From Heteronotia binoei (taxonomy: Eukaryota), in NCBI RefSeq assembly GCF_032191835.1, contig NC_083237.1, positions 17,174,001 to 17,238,000 on the forward strand: a stretch of 64,000 nucleotides of DNA, written 5' to 3'. The notes under the pieces were generated by a model. That model was not told the DNA's origin, searched no databases, and was given only the letters and a program-made list of their open reading frames with translations. How positions within the stretch are numbered: the first letter of the stretch is position 1; each line of letters starts with the position of its first letter. The position numbers and the translations under genes were made by a program. This document shows, piece after piece, positions 1-64,000 of this stretch.

Positions 1-17
1 GTTTCTTAGGTGCTAGT

Positions 18-185
18 GCCCTGATGTGGATAGCCCAGACCAGCTTGAACTCATCAGATCTCAAAAGCTGAGGGGCCAGCCTTGATTAGTATATTGGTGG
101 GAGACCACAAAGAAAGCCTTGAGTCACCACAGAGAGAAGTCAAGGGCAAACTGCCTCTAAATGTCTCTTGCTTTGAAAACCCTGC
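18..185 (+). mobile_element. 5S rRNA-derived SINE (degenerate) with RTE/BovB-like tail
   Basis: Resembles the 5S rRNA internal region (GATCTCGGAAGCTAAGCAGGG...TTGGATGGGAGACC), followed by ggcaaac..cctctaaatgtctcttgc.ttgaaaaccc. A paralogous copy lies at about 12660-12810. Confidence 0.65.
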
Positions 186-584
186 AACAAAGGTGGCCAA
201 ACTATGGCTCTTTCACACATATTGTGTGGCTCAAGGAGGAACTTAATTCAGGCTTACTCTGAAGTAAGCATGCTTAGTATTGGGACCTCAGTCAGCCTCT
301 GAGTGCTGACCCATAGATAGGCAACTGTTTCAGCCTTGTTTGAAATGGGTAAGGAGGGGGGAAATAGGCAGGCTTGCAAGCTCTTCTCCTCCATCACAGA
401 GGTTGGCCAGAGACCTAAAGCAGGGAAAGAGAACGCAAGAGCTGAGGGAGCCACTACAAGGAGGGATGAGATTAAAGAGGGAGGTGCAGGGTTCCCCCTT
501 AGTTTCATAGTTCTAGTAGGAGTTGTGTTTGCTAGCCTTGGTATCAAGACAAAGAGAGATGCATAATGATGCAAACAGTGGTGT

Positions 585-695
585 GATTTATACGAACAAA
601 ATAGGAGTCGATTGCACTTTTAAGACCAACATAGTTTGATTCAGAACGTTAGCTTTCGTGTGCTCTCTAAGCACACTTCATCGGATGAGGAATAT
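585..695. mobile_element. Penelope-like terminal fragment (same family at about 23322-23530 and 37105-37365)
   Basis: Recurrent gcac(c)tttaagaccaac...agctttcgtgtg...cacttcatc.gatgagg motif, three copies in the window. Family assignment is from recall. Confidence 0.5.
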
Positions 696-1900
696 GGTGA
701 GTGTGTGTTTCCTTCTTCCTCTGGTGCCAAAAAATAATCCCCTAACTTTTCCCTGTGTTGGTTTTATGGGGACTGTTATTCCCAGCATTTGTGTTTGTTT
801 GTTTGTTTTTTTAAAAAAAGTTTCCTTCTAGCATGGTCATGTTGTAAAGTGCATATATATATTTTTGTGCAAAGAAAGTATCAAGAGTTCTAATAAAGAG
901 GTGTGTTATATTTGTTCAAGTCTTGCGGCTCTCAGACATCTGATGTTTATTCTATATGACTCTTACGTTAAGCAAGTTTGTCCACCCCTGTCCTAAAGGG
1001 TCACCACAAGACAGCTACAAGGTCTTACTGTACTCAGACTTGGATATTCTACTGCAGAGCAATACAACTGGACTCTGGACCTGCCTTAACCAGGGTTTAC
1101 TTAGTTCATCTGTAATGCTGTCATCAGATTAACATACACCACAACTTCAAAAATCGCTCCAGAGCATCCATTCACATTCACACAGATAGCATGGTGTGAG
1201 CTCTCCCGACTTCCCCCATCCCATGCAAATCAATATCCCATGGGTTGAGCATAATCTTACCTTTGTGCTCTTCCCAGGTGTTCTCTGCTTTCAGTAATAT
1301 GCTACGGCTGTCGGATGGGATCAAGAAAGCATTTTGATGCAAGATGTCTTAAGGTCGGGAGAAGGATCACTGATCACCCTCAGTAATTTCCAAACTCAGA
1401 GGCACAAATGTAAGAATTAGCCATATCCCGAATCAGGTACCTCTCACCTTCCACAATTTTGAATGACAGCAGAACTCAAGCTCAACCCAGTACTTACTTC
1501 CTGACGTCCCTCAAGTGGGGATGCCACGGACTGAATTCAGGATGTTCTCAATGCAAAACTGATACTCTACCACTGAGGCATCTCTTTAGCTGCAATCGCC
1601 AGACAATACCTATGCTGTCTATCTTACAAGGTCTAAGGAGGTCGTTGCTGCTTGGAAAGACCTGTCTGTGGCAGCCTAAATATTAAGAGGTTGATTCCTC
1701 TGCTATAACAGCATTTCCTAGTTTTAAGACACCGAGCATGACCTGAAGACGCTCTGGAATTAAATACGCACCCCAAAATTGATAGAAACTCTCTGACTTA
1801 TTGATCTAAAGCGTGCTGCTTTCCTTCCCATGACTGGTGATCAGAGTCACTGCAAGGAGAGATGGAAGCCACGAGGGCCTTTACCAAGGAGAACTTGAAC

Positions 1901-2111
1901 TCTAGGGCTCAAAAAGCTAGAAACCTAACCCGGACTCTAACCTAATCCTAACCCTACAGCAGACCAACAAAGCTATCCTTAAAACGGAGAGAAGAGCTGC
2001 TTTAGACTGAATCAGCTCTTCTCTCCGTTTTAAGGATAGCTTTGTTGGTCTGCTGTAGGGTTAGGATTAGGTTAGAGTCCGGGTTAGGTTTCTAGCTTTC
2101 TGAGCCCTAGA
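1901..2111. repeat. Inverted duplication: 99-bp arms (1901-1999, 2013-2111), 13-bp spacer, 1 mismatch
   Basis: Direct reverse-complement comparison. The paralogs at about 7076-7460 and 14030-14140 carry only the left arm. Confidence 0.95.
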
Positions 2112-2683
2112 ATCAGGAAAGTATTCTCTAGTTTGACAGGCACCAGCCTCTCAGTAATTTAAGTGAATGACTGTTCTTATATTAAACATGCCCAATGACC
2201 TTTGAGATATGTACAAAGCACATACATTGAATTCTAGCTTGCTTGCTTCTTTGGTGTCTGTTTCTGCCAGATATGTTTCAAGCCTTCAGAGATGAGGGCT
2301 GGCACAGCCCGGCTATCTGTGAAGCTAACCATTCTCCACATTGGAAGACCGACAGCATGGTGAGTGGGTTTTTTTCACCATCTGATCACAAAGGTTTGAA
2401 GATTAAAGAAGATAATAAAGACTTCTGCTGTATTCCACAGGGACTGCTGTGCTCTCTTTGGATCTATTAAAATTGTTGTCCTTCGTGTCTTTGCATCCGA
2501 GGCACGTAATGAAAGAAAAACAAGAAAGGGATATACACGGCTGATGAAATCCTGCAAAGCGACAGCAGTCTAACTTTGCATAGGGTGACTTGGCATAGGG
2601 TTGTGATGAAAATGGCACACGAGTTTGCTTTTCAGGTTATAAAACGATTTGCTTTTGGGGTCTTGAAATACATAAAGGTGGAG

Positions 2684-2957
2684 AAAGGCAGTCCCCTGTG
2701 CAAGCACCACTTGTTTCCGACTCTGGGGTGACGTCACATCAGACTTTTTGTGGGGTGATTTTGCCATTGTCTTCCCCAGTCATCTATATTTTACCCCCAG
2801 GAAGCTGGGTACTCATTTTACCGACCTCAGAAGGATGGAAGGCTGAGTCAACCTTGAGCCGGCTACCTGAGCCCATCTTCCGCCGGGATCGAACTCATGT
2901 TGTGAGCAGAGCTTGGCCTGCAGTACAGCAGCTTACCACTCTGCACCATGGGGCTCC
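2684..2957 (-). mobile_element. Sauria SINE (Squam1-type)
   Basis: Reverse complement of the Sauria SINE body and tail (CACAGGGGACTACCTTT). A 14-bp TSD TCTTGAAATACATA flanks it at 2661-2674 and 2958-2971. Confidence 0.85.
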
Positions 2958-3007
2958 TCTTGAAATACATAGCAATGAATTTTTCATCCAATGGTCATAG
3001 AAAGAGA

Positions 3008-6000
3008 GGTGACTGACCTGGAGAAGCAGAGACGGTCAGCAAGGCACTCGCAGAAGACTCTCGGAGACGTGTTAGTTGCGCCCCGCTCTGAACATGGCAG
3101 CCCCGTTGCTGCCAGGGAGTGTGAGGGTCGAGAGGGAACAGGGCACCGGGCTGAGGATAAGGGAAATGCGCCCTCAGAAGGGACCTCTTCTTCGGTTGGT
3201 GAGCGGGAATCCTTTCACACCAAGGAACCATCCCTGGGCGGGGAGAGAGGGAGGGTCTTGGTAGTTGGTGATTCGATCCTTAGGCAAGTAGACAGCTTGG
3301 TGGCAAAACCACATACTGACTGTATGGTGACTTGCCTGCCTGGTGCGACGGTAGTGGGCATTACGCGTGTAGTAGATAGGCTGATAGACAGTGCTGGGGA
3401 GGAGCCTGTGGTCGTGGTGCATGTTAGCACCAATGATGTGGGGAAATGCAGTCGTGAGGTCCTGGAGGAAAAATTTGGGCTGCTAGGTGGGAGACTTAAG
3501 GCCAGGACCTCCAAGGTAGCCTTCTCGGAAGTGCTACCTGTTCCACGTGCAAGGCTGGAGAGACAGGCACAAATTAGAAGTCTCAATGTGTGGATGAGAC
3601 GTTGGTGCAAGGAGGCAGGGTTTAAGTTTATTAGGCACTGGGATGCTTTCTGGAACAAGTGGGAGCTGTACCAAAGAGACGGTCTCCACTTGTCCCTGGA
3701 TGGAACCAGGCTGCTGGCACTTGTGGAAATTTCAGAAACTTGGTGGAATGAGGAGAATCAGTGGGACACGGTGATTCCTGGATATGTTATACTGGAAGGA
3801 TAGGGAGGGAAGGGTTGGAGATGGGGTAGCTCTGTATGTCAGAGAGGACATATGGTGCAGTAAGACTGAGGTCAGAGAACTGGACTCCCTTATAGAAATG
3901 CTTTGGGTTGAAATAGAGGGCCCAAAAGGCAATTTAACTATGGGAGTTTGTTATTGCCCACCAAATCAAAAGACAGAGTACGACTATAATATCTAGAAGG
4001 CTTAAAGATGGTGGCTAGATGTAAAAAGAGACTGAGTTTCTAGATGCTCTCAATGACTGAGCTATGGAGCAGATGGGCACAGAACCTACCAGGGGTGGGG
4101 CGATCCTGGATTTGGTCCTAAGTAATGCCCAAGACCTGGTGAGAGAAGTGATCACACCGCTTGGGAGCAGTGACCATAACGTTATTGATTTCACTATTTG
4201 TATAAATAGGGAGTTGCCTCAAAAGACCAGCACAACCATGTTTAACTTTAAAAGGGGTAAATTCTCTGACATTAGGAGGCATGTGAAGAGGAAACTGAAA
4301 GGAAAGGTAAATACAGTCAAAACCCTTGGGGAAGCTTGGAGGCTATTTAAAACTACAATCCTAGAAGCACAGATAAAATATATACCACAAGTTAGGAAAG
4401 GTACAAACAGGTATAAGAGAAGGCCTGCATGGGTAAAAAACAAAGTAATGGAAGCTATAAAAGGTAAGAAGGACTCCTTTAAGCGGTGGAAAGCTACTCC
4501 AAGTGAAATTAATAAAAGGGAACACAGGGAATGGCAATTGTTTTATTGTTCAACATGGCTTTTGCCACACCCTGTAAGCCACCCTGAGCCTGCCCCGGCG
4601 GGGAGGGCGGGGTATAAATAAAATTTTATTATTATTATTATTATTATTAATCAAATGCAAGACTGTGATCAAGCAGGGAAAAAGGGACTATGAGGAGCAT
4701 ATTGCAAAAAACATAAAGACCAACAATAAAAATTTCTTCAAATATATTAGAAGCAGGAAACCAGCCAGGGAGGCAGTGGGGCCCTTGGATGACCGAGGGG
4801 TCAAAGGATTACTGAAGCAGGATAGGGAAATGGCTGAGAAGCTAAATGAATTTTTTGCCTCTTCACTGTGAAAGATGAGAAGTGTTTGCCTGCTCCAGAA
4901 CCACTTCTATTGGAAGGGGTGCTGAAAGACATGAGCCAGATTGAGGTGGCAAGAGAGGAGGTCCTACAACTGATGGATGAATTAAAAACTAATAAGTCAC
5001 CAGGTCCGGATGGCATACATCCAAGAGTTCTGAAAGAACTCAAAGTTGAACTTGTGGATCTTCTGACAAAAATATGTAATCTTTCATTGTAATCTTTCAT
5101 TGAAATCTGCCTCTGTTCCTGAGGACTGGAAGGTAGCAAATGTCACCCCCATCTTTAAAAAGGGTTCCAGAGAAGATCCGGGTAACTACAGGCCAGTCAG
5201 TCTGACTTCAATACCGGGAAAGTTCGTAGAAACCATTATCAAGGACAGAATGAATAGGCACATTGATGAACATGAGTTATTGAGGAAGACTCAGCATGGG
5301 TTCTGTAAGGGAAGATCTTGCCTGACTAACCTGTTACATTACTTTGAGGGGGTGAACAAACATGTGGACAAAGGAGACCTGATAGATATTATTTACCTTG
5401 ACTTCCAGAAAGCTTTTGATAAAGTTCCTCATCAAAGGCTCCTTAGTAAGCTCGGGAGTCATGGAGTAAAAGGACAGGTCCTCTTGTGGATCAAAAACTG
5501 GCTAATTAATAGGAAGCAGAGAGTGAGTATAAATGGGCAGTCTTCATAGTGGAGGATGGTAAGCAGTGGAGTGCCGCAGGGCTCAGTACTGGGTCCCATG
5601 CTCTTTAACTTGCTCATAAATGATTTGGAGTTGAGAATGAGCAGTGAAATGGCCAAGTTTGCGGATGACACTAAATTGTTCAGGGTGGTGAGAACCAGAG
5701 AGGATTGTGAGGAACTCCAAAGGGATCTGTTGAGGCTGGGTGAGTGGGCGTCAATGTGGCAGATGAGGTTCAATGTGGCCAAGTGCAAAGTAATGCACAT
5801 TGGGGCCAAAAATCCCAGCTGCAAATACAAGTTGATGGGGTGTGAACTGGCAGAGACTGATCAAGAGAAAGATCTTGGGGTCATCGTAGATAACTCACTG
5901 AAAATGTCAAGTCAGTGTGCGATTGCAATAAAAAAAGGCTAACGCCATGCTGGGTATCATTAGGAAAGGAATTGAAAACAAATCAGCCAGTATCATAATG

Positions 6001-6472
6001 CCCCTGTATAAATCGATGGTGCGGTCTCATTTGGAATACTGTGTGCAATTCTGGTCGCCGCACCTCAAAAAAGATATTATAGCATTGAAAAAAGTGCAGA
6101 AAAGAGCAACTAGAATGATTAAAGGTTTGGAACACTTTCCCTATGAAGAAAGGTTAAAATGCTTGGGGCTCTTTAGCTTGGAGAAACGTCGACTGTGGGG
6201 TGATATGATAGAGGTTTACAAGATTATGCATGGGATGGAGAAGGTAGAGGAATTCACTGCCACAGGAGGTGATGGTGGCAACAAACATAGCCATCTTCAA
6301 GAGGGGGTTAGATAAAAATATGGAGCAGAGGTCCATCAGTGGCTATTAGCCACAGTGTGTATATATATGTGTATATATATATATATATAAATTTTTGGCC
6401 ACTGTGTGATACAGATTGTTGGACTGGAGGGGCCATTGGCCTGATCCAACATGGCTTCTCTTATGTTCTTAT
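3008..6472 (+). mobile_element. CR1 LINE, 5'-truncated in ORF1, decayed (ORF1 SGNH/GDSL esterase; ORF2 APE endonuclease + RT)
   Basis: ORF1 motifs VGDS, STND, DGLH. ORF2 motifs SETWW, KSPGPDGIHPRVLKEL, NYRPVSLTS, QHGF, YLDFQKAFDKVPH, GVPQGSVLGP, KFADDTKL. Many frameshifts and stops; CR1-type 3' end ...ttctcttatgttctt. Confidence 0.95.
4538..4648 (+). mobile_element. Short L2-type 3' tail nested in CR1 ORF2
   Basis: gtaagccaccctgagcctgcc..gggagggcggggtataaat followed by (ATT)n. It interrupts CR1 codons EWQ|IKCK. Similar tails occur at about 24405-24470, 52980-53030 and 57610-57727. Confidence 0.7.
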
Positions 6473-7075
6473 TGCACTCTTTCTTCCTGCCCCCCCACCC
6501 CCACAAATACTTTTCCTACACAATACTTGCTTCTGGGCTCCATTATTCAACTCCCCTGTGAGAATTTTGCTGAACTCTACGATCTGACAAACTTTCTAAT
6601 ATCCCCCCCACACACAAAAAAAAAATGGGAAAAGAACCAAAACACATCAAGCAGACAGATGGAAATCTTCCTCCTGCCACTGTGGCCACATAGGAGAAAG
6701 TCATTTGAAATGTATGATGGGAGTAAGTTTTATTATGACAATTCTAATTCCAGAAGCATTTTAAGGTAGATGCTGAGCTGATATAACTGAGTACACCTTC
6801 TGGTGATGTCGCGGGTGTGTGGCATATGCAAGCCAGTTATGCTAATGAACTCCAGCACCACTTTTTCTACGAAATGATGTTAATACAGGCAGGAGGAAAG
6901 GGTCCTTGTAAAGCTTTTCCAAATAGGACGACAGCCTTTCTTCTGCCTCTTTCTGCCAAACTCGGCATCTACTTCTGGAAACCCTGGCTGGAGGGGGGGG
7001 GGAATGGAGGGAGTAGGGTTGCTTGCCAACCTCCAGCTTTGAACACAAGGCATAGAAAACAGTCACAAAAAGGTC

Positions 7076-8290
7076 AGGGCTCAGAAAGGTAAAAACCTAA
7101 CCAGGACACTAACCTTAACCTAAACCTAACCCTACAGTAGACCAACAAAGAAGAAGAAGAAGATATTGGATTTATATCCCACCCTCCACTCTGAAGAGTC
7201 TCAGAGCAGCTCACAATCTCCTTTACTATCCTCCCCCACAACAGACACCCTGTGAGGTAGGTGGGGCTGGAGAGGGCCCTCACAGCAGCTGCACTTTCAA
7301 GGACAATCTCTGCCAGGGCTATGGCTGACTCAAGGCCATTCCAGCAGGTGGAAGTGGAGGAGTGGGGAATCAAACCCAGATAAGAGTCCGCACACTTAAC
7401 CACTACACCAAACTGGCTCTCCCTTAAAACGGAGAGAAGAGCTGCTTTAGACTGAATCAGGAAAGTATTATCTTGTTTGAAGGGCACCAGCCTCGCAGTA
7501 ATTTAAGTGCATGACTGTTCTTATATTAAACATGCCCAATGACCTTGGAGATATGTACAAAGCACATATATTGAATTCCAGCTTGCATGCTACTTTGGTG
7601 TCTGTTTCTGCCAGATACGTTTCAAGCCTTCAGAGATGAGGGCTGGCACAGCCCGGCTATTTGCTAAGCTAACCACTCTCCACATTGGTGAGTGTGTTTG
7701 AAGATTCAAGAAGATTTGAAGGTTTGAAGATTCAAGATTTGAATCTTGGTTTGAAGATTCAAGAAGATAATAACGACTTCAGCTGTATTCCACAGGGACT
7801 GCTGTGCTCTCTTTGGATCTATTAAAAATTGTTGTTTGCTTCCTTCGTGTCTTTGCATCTGAGGCACGTCATGGAAGGAAAACAAGAAAGGGATGGACAC
7901 GGCTGATGAAATCCTGCAAAGGGACAGCAGTCTAAAGCCAGATATTTCAATGGGGTTATTCTGGGTGACTTTGCATAGGGTTGTGATGAAAATGGCACAC
8001 AAGTTTGCATTTCAGGTTATAAAACGATTTGCTTTTTGGGTCTTAAAGTACATAAAGATGGAGAAAGGTAGTCCCCTGTGCAAGCACCAGTCATTTCTGA
8101 CTTTGGGGTGATGTCGCATCAGACTTTTCATGGGGTGATTTTGCCATTGCCTTCCCCAGTCATCTACATTTTACCCCCAGGAAGCTGGGTATTCATTTTA
8201 CCGACCTTGGAAAGATGGAAGGCTGAGTCAACCTTGAAATACATAGCAATGAATTTTTCATCCAATGGTCATAGAAAGAGAAACATACAA
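7076..8290. repeat. Partial duplicate (unit B) of 1904-3007 with no OR gene attached
   Basis: Collinear at roughly 90% with 1904-3007, including the same Sauria SINE insertion (8064-8237, shortened by a cttga-microhomology deletion). Confidence 0.85.
7149..7421 (-). mobile_element. Squam3-type tRNA-derived SINE
   Basis: Reverse complement of the GAGAGCCAGTTTGGTGTAGTGGTTAAGTGTGCGGACTCTTATCTGGG head with a (TTC)n tail; absent from the unit A paralog. Confidence 0.85.
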
Positions 8291-8789
8291 TCCTACTGCA
8301 TGATTGTATCGATGAGGCAGGAGCTGGACGCTAAGCATTACCAGAATCAGGTCCCCAGTTGGGATGTGCACCTGAAGAATAGTGTGTGTGTGTACCAAAC
8401 TGGAACTCTCTGCCAGGGGCAGTGATGATCTGTATGCTTGGGGGCGGGGTGCAACAGTGAGAGGGTTTCTAGTGTCCTGGCCTCTCCAGCTGCTTGCTCT
8501 TACCCCCATGGCCCCCCTCAGCTCCATCCGCCTGTGACTCTTAGCTACGAGGCTGGTTCTTCTTATGCTCATACTAGGGCAAGAGCACCACCTAGAGTCT
8601 TTTGAATCTTGGACCACTGGAGGTTTACACTAAAATCACCCATTCATTTCCATTGCACATTAGACCGCCCTGACTACATTCATCCCTTTTGGACAAGGGG
8701 CGGTCCAGTTTGGGCCAGACAACCTATTTGTCATGGAATTTCAGGGCCATTGCCAGACAGTTAATGAGGGTGGGAGTATATATTTTTAA

Positions 8790-9348
8790 AGAACAAATTG
8801 GATTTATATCCCGTCCTCCACTCCAAATCTGAAAGTCTCAGAAAGCCTCACAATCTCCCAGTTTGGTGTCCTGGTTAAGTGCGCGGACTCTTAGCTGGGA
8901 GAACTGGATTTGATTCCCCACTCCTCCACTTGCAGCTGCTGGAATGGCCTTGGGTCAGCCATAGTTCTCGCAGAGGTGTCCTTGAAAGGGCAGCTGCTGT
9001 GAGAGCCCTCTTGGCCCCACCCACCTCACAAGGTGTCTGTTGTGGGAAAGGAAGATAAAGGAGATTGTGAACTGCTCTAAGACTCTGAAATTCGGAGTGG
9101 AGGGCGGGATATAAATCCAATATCTTCTTCTTCTTCTTCTTTTATCTTCCTCCCCCCACAACAGATACCCTGTGAAGTCTGTGGGACTGAAAGAGCTCTC
9201 GCAGAAACTACCCTTTCAAGGATAGTTCTCTGAGAGCTATGGCTGATCCAAGCCAATTCCAGCAGCTTCAAGTGGAGGAGTGAGGAATCAAACCTCTGGT
9301 TCTCCCAGACAAGAGACCATACACATAACCACTATACCAAACTGGCTC
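8790..9348. mobile_element. Squam3 SINE (+, 8858-9140) nested in an oppositely oriented Squam3 SINE (-, 8790-8857 + 9141-9348)
   Basis: The minus copy is split at caatctcc|tttatc, which is contiguous in the 7149-7421 copy. Confidence 0.8.
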
Positions 9349-9527
9349 TATATTTCATAACTCTCTGATGGGTAACAGTAGTCTTTGGCATCAGAGATGG
9401 AGTTTGGTGTGGCAGTTGCTAAATCACCTTGTCACTCTTGGAAAGGAGGTGGACTTTGGTCCAGTGTCATTGATCTGAAGTATCTGGACCATTGGAAAGC
9501 TTTCATGTGCTCATGTGCGTGTGTGTG

Positions 9528-9825
9528 TGTAGTGTATCGCTAGGATGCCATTACGATATAACGCAAGGACGATAGACCAAGCAAACGCGACCATGTGCAG
9601 AGGTGACTGGGCTGCCCCCAGGCGACTCCGCACAGGGCGCGAATCACCCCGCCCATCACAGGCGGTGGCGGGAAGTTTAACTGGCCAGGATTGGGCTGGC
9701 CAGCCAGGGAGGTTGTTCCGAGATATTGTATATAAGCGGGGCCCGGCCCGCGTGTTCTCTCTAATGCAACGTGCTCCTAATAAAGAATGTTGCCCTACTT
9801 GCGTCTCCCGTCTGAGTACGTTATA
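9528..9825 (+). mobile_element. Solo LTR (Gypsy/ERV type) inserted in a (GT)n microsatellite
   Basis: TGTAG start and GTACGTTATA end, TATATAAG near 9729, AATAAA at 9779, CpG-rich. Imperfect 5-bp TSD GTGTG/GTGAG. Confidence 0.7.
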
Positions 9826-9875
<50 letters not shown>

Positions 9876-10339
9876 CTAAGAGACAGGGAGGGAAGGAGGG
9901 AGGGAAGAAGCAGGAAGCAATAAGCCACTAGGGTTTGTAGACTCTTTCGGGATCAATAAGCCACTGCTTTTCTTGATGAGACTCAAGGTGTGTTACATAA
10001 CGGATGTCAAAACAATCAATAGGACATTCAGTTCAAACCCTGAATGATAGCTATTTCATATAAAACTAATATTCTCAAAAAAAAAACAAAAACCAGCCAC
10101 TGGCACATCCAGCCCCCAGCTCTCCCTGTAATGCTTATATTTTTTAAAAAAACTGGAATCAATAGAACGTCATTCTGCTATCTGGTTTGAAATTTTGCAA
10201 TCTATTTAACCACTTCTATTTCACTGCACTATTTCAGGATTCTGCCTCCTTCCCACCTTATTTTGCTATATGTGTGAAAGCTGACGGAGTCTTGTAGACT
10301 TTTTGTTGGCCTCCAGCTATGGATATCAACAATTTCAGT

Positions 10340-11266
10340 TCAAACACGCCTTTGCAGCGCCCTGGCCACTGCCTCATGAACATCCTTGTTCCTCAGGGTA
10401 TAAATGATAGGGTTGAGAAAAGGGGTGACCACCACATAAAACAAAGCAATGTTTTTGTCCCGGTCTGAGGAAGCCGTTGATCGGGGAATTGCATATGTAA
10501 CAATGAGAGTCCCATAGAACACGGTAACTACGATGAGGTGGGAAGTACATGTGGAGAAGGCTTTGCGCAATCCAGTGACTGACTGTATTTGTAACACAGA
10601 GAACAGAATGACAACATAGGAGGTCACAACAACAATAATAGGAATCAGAAGGCCTACCCCAGCCAGCACAAAAATAACTGTCTGAGTGACGTGGGTATCG
10701 TCACAGGCAAGTTTCAAGACTAACGACATCTCACACATGAAGTGATCAATACGGTTGGGACCACAATAGGAGTGGTGAAAGGTACACCAAACATATATCG
10801 CACCCCCAAGGAAGCCTCCTGCCCAGCAACTGGATACAAGGTGCATCCGGCACCACCTGTCCATGACAACAGGATACAGCAGAGGTTGGCAAATGGCCAG
10901 GTAACGGTCATAGGCCATGACGGCCAGCAGAAAGCATTCAGCAGCACCAAAAGACAAGTAGACAAACAGCTGGGCAGCACAACGGGTGTAGGAGATGACT
11001 CCATTCCCAGCCAGGAGATGAGCCAGCATCTGTGGTTCTGTGCTGGTGACATAGCAGATCTCTAGGCCTGAGAGGTGCATGAGGAAATAATACATGGGGG
11101 TTTGGAGGTGGGTGTCAATTTGTACCAGCAGGATGACCACCAGGTTCCCCAGGATGGTAAGTGTGTAGATGAGAAACATCATGACAAAGAGTAGAAGCTG
11201 AGTCTTTCGTTGACTAGTGAGTCCCACCAAGATGAATTCTGTGACTGAGGTGAAGTTCTCATCCAT
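10340..11266 (-). CDS. Olfactory receptor (OR-1), intact, 308 aa
   Basis: MDENFT sequon; motifs GN, HLQTPMYYFL, MAYDRYLAIC, KAFSTCTSHL, PFLNPIIYTLRN. The true ATG is placed at 11266 by the acceptor 13 nt upstream; the 60-aa extension in the ORF track is intronic. Confidence 0.95.
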   Translation of the reverse strand: MDENFTSVTEFILVGLTSQRKTQLLLFVMMFLIYTLTILGNLVVILLVQIDTHLQTPMYYFLMHLSGLEICYVTSTEPQMLAHLLAGNGVISYTRCAAQLFVYLSFGAAECFLLAVMAYDRYLAICQPLLYPVVMDRWCRMHLVSSCWAGGFLGGAIYVWCTFHHSYCGPNRIDHFMCEMSLVLKLACDDTHVTQTVIFVLAGVGLLIPIIVVVTSYVVILFSVLQIQSVTGLRKAFSTCTSHLIVVTVFYGTLIVTYAIPRSTASSDRDKNIALFYVVVTPFLNPIIYTLRNKDVHEAVARALQRRV

Positions 11267-12264
11267 TGTGGCTTCCTGCCTGCATAAATAAGGACACCAG
11301 AGAGAGAAAGTTACATTTCTTGAGATCAGGTCAATTTTTCTTCTTCTTCTTCTTCTTTTCTTTTGAAGGCACTGTTTTGTCCCCGCCAACCTCAAGGAAG
11401 CACACAAGAAGCTCAACAAATTCAGCATTGTGATATCAGTCTCCATAGAAGTAATACTCTCTACTCAAATCCCCATGATTCTGACAGGTATAGTAGTTTG
11501 AGTGTCAGATTGAGATCTTTGAAACAGAGGTTCAGGTCTTCCTGAACAAAAGGCCTTAAATGGTGGGCAGAAGAACAATGAAGGGCAGATTTCATTCCTT
11601 AGAAATAAATTTATCAAAAAACAAGGTTCACTGCTTTAACCATGGTCAGCTTTCCAAATATACTAAGAAACAATAGTTTCCCTCAGCCCTCTTGCTCTCT
11701 GGGCGATCAGTTCTTGTTCAACTTAATTTCTGTCTTCTGGCATGCATGACAATATTACAAAGCAGAGATATGGGGAAGACAGGAGAATTACCTCAAATAT
11801 AATCCCCAAATTTTTTTGGTCTCTTAGGTGCTACTGCTCTGCCCTGAATGGCCCAGACTAGGGTTGGGTCCAAATGGCTAGTATAAGCCACCTCAGGGAC
11901 ATCCCATGACCAGACCAAAAAAGCACATTCAGATGCACACATTTGGATCCCATCCCACTCCTGCCCTTACCCCGTCCTTATCCGTCATCCTGCCGCCTCA
12001 AAAAGCTACTACATACAAAGTGGTAGCCAGAGGTCGTTTTGCAGAAAAATAGGTGGTGGAGCTCATTCAGAGATTGTTATGCAGCTGAACCTACTATTCA
12101 ATGGACAATGTGGGAAGGAGGAGATGGAACTCTCAGAAAGGTTCAGGGGCTGTTCTCCTGTGAGCTTCCGCTGAATCTGAGGCCTGGTGGTAGCAAATCG
12201 ATGAGGCACTTCTGGGGTGCCTTTCCCAGCCATCTGAATGGCCAGGGAGTGCCTGGGAAGCAGC

Positions 12265-12480
12265 ATATGAACATATGAAGCTGCCTTATACTGAATCAGA
12301 CCCTCAGTCCATCAAAGTCAGCAGCTACTCAGGGTCTACTCAGACTGTCAGCAGCTCTCCAGGTCTCAAGCTGAGGTTTTTCTCGCCTACTTGTCTGAAC
12401 CCTTTTTAGTTGGAGATGCCAGGGATTGAACCTGGGACCTTCTGCTTACCAACCAGATGCTCTACCAGTGAGCCACCATC
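12265..12480 (-). mobile_element. tRNA-derived SINE with CR1-like tail
   Basis: B-box-like gggattgaacctggg on the plus strand and a catatgaacatatgaagctgcc tail. Confidence 0.55.
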
Positions 12481-12951
12481 CCTCCTGTGCAGTCAGGCAC
12501 CTTAGCAGTGTGACTACTCCTCCAAGGTGCATGCAGCCCATTCCATGTTCCAACAGTTAGCTGTGCATCATCTGGCCACCCGGAGCATTTCTCTTTCTGC
12601 CAGTTTACTTCCAGAACAGGAGGCTGCCACCCCAAGCTGGCCATCTGTGCCCAACCTAGCAAAATAATTTCAGATATCTGGAGCTAAGCAAGGTCAGCCA
12701 TGCTCAATATTTGAATGGGAGACCACCAAGGAAGTTCAGGGTTGCTACACAGAGGCAGGCAGTGGCAAACCACCTCTAAATGTCTCTTGCCTTCAGAACC
12801 CTCAGCTGGCTATGACTTTAAGGCATTTTCTACCACAAAGTGGACTTTAGATGGTCCACTTGAATCCAGATGTTCTATTGCAGACCAACACAGCTTCCTT
12901 CTGAAACTGCCTTAACCAACATTTCATTAATCCACCTGTAACATTTTCAGG

Positions 12952-13232
12952 CGAAAGCCAGTTTGGTGTAGTGGTTAAGTGTGCGGACTCTTATCTGGGA
13001 GAATCGGGATTGATTCCCCACTTCTCCACTTGCACCTGCTGGAATGGCCTTGGGTCAGCCATAGCTCTCGCAGAATCTTCCTTGAAAGGGCAGCTGCTGT
13101 GAGAGCTCTCTCAGCCTCACCCACCTCACAGGGTGTCTGCTGTGGGCGGAGAAGATATAGGAGATTGTAAACCACTCTGAGTCTCTGATTCAGAGAGAAG
13201 GGCAGGGTATAAATTTGCAATTCTTCTTCTTC
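12952..13232 (+). mobile_element. Squam3-type SINE
   Basis: Head gccagtttggtgtagtggttaagtgtgcggactc and (TTC)n tail. Confidence 0.85.
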
Positions 13233-14909
13233 ATCAGATTATCATAAACTTCAAACAGCACTGCAAATCATGCATTCACACAGACTTCAGGGAGTGTCCC
13301 AGCCTCCCCCATCATTTTCAAATCAGTTTCCCTCAGGTTGAGCATAATCTTACCTTTGTGCTTTCTCCAGGTTTTCCTTCACATCCAAGGCAGATATTTT
13401 CATGTCACTGGTTTGAATAATCTGCTACTATGGCCAGAAGGGATTACGAAAGCTTTTTGATACAAGGTGTTTAAAGGTAAGGAGAAAACTCGTTTGATTG
13501 TCAGTGATTTCCAGACTCAGAGGCATCAACGTAAAGATGAGCCATGTTGGATTTCCTCTCACTTTTCTCAATTCCAAGTGACAACAATAATCAAAGTAGA
13601 GGTTTTCCCAGCACCTGATGTCCCTTAACTGGAGATGCCACTGATGGAAATTGGGATTTCCTCTGTGCCAAACTGATACTCTGCCATCTAGATCTCTCCT
13701 TACCTGGACCTTCCAGCCAAAACCTATATCATCTCTCCTATGATGTTCTTGCTTCTTTGAAAGACCTGTCTGGGGTAGCCGGAATATTACGAGGTTTGCT
13801 CCTCTGCTATGAGAACTCTATTTCCTCAGTTTACAGCAACAATAATGACCTGAAGACCCTCTGGAATTAATTACTCACTAGTACCCCAAAATAGAAAGAA
13901 GCTTTACATGTTGCTGGTCCAGAGCATGCTGCTTCATTTCTCAGTGCTGGAGATCAGAGTCTCTGTAAGGAGAGACAGAAGTCATGATGGCCACATTGGC
14001 CAAGGAGAGTCTGTCCCCTAGGGTTGAGAGAGCTAGAAACCTAACCTAATCCTAACCAGAGCCCTAGCCCTACAGCAGAATAACACACAGCTACCCTCAA
14101 AAATGAGGTTGAGATAAGAGCTGCTTTAAGTAGAACCCAGCAAGTACTACCCAGTTTGATTAGCAGCAGCTTCCCAGTACTTTAAGGGGATGACTTCCTT
14201 TGCACTAAAAACTCCCAGGGTATTCATTGAATTTGAGTTTGTATGCTACTTTGGTGTCTGTTTCTGCCAGGAATGTTGAATGCCTTCTGAAATGAGGGCC
14301 AGCACAGGCTGGCTACTTGCTAACTACTCTCCAGGTAAGAAGACAGACAGCATGGTGAGTGGATTTTTTGTTAGAGTATTTTGCACGCAGCAGAAGAGCT
14401 GAAGGAGAGGGACAGGCAAAACACAGGAATTAATAGACAAGAGAAACAGCTGTATTCAATGGTAGATATATTTACCAGTGAAAGTATCCAATATTCAGAG
14501 TCGTTGCCAGGCCAAGGTCATACACAGTAATCAGTACACACTTCAGTAGATAACAGTATACAGCAGTAAGTATACACAGCACGATCCAAGCACAGTAGCA
14601 TAGGATCCAACACCAGCAGTGATCGCTGCCACCCAGATAGCGGGCCTCACAGAACCCACAATCCTTACAGGCAGACTGAGCAGGCTCACTGAGCTTCCCT
14701 AAGTACACGTACCAATCATCAGGGTTGCATCAGCTCTGTGAGTCAGCACAAAGCCTAATTACAGGTGAGGTCATCCCACCTTACCTCAGTAACAGGTAAC
14801 AGCTGGATCATGATGCAGCATGACTCAGCATGACATTGCAGAAACAACATTACTATTACTAAGATGGAGTCAGTCAGCCATTTTAGGACTGAGTTCCAAC
14901 ATTCTCCTC

Positions 14910-17900
14910 TTAATAGTTCTGTTCGTTTCTCAATCCGAGCTTTTTACAGTGCTCATTATGCTTTTCCATAGTCTGGGGTTTCGTAAACATATCTGCTGTA
15001 TTGTGGCCAGTATCACAATACCTTATGTTTATCAACCCTTCCATGATACATGATCTGACATTCTGGTACCTTATGTCAGTGTATCTATTCCTTGTCTTTA
15101 CTCCTTCTGCTTTTGCAATCTCAATCACAGCTTGATTGTCTTCCAGAACTTCAACAGGCTTCTCTGCCTCTATATGCAGATCCTTTAGTAGCTGTCTAAA
15201 CCATTCTACCTCAGTACAAGCAGTAGAAAGGGCGCAGAACTCTGCTTCTGTGGTGGACAAGGCAACCACACGCTGCTTTTGTGTCTTCCAGCATACTAAT
15301 ACCTCTCCCAAATATATGGAAAGACCTGTTGTTGACTTTCTGGTTTCACAGTCACTTGCAAAACTTGCATCTGTATACACTTTCAGTGCTAGCTCCCCCC
15401 TAGGTTCGATATAAAGACACCAGTCAGCAGTGTTCTTTAAATATCTCAACACTCGCTTAGCAGCAATCCAGTGATTCTGCTTAGGGTTCTGGGTAGCTCT
15501 TGCCAACAGATTACAGGCTACTGATATGTCTGGCCGTGTCCAATTACTGATATAGCTCAGACTACCAATTAACGACCTGTACATTTCAACATTACATGGT
15601 GGGCTATCTGTAACATCATTTACAAAGCCAGTCACCATAGGGGTTGAAACAGTTTTGCAATCAGTCATCTTGTACTTGTCCAACAAATCTATGATTTTAG
15701 GTTTTTGTGACAGTTTAAAACCTTGTGTAGTTTTTGCAATATCTACACCCACATAGGTCTGTACAGTACCAAGATTCCTCAGTTTAAACTTCTTACTTAA
15801 GGCTGAAACAATATCATCTGTTTGTTTCTTTGTCTTGGTTAGAATCCCCAAGTCATCCACAAAAGTAAGAACAATACATCTTGTTTCACCACTTCCCTTG
15901 GTAAACACACATGGGTCAGCAATGCTCTGGGTAAACCCTAGCTGTTTAAGTGTACCCACTAGGCATTTTGACCATTGATGACCACTTTGCTTTAGACCAT
16001 ACAAGCTCTTATTTAGCAACCAGTATCCCTTTCCAGTACCAGGAATACCTTCTGGTCTCTTTAAATAAATTTGGTGCTCCAAATTAGCATTTAGGTATGC
16101 CACACAGACATCCAAATGGGTAAAATGGAGTTTTTCTCTAGCTGCCACAGTTAACGCAGTCAGAAGTGAACTGCTCTTTAACGTTGGAGCAAACACTTCG
16201 TCATAAGTCTCATTAGTCTGTCTGCAACCTTGTGCTACAAGCCTCGCCTTATACTTTTTTCCCCCAGACTGGTCTGTTTTCACCTTGTATACCCATCTAG
16301 TGCCTATGGGTTTTACACCAGCAGGTACAGTATCAGTCTCAACATAAACATTTAAACGTTTCAGGGAAGAAAGTTCATCGTCCATAGCAGCCTTCCAGTT
16401 ACACTGCTCTTCCATGGACAAAGAGAAAATGTCAGTATATTTCTCAGGCTCATGTATAGCAGACATTACAGGACTAAATCTCTCAGGAGCTCTTCTTTCA
16501 CGTGTAGATCTCCTCAATGCAGGCTCATCAGTTGGCACATTCCTCCCGGATGATTCCTCACGAGTAGGCTTCTCCTCCATCTCCTCGTCAGGCATCTCTT
16601 CTTTTGGGGTTAACTCAGCCGCCTCTCCCTCCTCTGGGTTGCTAGGCATCGAGCTGACTTGTAACCGGATTCCTTGGTCACCCTCAGGACAGAACGCTGG
16701 CGATTGGGTGCAACGATCCCAGCCCTCTGATCTCTCCAGAAACGTGGCTGAAGCACTAATCACCACCTCACGACTGTCGAGTGTGCCAAAACGATAACAG
16801 CTCCCGTTTCTCTCATACCCGAGAAACCTCATACGTCTAGCCTTCAGTTGGCCTTTACGTCTGAGCTGTTGAGGAATATGAACAAAAGCTGTAACTCCAA
16901 ATACATGCAAATTTGCCAAGTTAGTTACCTTGTCATGCCATAGGCTTGCCGGTATTTTGCCAGTAGATGAACACCAAACTCTGTTCAGGTTGTAGTTGGC
17001 ACAGCACATAGCCTCTGCCCAAAATCTCCAGGGCATATCTGCATCACGTAACATACACTGGCACATGTCTTGCAATGTACGGCCTCTTCTCTCACAAAAA
17101 GCATTATGGGTAGGTCTGTACGGAGCAGTCAAACGGTGCTCAATCCCAAGCTCTGCAAACAAACTTTGAAAACGTTTATTAACAAATTCCGAGCCTCTAT
17201 CAGAAATAATGCATGCAGGCACATTTCCAGTTTTTCTCTTAACAAACCTTAGCCAATTCTGCATATTTTGAAAGGTTTCAGTTTTAGCTTTCAACAGGTA
17301 AACAAAACCATACCTTGAATAGTGATCTTCTATACTTAAGACATATTTGGCCCCGCCCACTGACTCCTTAAAGGGCCCTATCAGGTCTAAGAACACTAGG
17401 TCAAGAGGTTTCTTACTAGTAAATTTACTTGGAGTACGCACAGGAGCTTTTGTAGACTTCACAAGCTTGCAGATTTCACAGTCAAGAAATTCCTTGCAAG
17501 GTTTAAGATTAATACCTTCTGCCTGTTCAACAGTCTTCTTTAGAGCAGGAAAACCAGCATGGCCTAATTTCCTGTGTAAAAGATGACAGCAATTATCATG
17601 CACTGGTTTATTTACACAGACGTTATTACACGTTTGTACCTTGGTATGCAAGAAGTATAAATCTTCCTTCAACATTGCCTTTACACACACACCGTCTTTG
17701 GTCCTCAGCTCACAGCACGAGGTGTCAAATTGCAGTTTGAAACCTTCCCTGCACAGAGCAGACACAGACAGCAGATTCATCTTAAGTGAAGGAACAAAAC
17801 CCATATGCAGCTCCTTCCTTAGGCTTGGCAGGAACACTTTCCCTCTGCCAAAAACAGTTGCTTTAACTCCATCTGCCAAAACAACGGACTGGTTATCAAC

Positions 17901-18860
17901 AGGTGTGTAAGAAGTAAACAAACTCCTCTCTCTACAGAGGTTCTCCGACGCTCCACTGTCAATTAGGAAAGATTGAGTGTGGTTAGTTGACTTACCAGTA
18001 GTAACGAGATGCACATTACCACTCTTATCAGCAGACCTCATTTCAGACCGTCTCTCTTTCCCTTTCTGGCCTTGACAATTCCTAAACAAATGTCTAGATG
18101 AGCCAGACCGGAAGCATTTCTTCCTTACAGCCATTACATTACCTGTTTGACAGTCAGGATCCTCCTTAACAGTAAATCCACTGCCCCTCTCTGGCTTACA
18201 GACAGGCTTTCTCTCCGCACGTAGAGAGGAATTGGACTGTCTCTTGCCATATTCATCAAGAAGCCGTCCAGTTATGACGTTCATGGTTGACCCTGTCTCA
18301 GGCAAACCCTCCAGGCTCGTTATCACAGCGTCATATGATGCATCTAAGGAACTTAAAAGTATGCACACCTCCTGTGATTCAGAAAACATTTGGTTATGCT
18401 CTCTTAGCTCTAGAAACATCCTACGCATAGACTCTATATGAGATAACATATCTGCATTAGCTGCCAGCCTGGTATGCAGAAGCTTCTTCACCAAACGAAT
18501 CTGAGAACCGACAGTTCCTCGGACGTAAATTTCCTTCAAAGCATTCCAGCAGTCATGAGCCTTCTCCAGTCCTGCTATATGCACCAGCTGGGAGTCGTCT
18601 AGAGAAAGACCTATTAAAGACAAAGCCTTAACATCCTTTTTACGCAAAAGGTCTACAGCTTTTCTGTCCTCAGCAGCTTCCTCTGCCTCCTCAGCAGCCT
18701 CCTCTTCACCCTCCGGGCTACTGATAGGAGCAGCCACCACCTCCCACAGCTCTTGGTGCTTTAATAACAGACTGACCTTCTGGGACCACGTAGCATAGTT
18801 AGTCCCATTCAGCTTAGTAATGCTGAGCCCAGAGAAGGAAACAACATTTGCAGCTTCCAT
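14910..18860 (-). CDS. gag-pol: Copia Gag-Pol polyprotein, 1316 aa, uninterrupted
   Basis: Gag (LNGTNYATW; UBN2-like), knuckle CFRSGSSRHLFRNC, protease LIDSGAS, integrase HRKLGH..CEIC with D(LDLIGP)-D(SDRGSEF)-E(CERRGR), RT FVDD, RNase H YTDAS/TEAE/EDNQA/ADMFTK. Confidence 0.97.
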   Translation of the reverse strand: MEAANVVSFSGLSITKLNGTNYATWSQKVSLLLKHQELWEVVAAPISSPEGEEEAAEEAEEAAEDRKAVDLLRKKDVKALSLIGLSLDDSQLVHIAGLEKAHDCWNALKEIYVRGTVGSQIRLVKKLLHTRLAANADMLSHIESMRRMFLELREHNQMFSESQEVCILLSSLDASYDAVITSLEGLPETGSTMNVITGRLLDEYGKRQSNSSLRAERKPVCKPERGSGFTVKEDPDCQTGNVMAVRKKCFRSGSSRHLFRNCQGQKGKERRSEMRSADKSGNVHLVTTGKSTNHTQSFLIDSGASENLCRERSLFTSYTPVDNQSVVLADGVKATVFGRGKVFLPSLRKELHMGFVPSLKMNLLSVSALCREGFKLQFDTSCCELRTKDGVCVKAMLKEDLYFLHTKVQTCNNVCVNKPVHDNCCHLLHRKLGHAGFPALKKTVEQAEGINLKPCKEFLDCEICKLVKSTKAPVRTPSKFTSKKPLDLVFLDLIGPFKESVGGAKYVLSIEDHYSRYGFVYLLKAKTETFQNMQNWLRFVKRKTGNVPACIISDRGSEFVNKRFQSLFAELGIEHRLTAPYRPTHNAFCERRGRTLQDMCQCMLRDADMPWRFWAEAMCCANYNLNRVWCSSTGKIPASLWHDKVTNLANLHVFGVTAFVHIPQQLRRKGQLKARRMRFLGYERNGSCYRFGTLDSREVVISASATFLERSEGWDRCTQSPAFCPEGDQGIRLQVSSMPSNPEEGEAAELTPKEEMPDEEMEEKPTREESSGRNVPTDEPALRRSTRERRAPERFSPVMSAIHEPEKYTDIFSLSMEEQCNWKAAMDDELSSLKRLNVYVETDTVPAGVKPIGTRWVYKVKTDQSGGKKYKARLVAQGCRQTNETYDEVFAPTLKSSSLLTALTVAAREKLHFTHLDVCVAYLNANLEHQIYLKRPEGIPGTGKGYWLLNKSLYGLKQSGHQWSKCLVGTLKQLGFTQSIADPCVFTKGSGETRCIVLTFVDDLGILTKTKKQTDDIVSALSKKFKLRNLGTVQTYVGVDIAKTTQGFKLSQKPKIIDLLDKYKMTDCKTVSTPMVTGFVNDVTDSPPCNVEMYRSLIGSLSYISNWTRPDISVACNLLARATQNPKQNHWIAAKRVLRYLKNTADWCLYIEPRGELALKVYTDASFASDCETRKSTTGLSIYLGEVLVCWKTQKQRVVALSTTEAEFCALSTACTEVEWFRQLLKDLHIEAEKPVEVLEDNQAVIEIAKAEGVKTRNRYTDIRYQNVRSCIMEGLINIRYCDTGHNTADMFTKPQTMEKHNEHCKKLGLRNEQNY

Positions 18861-18987
18861 CTCTGCTACTTATCACTGGACACCTGGGCAACTTGGCAGT
18901 CTGCCTCCGTCTCTTCCAAAACACTGTGTTGCCTCCTCTGTCTTCAGAACAGCAGCACCTCTAGAAACACTGGGAGCTCTGGGAGCT

Positions 18988-19001
18988 CTGGGCCCATAAC
19001 C
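18988..19001 (-). promoter_or_regulatory. Primer-binding site complementary to the anticodon-stem region of initiator tRNA-Met (half-tRNA priming)
   Basis: The minus strand reads LTR-CA TT GGTTATGGGCCCAG; the plus-strand CTGGGCCCATAACC matches the tRNAiMet anticodon arm. Confidence 0.9.
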
Positions 19002-19864
19002 AATGTTAGAGTATTTTGCACGCAGCAGAAGAGCTGAAGGAGAGGGACAGGCAAAACACAGGAATTAATAGACAAGAGAAACAGCTGTATTCAATGGTAG
19101 ATATATTTACCAGTGAAAGTATCCAATATTCAGAGTCGTTGCCAGGCCAAGGTCATACACAGTAATCAGTACACACTTCAGTAGATAACAGTATACAGCA
19201 GTAAGTATACACAGCACGATCCAAGCACAGTAGCATAGGATCCAACACCAGCAGTGATCGCTGCCACCCAGATAGCGGGCCTCACAGAACCCACAATCCT
19301 TACAGGCAGACTGAGCAGGCTCACTGAGCTTCCCTAAGTACACGTACCAATCATCAGGGTTGCATCAGCTCTGTGAGTCAGCACAAAGCCTAATTACAGG
19401 TGAGGTCATCCCACCTTACCTCAGTAACAGGTAACAGCTGGATCATGATGCAGCATGACTCAGCATGACATTGCAGAAACAACATTACTATTACTAAGAT
19501 GGAGTCAGTCAGCCATTTTAGGACTGAGTTCCAACATTTTTCACCACCTGATCTCAAAGGTTTGACGATTCAGGAGGATAATAAAGATGTCAGCTGCATT
19601 CCACAGGGATTGCTGTGCTCCCTTTGCGTCTATTAATAATTTGCTGTTGGTTTCTTCCATACTTTGCATCAGAAGCCCTTAATGAAACAAAGACAAGAAA
19701 GGAGGGACACTGTTGGTTCAATCCTGCAAAGTTACAGTGTCAAATGCCTTTATGTCAGTAGAGATAATCTACACATGATTGTAATGAAAATTGCAGAAGT
19801 TGGGTTTTGGGTTGGTTATATTGCAGTTGGCTTCTTCGGTCACAAAATACAAAGGAATCCGTTT

Positions 19865-22790
19865 TCTTGTTTTAAACATTTTTTTCATAACATATGGTAA
19901 CAATTTCTGTTAATAACTTCTTTTCATCTATCCCATATGCTTCTTTCTAATCACCCCTCCCCCCATTCCTTAACCCCCACCAGTGTTATTTACTCAAAAT
20001 ACTAACATTAAAAGGTACCCTTAATTACTAAGAACTAAAATTAATATTCTTCTTTCTTCTAAAGTTTAATCATTATCAAAAATTGTCCAAAGTCCTTTTA
20101 CTTTCCACTCATCTTCTACATAACTTCTAAATTTTTTCCACTCCCTTTTAAAATCTTCTAAATCATAGTCTCTTAAAGTTCTTGTTAATTTGTCCATCTC
20201 ACTCCATGTCATAACTTTTACAATCCAATCCCATTTTTCTGATATTTTTCTTGCTTCCATAACTGCGCATATAGTGTCCTAGCAGCTGAAAGCAAGTACC
20301 AAATTATAGTTCTATCTTCTTTTGGAAATTTTTCCATTTGTAATCCCAACAGAAAAGTCTCTGCAACTTTCTTGAATTCATATCCCAAGATCCTAGAAAT
20401 TTCTTGTTGGATCATCTGCCAATACTTTTTCACTCTTTCACAAGTCCACCACATATGGAAGAAAGAACCTTCATGTTTTTTGCATTTCCAACATATGTCT
20501 GGCATCTTGCTATTCATCTTTGCCAATTTTTTAGGAGTCATATACCATCTATACATCATTGTAAAACAGTTCTCTTTAATACTCTGATATGCTGAAAGTT
20601 TCATAGAGTTTTTTCATAAATATTCCCATGTATCCATCTGTATTTCTTTATTTACATTTATTGCCCATTTAATCATTTGAGATTTCACTACACTAATTTT
20701 TCATTATTCCCAAACAGAACTTTTTCCATTTCTGTTTGCCCTCGTCTTATTCCTTCAGTTTTAATATCATTTTCCACCAAACTCTTTATTTGCTGCATTT
20801 GAAACCAATTGTATTTGTTATTCAACTCCACAGCAGTTTTCAATTCTATTTTGCCACTTTGTATTTTTAATCATTGATTGTATGACAGCCATTTTTCCTC
20901 ACCTGTCTCAGCTGTTATTTTTATCACTTCTGCTGGCACTATCCATAATGGTTTTCTTTCATCACCATATTTCTTATATTTCATCCAGGTATTCAACAAA
21001 TTATTTCTTATATAATGGTGAGAGAAAAAACTATCCATCTTTTTCTTCCCATAATACATATAAGCGTGCCAGCCGAATTTATTTCCGTGACCTTCCAACA
21101 CTAAAGGTTTTTTATTCAACAGCGTCACCCAATCTTTTATCCACACTAAACAAACTGCTTCATGATATAATTTTAAATCTGGTAATTGGAATCCTCCTCT
21201 TTCTTTAGCATCTATTAAAACTTTCATTTTAATCCCAACCCATACAAATTCCGAAATCTTCCTTTGCCATTTGTTAAATTGTTCACTGTCCTTCACAATT
21301 GGAATAGTTTGAAGCAAATACATTATTCTCGGCAAAATATTCATCTTAATTGCAGCTATTCTTCCAAGCAATGACAAGTTAAGCTTATTCCATTTTATCA
21401 TATCTTCATCCATTTTACGCCATAGCTTTTCATAGTTATTTTTGAACAGGTCAATATTCTTCATTGTTATTTCCACACCCAAATATTTTACTTTAGAGGT
21501 AACTTCACATCCTGTTAGTCTCTGCAACTCCTTTTGTTTATTTACTTGCATATTTTTACATAAAAATTTGATTTTTCTTTATTAACATAAAATCTCATCA
21601 GTTCTCCATATTCTTGTATTTTAGCTAACAACAAAGGTGTTACTTGTGCAGGATTTTCATTTATAAACATTATATCATCTGCAAATGCTCTATATTTGTA
21701 AATAAATCCTTTAACTCTCAACCCTTCTATTTCTTTATCATCTTGTATTTGCATCAACAAAATTTCAAGAGTCATTATAAACAACAAAGGTAAAAGAGGA
21801 CAACCTTGTCTTGTACCTTTGCTGATTATCATTTCATCCATAAGATCTGCATTTATACATAACCTTGCATGTTGTTCAGTATATATTGCCTTTATCATTC
21901 TTATAAAGTTTTTCCCCAACTCTATTTTCTCCATTACTGCAAACATAAAGTCCCAGTTCAAATTGTCAAAAGCTTTCTCTGCATCCACAAAGAATAATGT
22001 AACTTCCTTCTCTGGATGTCTTTCATGATATTCTACAATATTTACAACAGTTCTAATATTGTCTCTTATTTGCCTTTTAGGAAGAAATCCCGCTTGGTCT
22101 TCCTTTATGAAATTTATCAAATATTGTTTAAGTCATTCTGTATATATCTTATAGTCATTATTTAGTAATGAAATTGGTCTATAGTTCTTTACATTCGTGA
22201 CATCTCTATCTTCCTTAGGAATCAAAGAAATTACAGCTTCCTTCCATGTATTTGGTATTTTCCCTTTTATTCTTATCATATTCATCAATTTTTGAAGTTT
22301 CGGTACTAATTCTTCTTAAAAAATTAAAAAAAAATTATTACATGTTCTTTTAAGTCTGTCCCTTCTTCTTCAGGTACTCCTCTCAGACGTATTTGTGTCT
22401 CCATCAATTTACAGTCATGGATTGTTATTTTTTCTTGCATTTTTAATAAGGTGGAATCCTGGAGTTTAACTTTCCCTTCTACCTCCTGCACTTTTTTGAC
22501 ACCACCACTGTTTTATTTCTAATCTCTTCCATTTCTTTTTTAAAGTCCTCAATATCTTTTTAAAGTTCTTTTTTGCAAGCATTTATCATCTTTTCCACCT
22601 CTTTCATCATCCTAGCTTCCATTGCTTCTGACTAATCTTGCATCTTCTCCAATGAGGCAGCCCTTGCATGGGTTACCTTTGAATCTAACATTAAAAAAAC
22701 AGCGAAAAGTTTGATATCACCAAATTCAATTTCAACTATCAGGTTTGATAGATTAGAACTTACCCTTTCAAATGAGCGTAATTTCACCGT
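19865..22790 (-). mobile_element. L1-clade LINE, decayed, with an internal deletion joining ORF1 to the ORF2 RT region
   Basis: ORF1 coiled coil and IRLRGVPEEEG (about 22330-22690). ORF2 KNYRPISLLN, QAGFLPKRQIRDNIR, DAEKAFD, GTRQGCP, FADD, and C-terminal CWKC..HMWWTC. The endonuclease is missing. Confidence 0.9.
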
Positions 22791-23039
22791 CCTCCAACCT
22801 TCCCAGGCTCAGATATTAATAGGCAGTTGCCTAGAGCACCAGGAGGGTGGGGATGCCAAATTAGACTCCCACCTTCCTGGTGCCCCAGGTAAGCTCCTAG
22901 TTTGCCTGCCCCCTCCGCCCACCCGCTGCTGCCCACCCATCCTTTCTTTCCCTTCCTGTCCCTTCGCCTTCCTCCCCCACCCCGGTGTGATAACAGTGTG
23001 CCATGCCTGAGTCCTGCTGGCTGCGACATGGTGTGCGAA

Positions 23040-23292
23040 CATGACAATGATATGTTTGTGTTGCGGGTGTCATTGCATGCAGCCTTCACATCATTGGTAA
23101 CTCACAAAGTGGTTGATGAAGCAGGAACCACAGAAGGGATGCTGAAAGGTGAAGCTCACACATATTGCAGCGATTATAAAGCCAACTAGCCAGCAAGCTG
23201 AGGCAAGCTGGAACTGATGTCATTTTCCCATGGCTGCGGCTGTGTGCCATGTTTGCTGGGATTGTCATTCTGGGACCCCTTTCAGTCATCTT
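23040..23292. pseudogene. Scrambled OR fragment: minus-strand TM4-TM5 piece (23040-23247) fused to the adjacent codons on the plus strand (23249-23292)
   Basis: 23040-23247 aligns to 26725-26941; 23249-23292 reads MFAGIVILGPLSVI on the plus strand. Confidence 0.8.
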
Positions 23293-24404
23293 TGCAAGGA
23301 GAAGGCTTCATAAACTTTAATTTTTAAAATAGGAGTCAAGTTGCACCTTTAAGGCCAACTTAGTTTTATTCAGAACGGAAGCTTTCATGCGTTCTCTAAG
23401 CACATTTCATCAGACGAGGAATCCAGAACAGTGAGCAAAGCCACACATAGCTGGTAGTCAGTGGCTCAGAATACAAACTGGTACAAATTTAAGATCCAAT
23501 GACAGTATAGTAAAATTATCTGGCAGGGAGTGGTTTAGAATGCAAAATGGTACAAAATTAAGAATATTGACAGAATAGTAAAATTAACAAATTAACAACT
23601 AAGGTTGCCAGGTCCTACCTGGCAGCCAGCAGGGGGATCCTTGGGCCTTTCCACATGCAGGGCACAATGATGTCACCTGGAAGTGGCATCATCACATCAC
23701 AGATGTCAGGGTGAAGCTCTAGGTTTTGGGCAAAATTGTATTGTAGCCAATTTTACCAGAGAGTTTTGGTAAAATTGCCATGCAACAGCAGCGATGTGAT
23801 GATGTCACTGCTGGGTGATGTCATCATGCCACCTTTCAGGCCAATTGGGGGTGAAATTTCTCCCCACTGCCTCCCCCCTGGTTGGCGGTGTGAACTTTCA
23901 CAGTCAGTTCAATCACCTCAGGATTCTGCCGCTTTATTTGCCGATGCAGATATTCTGCTATATGTAGGGACTCAGGATCCATTTATTATTTCAAATCAGT
24001 TGTTTCAATTTATTTTATTTATAGTCCACCTTTCTTAAGGAACTTCCAGCTGTTTCCTGTTCAGTCAGCCCAACACATCAGGCATTCCAGTGGTTACAGT
24101 AGGCCCATCTTCACCCAGCTGCTGGTCTGAGACCAACAAGGCCTCAGTCCTTCTCTCCTCTCAGTTATGAAACTCACTATTTTAGCAACACCTGTACATC
24201 TTTTCTTAAATGGTTGGGTCCCTCATAATTATGCATCTGCAGCTATTGATAGAGTGATATTACTGTTATCTGCTGTGAGAAAATGCATTGCTAGGAACTG
24301 GAAAAATACAACATTTCCTCTTTTTGCTTAACAGCACAAAAAAATCTGGGAGTTTTATATAATGGCAAAATTGACTGATAATATTAGTATTTTTATTTAT
24401 ATGT

Positions 24405-24800
24405 TTGTTTATTTATTTATTTTGATTTATATCCCGCCCTCCCCGCCGAGGCAGGCTCAGGGCAGCTCACAGCATAATATCACAGTAACAGTTAAAACCA
24501 TCCATATAATAAAATCACAGATTCTACAATTTAAAACAATCAAAATTGGTATGGTGCTAATCTCATTAGATGTTGTATATTTTCAGTGGCGATGGCATTT
24601 CTCCAGTTTCCTACAATGTAGGCTCCGCATCAGTTAAAAGCCAACCGGGAGAGAGAGCTTTTACAGGCCTTGCGGAACTGAGCAAAGTTCCGCAAGGCCC
24701 TCACTCCCTCTGTCAGTTGGTTCCACCGGTGGGGGGCTGCTATCGAGAAGGCCCTCTTTCTGGTGGTCTTTAATTTGGCCTCCTTCATTTTCTTCTCCTT
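24405..24800 (-). mobile_element. L2 LINE 3' fragment
   Basis: C-terminal peptide RAFSIAAPHRWNQL..VR..FRKACK and an L2-type tail. Confidence 0.75.
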
Positions 24801-25200
24801 CAAGTATGATTGCTTGAGGTGATACACCTTCCAATTTGACTTCTGTTTAGTTCCCTGTACTGGAATATCTTACTGCTTAGCAAAAAATTCCAAGAATTGT
24901 AAATGATATGCACCTATGGTAAAATGTTGATAATGATCATTTATAAATACAAATATATTTATAAATATCAATGTTGAATTCTATGATATTATATGATCTA
25001 GGAATTGCAGAACTTGATATGATTGTATATAATAATATTGTGTCATTAAATTTTATTTTAATCCAATAAACTGTTAATGTACAAACAAAAATATGAAGCT
25101 CACTAGCTCCCTCTGTTGTTGACTTCTGCCAGCTGGTGAAGACTTTTTTGTTCCGTTTTGTGTTTCCCAGATAACTGTTTTTGGTGGTCCTCTCTCATTG

Positions 25201-25673
25201 TTACAAGATTATGCATGGGATGGAGAAGATAGAGAAAGAAGTACTTTTCTCCCTTTCTCACAATACAAAAACTCATGGGCATTCAATGAAATTGCTGAGC
25301 AGTCGGGTTAGAACGGATAAAAGGAGGTACTTCTTCACCCAAAGGGAAATTAACATGTGGAATTCACTGCCGTAGGAGGTGGTAGCAGCTACAAGCATAG
25401 CCAGCTTCAAGAGGGGGTTAGACAAAAATATGGAACAGAGGTCCATCAGTGGCTATTANNNNNNNNNNNNNNNNNNNNNNNNNNNNNNNNNNNNNNNNNN
25501 NNNNNNNNNNNNNNNNNNNNNNNNNNNNNNNNNNNNNNNNNNNNNNNNNNNNNNNNNNNNNNNNNNNNNNNNNNNNNNNNNNNNNNNNNNTTTTGGCCAC
25601 TGTGTGACACAGAGTGTTGGACTGGATGGGCCATTGGCCTGATCCAACATGGCTTCTCTTATGTTCTTATGTT
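25201..25673 (+). mobile_element. CR1 3' fragment (contains N gap 25459-25590)
   Basis: Matches 6220-6472; the gap falls where the other copy has (GT)/(TA)n. Confidence 0.85.
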
Positions 25674-25715
25674 GTGTTGCTATGTGTTTTATTGAATAGC
25701 TTGTTTTATATATAA

Positions 25716-25998
25716 AGGTAAAAAGGCACCAGTCATTTTCGACTCTGGGGTGATGTTGCTTTCACAACGTTTCACGGCAGACTTTTTATAGGGTGCTTTG
25801 CCATTGCTTTCCCCAGTCATCTACACTTTCCCCCCAGCAAGCTGGGTACTCATTTCACCGACCGTGGAAGGATGGAAGGCTGAGTCAACCTCAAGTTGAC
25901 TACCTGAAAATCCAGCTACTGCCGGGGATGGAACTCAGGTCATGAGCAGAGCTTAGGAATGCAGTACTGCAGCTTTACCACTCTGTGCCACGGGGCTC
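25716..25998 (-). mobile_element. Sauria SINE
   Basis: Homologous to 2684-2957. Confidence 0.8.
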
Positions 25999-26398
25999 TT
26001 TGTTTTATATATACTTTATTGTAAATGCTGTTCTCCCGTTACCATCTTGTGGGGAAAGGTGGTATAGAAACATTTTGAATTTAAAAAAAATAGTAACTGT
26101 CCATGTGATGGTCACTTTATCTCAATCTAACTTACCTCACAGGGTTATTGCAAGAATCACATAAAGAAGAAGAGAGCGATTTATGCCACTCCCAGCTCTA
26201 GGAATCTAGAAAATGATAAATATGTAATAATGAAATGCTCCATGCTGCTGTTTAAGCTACTGTAGTGTGCCACTGTCAACATTTAAGACGATCAGAAATT
26301 TAATAACTGTGAAAACTCAACACTCAAGTACCTGATTTACACTAGTCATCCTTGGCAACTGGTGACCCTGCAGACCAATGTCAACCCTCGTTCTTTCT

Positions 26399-26935
26399 TC
26401 ACAAAACCCATCTTCACAGCACCTTGGCCATCGCTTCATTGACATCCTTGTTCCACAGAGTGTAAATGAGAGGATTCAGAAGAGAGGTGACCACGAGGTA
26501 AAACAGCCATTTGTTTTTCATTTTGAGGAGATGTCCCTGACTGAGGCCTAATGTATACAAAGATGATGGCACCATAGAACAAAGTGACCACTACTAAGTG
26601 GGAGCTGCATGTAAAGAAGGCCTTGCGGAGTCCAGTGGCTGACCGCATTTGTAACATGGAGAAGAGGAAGAGGCCATAGGAGGTCAAAATGACTGAAAGG
26701 GGTCCCAGAATGACAATCCAAGCAAACATAACAATGATATGTTGTGTGATGTGGGTGTCATCGCATGCTGACTTCAACACCATTGGCAACTCATAGACAA
26801 AGTGGTTGATGCAGCAGGAACCACAGAAGGGATGCTGAAAGGTGATGCTCACACATATTCCAGCAATTATAAAGCCAACTAGACAGCAAGCTGAGGCAAG
26901 TTGGAACTGGCGTCATTTTCCCATGGCTGTAGCTG
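26399..26935 (-). pseudogene. OR pseudogene (OR-2psi): only TM4-TM7 remain, plus a 2-bp deletion near TM7
   Basis: Highly similar to OR-4 (32545-33070); aaaacacagcc has become aaaacagcc. The 5' half is replaced by the 3' flank of OR-3 at a ggctgt junction. Confidence 0.9.
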
Positions 26936-27064
26936 TGTGCCACAGTTAACATCGAAGCTGCCTGGAAATGTTATAGTCAGTGTAAAAACCCGGCATTAAA
27001 GAATCTTATTCACATGAGTCATCCTTGCCAAATGGTTAGACTAATGTCAAATCAACTGTCACCT

Positions 27065-27997
27065 TCACAAACCCCATCTTCGTAGTACCTTGGCTACTGC
27101 CTCATGGACATCCTTGTTCCGCAGGGTGTAAATGAGAGGATTCAGAAGAGGGGTGACCACAAGGTAAAACACAGCAATCTGCTTCTCATTGTCAGCAGAT
27201 TTTCCTATTTGGGGTATAATGTAGTTAAGGGTGATGGTGCCAAAGTACATAATAACCACCAATAAAGGGGACCCACATGTAGAGAAAGCCTTGCGAAGTC
27301 CACTGACTGACCGTATTTGCAACACAGAGATCAGAATGAGGCTGTAGGAGGTCAAGATAACTGAAAAGGGTCCCACAATGACAATTACTGCAAACATAAC
27401 GATGATGTATTCTGTGATGTGGGTGTCATCGCATGCAAGCTTCAACACCATTGGAATCTCACAGACAAAGTGGTTGATGCAGCAGGAGCCACAGAAAGGG
27501 TGCTGAAAGGTGATGCCCACACATATTGCAGCAATTATAAAGCCAGCTAGCCAACAAGCTGCGGCAAGCTGGAACTGGCGCCATTTTCTCATGGTTGTGG
27601 TGTATACTAAGGGATGGCAGATGGCTAAGTATCGATCGTAAGCCATGACTCCTAGCAGAACGGCTTCAACAGAACCCAGAGACAAAGACATGTACATCTG
27701 TAAGGCACAGTGTATTAAGGACAATTCTGCATGGCCAATTAGAAGGTGGGTCAGCATTTGGGGTACATTGGTGGTGACAAAAGAGATCTCCACACCTGAA
27801 AGATGTGAGAGGAAAAAATACATGGGGGTGTGGAGGTGGGAGTCCAATTGTACTAGCACTATGACCCCTAGATTCCCAACAAGGATAAATATGTACATGA
27901 GGAGAATGATCACAAAGAGGAGAATCTGTGTGTTGCGGTCACTGGAGAGTCCTACTAAGATGAATTCTGTTGTAGAGGTGAGGTTTTTCACCTCCAT
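27065..27997 (-). CDS. Olfactory receptor (OR-3), intact ORF, 310 aa, with H-to-P change in the KAFSTCxSH motif
   Basis: NLT sequon; LHTPMYFFL, MAYDRYLAIC, KAFSTCGSP, PLLNPLIYTLRN. Confidence 0.95.
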   Translation of the reverse strand: MEVKNLTSTTEFILVGLSSDRNTQILLFVIILLMYIFILVGNLGVIVLVQLDSHLHTPMYFFLSHLSGVEISFVTTNVPQMLTHLLIGHAELSLIHCALQMYMSLSLGSVEAVLLGVMAYDRYLAICHPLVYTTTMRKWRQFQLAAACWLAGFIIAAICVGITFQHPFCGSCCINHFVCEIPMVLKLACDDTHITEYIIVMFAVIVIVGPFSVILTSYSLILISVLQIRSVSGLRKAFSTCGSPLLVVIMYFGTITLNYIIPQIGKSADNEKQIAVFYLVVTPLLNPLIYTLRNKDVHEAVAKVLRRWGL

Positions 27998-29174
27998 TCA
28001 AAACTTCTTCCTGCGGAATAAGAGAAGCATTCATACTGAGACTGTGAAGAAATACCGTTTTAGTGCGAGGTCTGGGACTGACAAAAACTCACATTTCATT
28101 TCAAAGGTTTCAGTTTCTCCCAGCAGAAAACTGACTTCCAGATATCACCTGGGTACCAATATCCAAAGCTTTGAAAATGCTAATGACCATCCTTGCTGAA
28201 GACAATGAAATGACCAGCTAACATCTTGGTGGAAATCTGACACCTAGAAGGGGGACAGAGACTTGGGGGCATGAAGCGCTAGATAGCATCTTCCTTCAGA
28301 TTTCAGGTGAGGATTCTTTTACCATTGTGGTGTGAGAAAATAGAGATAAAATCCCCTGGTATGGAGGAAGGGTGGTTCCTTTTAGAAGTTCCACTTTGGC
28401 TGACTACATGAGGAGGAACGGGCTATCACACCTGAGCTCCTTCATGATGGCTACCGTTGCCTTGTGGAAAGTGCCGGCTACCCAGACAAAGAGGCCAAAG
28501 TAATGGGAAGCTTTCTGAACACCACAGCTTCTAAAATAAAGAGCCAGACTTAGACTAAGATCAACAAGGGCATGCCTAAAGTAAGGGTTGGGGGAACCAC
28601 ATGTTGCACCATTCTTTTGTATCCCTTGCCCAATCCATTGCTATGTAGAGTGTATGTAGGGGAACTTGTTACTTTCCAAGAAATTCTTTATTTCTTTAAA
28701 AGCTGCTACTTTTTTCTCTGTACCCCATAGAGTCCACTGTTGGAATATTCTATTTAAAATGAGCATTGAGGGAAAGGAGGCAATCAGTTGCTAAAGTGCT
28801 ATTTTTCTAGGAGTGTGAAATGTAGTAAGTTGTCTCCAGCTGGGTAGTATCAGATGCACGGACTAGGTAGAACCTTAGAATGAGCAACACAAGAAGGGAA
28901 GCTGTAATTTTTGATCCTCTCATTGGTTAATTCCCAAAATTATCAGTTTGTGATAGCATAGAGAGAGAGAGAGAGAGAGAGAAGCCTTTAAAGGGTGTAG
29001 ACCTGGGGCAGGTGCTAAGTTCCTATGTGCCTTAGAGGGCCAAAGAGAGTGACACTCATGGGTCAGCAGTGGCCATTCCACCACAGAAATACACTGTATC
29101 TGAAGAAGTGAGCAGTGACTAATGAAAGCTCATAGTCTACCACAGATTTTGTTAGTCTTTAAGGTGCTACTGAA

Positions 29175-29450
29175 GAAGGAGGAGGAGGAGATTGGATTTA
29201 TACCTCACCCTTCACTAACCAAAGGAGTTTCAGAGCAGTTTACAAATCTCCTTCCCCTCCTCACAACAGAAACCCTGTGAGGCAAGTGGGGCTGAGTGAG
29301 CTCTCCCAGAGCTGCTCTTGAGCAGAACAGCCTTGAGAGTTGTGGCTGACCCAAGGCCACATCAGCAGGTGTATGTGGAGGAGTGGGGAATCAAACCTGG
29401 TTCTTCCAGATAAGAGTCCGCACACTTAACCACTACATAAACTGGCTCTC
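29175..29450 (-). mobile_element. Squam3-type SINE
   Basis: Homologous to 7149-7421. Confidence 0.8.
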
Positions 29451-31704
29451 TAACTCTTTTATTTTATTTTTTTACTGTACTCTTACTCTTTTCTATTGCT
29501 ACAGACAGATTAGCACAGCTACCCGTCTTGTCCCAAGCAAACATGGAGTGTGTCAATGAGGGGAACTGCGGTCTGCTTCCTTGCCCTCCTGATAACACTT
29601 GTTGCACATTTTTTCCTTCAGAATCAGAATTACCTCTATAATGATCAGAATTTCTCCTCTCTTCTTGATATGGAGGGTGATTCCCTTGAGCACATTTCTG
29701 GGGCATGTTCATATTGGATGAAGTGGGAATAAGTGAGATTAAATATGAGATTAGAAATGGTGACCAAATCAACTATCCAATTCTGTTTATGGTTTTTTTT
29801 TGAAAAAAAAAAACCCTCAAAAGAAGGCATCGAAAGGCCACAAAATTTGAATCTAAATACAGCTTCCAGTCAGCACGTAAATCCCAACTTAAATAATAAG
29901 GTGGGAAGGGGCTGGTTTGGTCAGAGACAAGATGGCCTTTCCCCTGTCAATGAGGAAAGAATGCAGGGCCAAACTAATAGGAGCAAAGTGGGAATGGTGC
30001 AGTGAAAAAGAATGTAATTTGGTTTAGTGGGAGCACTGCTGGGTTTACATTCTACAGAACCTCCTGAAGAAGTTGGCACAAAATACGCAGGGGTATTGAT
30101 ATTTGGAATCAAGAATTATTTTCCCTTCCACCATTTTTTCTTTGCCTTTCTGCCCTCACAAATATGCCCCATTCCAACCTAAAATTCACCTCATAAATGT
30201 CCAGAGATTATTTTCCTCCCTCTTAAATTGTGTGCCTATACATGAAGAGGCAAGTGGGTATGCAAGCACAGATGACAAAGCAAGAGGTCTCGTAGTGATC
30301 CCTTCCATCTGGTAAACCCACTTCCTGTCCCTGCTTCAGTGATTCTGACAGAAATATATAGCAGTTAATCCATTGCTAAAACCAGGGGTCATTTTGTACA
30401 AAAATAGGTGGTGGAGCTCATCCAGGGATTGTTATGCAGCTGCACCTACTATTCAGTGGACAAGGTGGGGGGGGGGAGGGGAAACCCTCAGAAAGGTTCA
30501 GGAGCTGCACTCCCTTGAACTCCTGCTGAATCTGAGGCCTGGCTAAAACCATCTTCAGACTTCCTTTAACCCACCCCCACATTTCAGGTGAAATGTCAGG
30601 GATTTCTTTGTCTTCTGCTCCCATGTCTCATGCATCATAAAGAGAGTACTTGAGAAAGCAAAAGCCATAAGGTGAGATTTCTTTTCCTCCCCCCAGAATT
30701 TTATTTGCCTGCCATACTTTTGAGTTTCTCCTCAGGGACAATCTGACATCAATATAGAATGAGACTTTCCCAGATTGAGGCCATGGGTCCACCAAGACCA
30801 GAATTATCTGCAGCTCTCCAAAGTCTCCAGCCAAAGGTCTACCTGGATCCTGCTACTAGACACCCTTTCTTTGAAGATTCCAGTTACCACACACTTGTTT
30901 AACATCTTCTCTAGCACAGAGAAGTTACCAGGGAGATCTTCACAACTCACCATGTGGTAGCTACAGATGGTCTGCTTGTTTCAGGATCTTGAGACCTTAA
31001 CTCCTGAGGCTTATTTCTCCAGTGTGAGAGAGAAAGAACCTAGAATTCTCCAGCAATGAAATGGCTGGAAGTTTCTAAAGATCTACCAGAAGAAATTACA
31101 TTTTGTCAACAGACTTACACAGCTGGAAGTATGCTGCTTAATTTGCATATTACTGGCTTGGAAATATGTTGCTTAATTTNNNNNNNNNNNNNNNNNNNNN
31201 NNNNNNNNNNNNNNNNNNNNNNNNNNNNNNNNNNNNNNNNNNNNNNNNNNNNNNNNNNNNNNNNNNNNNNNNNNNNNNNNNNNNNNNNNNNNNNNNNNNN
31301 NNNNNNNNNNNNNNNNNGTTGTTCTTGATGCCCATATTTCTCAAGGAGGTCCTGACCTTTAAGATTGGGAAAGAAGTTGCTTTCTGTTAAAAAAATCAGA
31401 AAAAAGAACCCTCCATCCAGCACTGTCTCCTTTGACAGGTGTCATATCATGTCTAAGCCATTGGTGACTTACCTTGCCCTAGAAATGCCAGAGGCCTTTG
31501 CGATGCACATTGAGAATGTGTTCTAAAGTCCAGCCTCTATGCTACTCCTCCTGTGCATATCTAAAGCTTTCTAAGTTGAAGCGCTTACCTGAGTGGCCTG
31601 GGCTAGCCGGATCTTATCAAATCTCAGAAGGGTCAGCACTTTCTATTGAGGACACAGATTCATTCCCCTGTTCTTGGCAACTGTTTCATTCCCCTGTTCT
31701 TGCA

Positions 31705-31812
31705 TCAGAAATCAAAAAGGTCTGAAAATTCTAGGAGATGATAAAGACTGTAGTTCTGCTCCACAGAGACTGCTGTGGTCCCTTAGGTGTTTTCCTCTCA
31801 GTTGTTAATTAT
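31705..31812 (-). promoter_or_regulatory. Candidate OR promoter module (O/E-like + homeodomain site); homologs at about 2385-2475, 7760-7830, 19550-19645, 47075-47180, 59270-59370
   Basis: Conserved ataaagact...(a/c)t(t)ccacagggact core followed by TAATT(A/T), 3-4.6 kb upstream of OR ATGs. Minus-strand AAG|GTAAG donors lie downstream (31467-31472, 46827-46832). Confidence 0.45.
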
Positions 31813-32544
31813 GACATGCTGTTTTCATGTTACCATCTTGTGGGGGAAGGTGGTATAGAAACATTTTAAATAAAACAAACACTAACTGTCCATGTAGGTA
31901 GTTCTAGGGTTGCCAAGTCCCTCCGCTGTTGTAGAGGGGGACATCTCTCCTGGGCGCTTTACTTGTTTTGCATGATGATGTCACCCGGAATTAACATCAT
32001 TGCACCAGTGATATCATGCCAGGGATGCTCTAGGATTCACAAAAAAACCTCTATGGTACCATAGAGTTTTATCATGAGTCCTAGATTGTCCTCGGTGCAA
32101 TGTCCATAGCACAATAATATTGGTTCCAGGTGATGTCATTGCGCTGGGGAAAGCATGCAGCAAGAGGGCTCTTTGGGGGCAGGAATCCCCCCAGCAACCT
32201 GCTCCCTGCTGGCAGGTTGGAAGACTCCAGACTGGGGGATCTTGGACGTCCTAGGTCATTCTATCTCAACCTAGCTTACCTCACAAGGTTATTGTGATAA
32301 TCACATACAGAAGAAGAGAGCCATTTATGCCATTCCCAGCTCTAGGATCCTAGAAAAAGATAAACATCTAATAATGTAATGGTCCATGCTGTTGTTTAGG
32401 CTGTTGCAGTGTGTCACGGTCAACATTTAAGACAACCAGAAATTTAACAGTCAGTGTGAAAACTCCACATTCAACATCCTGATTACACTAGTCTTTCTTG
32501 GCAACTGGTGATGCTACAGACCAATGTCAACCGTCATTCTTTCT

Positions 32545-33477
32545 TCATAAAACCCATCTTCGCAGCACCTTGGCCACTGCTTCATGGACATCCTTGTTCC
32601 GCAGGGTGTAAATGAGAGGATTCAGAAGAGGAGTGACCACAAGGTAAAACACAGCCATTTGTTTTTCATTTTCAGGAGATGTTCCTGACGGAGGCCTAAT
32701 GTAAACAAAGATGATGGCACCATAGAACAAAGTGACCACTACTAAGTGGGATCCACATGTAAAGAAGGCCTTGCGTACTCCAGTGACTGACCCCATTTGC
32801 AACACGGAGAAAAGAATGAGGCCATAGGAGGTCAAGATGACTGAAAAGGGTCCCAGAATGACAATCCCTGCAAACATAACAATGATATGTTGTGTGATGT
32901 GGGTGTCATCGCATGCAAGCTTTAACACCATTGGTATCTCGCAGACAAAGTGGTTGATGCAGCAGGAACCACAGAAAGGGTGCTGAAAGGTGATGCTCAC
33001 ACATATTGCAGCAATGATAAAGCCAGCTAGCCAACAGGCTGAGGCAAGCTGGAGCTGCCGCCATTTTCCCATGGCTGTAGCATATACTAAGGGATGGCAG
33101 ACAGCTATGTAACGATCATAAGCCATGATTGCCAGCAGAATTGCTTCGACAGAACCCAGAGCCAAAGTCATGTACATCTGTAATGCACAACGGACTAAGG
33201 ACAATTCTCCATGCCTCGTTAGAAGGTGATTCAGCATCTGGGGTACAGTACTTGTGATAAAACCGATCTCCACACTTGAAAGGTTTGAGAGGAAGAAATA
33301 CATGGGTGTGTGGAGGCGAGAGTCGACTTGTACCAGCACTATGACCCCCAGGTTTCCCAGAAGGGTAAAGATGTACATTAGGAGAATTAGCACAAAGAGA
33401 AGAATTTGTGTCTTGCGGTCACTGGTTAGCCCTACCAAGATGAATTCTGTTGTAGCAGTGAAGTTGTCAACCCCCAT
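32545..33477 (-). CDS. Olfactory receptor (OR-4), intact, 310 aa
   Basis: MGVDNFT; LHTPMYFFL, MAYDRYIAVC, KAFFTCGSHL, PLLNPLIYTLRN. Start set at 33477 by the conserved acceptor. Confidence 0.95.
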   Translation of the reverse strand: MGVDNFTATTEFILVGLTSDRKTQILLFVLILLMYIFTLLGNLGVIVLVQVDSRLHTPMYFFLSNLSSVEIGFITSTVPQMLNHLLTRHGELSLVRCALQMYMTLALGSVEAILLAIMAYDRYIAVCHPLVYATAMGKWRQLQLASACWLAGFIIAAICVSITFQHPFCGSCCINHFVCEIPMVLKLACDDTHITQHIIVMFAGIVILGPFSVILTSYGLILFSVLQMGSVTGVRKAFFTCGSHLVVVTLFYGAIIFVYIRPPSGTSPENEKQMAVFYLVVTPLLNPLIYTLRNKDVHEAVAKVLRRWVL

Positions 33478-33613
33478 TCTGAGCTTCTTCCTGCAGAGCA
33501 AGAGAAACATTCAGTCCAAAACATTATCTCACAGTAGAGAAACTGCTTTCAAAAAAAAACATTCCTTGTGTTGAAGGGCAAAAAGACCATTCCATTGAAC
33601 CCAAACCAATTTC

Positions 33614-33858
33614 ATACTCACCTTACGCCACTCTCAGGTTCGTCTTCTCAGTGCGGCTTCCTTCTAATTTCACACTATCTGCCCCCGGGGCTGCAGTAAG
33701 CATCAGCATTTTTGTGTAGCAAACAGAAACCACTAAAAACCAGTTTCTGTTTGGGGCATGAAAATTCCGATGCTTGCTGCAGCCCCAGGGCAGATAGTGT
33801 GAAATCGGGAGGAAGCCCCACTGAGAAGAGGAAGGTGACAGCGGCGTAAGGTGAGTTT
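33614..33858. mobile_element. Palindromic MITE
   Basis: Long imperfect inverted arms (actcaccttacgcc...ggcgtaaggtgagt). Confidence 0.75.
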
Positions 33859-33872
33859 GACATCGGTCCCAG

Positions 33873-34067
33873 TCAATGTTCTTTCTAAGCTGTGGAGTCT
33901 TGTGAGCAAAAATTCTACTTTGTCAGCTACAGGCATTAAAGTTGCGAGCTACTGCAGAAATTAGTTTGCTCTGGGGACATTTTTCCTGAGCAAAGACAGA
34001 AATGTGTGAGGTGGAGGCTAAAAAACTGTGAGCTAGCTCACACTAACAAAGCTTAGAGGGAACACTG
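33873..34067 (-). mobile_element. hAT-like MITE (cagtgttccctctaagc TIR family; another at about 62482-62670)
   Basis: The two copies are reverse-complement homologs with matching TIRs. Confidence 0.65.
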
Positions 34068-34672
34068 GTCCCAGTGTCTTGATCTCAGTAAGAACAGCAA
34101 AAAACAAAACAAAAAAACCGCCCACCTCTCTACTCCCTTCATTATAGCCCCTTTGCCTGAATATACTTCTGAAGTGTGCTGAACTGTGAGGGTAGTCTTA
34201 GAGGAGAGCTATGCTGGTCCACAGTAGAACAACTTGGTTTGAGTCTAAGAGTACATCAGAAAGCAACAAGATTTTCAGGGTATAAGATTTTTGAGAACTC
34301 CATGCTATCCCTCTTTTGACCTTCATGATTTAAAGCATTCACTACGACTATTGCAAAATTCGTTGGCTTCTTATGAATTCTTAACTCTTAACCACGGTTA
34401 GCACTATGGCTAATGCCTGCTCTCTAGCAGGCCTGTATAGCGGAGACTCCAGCAACACCTGCTTATCACCTTGAAAGCAGAGACAATAAAATATTTCCTT
34501 CCCTAAACTCTGAGCTCAGCTTTTCTGACAAAATTAAGTAGGCTTTTTCATGCTTTTTCATGCCTATCACTTTTGGCATTTGATATTCTTCCCTTCAGTT
34601 GTCACATTTCTTGACAATTCATGTGTCCCATGCTCAATTTTTAGAACACTGGTTGGGTTACCATGGGATAAT

Positions 34673-34854
34673 CAGGGCATTTTTTTGTAGCAGGAACTCT
34701 TTTACATATTAGGCCACACACCCCTGATGTAGCCAATCCTCCAAGAGCTTGCAGGACTCTTAGTACAGGGCCTACTGTAAGCGCCAGAAGGATTGGCTAC
34801 ATAAGGGGGCCGTTGCCTAATATGCAAAGGAGTTCCTGCTACAAAAAAGTCCTG
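34673..34854. mobile_element. Palindromic hAT-like MITE
   Basis: Same family as 61547-61717. Confidence 0.7.
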
Positions 34855-36749
34855 CTCCTAACAATAAACACCCATTCTCCTGACAATAAGCACCAATAAT
34901 AAAAGAATAACCACCCTCTGGAACTGCAGGATAGAAAAAAAGCTCCTTTCTCCCATCTATATCATACATCTCATTGGTTGAGTTTTCCAAGAATTCAAAT
35001 AGGACAGTGACCCCCAAATCACCATTCTCAAATACATTTAATAAATAATAGCAACTCAAAGATAAGAGTCAGGTGAAACATAGAGGTAGCAAAATCTGCA
35101 GAAGAAGCAACTTCAGAGCTAGAAAGTCCCAAGCTGAGTGCAAAATGCTTCCATTTAAACCAAATATTTCTAGACTTTGAAATCCCATCCCATGATGCAG
35201 CCTTGAGCTGTTATCTCCTAACCTGAAGTCGTTGGATTATTCTGAATTGTCACCATACCCAGAGAGTACTCATCTCCCCAAATGGCAGGTTATCTTAAAA
35301 ACTAATTTCAAAACAATTTTTAATGTGCACACTCCTACCCATCAGTAAAGTGCATTGATGATAGTGAGATTAGTGGAATATAATGTAGCCCCCCCTTGCC
35401 CCCACCCCATGTTTATACCAAAATTCAGAGAGAGAGAGAGATGGTTTCCTTAGAATGGGTACCTCATAAATCTCAGGTTCCCCCAACCAATGCTTCATAT
35501 TAACTACAATGATGGAAAATATCTCTGAGTGTGCTCAGATGCTAAATCATCAGTTCTCTAGAAGGATATAGAACGCTTGCATTTTCAGTGGAATGACTTT
35601 AATCTCTTCACAATTTTGTTCAGTGGCTTTGGACAAGTTGATACTCCTCAGCTTCACCCACCAAAAGTGATTGACAGTACAATCCTAGGCAGAGCTACTC
35701 CAATCAATGGATGACTGGTGTGATCCTAGATAATTTCACACTCGTTGGAGAATGCACTTTTAGTGCACTTAAGCAAGTAGATTTTTGTTTGTTTGTTTGT
35801 TTGTTTCACACAGGAAAATTCAGCTGCAATAGACTGCTAAAGCAATCTTTCTCCAAAAACTAGTACTTTCAGGAATCCTTGGTTCTTGCAATTAATTCAG
35901 AACATTTTAGAGGGGGGATGAATGAAACTGTTCAAGATACTTATCTTAGCACAAATTGGAAGGTAACAGTGAGTATTTATCAGTTGTGCTAAGGACAATA
36001 TCCAGGAAGTAAGTGAAATGGGGCCACCCAAAACTGAGGTAAGTAAATTATGAGAAAACTGAGGATATATTTCTCTATTTTTCACCCCACCAACTGTTTT
36101 CAGCCTGGCCATCTACATCTTGTAGATGTCCACACCACAGCGGTTCAATTGGTCTATAGAAGAATCACTGAACTTAAAAGCTGAGCATCAAGTCCATTGG
36201 AAGATCCTGTATCATCTCTGCTTTATTTATATTATTTATTTATGTTTTAACATTTAATTGAAACATTTTCTGACACTTTCCCACCCAGTTAGGACCTTCA
36301 AGATGGCAAATGCGAGAACATAAAAACATTTCCACATTAAAACGTCATTAAAATAAGATATAAAATAATTCAATAAAACATACACACTCATAACCATGAA
36401 GGTGTTCACTGGAGATCAGTTATGGTAAAGATTTTGTAAAATGGAACTATATTTTATTTATTACAACAAGGAATATTCATATCCAATGGATATTTATACC
36501 ATGTGTTTCACCTAGGGGAGGGACCCAAAGCAGCTTAAAACAATACCATCCTCCCCTCTTCCTCTCTACCCACCCAAAGCTGATTCCCAACATATTCGCC
36601 AGTCCTTGGGCAGACCCATTTTGGCTCAAACTGTGGACAGGTGGCAGAAAAGAACAAGAGCCCAGGAGCACCTTAAAGACTAACAACGTTTGTGGCAGAT
36701 GAGCTTTCACGAGTCACTGCTCACTTCCTCGGAAGGGTGGATTCACTAT

Positions 36750-36880
36750 AGCTGCAATCACGCACACTAAATAATGCGCTTTCAATCCACTTTCCAACTG
36801 GATTTTACTGGCGAAATCTGCTTGGAAAGTGCAATGAAAGTTAATTGAAAGTGCATTATTTAGTGTGCGTGATCACAGCC
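36750..36880. mobile_element. Palindromic MITE flanked by TA
   Basis: gctgcaatcacgcacactaaataatgc...gcattatttagtgtgcgtgatcacagc. Confidence 0.65.
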
Positions 36881-39800
36881 TATATGTTGGTTTTCCTTGT
36901 CCGCTAAAAGGAGCTGTCCATCAGCAACATTCCACTATGCTCAAAATGTTGCATGTTAAAAGGTAAATTAGTTGGATAGGAAATCTTCTGAGATATAAAT
37001 ACCTCCCTTTTGACCCAGGCTTAATACAATATAGTCATTAACAGACATTCTCACAATTTGACATATCACTGTTTTATTGCTTTTGCATGCTCATGCTACT
37101 CAGATCAAAGGTTTGCTCAATTTGTTAATTTTACTACTCTGTCATTGAATCTTAAATTTGTACCAGTTTGCATTCTGAGCCACTGACTACCAGCTATGTG
37201 TGGCTTTGCTCGCTGTACCGGATTTCCTCATCTGATGAAGTGTGCTTAGAGAGCAGACGAAAGCTTACGTTCTGAAAAAAACTAAGTTGGTCTTAAAGGT
37301 GTCACTTGACTCCTGCTTTGTTTTACTATATCAGACCAACACGGCTGACTACTTGGATCATTCCACTAGGCTGTAAGCCAGTGGCCACAAAGTTGTTGAT
37401 GCTCCTTTCAAAAACCCGAACTGCTGCTTAAAGAAATAGCTTTTATTTAAAGGTAGGATAAACAATGGGATTGGAAGCGTTGGACAGTGTTAGCTATAAA
37501 TAATATTGAGCGGTCCTGAAGTCAAGGGGAAGGAAGGGGTAATCCCTGCCCTCCAATTTACACTCCAGGAGTGTCTGGGTGCTTGGCAATGGCTCTCTTC
37601 TTTTACAAGCTCTGAGAAGCAACTTTTCCTTATAGCTGTCAGAGATAGCAGACTGCGTGGAGGGGAAATAGGAGCTTCAAACAGCCTTGCGCAAAAAAAG
37701 TTAGTCAGGAGGACAGGGGAGCAGAGGGCAGTTCCCTTCATCTGCACTTTCCATGGTGTCTTAAAACAAGCCCACTTCACATTCAGGAGGGGCTGTGTCT
37801 GGGTGGCAGAGCATCTTCTTGACATGCCCAAAGTCCTCAGCATCTTCTTTTAAAAGAAATTCAAAGGAAATTATTCATTTAGCAACTCAACTCCATTTAA
37901 TCATGATATTAAAGATGTCTTTTTCAGTCAAGCAAGTTCTGAATTTAAATCCAAGTGTGTAACTGACTGACTGACTCTGCATATTCTGAATTAAAAGTAA
38001 TGGCAGGAACATCCAGTTTCCTCACAGACAGCCCAGCCTTCCTTTCCCTTTCAAACCCTCAAACCCCAAGTTGTGTTATTTTCCCTCACGGAGGAGAAAA
38101 CGTGGGTTCCAGAAAACATATTCTGCTTTTTCAAACTCTATTCTTTGTGTCCATCCATGGACAGACTAGCGTATATCTCAAAAGGTGTGAAAAAGCCCCG
38201 TGGATTCACCTCCCATTGCATGAGTTTACCTCCCAACTCCTTTGCAGTGACTCTGATAGAGGCAAATCAACTTACACCATCAACATTTTTCTCCAAAAAA
38301 AACCAACAAATATGCATATATGTCTGAAAGCAATCAGATGGTTCTGCATCATCTATTTTTATGAATAATGTTTACAGAACTTATAATAAAGTGAACACCT
38401 CAGAAAGGCTAAACACAACAAGCTGATATCTCACTGCAGCACTTGAGCTTCCGCATCTTACCTCAGTGCTTGTCTCTGATGAACTTCAATAACCACAACG
38501 GGCTCTCTCCTGCCAGTGGACTCTGTCCCAGTAGCTTTCTAATACAGCATGTGGAAACCCTAAACAGAAGTTTCTTCGTCTATCAGTGCCTTCGGGGTGT
38601 GTGTGTGTGTGTGTGTGAAAAGATGATCAAGATTGTTTCAGGTGAAAGCCTCCTGGTTTAATATTGTCAGACTACTGGTTCATATATGGCCGTACAAACA
38701 CTAGAGGGAAATTCAGTGTGAGTAGAGTAACACTTATAAGCCAAATTATACCCCAAAAAAGGAGACCATCAAATGTTATATAGTTTTCTGTTAGTCAATC
38801 TCCAACATGACTTTTACAATACAATAATATTCATCACATCTCATTGAGAAACATTCAGTGTCTTCGTACACACTTAAGCAAAATCCGTGCTGGAGGAATA
38901 TGCACTAGGCAAATAGTTTCCTCCGATCAATGCAACAAACAAAATAGCCCTAAAAATACGAACATTCCTTATAATACTTTTAAAGCGACTTGCTCAGCAG
39001 CAATGTCCATTCAATGACTTTCCTTATTCTGAGCTGGAGAAGAAGATTGCTTCTAAATAGCCTGCATTCATTAGGCAAGTATGCCTGGATGAAAAAAAAG
39101 GAACACTTCCACAGACTGATCAGCAGGAATGCTCCCACAGACTGTTGTATCCTTTTGTTTTGTAAATGAATACATGACATGTGGCAAAGGTTCATGTAGA
39201 TCAGCGTTACATACTTTGAGCAGAGGCATCTCTCCAGGATGGTGGGCTAAGAAACATATTTTTTTAACCACTGACATCTGCACCTCTGGTAAGTGGAGAT
39301 GCCCAGCACTGAAGCTGGAATCATCTGCATGCAAAGCAAGTGGTCCAGAAGTGACTCACAGCCTCTCCACCAAGAAGGAAAACCAAACACGATTTCTCTC
39401 ATACAATCACAGATAGAGGCTTTCTCCATGTTCCCTTGTAAAGGATGCAGATGGACATCTCAGGAGACTAATACTGTGGTTTGTTCCTCCAGTAGGAGAA
39501 CACCAAGCTCATAGAATTTCCTATCTGTAAAACATCGAGCATGACGTTTGGATGGGTCAGTTTGGATCTGTTACTTTCTTGCTGATGACTCTGGGCCATC
39601 ACAACTTAAAACTAGATAGGTATTCATCAGTTTTCTTATGTAAGACAATAAGGGAAGAAGGAAAAAAACACATTGCACACTCAGTGACTTTCAAAAATAG
39701 ACATATCAATATAAGAATTGGTCCATCAAGTCCAGTGTTGTCTGTTACCAATGGATGGGTTCTCCAAGGTCTCTAGGTAGAGTTGTATCCCTGCCTTCCT

Positions 39801-41979
39801 ACCAGATATCTTTCCAGGACAGATGCCAGGAAGTCAGCAATGGAGACATATCCATGCAAACTGTTTTCCTTACCAGTGATTGACCCAATCTCCTATACTG
39901 GGGAAATCTGCAGAATCACAGAAAGTCTAATCTATCATTGGAAAGACTGCCTGTAGCAGAATACACATACCTTAACTCCAAATGGCTTCTTTCTCCGGTA
40001 CCAGCATGGGTATCTAGGATTCCCAAGCTGAAAAATGATGGGAAATTTCTGAAGGTTCTCCAGAACAAATTACAGTTGCTGGATACACAGAAACACTGCC
40101 AAAATATATGGATCCTGTACATTCCAGCCCCAAAAAGGAATAGTCCCTGTAACTGACAGCAGCTTCCCAGGGCCTCAAATACACATCCTCCTCTGTCTTG
40201 AAAATCTCAGGGACATCTGATTTGCATGCAAAATATGGATTCTGAATTCCCACTCCTAAACCATCTCACAAAGTTCCTCTCATCTCTGAGGGTGACCCCA
40301 CCCTGGTTTCTTCAACTTCCTAATTTCTCTCAGCACTAGAAAACTGGCAGTATGTTGGTGGGGGGGAGGGTGTTCTCCCTCTGATCTCATACATTTGAAG
40401 TGATAGCAAAGGCTATGCACTATCTCCATGGAAAAGGTGGCAGTCCCTTTTGTGCTTTCTTCTAGATCACTAGAATTTTTCCTTACAGTTTGGGTCTGAA
40501 GGACAGCTAAGGTAGCAGAGCAAGTTAATGAATGTGACATGGGCATTGTTCCTCCACAATGTGTAGAAGACTGGATTGAGGATGGAGTGGCCAAGATACA
40601 AAGACAGCCAAATGACTCTTATGATTTCTCTGTCTTATATGTTAATGGTACCATTTCATTCATCTACAGAAACACCAGTTTCCCTGTTACTGGAGTGATA
40701 AATCCCAGTTCTACTTTCATATTCAAGATAAGAGAACTGACTTGAGGAATTTCACTCCAACATTTATTTCTCCTCTGTCATAATCCATACAAATAGTAGT
40801 CCTTATCCCTCCATGTGAGCAATAAGGGTTGCCAACCTACAGGTGTGACCTGGAGATCTTCCAGAATTATAACTGATCACCAGACAATAGAGATCAGTTT
40901 CCCTGGAAGGTGGAAACCCACAGCTGGTGACCCTTGTGAGAATACACACACATATAAACATTAAATGTATATTGGTAGTGCTGGATGGTAGGCTAGGGCT
41001 GTTTCTACACTTGACAGAAGATCCTCTCTCAGTACACATTTAAAATGTTCATCTGCATTGCATACTGCCATCACTTCTGTCTTGCTTCACATTATCTTAA
41101 GTCGTCTACATTCATTTTCTTGATTTGGCATCAAAAGCGGTTTCACTCCAGAGTTACTCCTCACTTTACAAGAGTATTTTTGAACAGGCGTTTTCTACAG
41201 GCGGATTCAATGCTCATAAAATCAGAATGAACTCTAAGTGTAGAAACAGCCTAAGTTGAGAAACGATGACTTGCTCAAAATCCATGAGCGAATATGAAGC
41301 TTGCAAAAGGATTTAGCTCCATACCTCCCAAGTCCCAAGATTTCTCTACCGACTCCAGAATATGTGTGGCAATCCAGGTATATGTTTATTTTATCTCATG
41401 TCTGAATTCTGACCCATCTAGCAAAGACTATACACTATCTCTGTGGAAAAGGTGCCAGTCCCTTTAGTGCTTTCTTCTAGATCGCTGGAACTTTTTCTTA
41501 CATCTTGAGTCTGATGGACATAATGCTACAGACATAAAGCTACAGCTTCGACCCATCTAGTTCAAAACTGTCAGTTCTAAACTGGTAGTGGAATTTCAGG
41601 ATCTCAACCAGAAGAGGGTCTTTCCCATCACCGCTACCAAAGATTCCTTAACTAGTGATATCGTGGCTTGAACCTTCTGCATGCTACTTCTCCATAAATG
41701 CTGGCTCTGTTGACTTGGACAGTAGAGACCACATTATCTTTCCTTACTGCCTTCTCCATTTTTTGCATCTTTTATCCAGCCTGATTAAGAGCCCTAAAAG
41801 AGCTATCATCCACAGCAATTATGACATTTTGGTTGAGAGAAGAAAATAAATATTTATACCACTCCCAGTTCCTTAAATCTAGAATATGACAAAAATGTAA
41901 TATTGAAATAGTCTATGATGTTGTTTAGGCTGTTAGAGTGTGTAATTGTCAACATCTAAGGTGACCAGAAATTTAATAA

Positions 41980-42282
41980 AGGTAAAAGGTAAAGGTAGTC
42001 CCCTGTGCAAACACCGGTCATTTCTGACTCTGAGGTGACATTGCATCATGACGTTTTCACAGCAGACTTTTTAAACGGGGTGGTTTCCCATTGCCTTCTC
42101 TAGTCATCTACACTTTACCCCCAGCAAGCTGAGGACTCATTTTACCATCCTTGGGAGGAAGGAAGCCTGAGTCAACCTTGAGCCGGCTCCCTGAACCCAG
42201 ATTCTGCAAGGATCAAACTCAGGTTGTGAGCAGAGCTTGGACTGCAATACTGTAGCTTACCACTCTGCATCATGGGGCTCTT
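41980..42282 (-). mobile_element. Sauria SINE
   Basis: (AAAGGT)n tail on the plus strand; homologous to 2684-2957. Confidence 0.85.
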
Positions 42283-42390
42283 AGAAATTTAATAGTCAGT
42301 GTAAAAACCCAGTATTAAAGAATGTTATTTACACAATTCATCCTTGGCAAATGGTGACCCTTCAGATTAATGACAACAATCATCATATCT

Positions 42391-43326
42391 TCACAAACCC
42401 CGTCTTTGTAGCACCTTGGCCACTGCCTCACGGACATCCTTGTTCCGCAGAGTGTAAATGAGAGGATTCAGAAGTGGAGTGACCACGAGGTAAAACATAG
42501 CAATCTGCTTGTCATAATCAGCAGATTTTCCTGCTTGGGGTATAATGTAGTTAAGGGTGGTTGTGCCATAGAACATGATAACTGCCAATAAATGGGACCC
42601 ACATGTAGAGAAGGCCTTGCGAAGTCCACTGACTGACCGTATTTGCAACACAGAGATCAGAATGAGGCCATAGGAGGTCAAGATAACTGAAAAGGGTCCC
42701 ACAATGACAACTGCTGCAAACATAACAATGACAGATTCTGTAATGTAGGTGTCATCACACGCAAGCTTCAAAACTACTGGTATCTCACAGACAAAGTGGT
42801 TGATGCAGCAGGAGCCACAGAAAGGATGCTGAAAGGTGATGCCCACACATATTGCAGCAATTATAAAGCAAGCTAGCCAACAAGCTGAGGCAAGCTGGAA
42901 CTGGCGCCATTTTCTCATGGCTGTGGTGTATACTAAGGGATGGCAGATGGCTAAGTATCGATCGTAAGCCATGACTCCTAGCAGAATGGCTTCAACAGAA
43001 CCCAGAGACAAAGACATGTACATCTGTAAGGCACAGTGTATTAAGGACAATTCTGCACGGCCAATTAGAAGGTGGGTCAGCATTTGGGGTACATTGGTGG
43101 TGACAAAAGAGATCTCCACGCCTGAAAGATGTGAGAGGAAAAAATACATGGGGGTGTGGAGGTGGGAGTCCAATCGTACTAGCACTATGACCCCTAGATT
43201 CCCAACAAGGATAAATATGTACATGAGAAGAATGATCACAAAGAGGAGAATCTGTGTGTTGCGGTCATTGGAGAGTCCCACCAAGATGAATTCTGTTGCT
43301 GTAGGGGTGAGGTTTTTCGCCCCCAT
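42391..43326 (-). CDS. Olfactory receptor (OR-5), intact, 311 aa; about 90% aa identical to OR-3
   Basis: LHTPMYFFL, MAYDRYLAIC, KAFSTCGSHL, PLLNPLIYTLRN. Confidence 0.95.
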   Translation of the reverse strand: MGAKNLTPTATEFILVGLSNDRNTQILLFVIILLMYIFILVGNLGVIVLVRLDSHLHTPMYFFLSHLSGVEISFVTTNVPQMLTHLLIGRAELSLIHCALQMYMSLSLGSVEAILLGVMAYDRYLAICHPLVYTTAMRKWRQFQLASACWLACFIIAAICVGITFQHPFCGSCCINHFVCEIPVVLKLACDDTYITESVIVMFAAVVIVGPFSVILTSYGLILISVLQIRSVSGLRKAFSTCGSHLLAVIMFYGTTTLNYIIPQAGKSADYDKQIAMFYLVVTPLLNPLIYTLRNKDVREAVAKVLQRRGL

Positions 43327-44429
43327 TCAAAGCTTCTTCCTGCAGAGTAAGAGAAACATTCAGACTGAGACTGTGGAGAAATATCTTTTCTGTTCAGGGT
43401 TTGAGACTGAAAAAAAAATCCATTCTGTTTTTAAAGATTGTTCTTTCTCTCAGCAGAAAACAGATCTCCAAGTATCATCCAGGTACCAGCGTTCAAAACT
43501 TTGAAAATGCCAGTGGCCATCCTGGCTGAAAACTATGAAATGGCCAGCTAACACCTTGGTGGGATTCTGACACCTAGAAGGGGCATAGAGACTTGGGGGC
43601 ATGAAGGGCTAGATAAAATCTTCCTGCAGATTTCATGAGAGGATTCTTTGACCATTGAGGTGTGGGAATGCAGAGAAGATAATATCACCTGGTATGGATA
43701 GTGGGTGGTCTCTTTTTGCAGTTCCACTTTGGCTTACTTGAGGAGGAAAGGGCTCTCATCTTGTGGCTTCCATTGTCTTGCAGAACATACAAAGAGCCAC
43801 CTACCCAGACAAAGAATCCAAAATAGTGGGAAACTTTCTGAACACCACAACTAAAGAGCCAGACTTAGAATAAGATCAACTAGGGCATGCCTATAGTAAG
43901 GGAAGAGGGGCACATATTTACACCATTCTTTTGCATTCCTTGCTCAATCCATTACTATGCAGAGTGAATGTATGTGAATGTTTTACTATTTAATATATGC
44001 TTTAGTATTTTATATGCTGGTACTTCTTCTCTGTAACCCATAGAGCACTTCTGTGGGAAAACTCCATTTAAAATAGTAATCAAGGAAAAGAGGCAATCAG
44101 GTGCCAAACTGCTATTTCTCTAGGAGTTTAAAAATGTAGTAATCTTGTCCCCATGATAACCCATTGCTTGGGTAGTATCAGATGCAGGGTCTAGATAGAG
44201 CCTTAGAATGAGCAATACAGGAAGGGAAGTTGGAAGTATTGATCCTCTCATTGGTTAATTCCCCAAATGACCAGTTTGTGGCAGCATACTGATGGAGAAA
44301 AGCTTTTCAAAGGCATAGACCTGGGAAAGGTGCTGGGTGCCCAGATGCCTAGGAGGGCAGAAGAAAAAGAAGAAGATTATGGTGGTCTTCTTCATCATCA
44401 AAGACGCAGAGTGAATTGCAATCTTTATC

Positions 44430-44632
44430 TTCTTTCCCCACAATAGGGGGGGAGGTACCTCCTGTGTGGTAGGTAGGGCTGAGAGAGCTCTCACAGAAGC
44501 TTCCATTTCAAGGACAACTCCTGCAAGACCTATGGCCAACCCAAAGCCATACCAGCAGCAACAAGTGGAGGAGTAGGGAATCAAACCCGGTTCTCCCAGA
44601 TAAGAGTCTGCACACTTAACTACTACACCAAA
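44430..44632 (-). mobile_element. Squam3-type SINE (partial)
   Basis: Homologous to 7149-7421. Confidence 0.7.
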
Positions 44633-46620
44633 AAGAGTGGCACTCATGGGTTAGCAGTGGCCATTCCACTGCAGAGACATATACTGTATCTGAAGAAGTG
44701 AGCAATGACTCACAAAAGCTCATACCCTACCACAAAGGTGCTACTAACATGGCTACCCATCTTGTTCTATCCATGCATGTGGGGATGTGTAGATGAGGGG
44801 AACCTGCGCTCCTAACAAAATATTTTTGCGCATTTCCCCCTCAGCCTAGTCTGCCAAGTAGGAATCAGGATTACCTCAAGAAAGGAGCAGAATTTATCCT
44901 CTCTCCTTGATATGGGGGGAGTAGGGTGAGTCCCTTGAGTACATCTCTGGGACTTGTACATGTTGAGTTAAGCAGGAGAAGTGACAACAAGATATGTAAT
45001 CAAGTTAGTGAACTAATTCTATTTATGATTTTTTTTAAAAATACCTCAAAAGAAGGCATTAGAAGTCCACAAGATTTGAACCTAAATAGAAGTTCCACTG
45101 TGTATGTACATCCCAGATTAAATAACAAGGTGGAAAGGGTCTAGTTTGATCAGAGACAAGATGGCCTTTCTCCCCGTCAATGAGGAAAGAATGAAGGGCC
45201 ACACTAATAGGAGCAAAGAGATGAAGAAAAAATGGTGCCATGGGAAAAGAATGTAATTTGGTTTAGTGGGAGCACTGCTGGGTTTACATTCTACAGAACC
45301 TCCTGAAGAAGCTGGGCACAAAACATGTAAGGGTGTTGATATTTGGAATCAAGAATTATTTTTCCTTCCACCATTTTTTCTTTGCCTTTCCCCCCTCACA
45401 AAGATTTCACATCCCAACCTACATTTTTCTTTACAAGGGTCCAGAGATTATTTTCCTCCCTCTTAAACTGTGAGTCTATCCACGAAAAGGCTAGTGTGTA
45501 TGCAAACACAGATTACAAAGCAAGAGGTTTCACATGGTTATCCCTTCCATCGGATAAACCCACTTCCCATCCCTACTTCAGTGCTTCTGACAGAGATACA
45601 TAGTAGTGAAAACATTGCTAAAATCATCTCCAGGCTTCCTTTAAACCAGGGATGGCCGAACTTGCTTAACATAAGAGCTACATGGAATAAACATCAGATG
45701 TTTGAGAGCCTCAANNNNNNNNNNNNNNNNNNNNNNNNNNNNNNNNNNNNNNNNNNNNNNNNNNNNNNNNNNNNNNNNNNNNNNNNNNNNNNNNNNNNNN
45801 NNNNNNNNNNNNNNNNNNNNNNNNNNNNNNNNNNNNNNNNNNNNNNNNNNNAGGGTGGAGAGAAAACTTTAAATGCATTCTCCAAGCCACCACTTGAGAA
45901 AGCAAAAGCCACAAGCTAAAGTCTCTTCTCCCCTACTCCCACCCCAGCATTTTATTTCATAGAATCCTAGTGTTGGAAGGGACCTCCAGGGTCATCTAGT
46001 CCAACCCCCTACACAATGCAGGAAACTCACAAATATCTCCCCCTAAATTCACAGGATCTTCATTGCTGTCAGATGGCCATCCAGCCTCTGTTAGAAAACT
46101 TCCAAGGTAGGAGTGCCCACCACCTCCTGAGGAAGACTGTTCCACTGAGGAACCGCTTTAACCGTCAGGAAGTTCTTCTTAATTTGCCACTTGTACTTTT
46201 GGGTTTCTCTTTGAGGACAGTCTGACATCAATACAGAATGAAACTTTGAAACTTTCCCAGAATGAGGCCATGGTTCCACCAAGCCTAGTATTCTTTGCAG
46301 TTCCTCAAGCTCTCCAGTCAAAAGTCTACCTGGATCTTTCTTTGAAAATTCCAATCACCACATCTTCTCTATCATAGGGGTCCCAATTACCAGGGAGATC
46401 TTCACAACTCACCATGTGGTAGCTACAGATGGCCTGTTTTGAAGAACCTGCTTGTATCAGACCTTAACTCCTAAGGCTTATTTCTCCAGTATAAGAGCAA
46501 AAAAAAAAAAAAAAAAGTCTAGAATTCTCCAGTGATGAAATAAAAATTACATTTTTCAGCATATATGCACAGCTAAAATATAGACCACTGCTAGCTGGAA
46601 GCATGCTGCTTAATTTGCTA

Positions 46621-46658
<38 letters not shown>

Positions 46659-47402
46659 GAAGATAGAATTGGAAAGAAGTTGTTCCTGATGCCCATCTTT
46701 CTCAGGATGGTCCTGATGTCTAAGATTTGGAAAGATGCTACTTTATATTAAATTAAGAGGGATGAATCCTCTATCCAGCACCCTCTATTTTGACAGGTAT
46801 CAGATATCTAAGCCATCCATTAGGTGGCTTACCTTGCCATGGGAGTGCCAGAGGCCTTTGCAGTGCACATAGAAAATGTGTTCTAAATTCTAGTTCCTCT
46901 GAGTCCACTCTGTGAAGGGCTCCTCCAGCCCATATCTAAAGCCTTCTAAGCTTAAGGCGCCCTGACCTGGATGGCTGGGGTTAGCCCGATCTTGTCAAAT
47001 CTTGAAGCTGAAGGTGGCGACACCGTTCTGTTCACCTGTTCTTAGCAACTGTTTTGCTCACCTGTTCTTAGCATCAGAAATCACAAAGGTCTGAACATTC
47101 TAGGAGATGATAAAGACTGTGGTTTTGCTCCACAGGGACTGCGGTGATCCCTCAGGCACTTTCCTCTCTTGTTAATTTGTTGTTTGCTCCATCAGCCTGT
47201 TGGGTCTGAGGCACATGAACGTGTGTGGGCCTTTCCCATATTTCTGCAGCTGTTCTTCTCTTCCTGGGCCAGGCTGAATCTCCAGCCAACTTGAGAATGC
47301 TACATACTCTGAGCATGGTCCAAGCTATTACCTACAGGTAGAGAAGGGCAGTAACTGCCACATACCTGCTGGTAAATGTACAGACACCTGATTTCTTTAT
47401 AG

Positions 47403-47538
47403 CAGGGGTGGCCAACGGTAGCCCTCCAGATATTTTTTGCCTACAACTCCCATCAGTCCCAGCCATTGGCCATGCTGGCTGGGGCTGATGGGAGTTGTAG
47501 GCAAAAAACATCTGGAGAGCTACCATTGACCACCTCTG
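47403..47538. mobile_element. Palindromic hAT MITE
   Basis: caggggtggccaac...ttgaccacctctg TIRs; 8-bp TSD CTTTATAG/CTTTGTAG. Confidence 0.85.
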
Positions 47539-47983
47539 CTTTGTAGTATTGTCAAAATAACAGTAATAACACCACAGATTACATAAATAGATTTGTACCA
47601 TGGGTCACTAAGTGTGCAGTAGCAAACTTTTGGCCATGCAAAGAGCTGGAGTTTACCTTAGTACTCATTTTATATAGGCATCAGTCAACTTCTGTGTTAT
47701 AATAGAGGGCCTAACCTAAACAGGATCTGTTGTTTGCCATAACCACAGTTCAAGACACCCAGTTGATTGCTAGGGCTACTCCTAGCCAATCAAAGTCTGA
47801 CATCCAAGGTTTTCAGTGCCCTCATTTTCTCCCACCTGCAGCCGCTGCTGAAGTGAATGGACCCATGCCTTCCCTTTTGAGAGCTGTGAGGCCTGAGCTC
47901 AATCTATTTGAGGTTTCCCCTAGATTTCTCTTTGAAGCTTTCTGTTGTACCTCTTTGCTCCGTTTTGTAACTTCAGCCCTTAT

Positions 47984-48415
47984 TGTCAGAACTTGTAACT
48001 TTCCTATGTGCCTTAGCTGAACCGACTCCATGCTGTAACCTGATACTAACACACTGTACCCGCTTTTAGGCCACTAACACAAATTCCTTAGCATTTCAAA
48101 CAAACTGTGATCAGTGAAGGGTGGCAGATAACCCCTAATCAACATATGCAGGTGTCCTTTGAAGCCAGGCCTGGCCAGGCCTTCCCAGCAGGGATCCATC
48201 CTCCCTACTGATAACAGACTCTGGGAAAGCGGACAGTTGTCTTCAGCCGTGTGAAAGATCGTTTTATTATGTTTGCCACAACCGCATAAAATGTAACAAA
48301 TGCTAGTCCTTGGCATTAGTGTTATCCTGTACCTTCAGCTCTGTAGTTCTCAATAAACGCCTATACTTTTGAAACAAAGTCTTGGGCCTCGTTTGGAGTT
48401 CTTCCAGTTCTGACA
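47984..48415 (+). mobile_element. Solo LTR, 432 bp
   Basis: Perfect 9-bp terminal inverted repeat TGTCAGAAC/GTTCTGACA, exact 5-bp TSD CTTAT (47979-47983, 48416-48420), and AATAAA near 48352. Confidence 0.9.
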
Positions 48416-50299
48416 CTTATAAGGGTGATTTTTTGGGGGCAGGGGTTATACACCACAGGGAACTCTAGCAGGAGGGTATGAAAGTTTGGGGAGACACTGC
48501 CTGACAATGAGCATATGCAAAATAAAATTCTAAAGTTTTTCAAAATCCTGTCTCTCCTATCTTCTAATTTCTCTTTTGCGCAAAGCAGAACTGATGCAAT
48601 AACAGGGATTTGGAGATTCACAGATTTAATATAATAAATAAATAGTGAATGAATGAACGAACAAACGAACGAACGAACGAACAGAGAAATAACGTATTTA
48701 CCTCAACTTTGTGCAGTCCTGTTTTACTCAGTTACTGGACATCACTATTACCATGAGTGATGAATTCCAATTGTTACATTTGAATACATACTAAAAGAAT
48801 TATCTTGAGATATTTAATTTATTTCCACTCTTAAATTGTCAAATTGATAAGTGACTCAATCCTTCAGTAAAGGCCAGTGTGCACACATGCTCGCATGGAC
48901 ACAGACACATATACAGCTTGATACAGCTTGAATCAGCTAACGCATGGTGTTCCACTGAGATCTTCCCATCCATAAACCTTCTTCTCTGATTTAACTTAAT
49001 AACTACCCTGTCCACTTGGCAGTGATGATAAACCTTCTCCAGTCTTCCATCAATACTTAAGCTGAACTGTTGAGGATCCATTTGGGCTCTTCTGTCACAC
49101 TCAGTAACATTTCCCGCCCTTGCCTCCATAATATTCAGTAACGACATCAATCCTGATGAAGAGCCCAGGAAAGACTAAAAAAAATGGATGATATGGGGGC
49201 CATTAGATGATAATTTGGTTGGTCCTTATAAAAAGATATTGCACTATTATTGTGTATCGTTACTAAGGATTGACCTACAATCAATATATCTAGTTTTCAA
49301 CATGGTCAGACCTGTGGATACCATATATATATAAAGAAAACTGGGTAGTTTATACCTGCTAAAATAATAGTAACTGTGTCTATAGCTTTAAGAGATGAGC
49401 GCCCTCAGTGGCCTTTGCCAGGCAACCACATAAACTTCAAGCCTTGGTTTCTGTAATTAAAAGACAGAGGGAGGGGCAGGGCCTGTTTTGACCTTTGAAA
49501 AAAGCCTAGGCAGTGCAGTAGTTAGAGTTTCAGACTAGGATCTGAGAGACTCCAGTCCAAATAACCACTCTGCTTTGAAAGTTCACTGCGTAACTTTGGA
49601 CTAATTACACATTCTCAGCCTAACTTAACCCCACAGAGTTGTTGTAAGGATCAGCTGGAAGAGAGGAGAGGGATGCAAGCTGCTTTGGGTTCCAGTCATG
49701 TAGAAAGACAGAGGGTATAAATGAAATAACTGAAGATGTGGGCAGATAAAAGATAGGCTTGTTGGACGTTTGAAGGGAGAGGAGGAATCAGGGAAAAGAG
49801 AGGCTGTTGGGGGTTGCCAGAAAATGGGAAAGAGGAAATACTGCAGGGAATGAAAGAGAGGCCATTGGGCGGGGGGCGGGGGGAGATGTCATATCCGGTA
49901 AAATTCTAAGCAGAGTCCCACCCTTTTGAGCCCATTAATTTCAGTGGCGCTAGAAGATTATAATTCTGCATAGGATTGCACTGATATTAAATATCCAGCC
50001 TCTAAAAGAAGATGATCCTCTAATAGGTCTTGGTTTTTGAGGGTTCCAGCTACTATTAAATTTGGCTTTCATTTACTGGTTATTTCGTTTATAATCCAAC
50101 ATTAACTAGAATATTTGTGAATATTAGGACTACTATATTTTTTCTCTCCTTACAGGACCTGTATGTTCCAGAAAGTGCTAGGGAGGGATTTAAAGAAACT
50201 CTTGTGCTTTATAATTTCAAAGGGATAGACTCATTTATTTATACCAATAATCATCATGTTATCTGATTAACAGAGCAATCCAGGGGAGGGCGAAAAGTC

Positions 50300-51870
50300 T
50301 TTTGGAAGCAGACAAGCCGATACGTGGGCGCAGGAAGGGTTTTGCACTTCCACAGTGCTGCCACAGCGGAGGGGAGGTACATAGGTGGGGGGCTGCCTGA
50401 GCACCCCTCCACCCGAGGGCAGCAGCGCCTGAGGGCTGTGCCCGAGCGTGTGCAGAAGACAGGTGGAGCACAGCGTTCAGGCAGAGGAGGGGGTGGAGTT
50501 GGGGGCATGGCCAGGCTTTGGCAGCTTCCTGAGCAGTTTGACCCATGACACAACCCCCCCAAGAGGCGCAATTTTATGCCTGCAAAAACGGCAGCATGCC
50601 CCATAGGCACTCGTTGAAACCAAAAACAAAGGTCGTCTCCGCCGCTACGGAAGCTCAGAAACCCCTTAGGGAGTGGCGTGATTGCCTCACCAATCCCCTC
50701 GCGTCTTGGACTGACGAGCCCCCTCCCCAGCACCCAATCACAGTCTCTTCCCTCCTACAAATACTTCTGCTCTGGCCTCACACAACTCAGTTGTTAGGGA
50801 GAGGAGCGTGTGGCGGGAACCTCTGCTGGTGAGCTCCCGACCATACAGACTTAGAGTGAGGGACAGGCAGGCACGTTGGTTTTGCACCTCGCGATTGCGT
50901 TGACAGTATATTTGACTTGTGAGGGGGAAAGAGAAGTCTCTCCCCTGGGGCTAATTGCTCTTGTTTCCAATTCTCCACAAGTTCCAGGCTCCCAGAGGCT
51001 CTGCATGCGAGGACTGTCACCCATGGCTAGGTAAGTTCCTCTGCCCCCCCCCAGCCTCCCCCTCCCCTCGCTCTCGATCGCTCGGTCTGCAAGCATCTCT
51101 GGCATGTGAACCAGGCAGTGAGCTCCAGCAGGGGGCATCTGCTGACCTCGCTCCCCTATGCTGCCGCCTGCTCCCTTCCCTTGGTCTGCCCTCTGCCGTG
51201 TTCCCAACCCCTGGCAAGGCATGGGGCGTGTGTGTATGGCAGCTGCCCCATTGCGGGGATGTGGGTCAGAGACTGTCCTTTTAAGAGAGTGCCCGGCTGA
51301 AACGCAGCCTGCTCTTCCAGCCGCCGCCCCTGCAGGTGCTCTTGATCTCTGTCTCCGTGTTGCAGGTGGGACTGCAACACAGAGGTTTCCGCATGTGCCG
51401 CAACACTGCCCCCCCAGCTGTTTCTGTCCACCGCTTGAAGCAGAGCCCCGCCCACAGCAAGACTGCCCAGCACACTCCAGGGAAACGGCTACACTCTGTT
51501 CCAGAAAATAAAGTCTGAGCTGTGCCCTCTGTTGTCTCTCCAAGGGAGTGCCTGGGACGGTGGGAAGACTTGGTTCTTGGGAGCGGGTAATGGGCTATGA
51601 GCCGCCACGCTGCCCCCTGCATGGCTGGACAGGGGAGGGGGGGTGCCACCATTCAGCCTGCTCGGGTTGACAGCCTACCCAACCACACAGGGCTGTTGGG
51701 TACTTGGAGAGGGGGTTGCTGAAGTGGATGCATGCCCAGCGGCTCGCATTCCGAGTTCTGCGGCCCCCTGGGGAGGTGTTCCTTGCACATAGCGGGGGAT
51801 GGCAGCAGGGCAACATTGTGGAAATGTGATGTTTCAGGATAAGTGGGAAGAGCTCAAAGTTCACAGAGTG
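50300..51870 (+). promoter_or_regulatory. GC/CpG-rich island with a core-promoter-like motif array and CTCF-like motifs
   Basis: CCAAT at 50690 and 50734, TACAAATA at 50756, Inr-like TCAGTT near 50789, donor AG|GTAAGT at 51031, CCAGCAGGGGGCA at 51125. Confidence 0.4.
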
Positions 51871-52048
51871 CATCTTTCTCCATACCGTCTTTTGTAGTTA
51901 ACATCAAGCCTGTTGAGGACTTCTTTGATACTTGAAAGCTTATGCTGTCCATTTACTGAAATTTTGCTTGCCCTTGTCAAGAGAACTCTTGCCATTAACA
52001 GAGAGGGCTTTCACTTTCCACTGTCTCTGATTTGCACCATCACTATCT

Positions 52049-52628
52049 CATAAGAACATAAGAGAAGCCATGTTGGATCAGGCCAATGGACCATTCAGTC
52101 CAAAATTCTGTGACGCACAGTACCCAAAAAACAAAGTGCCATCAGGAGGTTCACCATAGGGCCAGGATGCTAGAAGCCCTCCCACTGTGCCCCCCCCCCC
52201 CACAAGCACCAAGAATAGAGAGCCTCACTTGCCCCAGACAGAGAGTTCCAACAATAAGCTGTGACTAATAGCCACTGATGGACCTCTGCTCCATATGCTT
52301 ATCCAATTCCCTGTTGAAGCTGGCTATGCTTGTAGCTGCCATCACCTCCTGTGGCAGTGAATTCCATGTGTTAATCACCCTTTGGGTGAAGAAGTGCTTC
52401 CTTTTATCAGTTCTAACCCGACTGCTCAGCAATTTCATTGAATGTCTGCAAGTTCTCATATTGTAAGAAATGGAGAAAAGTACTTCTTTCTCTACTTTCT
52501 CTATCCCATGCATTATCTTTTAAACCTCTATCATGTCAACCCTCAGTCGACATTTCTCCAAGCTAAAGAGCCCCAAGCATTTTAACCTTTCTTTGTAGGG
52601 AAAGTGTTCCAACCCTTTAATCATTTTC
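52049..52628 (-). mobile_element. CR1 3' fragment
   Basis: Reverse complement of the CR1 ORF2 end and 3' UTR seen at 6100-6472 and 25201-25673. Confidence 0.85.
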
Positions 52629-52630
52629 TG

Positions 52631-52905
52631 TGTAACGAGTGAAACATTTTTTTCTGCCTGGTCTCAGGAATGGCCAAGGCCGTTCTGCCTGATAAAGCTC
52701 ATAATTGCAAGGGGCCTGGAAAGAATTCTGGGGGGGAGGGACTGCTTGCTTCATGCCTTTCCTTTGAATGTGTAACGGTCTAAGCCTGATCTATAAGAAG
52801 GGTCAGTCTTCGCAAGAGCCATCTTGTCCTGACCTGTCATGTATCAATAAATAGCTATTCTTGCAATGGACTGTCTCTGATCATTGAACTGCAGGGGACT
52901 TCACA
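52631..52905 (+). mobile_element. Probable solo LTR
   Basis: TGTAAC...TCACA ends with TATAAG and AATAAA in the expected order; no clear TSD. Confidence 0.55.
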
Positions 52906-53489
52906 GCCCTTAATAAAATGGAATTGTTACAAATGGGGGAGGGGGTCTTTCCCTGTGGACTAATGAGACTTCCCAAAAGCCTGCTTCATCGGAGGGGGGT
53001 GGGATATAAATCAAATAAATAAATAAAATAAATTTCACCTCCAGAAAACTGTGATCCAACAAGGAGGCAACCGCAGTAGTTATAAAAAGTAGTTCTAATT
53101 CCATTTCTATTGATGTGGCAGGAATTTCACAGTAATATGTAGCATATACCCATCAAATATCTTATTTCATATCCATCAAATTCAGTGAGCTCTGTTCTGA
53201 TGTTCTTTCCACTGGAAGGTCACTGGAAAAGTATTCTCCTTTAACCTAACAAGCCTCATTGCATTATTGTGGGGATAAATAGAGGGGAGAACCTTGTATG
53301 CCACCCTAATCTATCAGCCTCTTGGAAGTCAGAAATAATGAGCAGGATGTTGGTGGTGGCGATAAAATGATCTCACTGTGGCCTCTTAATGTTGTTTAGG
53401 AAGATACTAATCTCCAGAGCCACTGAGTCAACATCTAGGTAGAGCAGAAAGTTAATCTTTATTGCAAACACCCAGCTCTCAAGAACTTG

Positions 53490-53756
53490 AGAAGAAGAAG
53501 AAGACTGCAGATTGAAACCCTGCCCTTCTCTCTGAATCAGAGACTCAGAGTGTATCTTCTCCCCCCACCCACAACAGACACCCTGTGAGGTGGGTGGGGC
53601 TGAGAGAGCTCTCCCAGAAGCTGCCCTTTCAAGGACAACTCCTGCTAGAGCTATGGCTGACCCAAGGTCATTTCCAGCAGCTGTAAGTGGAGGAGTGGGG
53701 AATCAAGCCCGGTTCTCCCAGATAAGAGTCCACGCACTTAACCACTACACCAAACT
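53490..53756 (-). mobile_element. Squam3-type SINE
   Basis: Homologous to 7149-7421; about 50 bp downstream of the OR-6 stop. Confidence 0.85.
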
Positions 53757-53807
53757 TGCTGATCACAGGCAAATGGAGATTCCCTTGAACCAGTGTCACA
53801 CTTAATG

Positions 53808-54744
53808 TTACTGCTCAAAGCCCAGCTTTCGCACCACCTTGGCCATTGCCACATGGACATCCTTGTTCCGCAGAGTGTAAATGATGGGGTTCAAGAGAGG
53901 GGTGACCACAACATAAAACATGGCAATTTTCTTTTCATTATCAGGAGATGTTTCAGACCGGGGTATGATATAGATAAAGGTGGTGGTGCCATAGTACAAA
54001 ATGACTACCACTAAGTGGGAGCTGCATGTCGAGAAGGCCTTGCGCAATCTAGCTGACCTCATTTTGTACACGGAGAAAAGAATGTGCCCATAAGAAGTTA
54101 AGATAACTGAAAGCGGTCCAAAGATGACTACTGCTGCAAGCAAAAAAATGATGATTTCTGTGATGTGGGTGTCATCACACGTGAGTTTCAACACCATCGG
54201 CAGTTCACAGATAAAGTGGTTGATGAGGCCAGAGCCACAGAAGGGGTGGCTAAAAGTGAGGAACACACATATTACAGAACCCAGAAAACCACACACCCAA
54301 CAAGCTGAGGCAAGTTGTAACTGGCGCCATCTTCCCATGACAGTGGCATAAATCAGCGGCTGGCAGATAGCTAAGTAACGATCGTAGGCCATGACGCCCA
54401 ACAGAAGTGCTTCAGCAGAACCCAGAGATAAAGCTCCATACATTTGTAACGCACAGCGGATTAAGGACAAGCCTGCATGTCCTGTTAGAAGGTGAGCCAA
54501 CATCTGGGGTATGGTGCTGGTGACATAACAGATCTCCATGCCTGAAAGGTTTGCAAGAAAGAAATACATGGGTGTGTGGAGATGGGAATCTGCCAGTACC
54601 AGCATGATGACCCCTAGGTTCCCCAGAAGGGTAAATGTGTAGATGAGGAGAATGACAGCAAAGAGTATATTCCGTATCTTAGGGTCACTTGAAAGCCCCA
54701 CCAAAATGAACTCTGTACTGGAAGTAAAGTTTTCTGCACCCCAT
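53808..54744 (-). pseudogene. Olfactory receptor (OR-6) with a +1 frameshift right after the conserved start codon; otherwise intact
   Basis: The acceptor lies 13 nt upstream of ATG 54744 as in the paralogs, but 53808-54744 is 937 nt (not a multiple of 3). ATG GGG T GCA GAA AAC vs paralog ATG GGG GCG AAA AAC. All downstream OR motifs are intact. Confidence 0.75.
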
Positions 54745-55008
54745 CCAAGGCTTTTCCCTGCAGAGAAAGAGGGATATTGAGAGACTGAGAGATACACTAA
54801 GAATAGAAGCAAGCCAGACTTCTCTTTCTCAGTACAGAAGTACATATAAAATACCCCATTTAACTCAGAATCTTGGGGGGATTCTACATTCATGTTTAAA
54901 CCAGATTTTCTGTGAACTGAAGCTGGTTTATATAAATCCGGATTATTTTCGTACCATTTACACTGCTGGCCGTGATCTGAACACGAGGGTTGTATTGATG
55001 CACTTTAT

Positions 55009-55023
55009 CCACAAGGTGGCGCC
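55009..55023 (+). promoter_or_regulatory. CTCF-like motif CCACAAGGTGGCGCC
   Basis: Near-consensus match to CCASYAGRKGGCRS. Confidence 0.45.
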
Positions 55024-56849
55024 ATCGCTCTCATTTTAACATCTGTGTTGCCCTGCTGCTGTGAATTTCAATATCAATTTCAATCAACAAAGCTTTACTC
55101 GTAATGCAGCAGATCCAAACCGGCTGTTCTTACGTTGTAGAACAAAATTAGTAGGTCTTAAAGGTGCATCACTGCATGATGAACCAAGTTTCCTATGTCA
55201 CCTTCACATCGTCGTGCGTAAGGAAGTAGCCTTTGGCCCAGTCCTATTAGCTTAGCCGTTCAAACCTTAAATTAGGAGGTGCACCCAGGTTAACACTTGG
55301 GCCTTAAATAAAACATTTATCTAGCCTGCCGAGATCGACGGTGTACTTTTGTGAGCAAGAGGGGGGATGATTAGCATTTCTTCCTGATGGAGGAGGAGCA
55401 CGAGTGCTGAGCACTTGCAATACTTCAGCCAGCTCTGTTTGGGCTAGTCTTCAGGCACTCCGTGCAAGATCAGAGGCTATACCACTGTAAAATTCATACA
55501 TGTTATAAGTGGGAGAAAAAGATGGGCTTGGGAGTTTCAAACATTTACATTCAGCCAATTTGAAATATGAAGTGGTCACTTCCTTACCTTTTGCCTTGGC
55601 TGAATGCTTTGAATTCACAAAACCTTTTTCAGCCTCTTTTTCTCAGGTCCTTGATTCTGCCATTTTAAAGGGTTAAAATAAAGATGTTACATCAAACTCC
55701 CTTCGCCCTGCAGAGAAAGCTGAAGGCCGGAAACCTTGCTGGGATTCCAGGGGATCTCCAGCTCTCGGCTGGAGAACTGCCCTTGTCTAATGTTACTTCT
55801 CTTTTTCTTTATTTACTTGAGGGAAAAGATGCCTCTGTTACCTGTAAACCTTACAAAACAAGGTTTCTCTATTCTAGGAGACATTCAAGTTTCAAAGTTA
55901 GATTTCCCTTGGGGGGAGGGGAGGCTCACAGACAAAGGAACCCTGCCTGCCCATGTGGGAATGCCGTTCTCTGAAGTTCCCCAGAATTATGGCTTTCAAG
56001 TTCCCCAAATGGGATGAGCTAAGGACAGAACATTTCTGGGGGAAAGGACTGGGGCTTCCTCATGTGGGAGTGTGAGCTAGTACTTGCTAAAAGGAATGTC
56101 CTGTGCCATGAGTGTGGAACTCTGCACAGGCTCAGAGACCATTCTTCCTTCATGATTCTTGGGTAGCAGAACTGAGAAATGGACTGCCTTCTCAATTTCA
56201 TTGGGAATAGAAGTCTGGGGTTTACCCTTTCTTCAGTAATAGATTCCAACTGTTCCTGGAGTTCTTGATTCTTCTTAGCAAGCTGTTGGATTTCTAAATC
56301 TTTTCCACGGGTAGGACTTGTAAGGCAGGGTCCCTGCTTCTGCTATTCTTATATTGTGCCCGAGAGAGCTGTGTCTCTAAAATAGCCACTTTCTGTTCCG
56401 ACTTGGGCATGCTTCAAAGCATTCTTCCAATCTGCATTGTTTCAATTTCTCAAGTTTCAGAACTTCTTTATTTTCCTGTGCAAAAAAATGCCATGTCCTA
56501 CACTTTATTTCACCTCAAAGTTCTTACTTTACTTGCAGGGCTGTTCTTCCAAATTGTTCTTCCTAATTGTGAGCAATTGTGAGCAAAAACCCCCTCTGCT
56601 TTCCTGCATACGGACATCGTGGTTCCCCGTTTGGTTGCCAGACCGCCTGGAGATTCGACTCGCACACATCTTCCACAAAGTGTGGGTTTGCCTACCAAAA
56701 TGCAGGAAGCTTATTTGGGCAATAAACCATGACCTTGAAGCGGCACTCAGTTTCTTGGGGAAAGTGCTAGCTTGGGGGAAGAACGGGTTTCCACCAGCTC
56801 TGTACTACCTCCATCTCATATGATTTTTATGGTGAAATGAAATCAAACC

Positions 56850-57495
56850 AACATCATGGTGCAGATCCTCTTAGACAATAGGCAGCAGCAGAAAAATCAT
56901 GCCTCCACCAATTTGTGGCGCAACAGCACTGAAAAAAACATGTTTCCAAACCACAGATCCTCATGGATCCTCATGATCTTTGCTTTGGGCCAACCCAACA
57001 TCACCAGCCAGTCACATATCATGACCATGGGCAGAATTTGCACCACAGAAATCTTGGATCCACGGCTTCGTGGCAGCGCCAGGGACCAAAAACTCGGTTT
57101 TGGACCACGGATCCTCATGGATCCACACAATTTTTGCTTTGGATCCCCCAAGCCCTCCATCCAGTCACATATCATATCCATGGGCAGACTTTGTACCACA
57201 GAAATCATGGATCCACGGCTTCATGGCAGCGCCAGGGACCAAAGTATTGGTTTTAGACCACGGATCCTCATGGATCAACATGATTTTTGCAATGGATCCC
57301 CCCAAGCCCTCCATCCAGTCACATGTCATGTCCATGGGCATTGGATCCCCTCAGCGTCACCATCTTTTCTTATATCAAGTCCATGTGCAGAGTTTGCACC
57401 ACAGAAATCATGGCTCCACGGCTTCATGGCAGCACCAGGGACCAAAACCTTGGTTTTGGACCATGGATCCTCATGGATCCACATGACTTTTGCTT
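56850..57495. repeat. About 153-bp tandem repeat (about 4 units), rich in GGATCC/CCATGG
   Basis: The GATCCTCATGG anchor recurs at 56956, 57110, 57263 and 57466. Confidence 0.9.
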
Positions 57496-58185
57496 TGTGA
57501 CTTCAGCAGTTTGTCCAGTGTTAGTTGTCTGTTTGATGAGTGTCATCTTTCAGTCATTGCAGCACATCATCATGTCTTAGTTGTGTTGCATACCCCTTCT
57601 GAGATAACTGCTATATCATAATTGTATTATTTTAAATGCATAATTAATGTTTATTGGGATTTTGTGAGCCGCCCTGAGCTTGCTTCGGAGGGGAGGGCAG
57701 GATATAAATCTAATAAATCAAATCAAAAGTATTTATTATTAGCAGGGCTTTTTTGGGGCAGGAGCACACAGGACTGGTTGGTATGCTGGGGAAGGCACAG
57801 GGAGGACTATTAAACGCCTCCCTGATGGCTTCAGCACTGGGAAGGCACGGGGGAGCTCCTGTTGGTTTTTTCCCTACAAAAAAGTCCCAATTATTACCTT
57901 TGTAAAAACCCAACACCATGGCCTCTTCCATCTGTAATACTTAACAATGATTATTGCAAGTCCTAACCATGGTAGCAGTCCCTCAAGGTAGTGTCAGTAT
58001 GGCTTATACCTGCCCTCCAACACCTGTTTGCCACTCTGCTAGCAGAGAAGCTAGAGAGTTCTCTTCCCAAAACTGTGACTTCAGCAGTTTGTCCAGTGTT
58101 AGTTGTCTGTTTGATCAGTGTCATCTTTCAGTCATTGCAGCACATCATCATGTCTTAGTTGTGTTGCATACCCCATCTGAGATAA
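57496..58185 (+). repeat. 112-bp direct duplication (57496-57607 and 58074-58185; 2 mismatches)
   Basis: Direct comparison. Confidence 0.9.
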
Positions 58186-60256
58186 ATGCTCGTACTGGCA
58201 CTGCTCCCATCTTACGATGGAAGGTGTGTTATATCTGTCTATCAAATCCTAAACTTGGCCATAGTGAATGAATCAAAAAACCTACTTGGCAGATTTATCT
58301 AGCTCAGCACCATCTACTGTGAGCAGAGGTATCGCTGCAGGTTCTTTGGCAGAGAAAGATCTTTCCCAGCATCTAATACACTGAGATTCTTTGACCTGGA
58401 GATCTTTGGAACAGAAACTGGGATCTCATGCAGGTGGTCTTCCACCGGGCCATTCTAAAGATTTTCACTGTTCACTTTACACACACAACTAGCAACAGAG
58501 GGCTACTGATAGAGCCTTCAACAAAGAAAAACCTGCCCATGGCAGAATGTCACTACCTATCACTTTGCTCCAACTGCCTTGTTCCTCCAGTAATAAGAAC
58601 AAATTATCTAGAGTTCCCTAGATCTAAAATGGCATGGAAATCTCTGAAGATCCTCCAGAATGAATTAAAGTTTGGGGNNNNNNNNNNNNNNNNNNNNNNN
58701 NNNNNNNNNNNNNNNNNNNNNNNNNNNNNNNNNNNNNNNNNNNNNNNNNNNNNNNNNNNNNNNNNNNNNNNNNNNNNNNNNNNNNNNNNNNNNNNNNNNN
58801 NNNNNNNNNNNNNNNNNNNNNNNNNNNNNNNNNNNNNNNNNNNNNNNNNNNNNNNNNNNNNNNNNGTTGATTAACTTGCAACTGACGCAAAACAGAATCT
58901 CAATTAGAAGGACAAAACCTATTCCTGATGCCCAGGTTTCTCAAGGATGTCCTATAACACTGGGAGAGAAGTTGCTTTATTTTGGATCACAAAAATGGTC
59001 CCGCTAGGCAACCACACACTACTTTGACTAACTGTACCTTTCGAGAGCCTCAAGTAGATGTCCATCCGTGCCTTGGAAATGCTAAGTACCTTTGAGATGA
59101 AAGTAAAGTATATACTCTGGATTTCAATTTCAGGTAAGTTGCCTTGAAAATTCCTCCTCTAACTAATCCTGAAAGCCCTCTTAGATAAAGGTCAACAAAC
59201 ACTGACTTGTTCAGCTTCCCAAGTATTTGTAGCCTGGGAAGATGGGCACCATCATGCATGATTCTGCAATCATCTTGAAGGTTTTAGAACAAGAAGATAA
59301 TAAAGACTATGGACTTTCTCCACAAGGACTGCTTCAGTCCCTTTGGGGCTTTTCTCTTGGATCATTAATACTTTGCTTGTTACCTTGGCCTCTTGGGTGG
59401 GAACATGTAACAAAAAAATCAAAGTCTTTAAACAAAACATTTTTAAAATAAATAAATACATACATGGCCCAAATCAGGCATCAGTTTTTCTGTTTATTTC
59501 ACAGGGGACTACCTTTACCTTTACCTTCACCCCAGTGGGGACTCAGTGCATTTTCTCCTCTTCTCCATTTTATCCTCACAACAACCCTGGCAGGTAGGTT
59601 AGGCTGAGAGTGTGTGACTGGCCCAAAGCCACCCCAGCAAGTTTCCATATTTGTATAGGGATTGAAACCTGAGCATCCCAGATTCTAGTGTGACACTCTA
59701 ACTATAATGCCGTACTGCCAGTACTCCATAGCAAAATTTTCCAGAAGGAAGTTCTGTTCAATGACCACAGTATCTAGCACTAGAAGTTCAGGCTAGCAAA
59801 GAAGAAGAAGAAGAAGATGATGAAAGTGCAGCTGTTTGTTTCTTGAGTCTTTGATTCCAGGAAATTCCAGAGCAAGCCTTTGAATTCAATAAAATTGATT
59901 TAGGCCTTTCCCGATCCAGATTTAGCAACCCTAGTAGGAAAAACAATGATGATGTCATCCTCACTCCACGGGTATGATGTCCCTTTCAATGTAAACCCCC
60001 AAATGTCATCACAATAGTTTTACCACAGAGTTTCAGTAAAATCCTAAAGTGTCACCGTGATATGGAAGTCACTGTTGGGTTTTTGCTGACATGGCATGGC
60101 ATACCATCAGAATGATGGTGATTTACGCTTCTGTCGTTCAGAGCAGCAATGGGAGCCAGGGTGAGGTCCTTCCCCTCCCCAAACCCTGCCCTCCCCAGAA
60201 TCCACCCCAAATCTCTAAGAGTTTCCCAATCCAGCCCTGCAAAAGAGACTTTACAG

Positions 60257-60866
60257 CAGGGGTGTCAAATGTCCAACCTGCAGGACAGAACCGACCTGCC
60301 CAGGGCTTTAATCAGGCTCATGGCTCTTTTCTCCCCCCTCCTCCCCCTCCTGTCCGCACCCTTTCAAGCTCTGAAGCCGCTGAAGTTCCCAGCTCCTTCT
60401 GCCTTGTCTTCGCCAGCTGCAGCAAGAAGTGCTTCTGGGCTTGCAAAGCTGCAAAGAAAAAGCAGAATGGATTTTCCATTAAGGTCTCCGTGGGCCCAGA
60501 GACCTTAATGGGAAGTCCATTCCACATTTTCCTTGCAAGTCAGTCTGTGCTGTAATGTGTTTCAATGGAGGGGAGCTCAGTTTTCCTATGGCCAGCTGAA
60601 ACTGTTGTTTCCTGGACTTGTGTCCTCGCAACTGAAGGGTTGACGCTTTGAGCCAACTTGTCTCTGATGAATGGGCTGAGTTTTAAGCATGTTTGTATTT
60701 CAAGTTAAAACTGATAATATTGTGTTTAATTGTGTTCGTCTGTGTCCTTTGTAAATTTTATATCTCCTCTATCTGGCATTACATTTTATGACACACATGG
60801 CCCAGCCCCATAAAGTCCCATTTATGTAAGATCCGGCCCTCATAACAAATGAATTTGACACCCCTG
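60257..60866. mobile_element. Non-autonomous hAT element, 610 bp
   Basis: TIRs CAGGGGTGTCAAA/TTTGACACCCCTG; 8-bp TSD CTTTACAG/TTTTACGG. Confidence 0.8.
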
Positions 60867-61546
60867 TTTTACGGGATGAGTAAGTATATGCTACTTCCAT
60901 TCTAGATCATTTAAAGCACTCTACTTGAAAGCTATGAGCTCTAGTAGGACTTCTTAACAAATTTAATACGTCATAGAGGGATTGTTAGACAGGGGGAAAA
61001 ACCCATATCCCAATATCATAACAATACTGAAGAGGTTGAGGATGCAGTCTCTCTCACACAATTACATCCTTGGATCATGAGGTTCAGAGGACATGAGAAT
61101 TTGTGGATTTACCCAATGGAACTACAATCAAAACTTCTACGCAGGGCAAACCGGTAGTTGAAGGTGTCGATTATCCACCTTCCAGCATAGGAATGAAAAT
61201 AAAACAGTAACGCTCATTTATTGGGCTGGGCTTGACCGTGCCAGGATTCTGGAATGTTCTGAATCAAAGTTGAAAGTGTGTCTCCTTCACCCCCCTCCTT
61301 GAATAGTTTAATGTCTGATGTCATGACCGTACTGCTTCTGTTGGTGTTTTTTCTTTTCTTCCCTAATTTTTCCTTTCTGTTAACCCATCCCTTCCTTCCC
61401 CAAACAGTATTTATGGGATTTTCCTTGGTATTCCTTAGACATAACCCCTCTCTCTCGGCATGGACCAGAACTGGGTTTGGGAAATAGTCCTTTTCTTTCC
61501 TGGGGAAACAGCACTAAACCCCTGATAAGGGGAAGGTAGTTTCTGC

Positions 61547-61717
61547 CAGGGGTGGAATTCTAGCAGGAGCTCCTTTGCATATTAGGCCACACACCCCTGA
61601 TTTAGCCAATCCTCCAAGAACTTGCAAGGCTCGTTTTTTGTAAGCTCTTGGAGGATTGGCTACATCAGGGGTGTGTGGCCTAATATGCAAAGGAGCTCCT
61701 GCTAGAATACCACCCCG
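61547..61717. mobile_element. Palindromic hAT MITE
   Basis: Exact 8-bp TSD GTTTCTGC; long inverted arms. Confidence 0.9.
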
Positions 61718-62759
61718 GTTTCTGCCTCTTGCAAGTTACTGGGGTGTTGACTGGATTTCCGTAGGAATGGAAGGTGCCCTGGTTCAGCTCCTTTCAGACT
61801 TTGCCCATAGGCTTCCCAGGTCAGTGTTGGAAAATATCTGGAGACTTTAGGGTGGAGCTGGGAAAGGATAGGGTTTAGGGAGGGGAGGGGAGGGGACTCA
61901 GCATGGTTCGATGCCATAGAGTCCACCCTTCCAAACAGCCATTTTCTCCAGGGGAGCCAATCTCTGCCAGCTGGAGATCAGTTGTAAAAGTGGAATATCT
62001 CCAGGCCCCACCTGAAGGTTGGCAACCCTATTTGCCCCTCTCTTCCTAGGTGGTTTGGGCTTTACTATCTGGACCATCTCATGGGCCTTGAAGAGGGAGG
62101 GAAGGTCCTGGGGAAGGAGACGTGTTAGGACTAACAGAGAAATCCATTTTGACACTGTCTAGAAGAAACTCTTCCTCATTTCAGTATTGTCTAATATTTC
62201 CAGCTGTGGCTGCTATTGAATACAGAGGCTGGCAAGGGAGGCTTCCGATATGAAAATACACTGAAAAGTATATTGTAAATTTAAGAAGCAACCTATGGGA
62301 CACTTAGCAATAGCCAGGGGTCGTTTTGTAGAAAAAGAGGTGCCAGAGCTCATTAGCACTATTTGCATACGTGACACACCCCTGACATCACTGGAAGGTG
62401 TACTAAATTATTTCAGCTCAGCATCTGCCTTAAAATGCTTCTTGAATTCTAATTGTCATAATAAAACCTGACTCCCATCCAGTGTTTCCTCTAAGCTGAG
62501 TTAGTGTGAGCTAGCTCACAGATTTTTAGCCTCCAGCTCACACATTTTTGTCTTGGCTCAGGAAGGATGACCACAGAGCACACTAATTTATGCAGTAGTT
62601 CACAACTTGAATGCCAGTAGCTCACAAAGTAGAATTTTTGCTCATAAGACTTGCAGCTTAGAGGGAACATCTCATCATACTTTTTCATTTACTTCCTCCT
62701 TTGCGGCCACAGTGTCCTGATGAAGATTTCCATCTTTCTGCTTTAGATGTTTTGGTTAT

Positions 62760-63537
62760 TTTCCCATTTTTTTGTAGGGAAGAATATTAGAAATTTGTCA
62801 AATCTTAGAATTCAGCAAAATTCTCACAGGGGGTTTGAACAATGGAGCTTAGAGGCAAGTATTTTTTTTGGGGGGGGGGAGGAAGGTATAAAGGAAGAAA
62901 TAGCACAGTATAATTTGGTGGGAAAAATCTTGAATAAAAATTTTGAAAAGACATTGATAGTGGGAGGCAGCAGAGTAAGAATCATGAAAGAATTGCCAAG
63001 AAAAGTGATAAATGAGAGAAAAGCATACAAAAAATTGACAAAAAAACTACGTGACAATGAAATGAGGTATAGATGGATAATACCTGAAGGTCTGAGCTTT
63101 GAGCTGCAAGGAAAAAGGATTACAATTACAAGCACACAGGAACTGCGTAGGTTTTATGAAGAACATAAAGAATTTGCACCATGATGGATTACAAATTATT
63201 ATCTTGGAATGTAATGGACTAAATTCACCACAAAAAAGAAAGGCATCGTTTCATTGAATTAAAAAGCAAAATTGTGATATAGTTTGTGTACAAGAAGTGC
63301 ATATCAAACAAAAGGATTACAATTTTTTATGGAATAAACAACTGGAACTAGAATTTTATTCATTAGCTGAACAGAAGAAAAGGGGAATGATTTTCTATAT
63401 TAAACAAGAATTGGAGCCAAAATTAGCATTTAAAGACAAAGATGGAAGATTTGTAGCGGTAGAAATAATATTAAATGCAAACCCCCCCCCCCCATTGCTA
63501 TTGGGACTGTATGCACCAAATGGTGCAAAGGATGCTT
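62760..63537 (+). mobile_element. L1-clade fragment: ORF1 C-terminus plus ORF2 endonuclease N-terminus, decayed
   Basis: ORF1 CTD RIMKELPRKV..ERK..YRW..PEGL. ORF2 MMDYKLLSWNV, CVQEVH, DKDGRFV, LYAPN, with a frameshift after WNV. Confidence 0.85.
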
Positions 63538-63554
63538 TGACCCACCTTTGACCC

Positions 63555-64000
63555 ACCTTAGACCCATGCCAGTCCGGCTTCCGCCCCGGCCATGGGACGG
63601 AGACAGTCTTGGTCGCCCTCATGGATGACCTCCGGCGACAACTGGATCGAGGCGGCTCAGCAGTACTGCTGCTGCTAGACCTATTGGCTGCGTTCGATAT
63701 GGTCGATCATCGGCTGCTGACCCGCCGTCTCGCCGACGCAGGAATTCGGGGGCTAGCCTTACAGTGGCTCTCCTCCTTCCTTGAAGGTCAGGGACAAAGG
63801 GTGGCAATTGGAGGGGAGCTGTCTCAGAGACACCTACTTCATTGTGGGGTGCCTCAGGGGGCTGTTCTCTCCCCGATGTTGTTTAACATCTTTATGCGCC
63901 CCCTTGCCCAGATTGCCCGGAGGTATGGGCTCGGTTGTCATCAGTACGCTGATGACACCCAGCTCTATCTATTGATGGATGGCCGGACTGGCGATGTCCC
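63555..64000 (+). mobile_element. L2 LINE RT fragment, 5'-truncated, open frame running off the window
   Basis: LDPCQSGFRPGHGTET, LLDLLAAFDMVDH, GVPQGAVLSP, QYADDTQL; no stop seen; CpG-rich. Confidence 0.9.

Follow-up and report, generated by a model that had tools for sequence, protein, structure and literature searches.

Structure of the element and its target site

The window analyzed here, the whole 64-kb stretch of DNA from the gecko Heteronotia binoei, carries a Ty1/copia retrotransposon of 5168 bp at positions 14369–19536, which is located on the minus strand between olfactory-receptor genes (OR cluster). It is enclosed by two LTRs of 533 bp, in element orientation the 5′ LTR at 19004–19536 and the 3′ LTR at 14369–14901 (both minus strand). 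Self-comparison of the window gave 100% identity of the pair, with no difference over 533 bp, and this exact alignment confirmed the LTR identity claimed in a preliminary description of this DNA. The exact match comprises 535 bp, the two additional T resulting from agreeing flanking and internal sequence. The LTR termini are TG and CA, and the element is bordered by TTTTT on the left (14364–14368) and, as read from the sequence, on the right (19537–19541). Such LTR ends together with a 5-bp target site duplication (TSD) characterize the Ty1/copia superfamily (Pseudoviridae).

The TSD is a homopolymer, so that its exact length depends on the T count (5+5) and that it would be weak evidence alone; the earlier claim of a 5-bp TSD is, however, backed by a paralogous empty site. 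An older duplicate of both flanks (~79% identity) is located at 2222–2565 on the plus strand, and this segment passes contiguously through a single unbroken T-run exactly at the insertion point. Because this duplicate in the same window is uninterrupted there, the insertion is genuine. Neither a further copy nor a solo LTR of the same family was found within the 64-kb window. Runs of N are also present in the window.

The PPT and the PBS, which had likewise been claimed, were both found on the minus strand and directly adjoin the LTRs. The PPT, AAGAGGAGAA, abuts the 3′ LTR (14902–14911) and overlaps the TAA stop codon, and the PBS, TT plus GGTTATGGGCCCAG, abuts the 5′ LTR (18988–19003). Over 14 nt, the PBS is probably complementary to the anticodon arm of initiator tRNA-Met. 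The motif GGTTATGGG directly after the LTR "CA" also occurs in L001 and L002, both of them distant relatives. Half-tRNA priming has been documented for copia and Ty5 (PMC5371799, PMC10886601). In Drosophila copia and yeast Ty5, initiator tRNA-Met is bound to the PBS through its anticodon arm instead of its 3′ end. By analogy, the gecko element is presumably also primed by a half-tRNA from initiator tRNA-Met.

Coding capacity

A single gag-pol ORF encoding 1316 aa plus stop codon was called at 14910–18860 (minus strand). It contains neither a stop nor a frameshift over 3948 bases and aligns with full-length copia polyproteins over 97–99%. All protein domains given below are encoded on the minus strand, and catalytic columns were judged to be invariant or nearly so against 22 relatives. 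Gag (DUF4219 and Retrotran_gag_2, Pfam E 2e-25 and 2e-8) corresponds to aa 17–211 (18228–18812). For the aspartic protease (Pol_BBD, E 2e-12; aa 298–374, 17739–17969), the first residue of the D301-S-G motif lies in a column invariant among the 22 relatives. The integrase (17058–17660; Pfam gag_pre-integrs, rve, and rve_3) contains the HHCC residues H429, H434, C461, and C464 and the DD35E residues D492, D554, and E590, all seven of them in invariant columns, and a C-terminal SH3-like domain was assigned to aa 644–711 (SH3_retrovirus, PF25597, E 6e-16; 16728–16931). The reverse transcriptase (RT; aa 845–1076, 15633–16328) with FVDD at 1000–1003 is of the copia type according to RVT_2 (PF07727, E 2.1e-60, 204.8 bits versus a cut-off of 31.6), and its residues D1002 and D1003 are invariant in the 22-sequence alignment. 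The same applies to the four RNase H residues D1164, E1205, D1241, and D1290 (14976–15398). The order of Pfam domains along the ORF, Retrotran_gag_2, Pol_BBD, gag_pre-integrs, rve, SH3_retrovirus, and RVT_2, is the copia order, and the arrangement Gag-PR-IN-RT-RNase H with the integrase ahead of RT is that of Ty1/copia. The reported single 1316-aa ORF with the catalytic residues of PR, IN, RT, and RH was thereby verified.

The preliminary description had also called the element intact, which is correct for the catalytic residues but overlooked a change in Gag. At the zinc-knuckle position (aa 249–262; 18075–18116, minus strand), the gecko copy has C-x2-S-x4-H-x4-C instead of CX2CX4HX4C, with Ser replacing Cys as second zinc ligand. 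The respective column contains Cys in 22 of 22 relatives, and Pfam zf-CCHC gave no match in the gecko polyprotein. A CCHC knuckle is usual in the copia lineage but not universal, as Ty1 has none. In total, the gecko copy deviates at 9 of 80 columns that are invariant in the relatives, and the deviating positions include several in protease, integrase, and RNase H. Judged from this alignment, a knuckle lacking one zinc ligand together with the 9 deviations suggests that the gecko copy may depend on the proteins of other copies. If the changes are private to a sub-lineage, proteins of sister lineages could have carried out packaging and reverse transcription of the recent copy in trans, a scenario that we consider rather unlikely.

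Family members in sequencing reads

In RNA and DNA sequencing runs of this species, the element is covered, while both flanks are at zero depth. Sequences of the family, including those in RNA libraries, are present in independent same-species runs from three studies, and loose read ends reveal other LTR-flank junctions and thus several other insertion loci. With respect to the gecko copy, 957 reads were at least 99% identical, 1728 were 95–99% identical, and 603 were 90–95% identical. In the RT-RNase H region, 17 of the 21 best-supported differences from the gecko copy are synonymous and 4 are nonsynonymous. The identity spread of 90–100%, the other loci, and the synonymous bias together indicate that the family is resident, has diversified, and is under selection, and they speak against a fresh invasion.

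The gecko copy's own base at positions 14622, 15180, 15609, and 16414 was found in none of the 24–71 RNA reads covering these sites in run X7. Since its own bases are missing at these four diagnostic sites, expression of the gecko copy was not seen in this run, which may stem from another individual than the assembled one. Since the RNA run and the probable DNA run X2 have similar depth profiles, the RNA library may contain some DNA carry-over. A sharp boundary, at which about 175 RNA-library molecules end, was observed at 14505/14506, the equivalent point of the other LTR being 19140/19141. This boundary may represent the R/U5 boundary, i.e., the transcript 3′ end, although the unstranded RNA library limits its reading as a polyadenylation site. 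Neither AATAAA nor ATTAAA was found 10–35 nt upstream of this boundary.

Identical LTRs and an uninterrupted ORF, as present here, are features of a currently mobile element, whereas transcripts of the gecko copy were not detected in RNA run X7. The family itself is probably still mobile. The former characterization of this element as still active goes beyond these data, because identical LTRs provide an age bound only and the copy's own alleles are absent from the RNA reads.

Relatives and phylogenetic placement

Relatives of the polyprotein and of its RT-RNase H part were searched by word-based methods and exhaustively with HMMER over 1.84 billion protein representatives. Identity to the best protein relative reached 41% for the full-length protein and 54% for a fragment of RT-RNase H; no donor and no closer relative above these values was obtained in these protein searches. 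The nearest named protein relatives belong to arthropods and a nematode, and look-alikes in the ESM Atlas were generic RVT_2 clusters only. Transposon ORFs of squamates are seldom annotated and largely missing from protein databases. Due to this rarity, the distant matches are read as a gap in the databases and not as novelty.

In the RT-RNase H tree, the gecko element was placed in an animal copia clade together with an element from Anopheles darlingi (SH-aLRT 98%). The phylogeny suggested earlier as a check thus assigned the element to a clade but did not provide a donor lineage. According to a survey whose main text names no gecko, only the Mtanga clade of Copia has been reported in Lepidosauria, where squamates account for 90% of its more than 100 clusters (PMC11889832). 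Based on this literature and on the one Anopheles-labelled sequence in a tree that has no Mtanga reference among its members, the gecko element is most likely a member of the Mtanga clade.

Age and origin of the insertion

The absence of LTR differences only provides an upper age bound, which is below about 1.4–5.6 Myr if rates of 2 to 0.5 × 10−9 per site and year are assumed. The insertion is evolutionarily young. Of the view that the element is intact and very recent, structural completeness and youth were therefore retained, while its age is bounded no more closely than by this range. Taking all data together, we have very probably a young, genuine insertion of a structurally complete Ty1/copia element, which is one copy of a resident, diverse, vertically inherited, and long-transposing family.

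Alternatively, the insertion could be older than it appears if its LTRs were homogenized by gene conversion or by assembly and polishing of repeats. No reads or contigs cover either flank in four runs (one with raw RNA reads, three with contigs), so that neither the junctions nor the LTR identity is confirmed independently of the assembly. A multi-copy family moreover favors mis-polishing, and there are N runs in the window. However, an ORF without stop or frameshift over its entire length would not survive in an old neutral copy, and both LTRs share lineage-specific variants, e.g., at 14622. In addition, typical long reads exceed the 5.2 kb of the element, and a contig size of 68 Mb suggests a long-read assembly. 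A greater age is in our view very unlikely.

For a recent horizontal transfer into the gecko lineage with the family in its first burst, a possibility raised by the preliminary description, the identical LTRs and the intact ORF could be adduced. Contigs 95–99% identical, some of them at least 99%, are also present in a run that bears the label of a second organism. A Copia of the corn snake is confined to one young clade, from which the authors inferred a recent appearance (PMC11948899), and the above-mentioned survey left horizontal transfer open as origin of the sarcopterygian Mtanga elements (PMC11889832). The identity range of the host reads and the mainly synonymous differences in RT-RNase H, by contrast, argue for a long residence with several replicating lineages, and the other insertion loci point in the same direction. 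No candidate donor was found among the 1.8 billion protein representatives, where the best match reached 41%. The second organism originates from the same study as the first, and its contigs may come from a close relative or from cross-sample carry-over. A recent invasion or horizontal acquisition is therefore not supported by these data, and we regard it as highly improbable.

Contamination or a chimeric misassembly, with the element foreign to the gecko genome, is extremely unlikely despite its arthropod and nematode relatives. Distant matches are explained by the database gap, the family occurs in the independent runs from three studies, and the clean TSD lies in host DNA with a paralogue that continues unbroken past this position, on which ground contamination was rejected.

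Discussion

For the resident family favored here, long-lasting transposition, with selection maintaining functional RT and RNase H, would proceed as follows. A transcript reaching from LTR to LTR would be translated into a single Gag-PR-IN-RT-RNase H polyprotein. A 5′ fragment derived from initiator tRNA-Met would prime minus-strand synthesis with its anticodon arm on the PBS, as in Drosophila copia and Ty5, and the PPT would prime plus-strand synthesis. Insertion of the DNA copy by the integrase would finally generate a 5-bp duplication, in this case within a T-run. Drosophila copia and Ty5 resemble the gecko element by a single gag-pol ORF, a 5-bp TSD, and the position of IN before RT, but they are distant in sequence, and the gecko Gag knuckle differs by its missing second Cys.

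Closer counterparts with regard to the host are known from other squamates. The Copia element carried by Pantherophis guttatus (corn snake) is, likened by description, also a full-length, multi-copy squamate Ty1/copia element with gag, IN, RT, and RNase H, but has 5832 bp compared to 5168 bp in the gecko. It has 85 copies of more than 95% identity and was evidently mobile recently, its insertions causing two color mutations, amelanistic (OCA2) and Stripe (CLCN2) (PMC4657000, PMC11948899). These two phenotype-causing insertions differ by one nucleotide, while there is nothing comparable for the gecko copy. In Anolis, 1962 polymorphic Copia insertions were detected in population data (PMC7561263); the elements of Anolis carolinensis (e.g., Copia-6, Repbase), again likened by description, thus are lizard copia elements with many recent insertions, yet in a different host family. 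The Mtanga clade, whose reference is from Anopheles gambiae, shares the host group Lepidosauria with the gecko element, the membership of the latter being probable as outlined above. The preliminary description is right in that a complete copia element is present in an amniote, but its emphasis on rarity is overstated for this host group. Among vertebrates, copia has its stronghold in lepidosaurs, and squamates are rich in copia, as Mtanga, Anolis, and the corn snake demonstrate. The gecko element is an ordinary addition to the already known, recently mobile squamate copia elements.

Nothing found here overturns current knowledge. The analysis contributes a complete copia element with well-defined limits from a gekkonid and supports the picture of lively Mtanga-type copia in lepidosaurs, unlike in birds, mammals, turtles, and crocodilians. 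With its Cys-to-Ser change, the knuckle raises the concrete and checkable question of autonomy versus trans-mobilization; if mobilization in trans were true, a network of trans-complementing copia lineages could exist in a vertebrate. The H. binoei species complex includes hybrid parthenogens alongside sexual lineages. If the family is mobile in H. binoei, sexual and parthenogenetic lineages could be used to contrast transposon dynamics in the presence and absence of sex.

Structure and coding capacity of the element

The Ty1/copia retrotransposon at 14369-19536 is read from right to left because the sole long ORF between its long terminal repeats (LTRs), 18860..14910 with 1316 codons, lies on the minus strand. 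The 5′ LTR (19536..19004, minus) and the 3′ LTR (14901..14369, minus) are direct repeats of 533 bp, each starting with TG and ending with CA. By exact comparison 533 of 533 bases were identical, as the preliminary description had judged by eye, and the match extends to 535 bases with two adjacent T. Outside either LTR, TTTTT flanks the element directly. A primer-binding site (PBS), TT followed by GGTTATGGGCCCAG, is located just inside the 5′ LTR (19003..18988, minus), and a purine run, the polypurine tract AAGAGGAGAA, just inside the 3′ LTR (14911..14902, minus), where it overlaps the TAA stop codon; both signals had been reported previously and were found again.

Along the ORF, Pfam domains follow in the order DUF4219 and Retrotran_gag_2, Pol_BBD (protease), gag_pre-integrs, rve, SH3_retrovirus and RVT_2 (E 2e-60), which is the copia arrangement with the integrase before the reverse transcriptase (RT). 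For alignment of the polyprotein, 22 full-length relatives were used. The proposed complete set of catalytic residues was confirmed. The following residues all lie in columns invariant or nearly invariant in the 22 relatives: DSG of the protease, H429, H434, C461, C464, D492, D554 and E590 of the integrase, D1002 and D1003 (motif FVDD) of RT, and D1164, E1205, D1241 and D1290 of RNase H.

Other residues depart from the relatives. The zinc knuckle CX2CX4HX4C at the end of Gag is found in 22 of 22 relatives; in this copy the second Cys is replaced by Ser (aa 252; motif at 18116..18075, minus, from the same alignment). Altogether, of the 80 alignment positions that never vary among the relatives, 9 are different in this copy, including neighbours of the catalytic residues of protease, integrase and RNase H. 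As the comparators are only 30-54% identical to the element, most of these departures can reasonably be put down to lineage-specific change. At least one of them, K1259R, also occurs in other copies, since the variant prevailing at its codon is a synonymous one. Ser-252 is a caveat on the autonomy of this copy: judging from nucleocapsid mutants of retroviruses, RNA packaging could suffer when a zinc ligand is missing. Against this, Ty1 is functional without any knuckle.

In vertebrate initiator tRNA-Met (tRNA-iMet), the 14 bases GGTTATGGGCCCAG presumably pair with the 5′ strand of the anticodon stem, with the CAU loop and with two bases on the 3′ side of the stem. In two distant relatives (L001 and L002), GGTTATGGG comes straight after a 'CA' upstream of the ORF, which would be independent support for a PBS matching the tRNA-iMet anticodon arm. 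Drosophila copia and yeast Ty5 are known to be primed by a fragment of tRNA-iMet that is cleaved within the anticodon arm, a mode that further lineages of Copia also show (PMC5371799, PMC10886601); the gecko PBS is putatively complementary to the same arm.

Insertion site and age

The sequence flanking the element (13231-14368 and 19537-19737, ~1.3 kb) has an older duplicate at 1121-2565 with 67-79% identity and a further, partial one near 7432-7927. The segment occurs in two to three copies in the window at 67-79% identity, one interrupted by the copia element and the others serving as empty sites; it may be either an old interspersed repeat or a segmental duplication within the receptor cluster. 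A homopolymer duplication alone is weak evidence of insertion. In the duplicate at 1121-2565, both flanks are contiguous and the alignment crosses the T-run exactly at the position of the element, which therefore identifies a paralogous empty site. It shows that the element integrated within a T-run and duplicated 5 bp of it, as is usual for copia and Ty1, in agreement with the target site duplication previously proposed.

With zero differences at 533 paired LTR sites, divergence is at most 0.56% (95% upper bound). This corresponds to 1.4, 2.8 and 5.6 Myr if the neutral rate is taken as 2, 1 and 0.5 × 10^-9 per site per year; median ages at the same rates are 0.3-1.3 Myr. The insertion is real and 'young' is justified. 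Young does not amount to active today, and present-day activity of this copy is not demonstrated.

Genomic neighbourhood

The window is an olfactory-receptor cluster with five intact minus-strand receptor ORFs (10340-11446, 27065-27997, 32545-33510, 42391-43326 and 53808-54893; Pfam 7tm_4, E 1e-43 to 1e-49), and the element is placed between receptor genes and interrupts none of them. For the receptor at 27065-27997, the next best match beyond Heteronotia binoei is from Paroedura picta (83%), followed by other geckos. The named H. binoei model P0121 (511 aa) seems to be a fusion of two receptors. A ~210-bp segment (23034-23249) recurs about five times at 72-89% identity, four copies lying within receptor ORFs (32869-33077, 27389-27600, 42715-42926, 54147-54347) and one just outside (26722-26942). 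The sequence at 23034-23249 may be a pseudogene or fragment of a receptor gene, or else an interspersed repeat.

A 270-aa ORF at 2991-3803 (plus) carries a GDSL/SGNH esterase domain (PF13472, E 2e-9), which is typical of ORF1 of CR1/L2-type LINEs, and may belong to a fairly well-preserved LINE. A ~280-bp repeat with 78-85% identity, probably a SINE, is present at 12956-13235 and at least six other places (e.g. 53491-53760, 8858-9136, 7150-7429, 44397-44632 and 29196-29450); a tRNA-Thr-like sequence (12411-12483, minus) lies near the copy at 12956-13235. The stretch 20001-22000 has a GC content of 0.31 with strong negative GC and AT skew and contains adjoining minus-strand ORFs (20871-21551 and 21542-22120), the former without a match in a Pfam scan.

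The family in sequencing reads

Four data sets were mapped onto the element with 400 bases of flank per side: raw RNA reads of the same species (X7), a run that is probably DNA (X2), and contigs from two RNA sets, X1 and X4, of which X4 is labelled as a second organism. The element was covered throughout and both flanks had zero depth, and therefore the family was seen, not this locus. From X7, 957 reads matched this copy at >=99%, 1728 at 95-99% and 603 at 90-95% identity. Loose ends at the LTR edges mark other insertion sites, as they continue into several distinct sequences. Reads of other copies contain a 38-bp tandem LTR duplication (14544-14581 / 19179-19216) missing from this copy, and most other copies have an in-frame CTC insertion after 16580, within the acidic linker between integrase and RT, in reads and contigs of all four sets.

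At many positions the majority of reads differ from this copy, and its own base at 14622, 15180, 15609 and 16414 was found in 0 of 24-71 RNA reads; this copy therefore represents a minor sub-lineage, and no expression of it was seen in RNA reads at its diagnostic bases. In the RNA run and X2 alike, depth declines from the LTR and 3′ part toward gag and protease, so the RNA profile may partly mirror copy number; some DNA may have been carried over into the RNA library. The position 14505/14506, equivalent to 19140/19141 in the 5′ LTR, is the exact end point of about 175 molecules, which would fit a candidate transcript 3′ end at an R/U5 boundary. With an unstranded library and no canonical polyadenylation hexamer upstream, this is kept as a lead only.

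Within the ORF, the reads differ from this copy by 34 single-base changes with the best support, of which 20 are synonymous, and for RT-RNase H (aa 845 onwards) the ratio is 17 synonymous to 4 non-synonymous; taken from the best-supported rows only, these ratios are indicative, not exact. Amino acid replacements are concentrated in the acidic linker that joins integrase to RT. Divergence mainly at silent sites means that copies diverged while replicating as working elements. The pattern is that of a long-resident family with several active lineages rather than of a single fresh burst. A recently invading family, as first proposed, is not supported, and no evidence for horizontal arrival was found.

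Relatives and distribution of copia in amniotes

Among 1.84 billion representatives, the best full-length protein relative is 41% identical and comes from a metagenome contig; the best fragment shows 54% identity over RT-RNase H. A quick maximum-likelihood tree built from RT-RNase H places the element in a five-member clade (SH-aLRT 99), itself part of a 17-member clade (98) that also includes one element from Anopheles darlingi and one labelled Trichuris; the fungal sequences and three distinct groups of plant sequences all fall outside the larger clade. According to a 2025 survey of metazoan Copia, Mtanga is the only clade in Lepidosauria, with a record number of clusters, 90% from squamates, and no Copia was found in birds, mammals, turtles and crocodilians (PMC11889832). 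Given this distribution, the gecko element is likely a putative Mtanga member.

The near-absence of copia assumed for amniotes holds for birds and mammals (PMC4350176) but not for squamates: in Anolis, 1962 insertions of Copia are polymorphic (PMC7561263), Copia subfamilies are expanding and expressed in hydrophiine snakes (PMC8872380), and in the corn snake one 5832-bp Copia, with 85 near-identical copies, caused two independent colour mutations and is possibly active today according to its authors (PMC4657000, PMC11948899). The element was confirmed as a complete copia in an amniote, though not a surprising one. Our literature search found no account of copia in geckos specifically; what is new is a copia member in a new host family, the gecko, of a kind already known in squamates.
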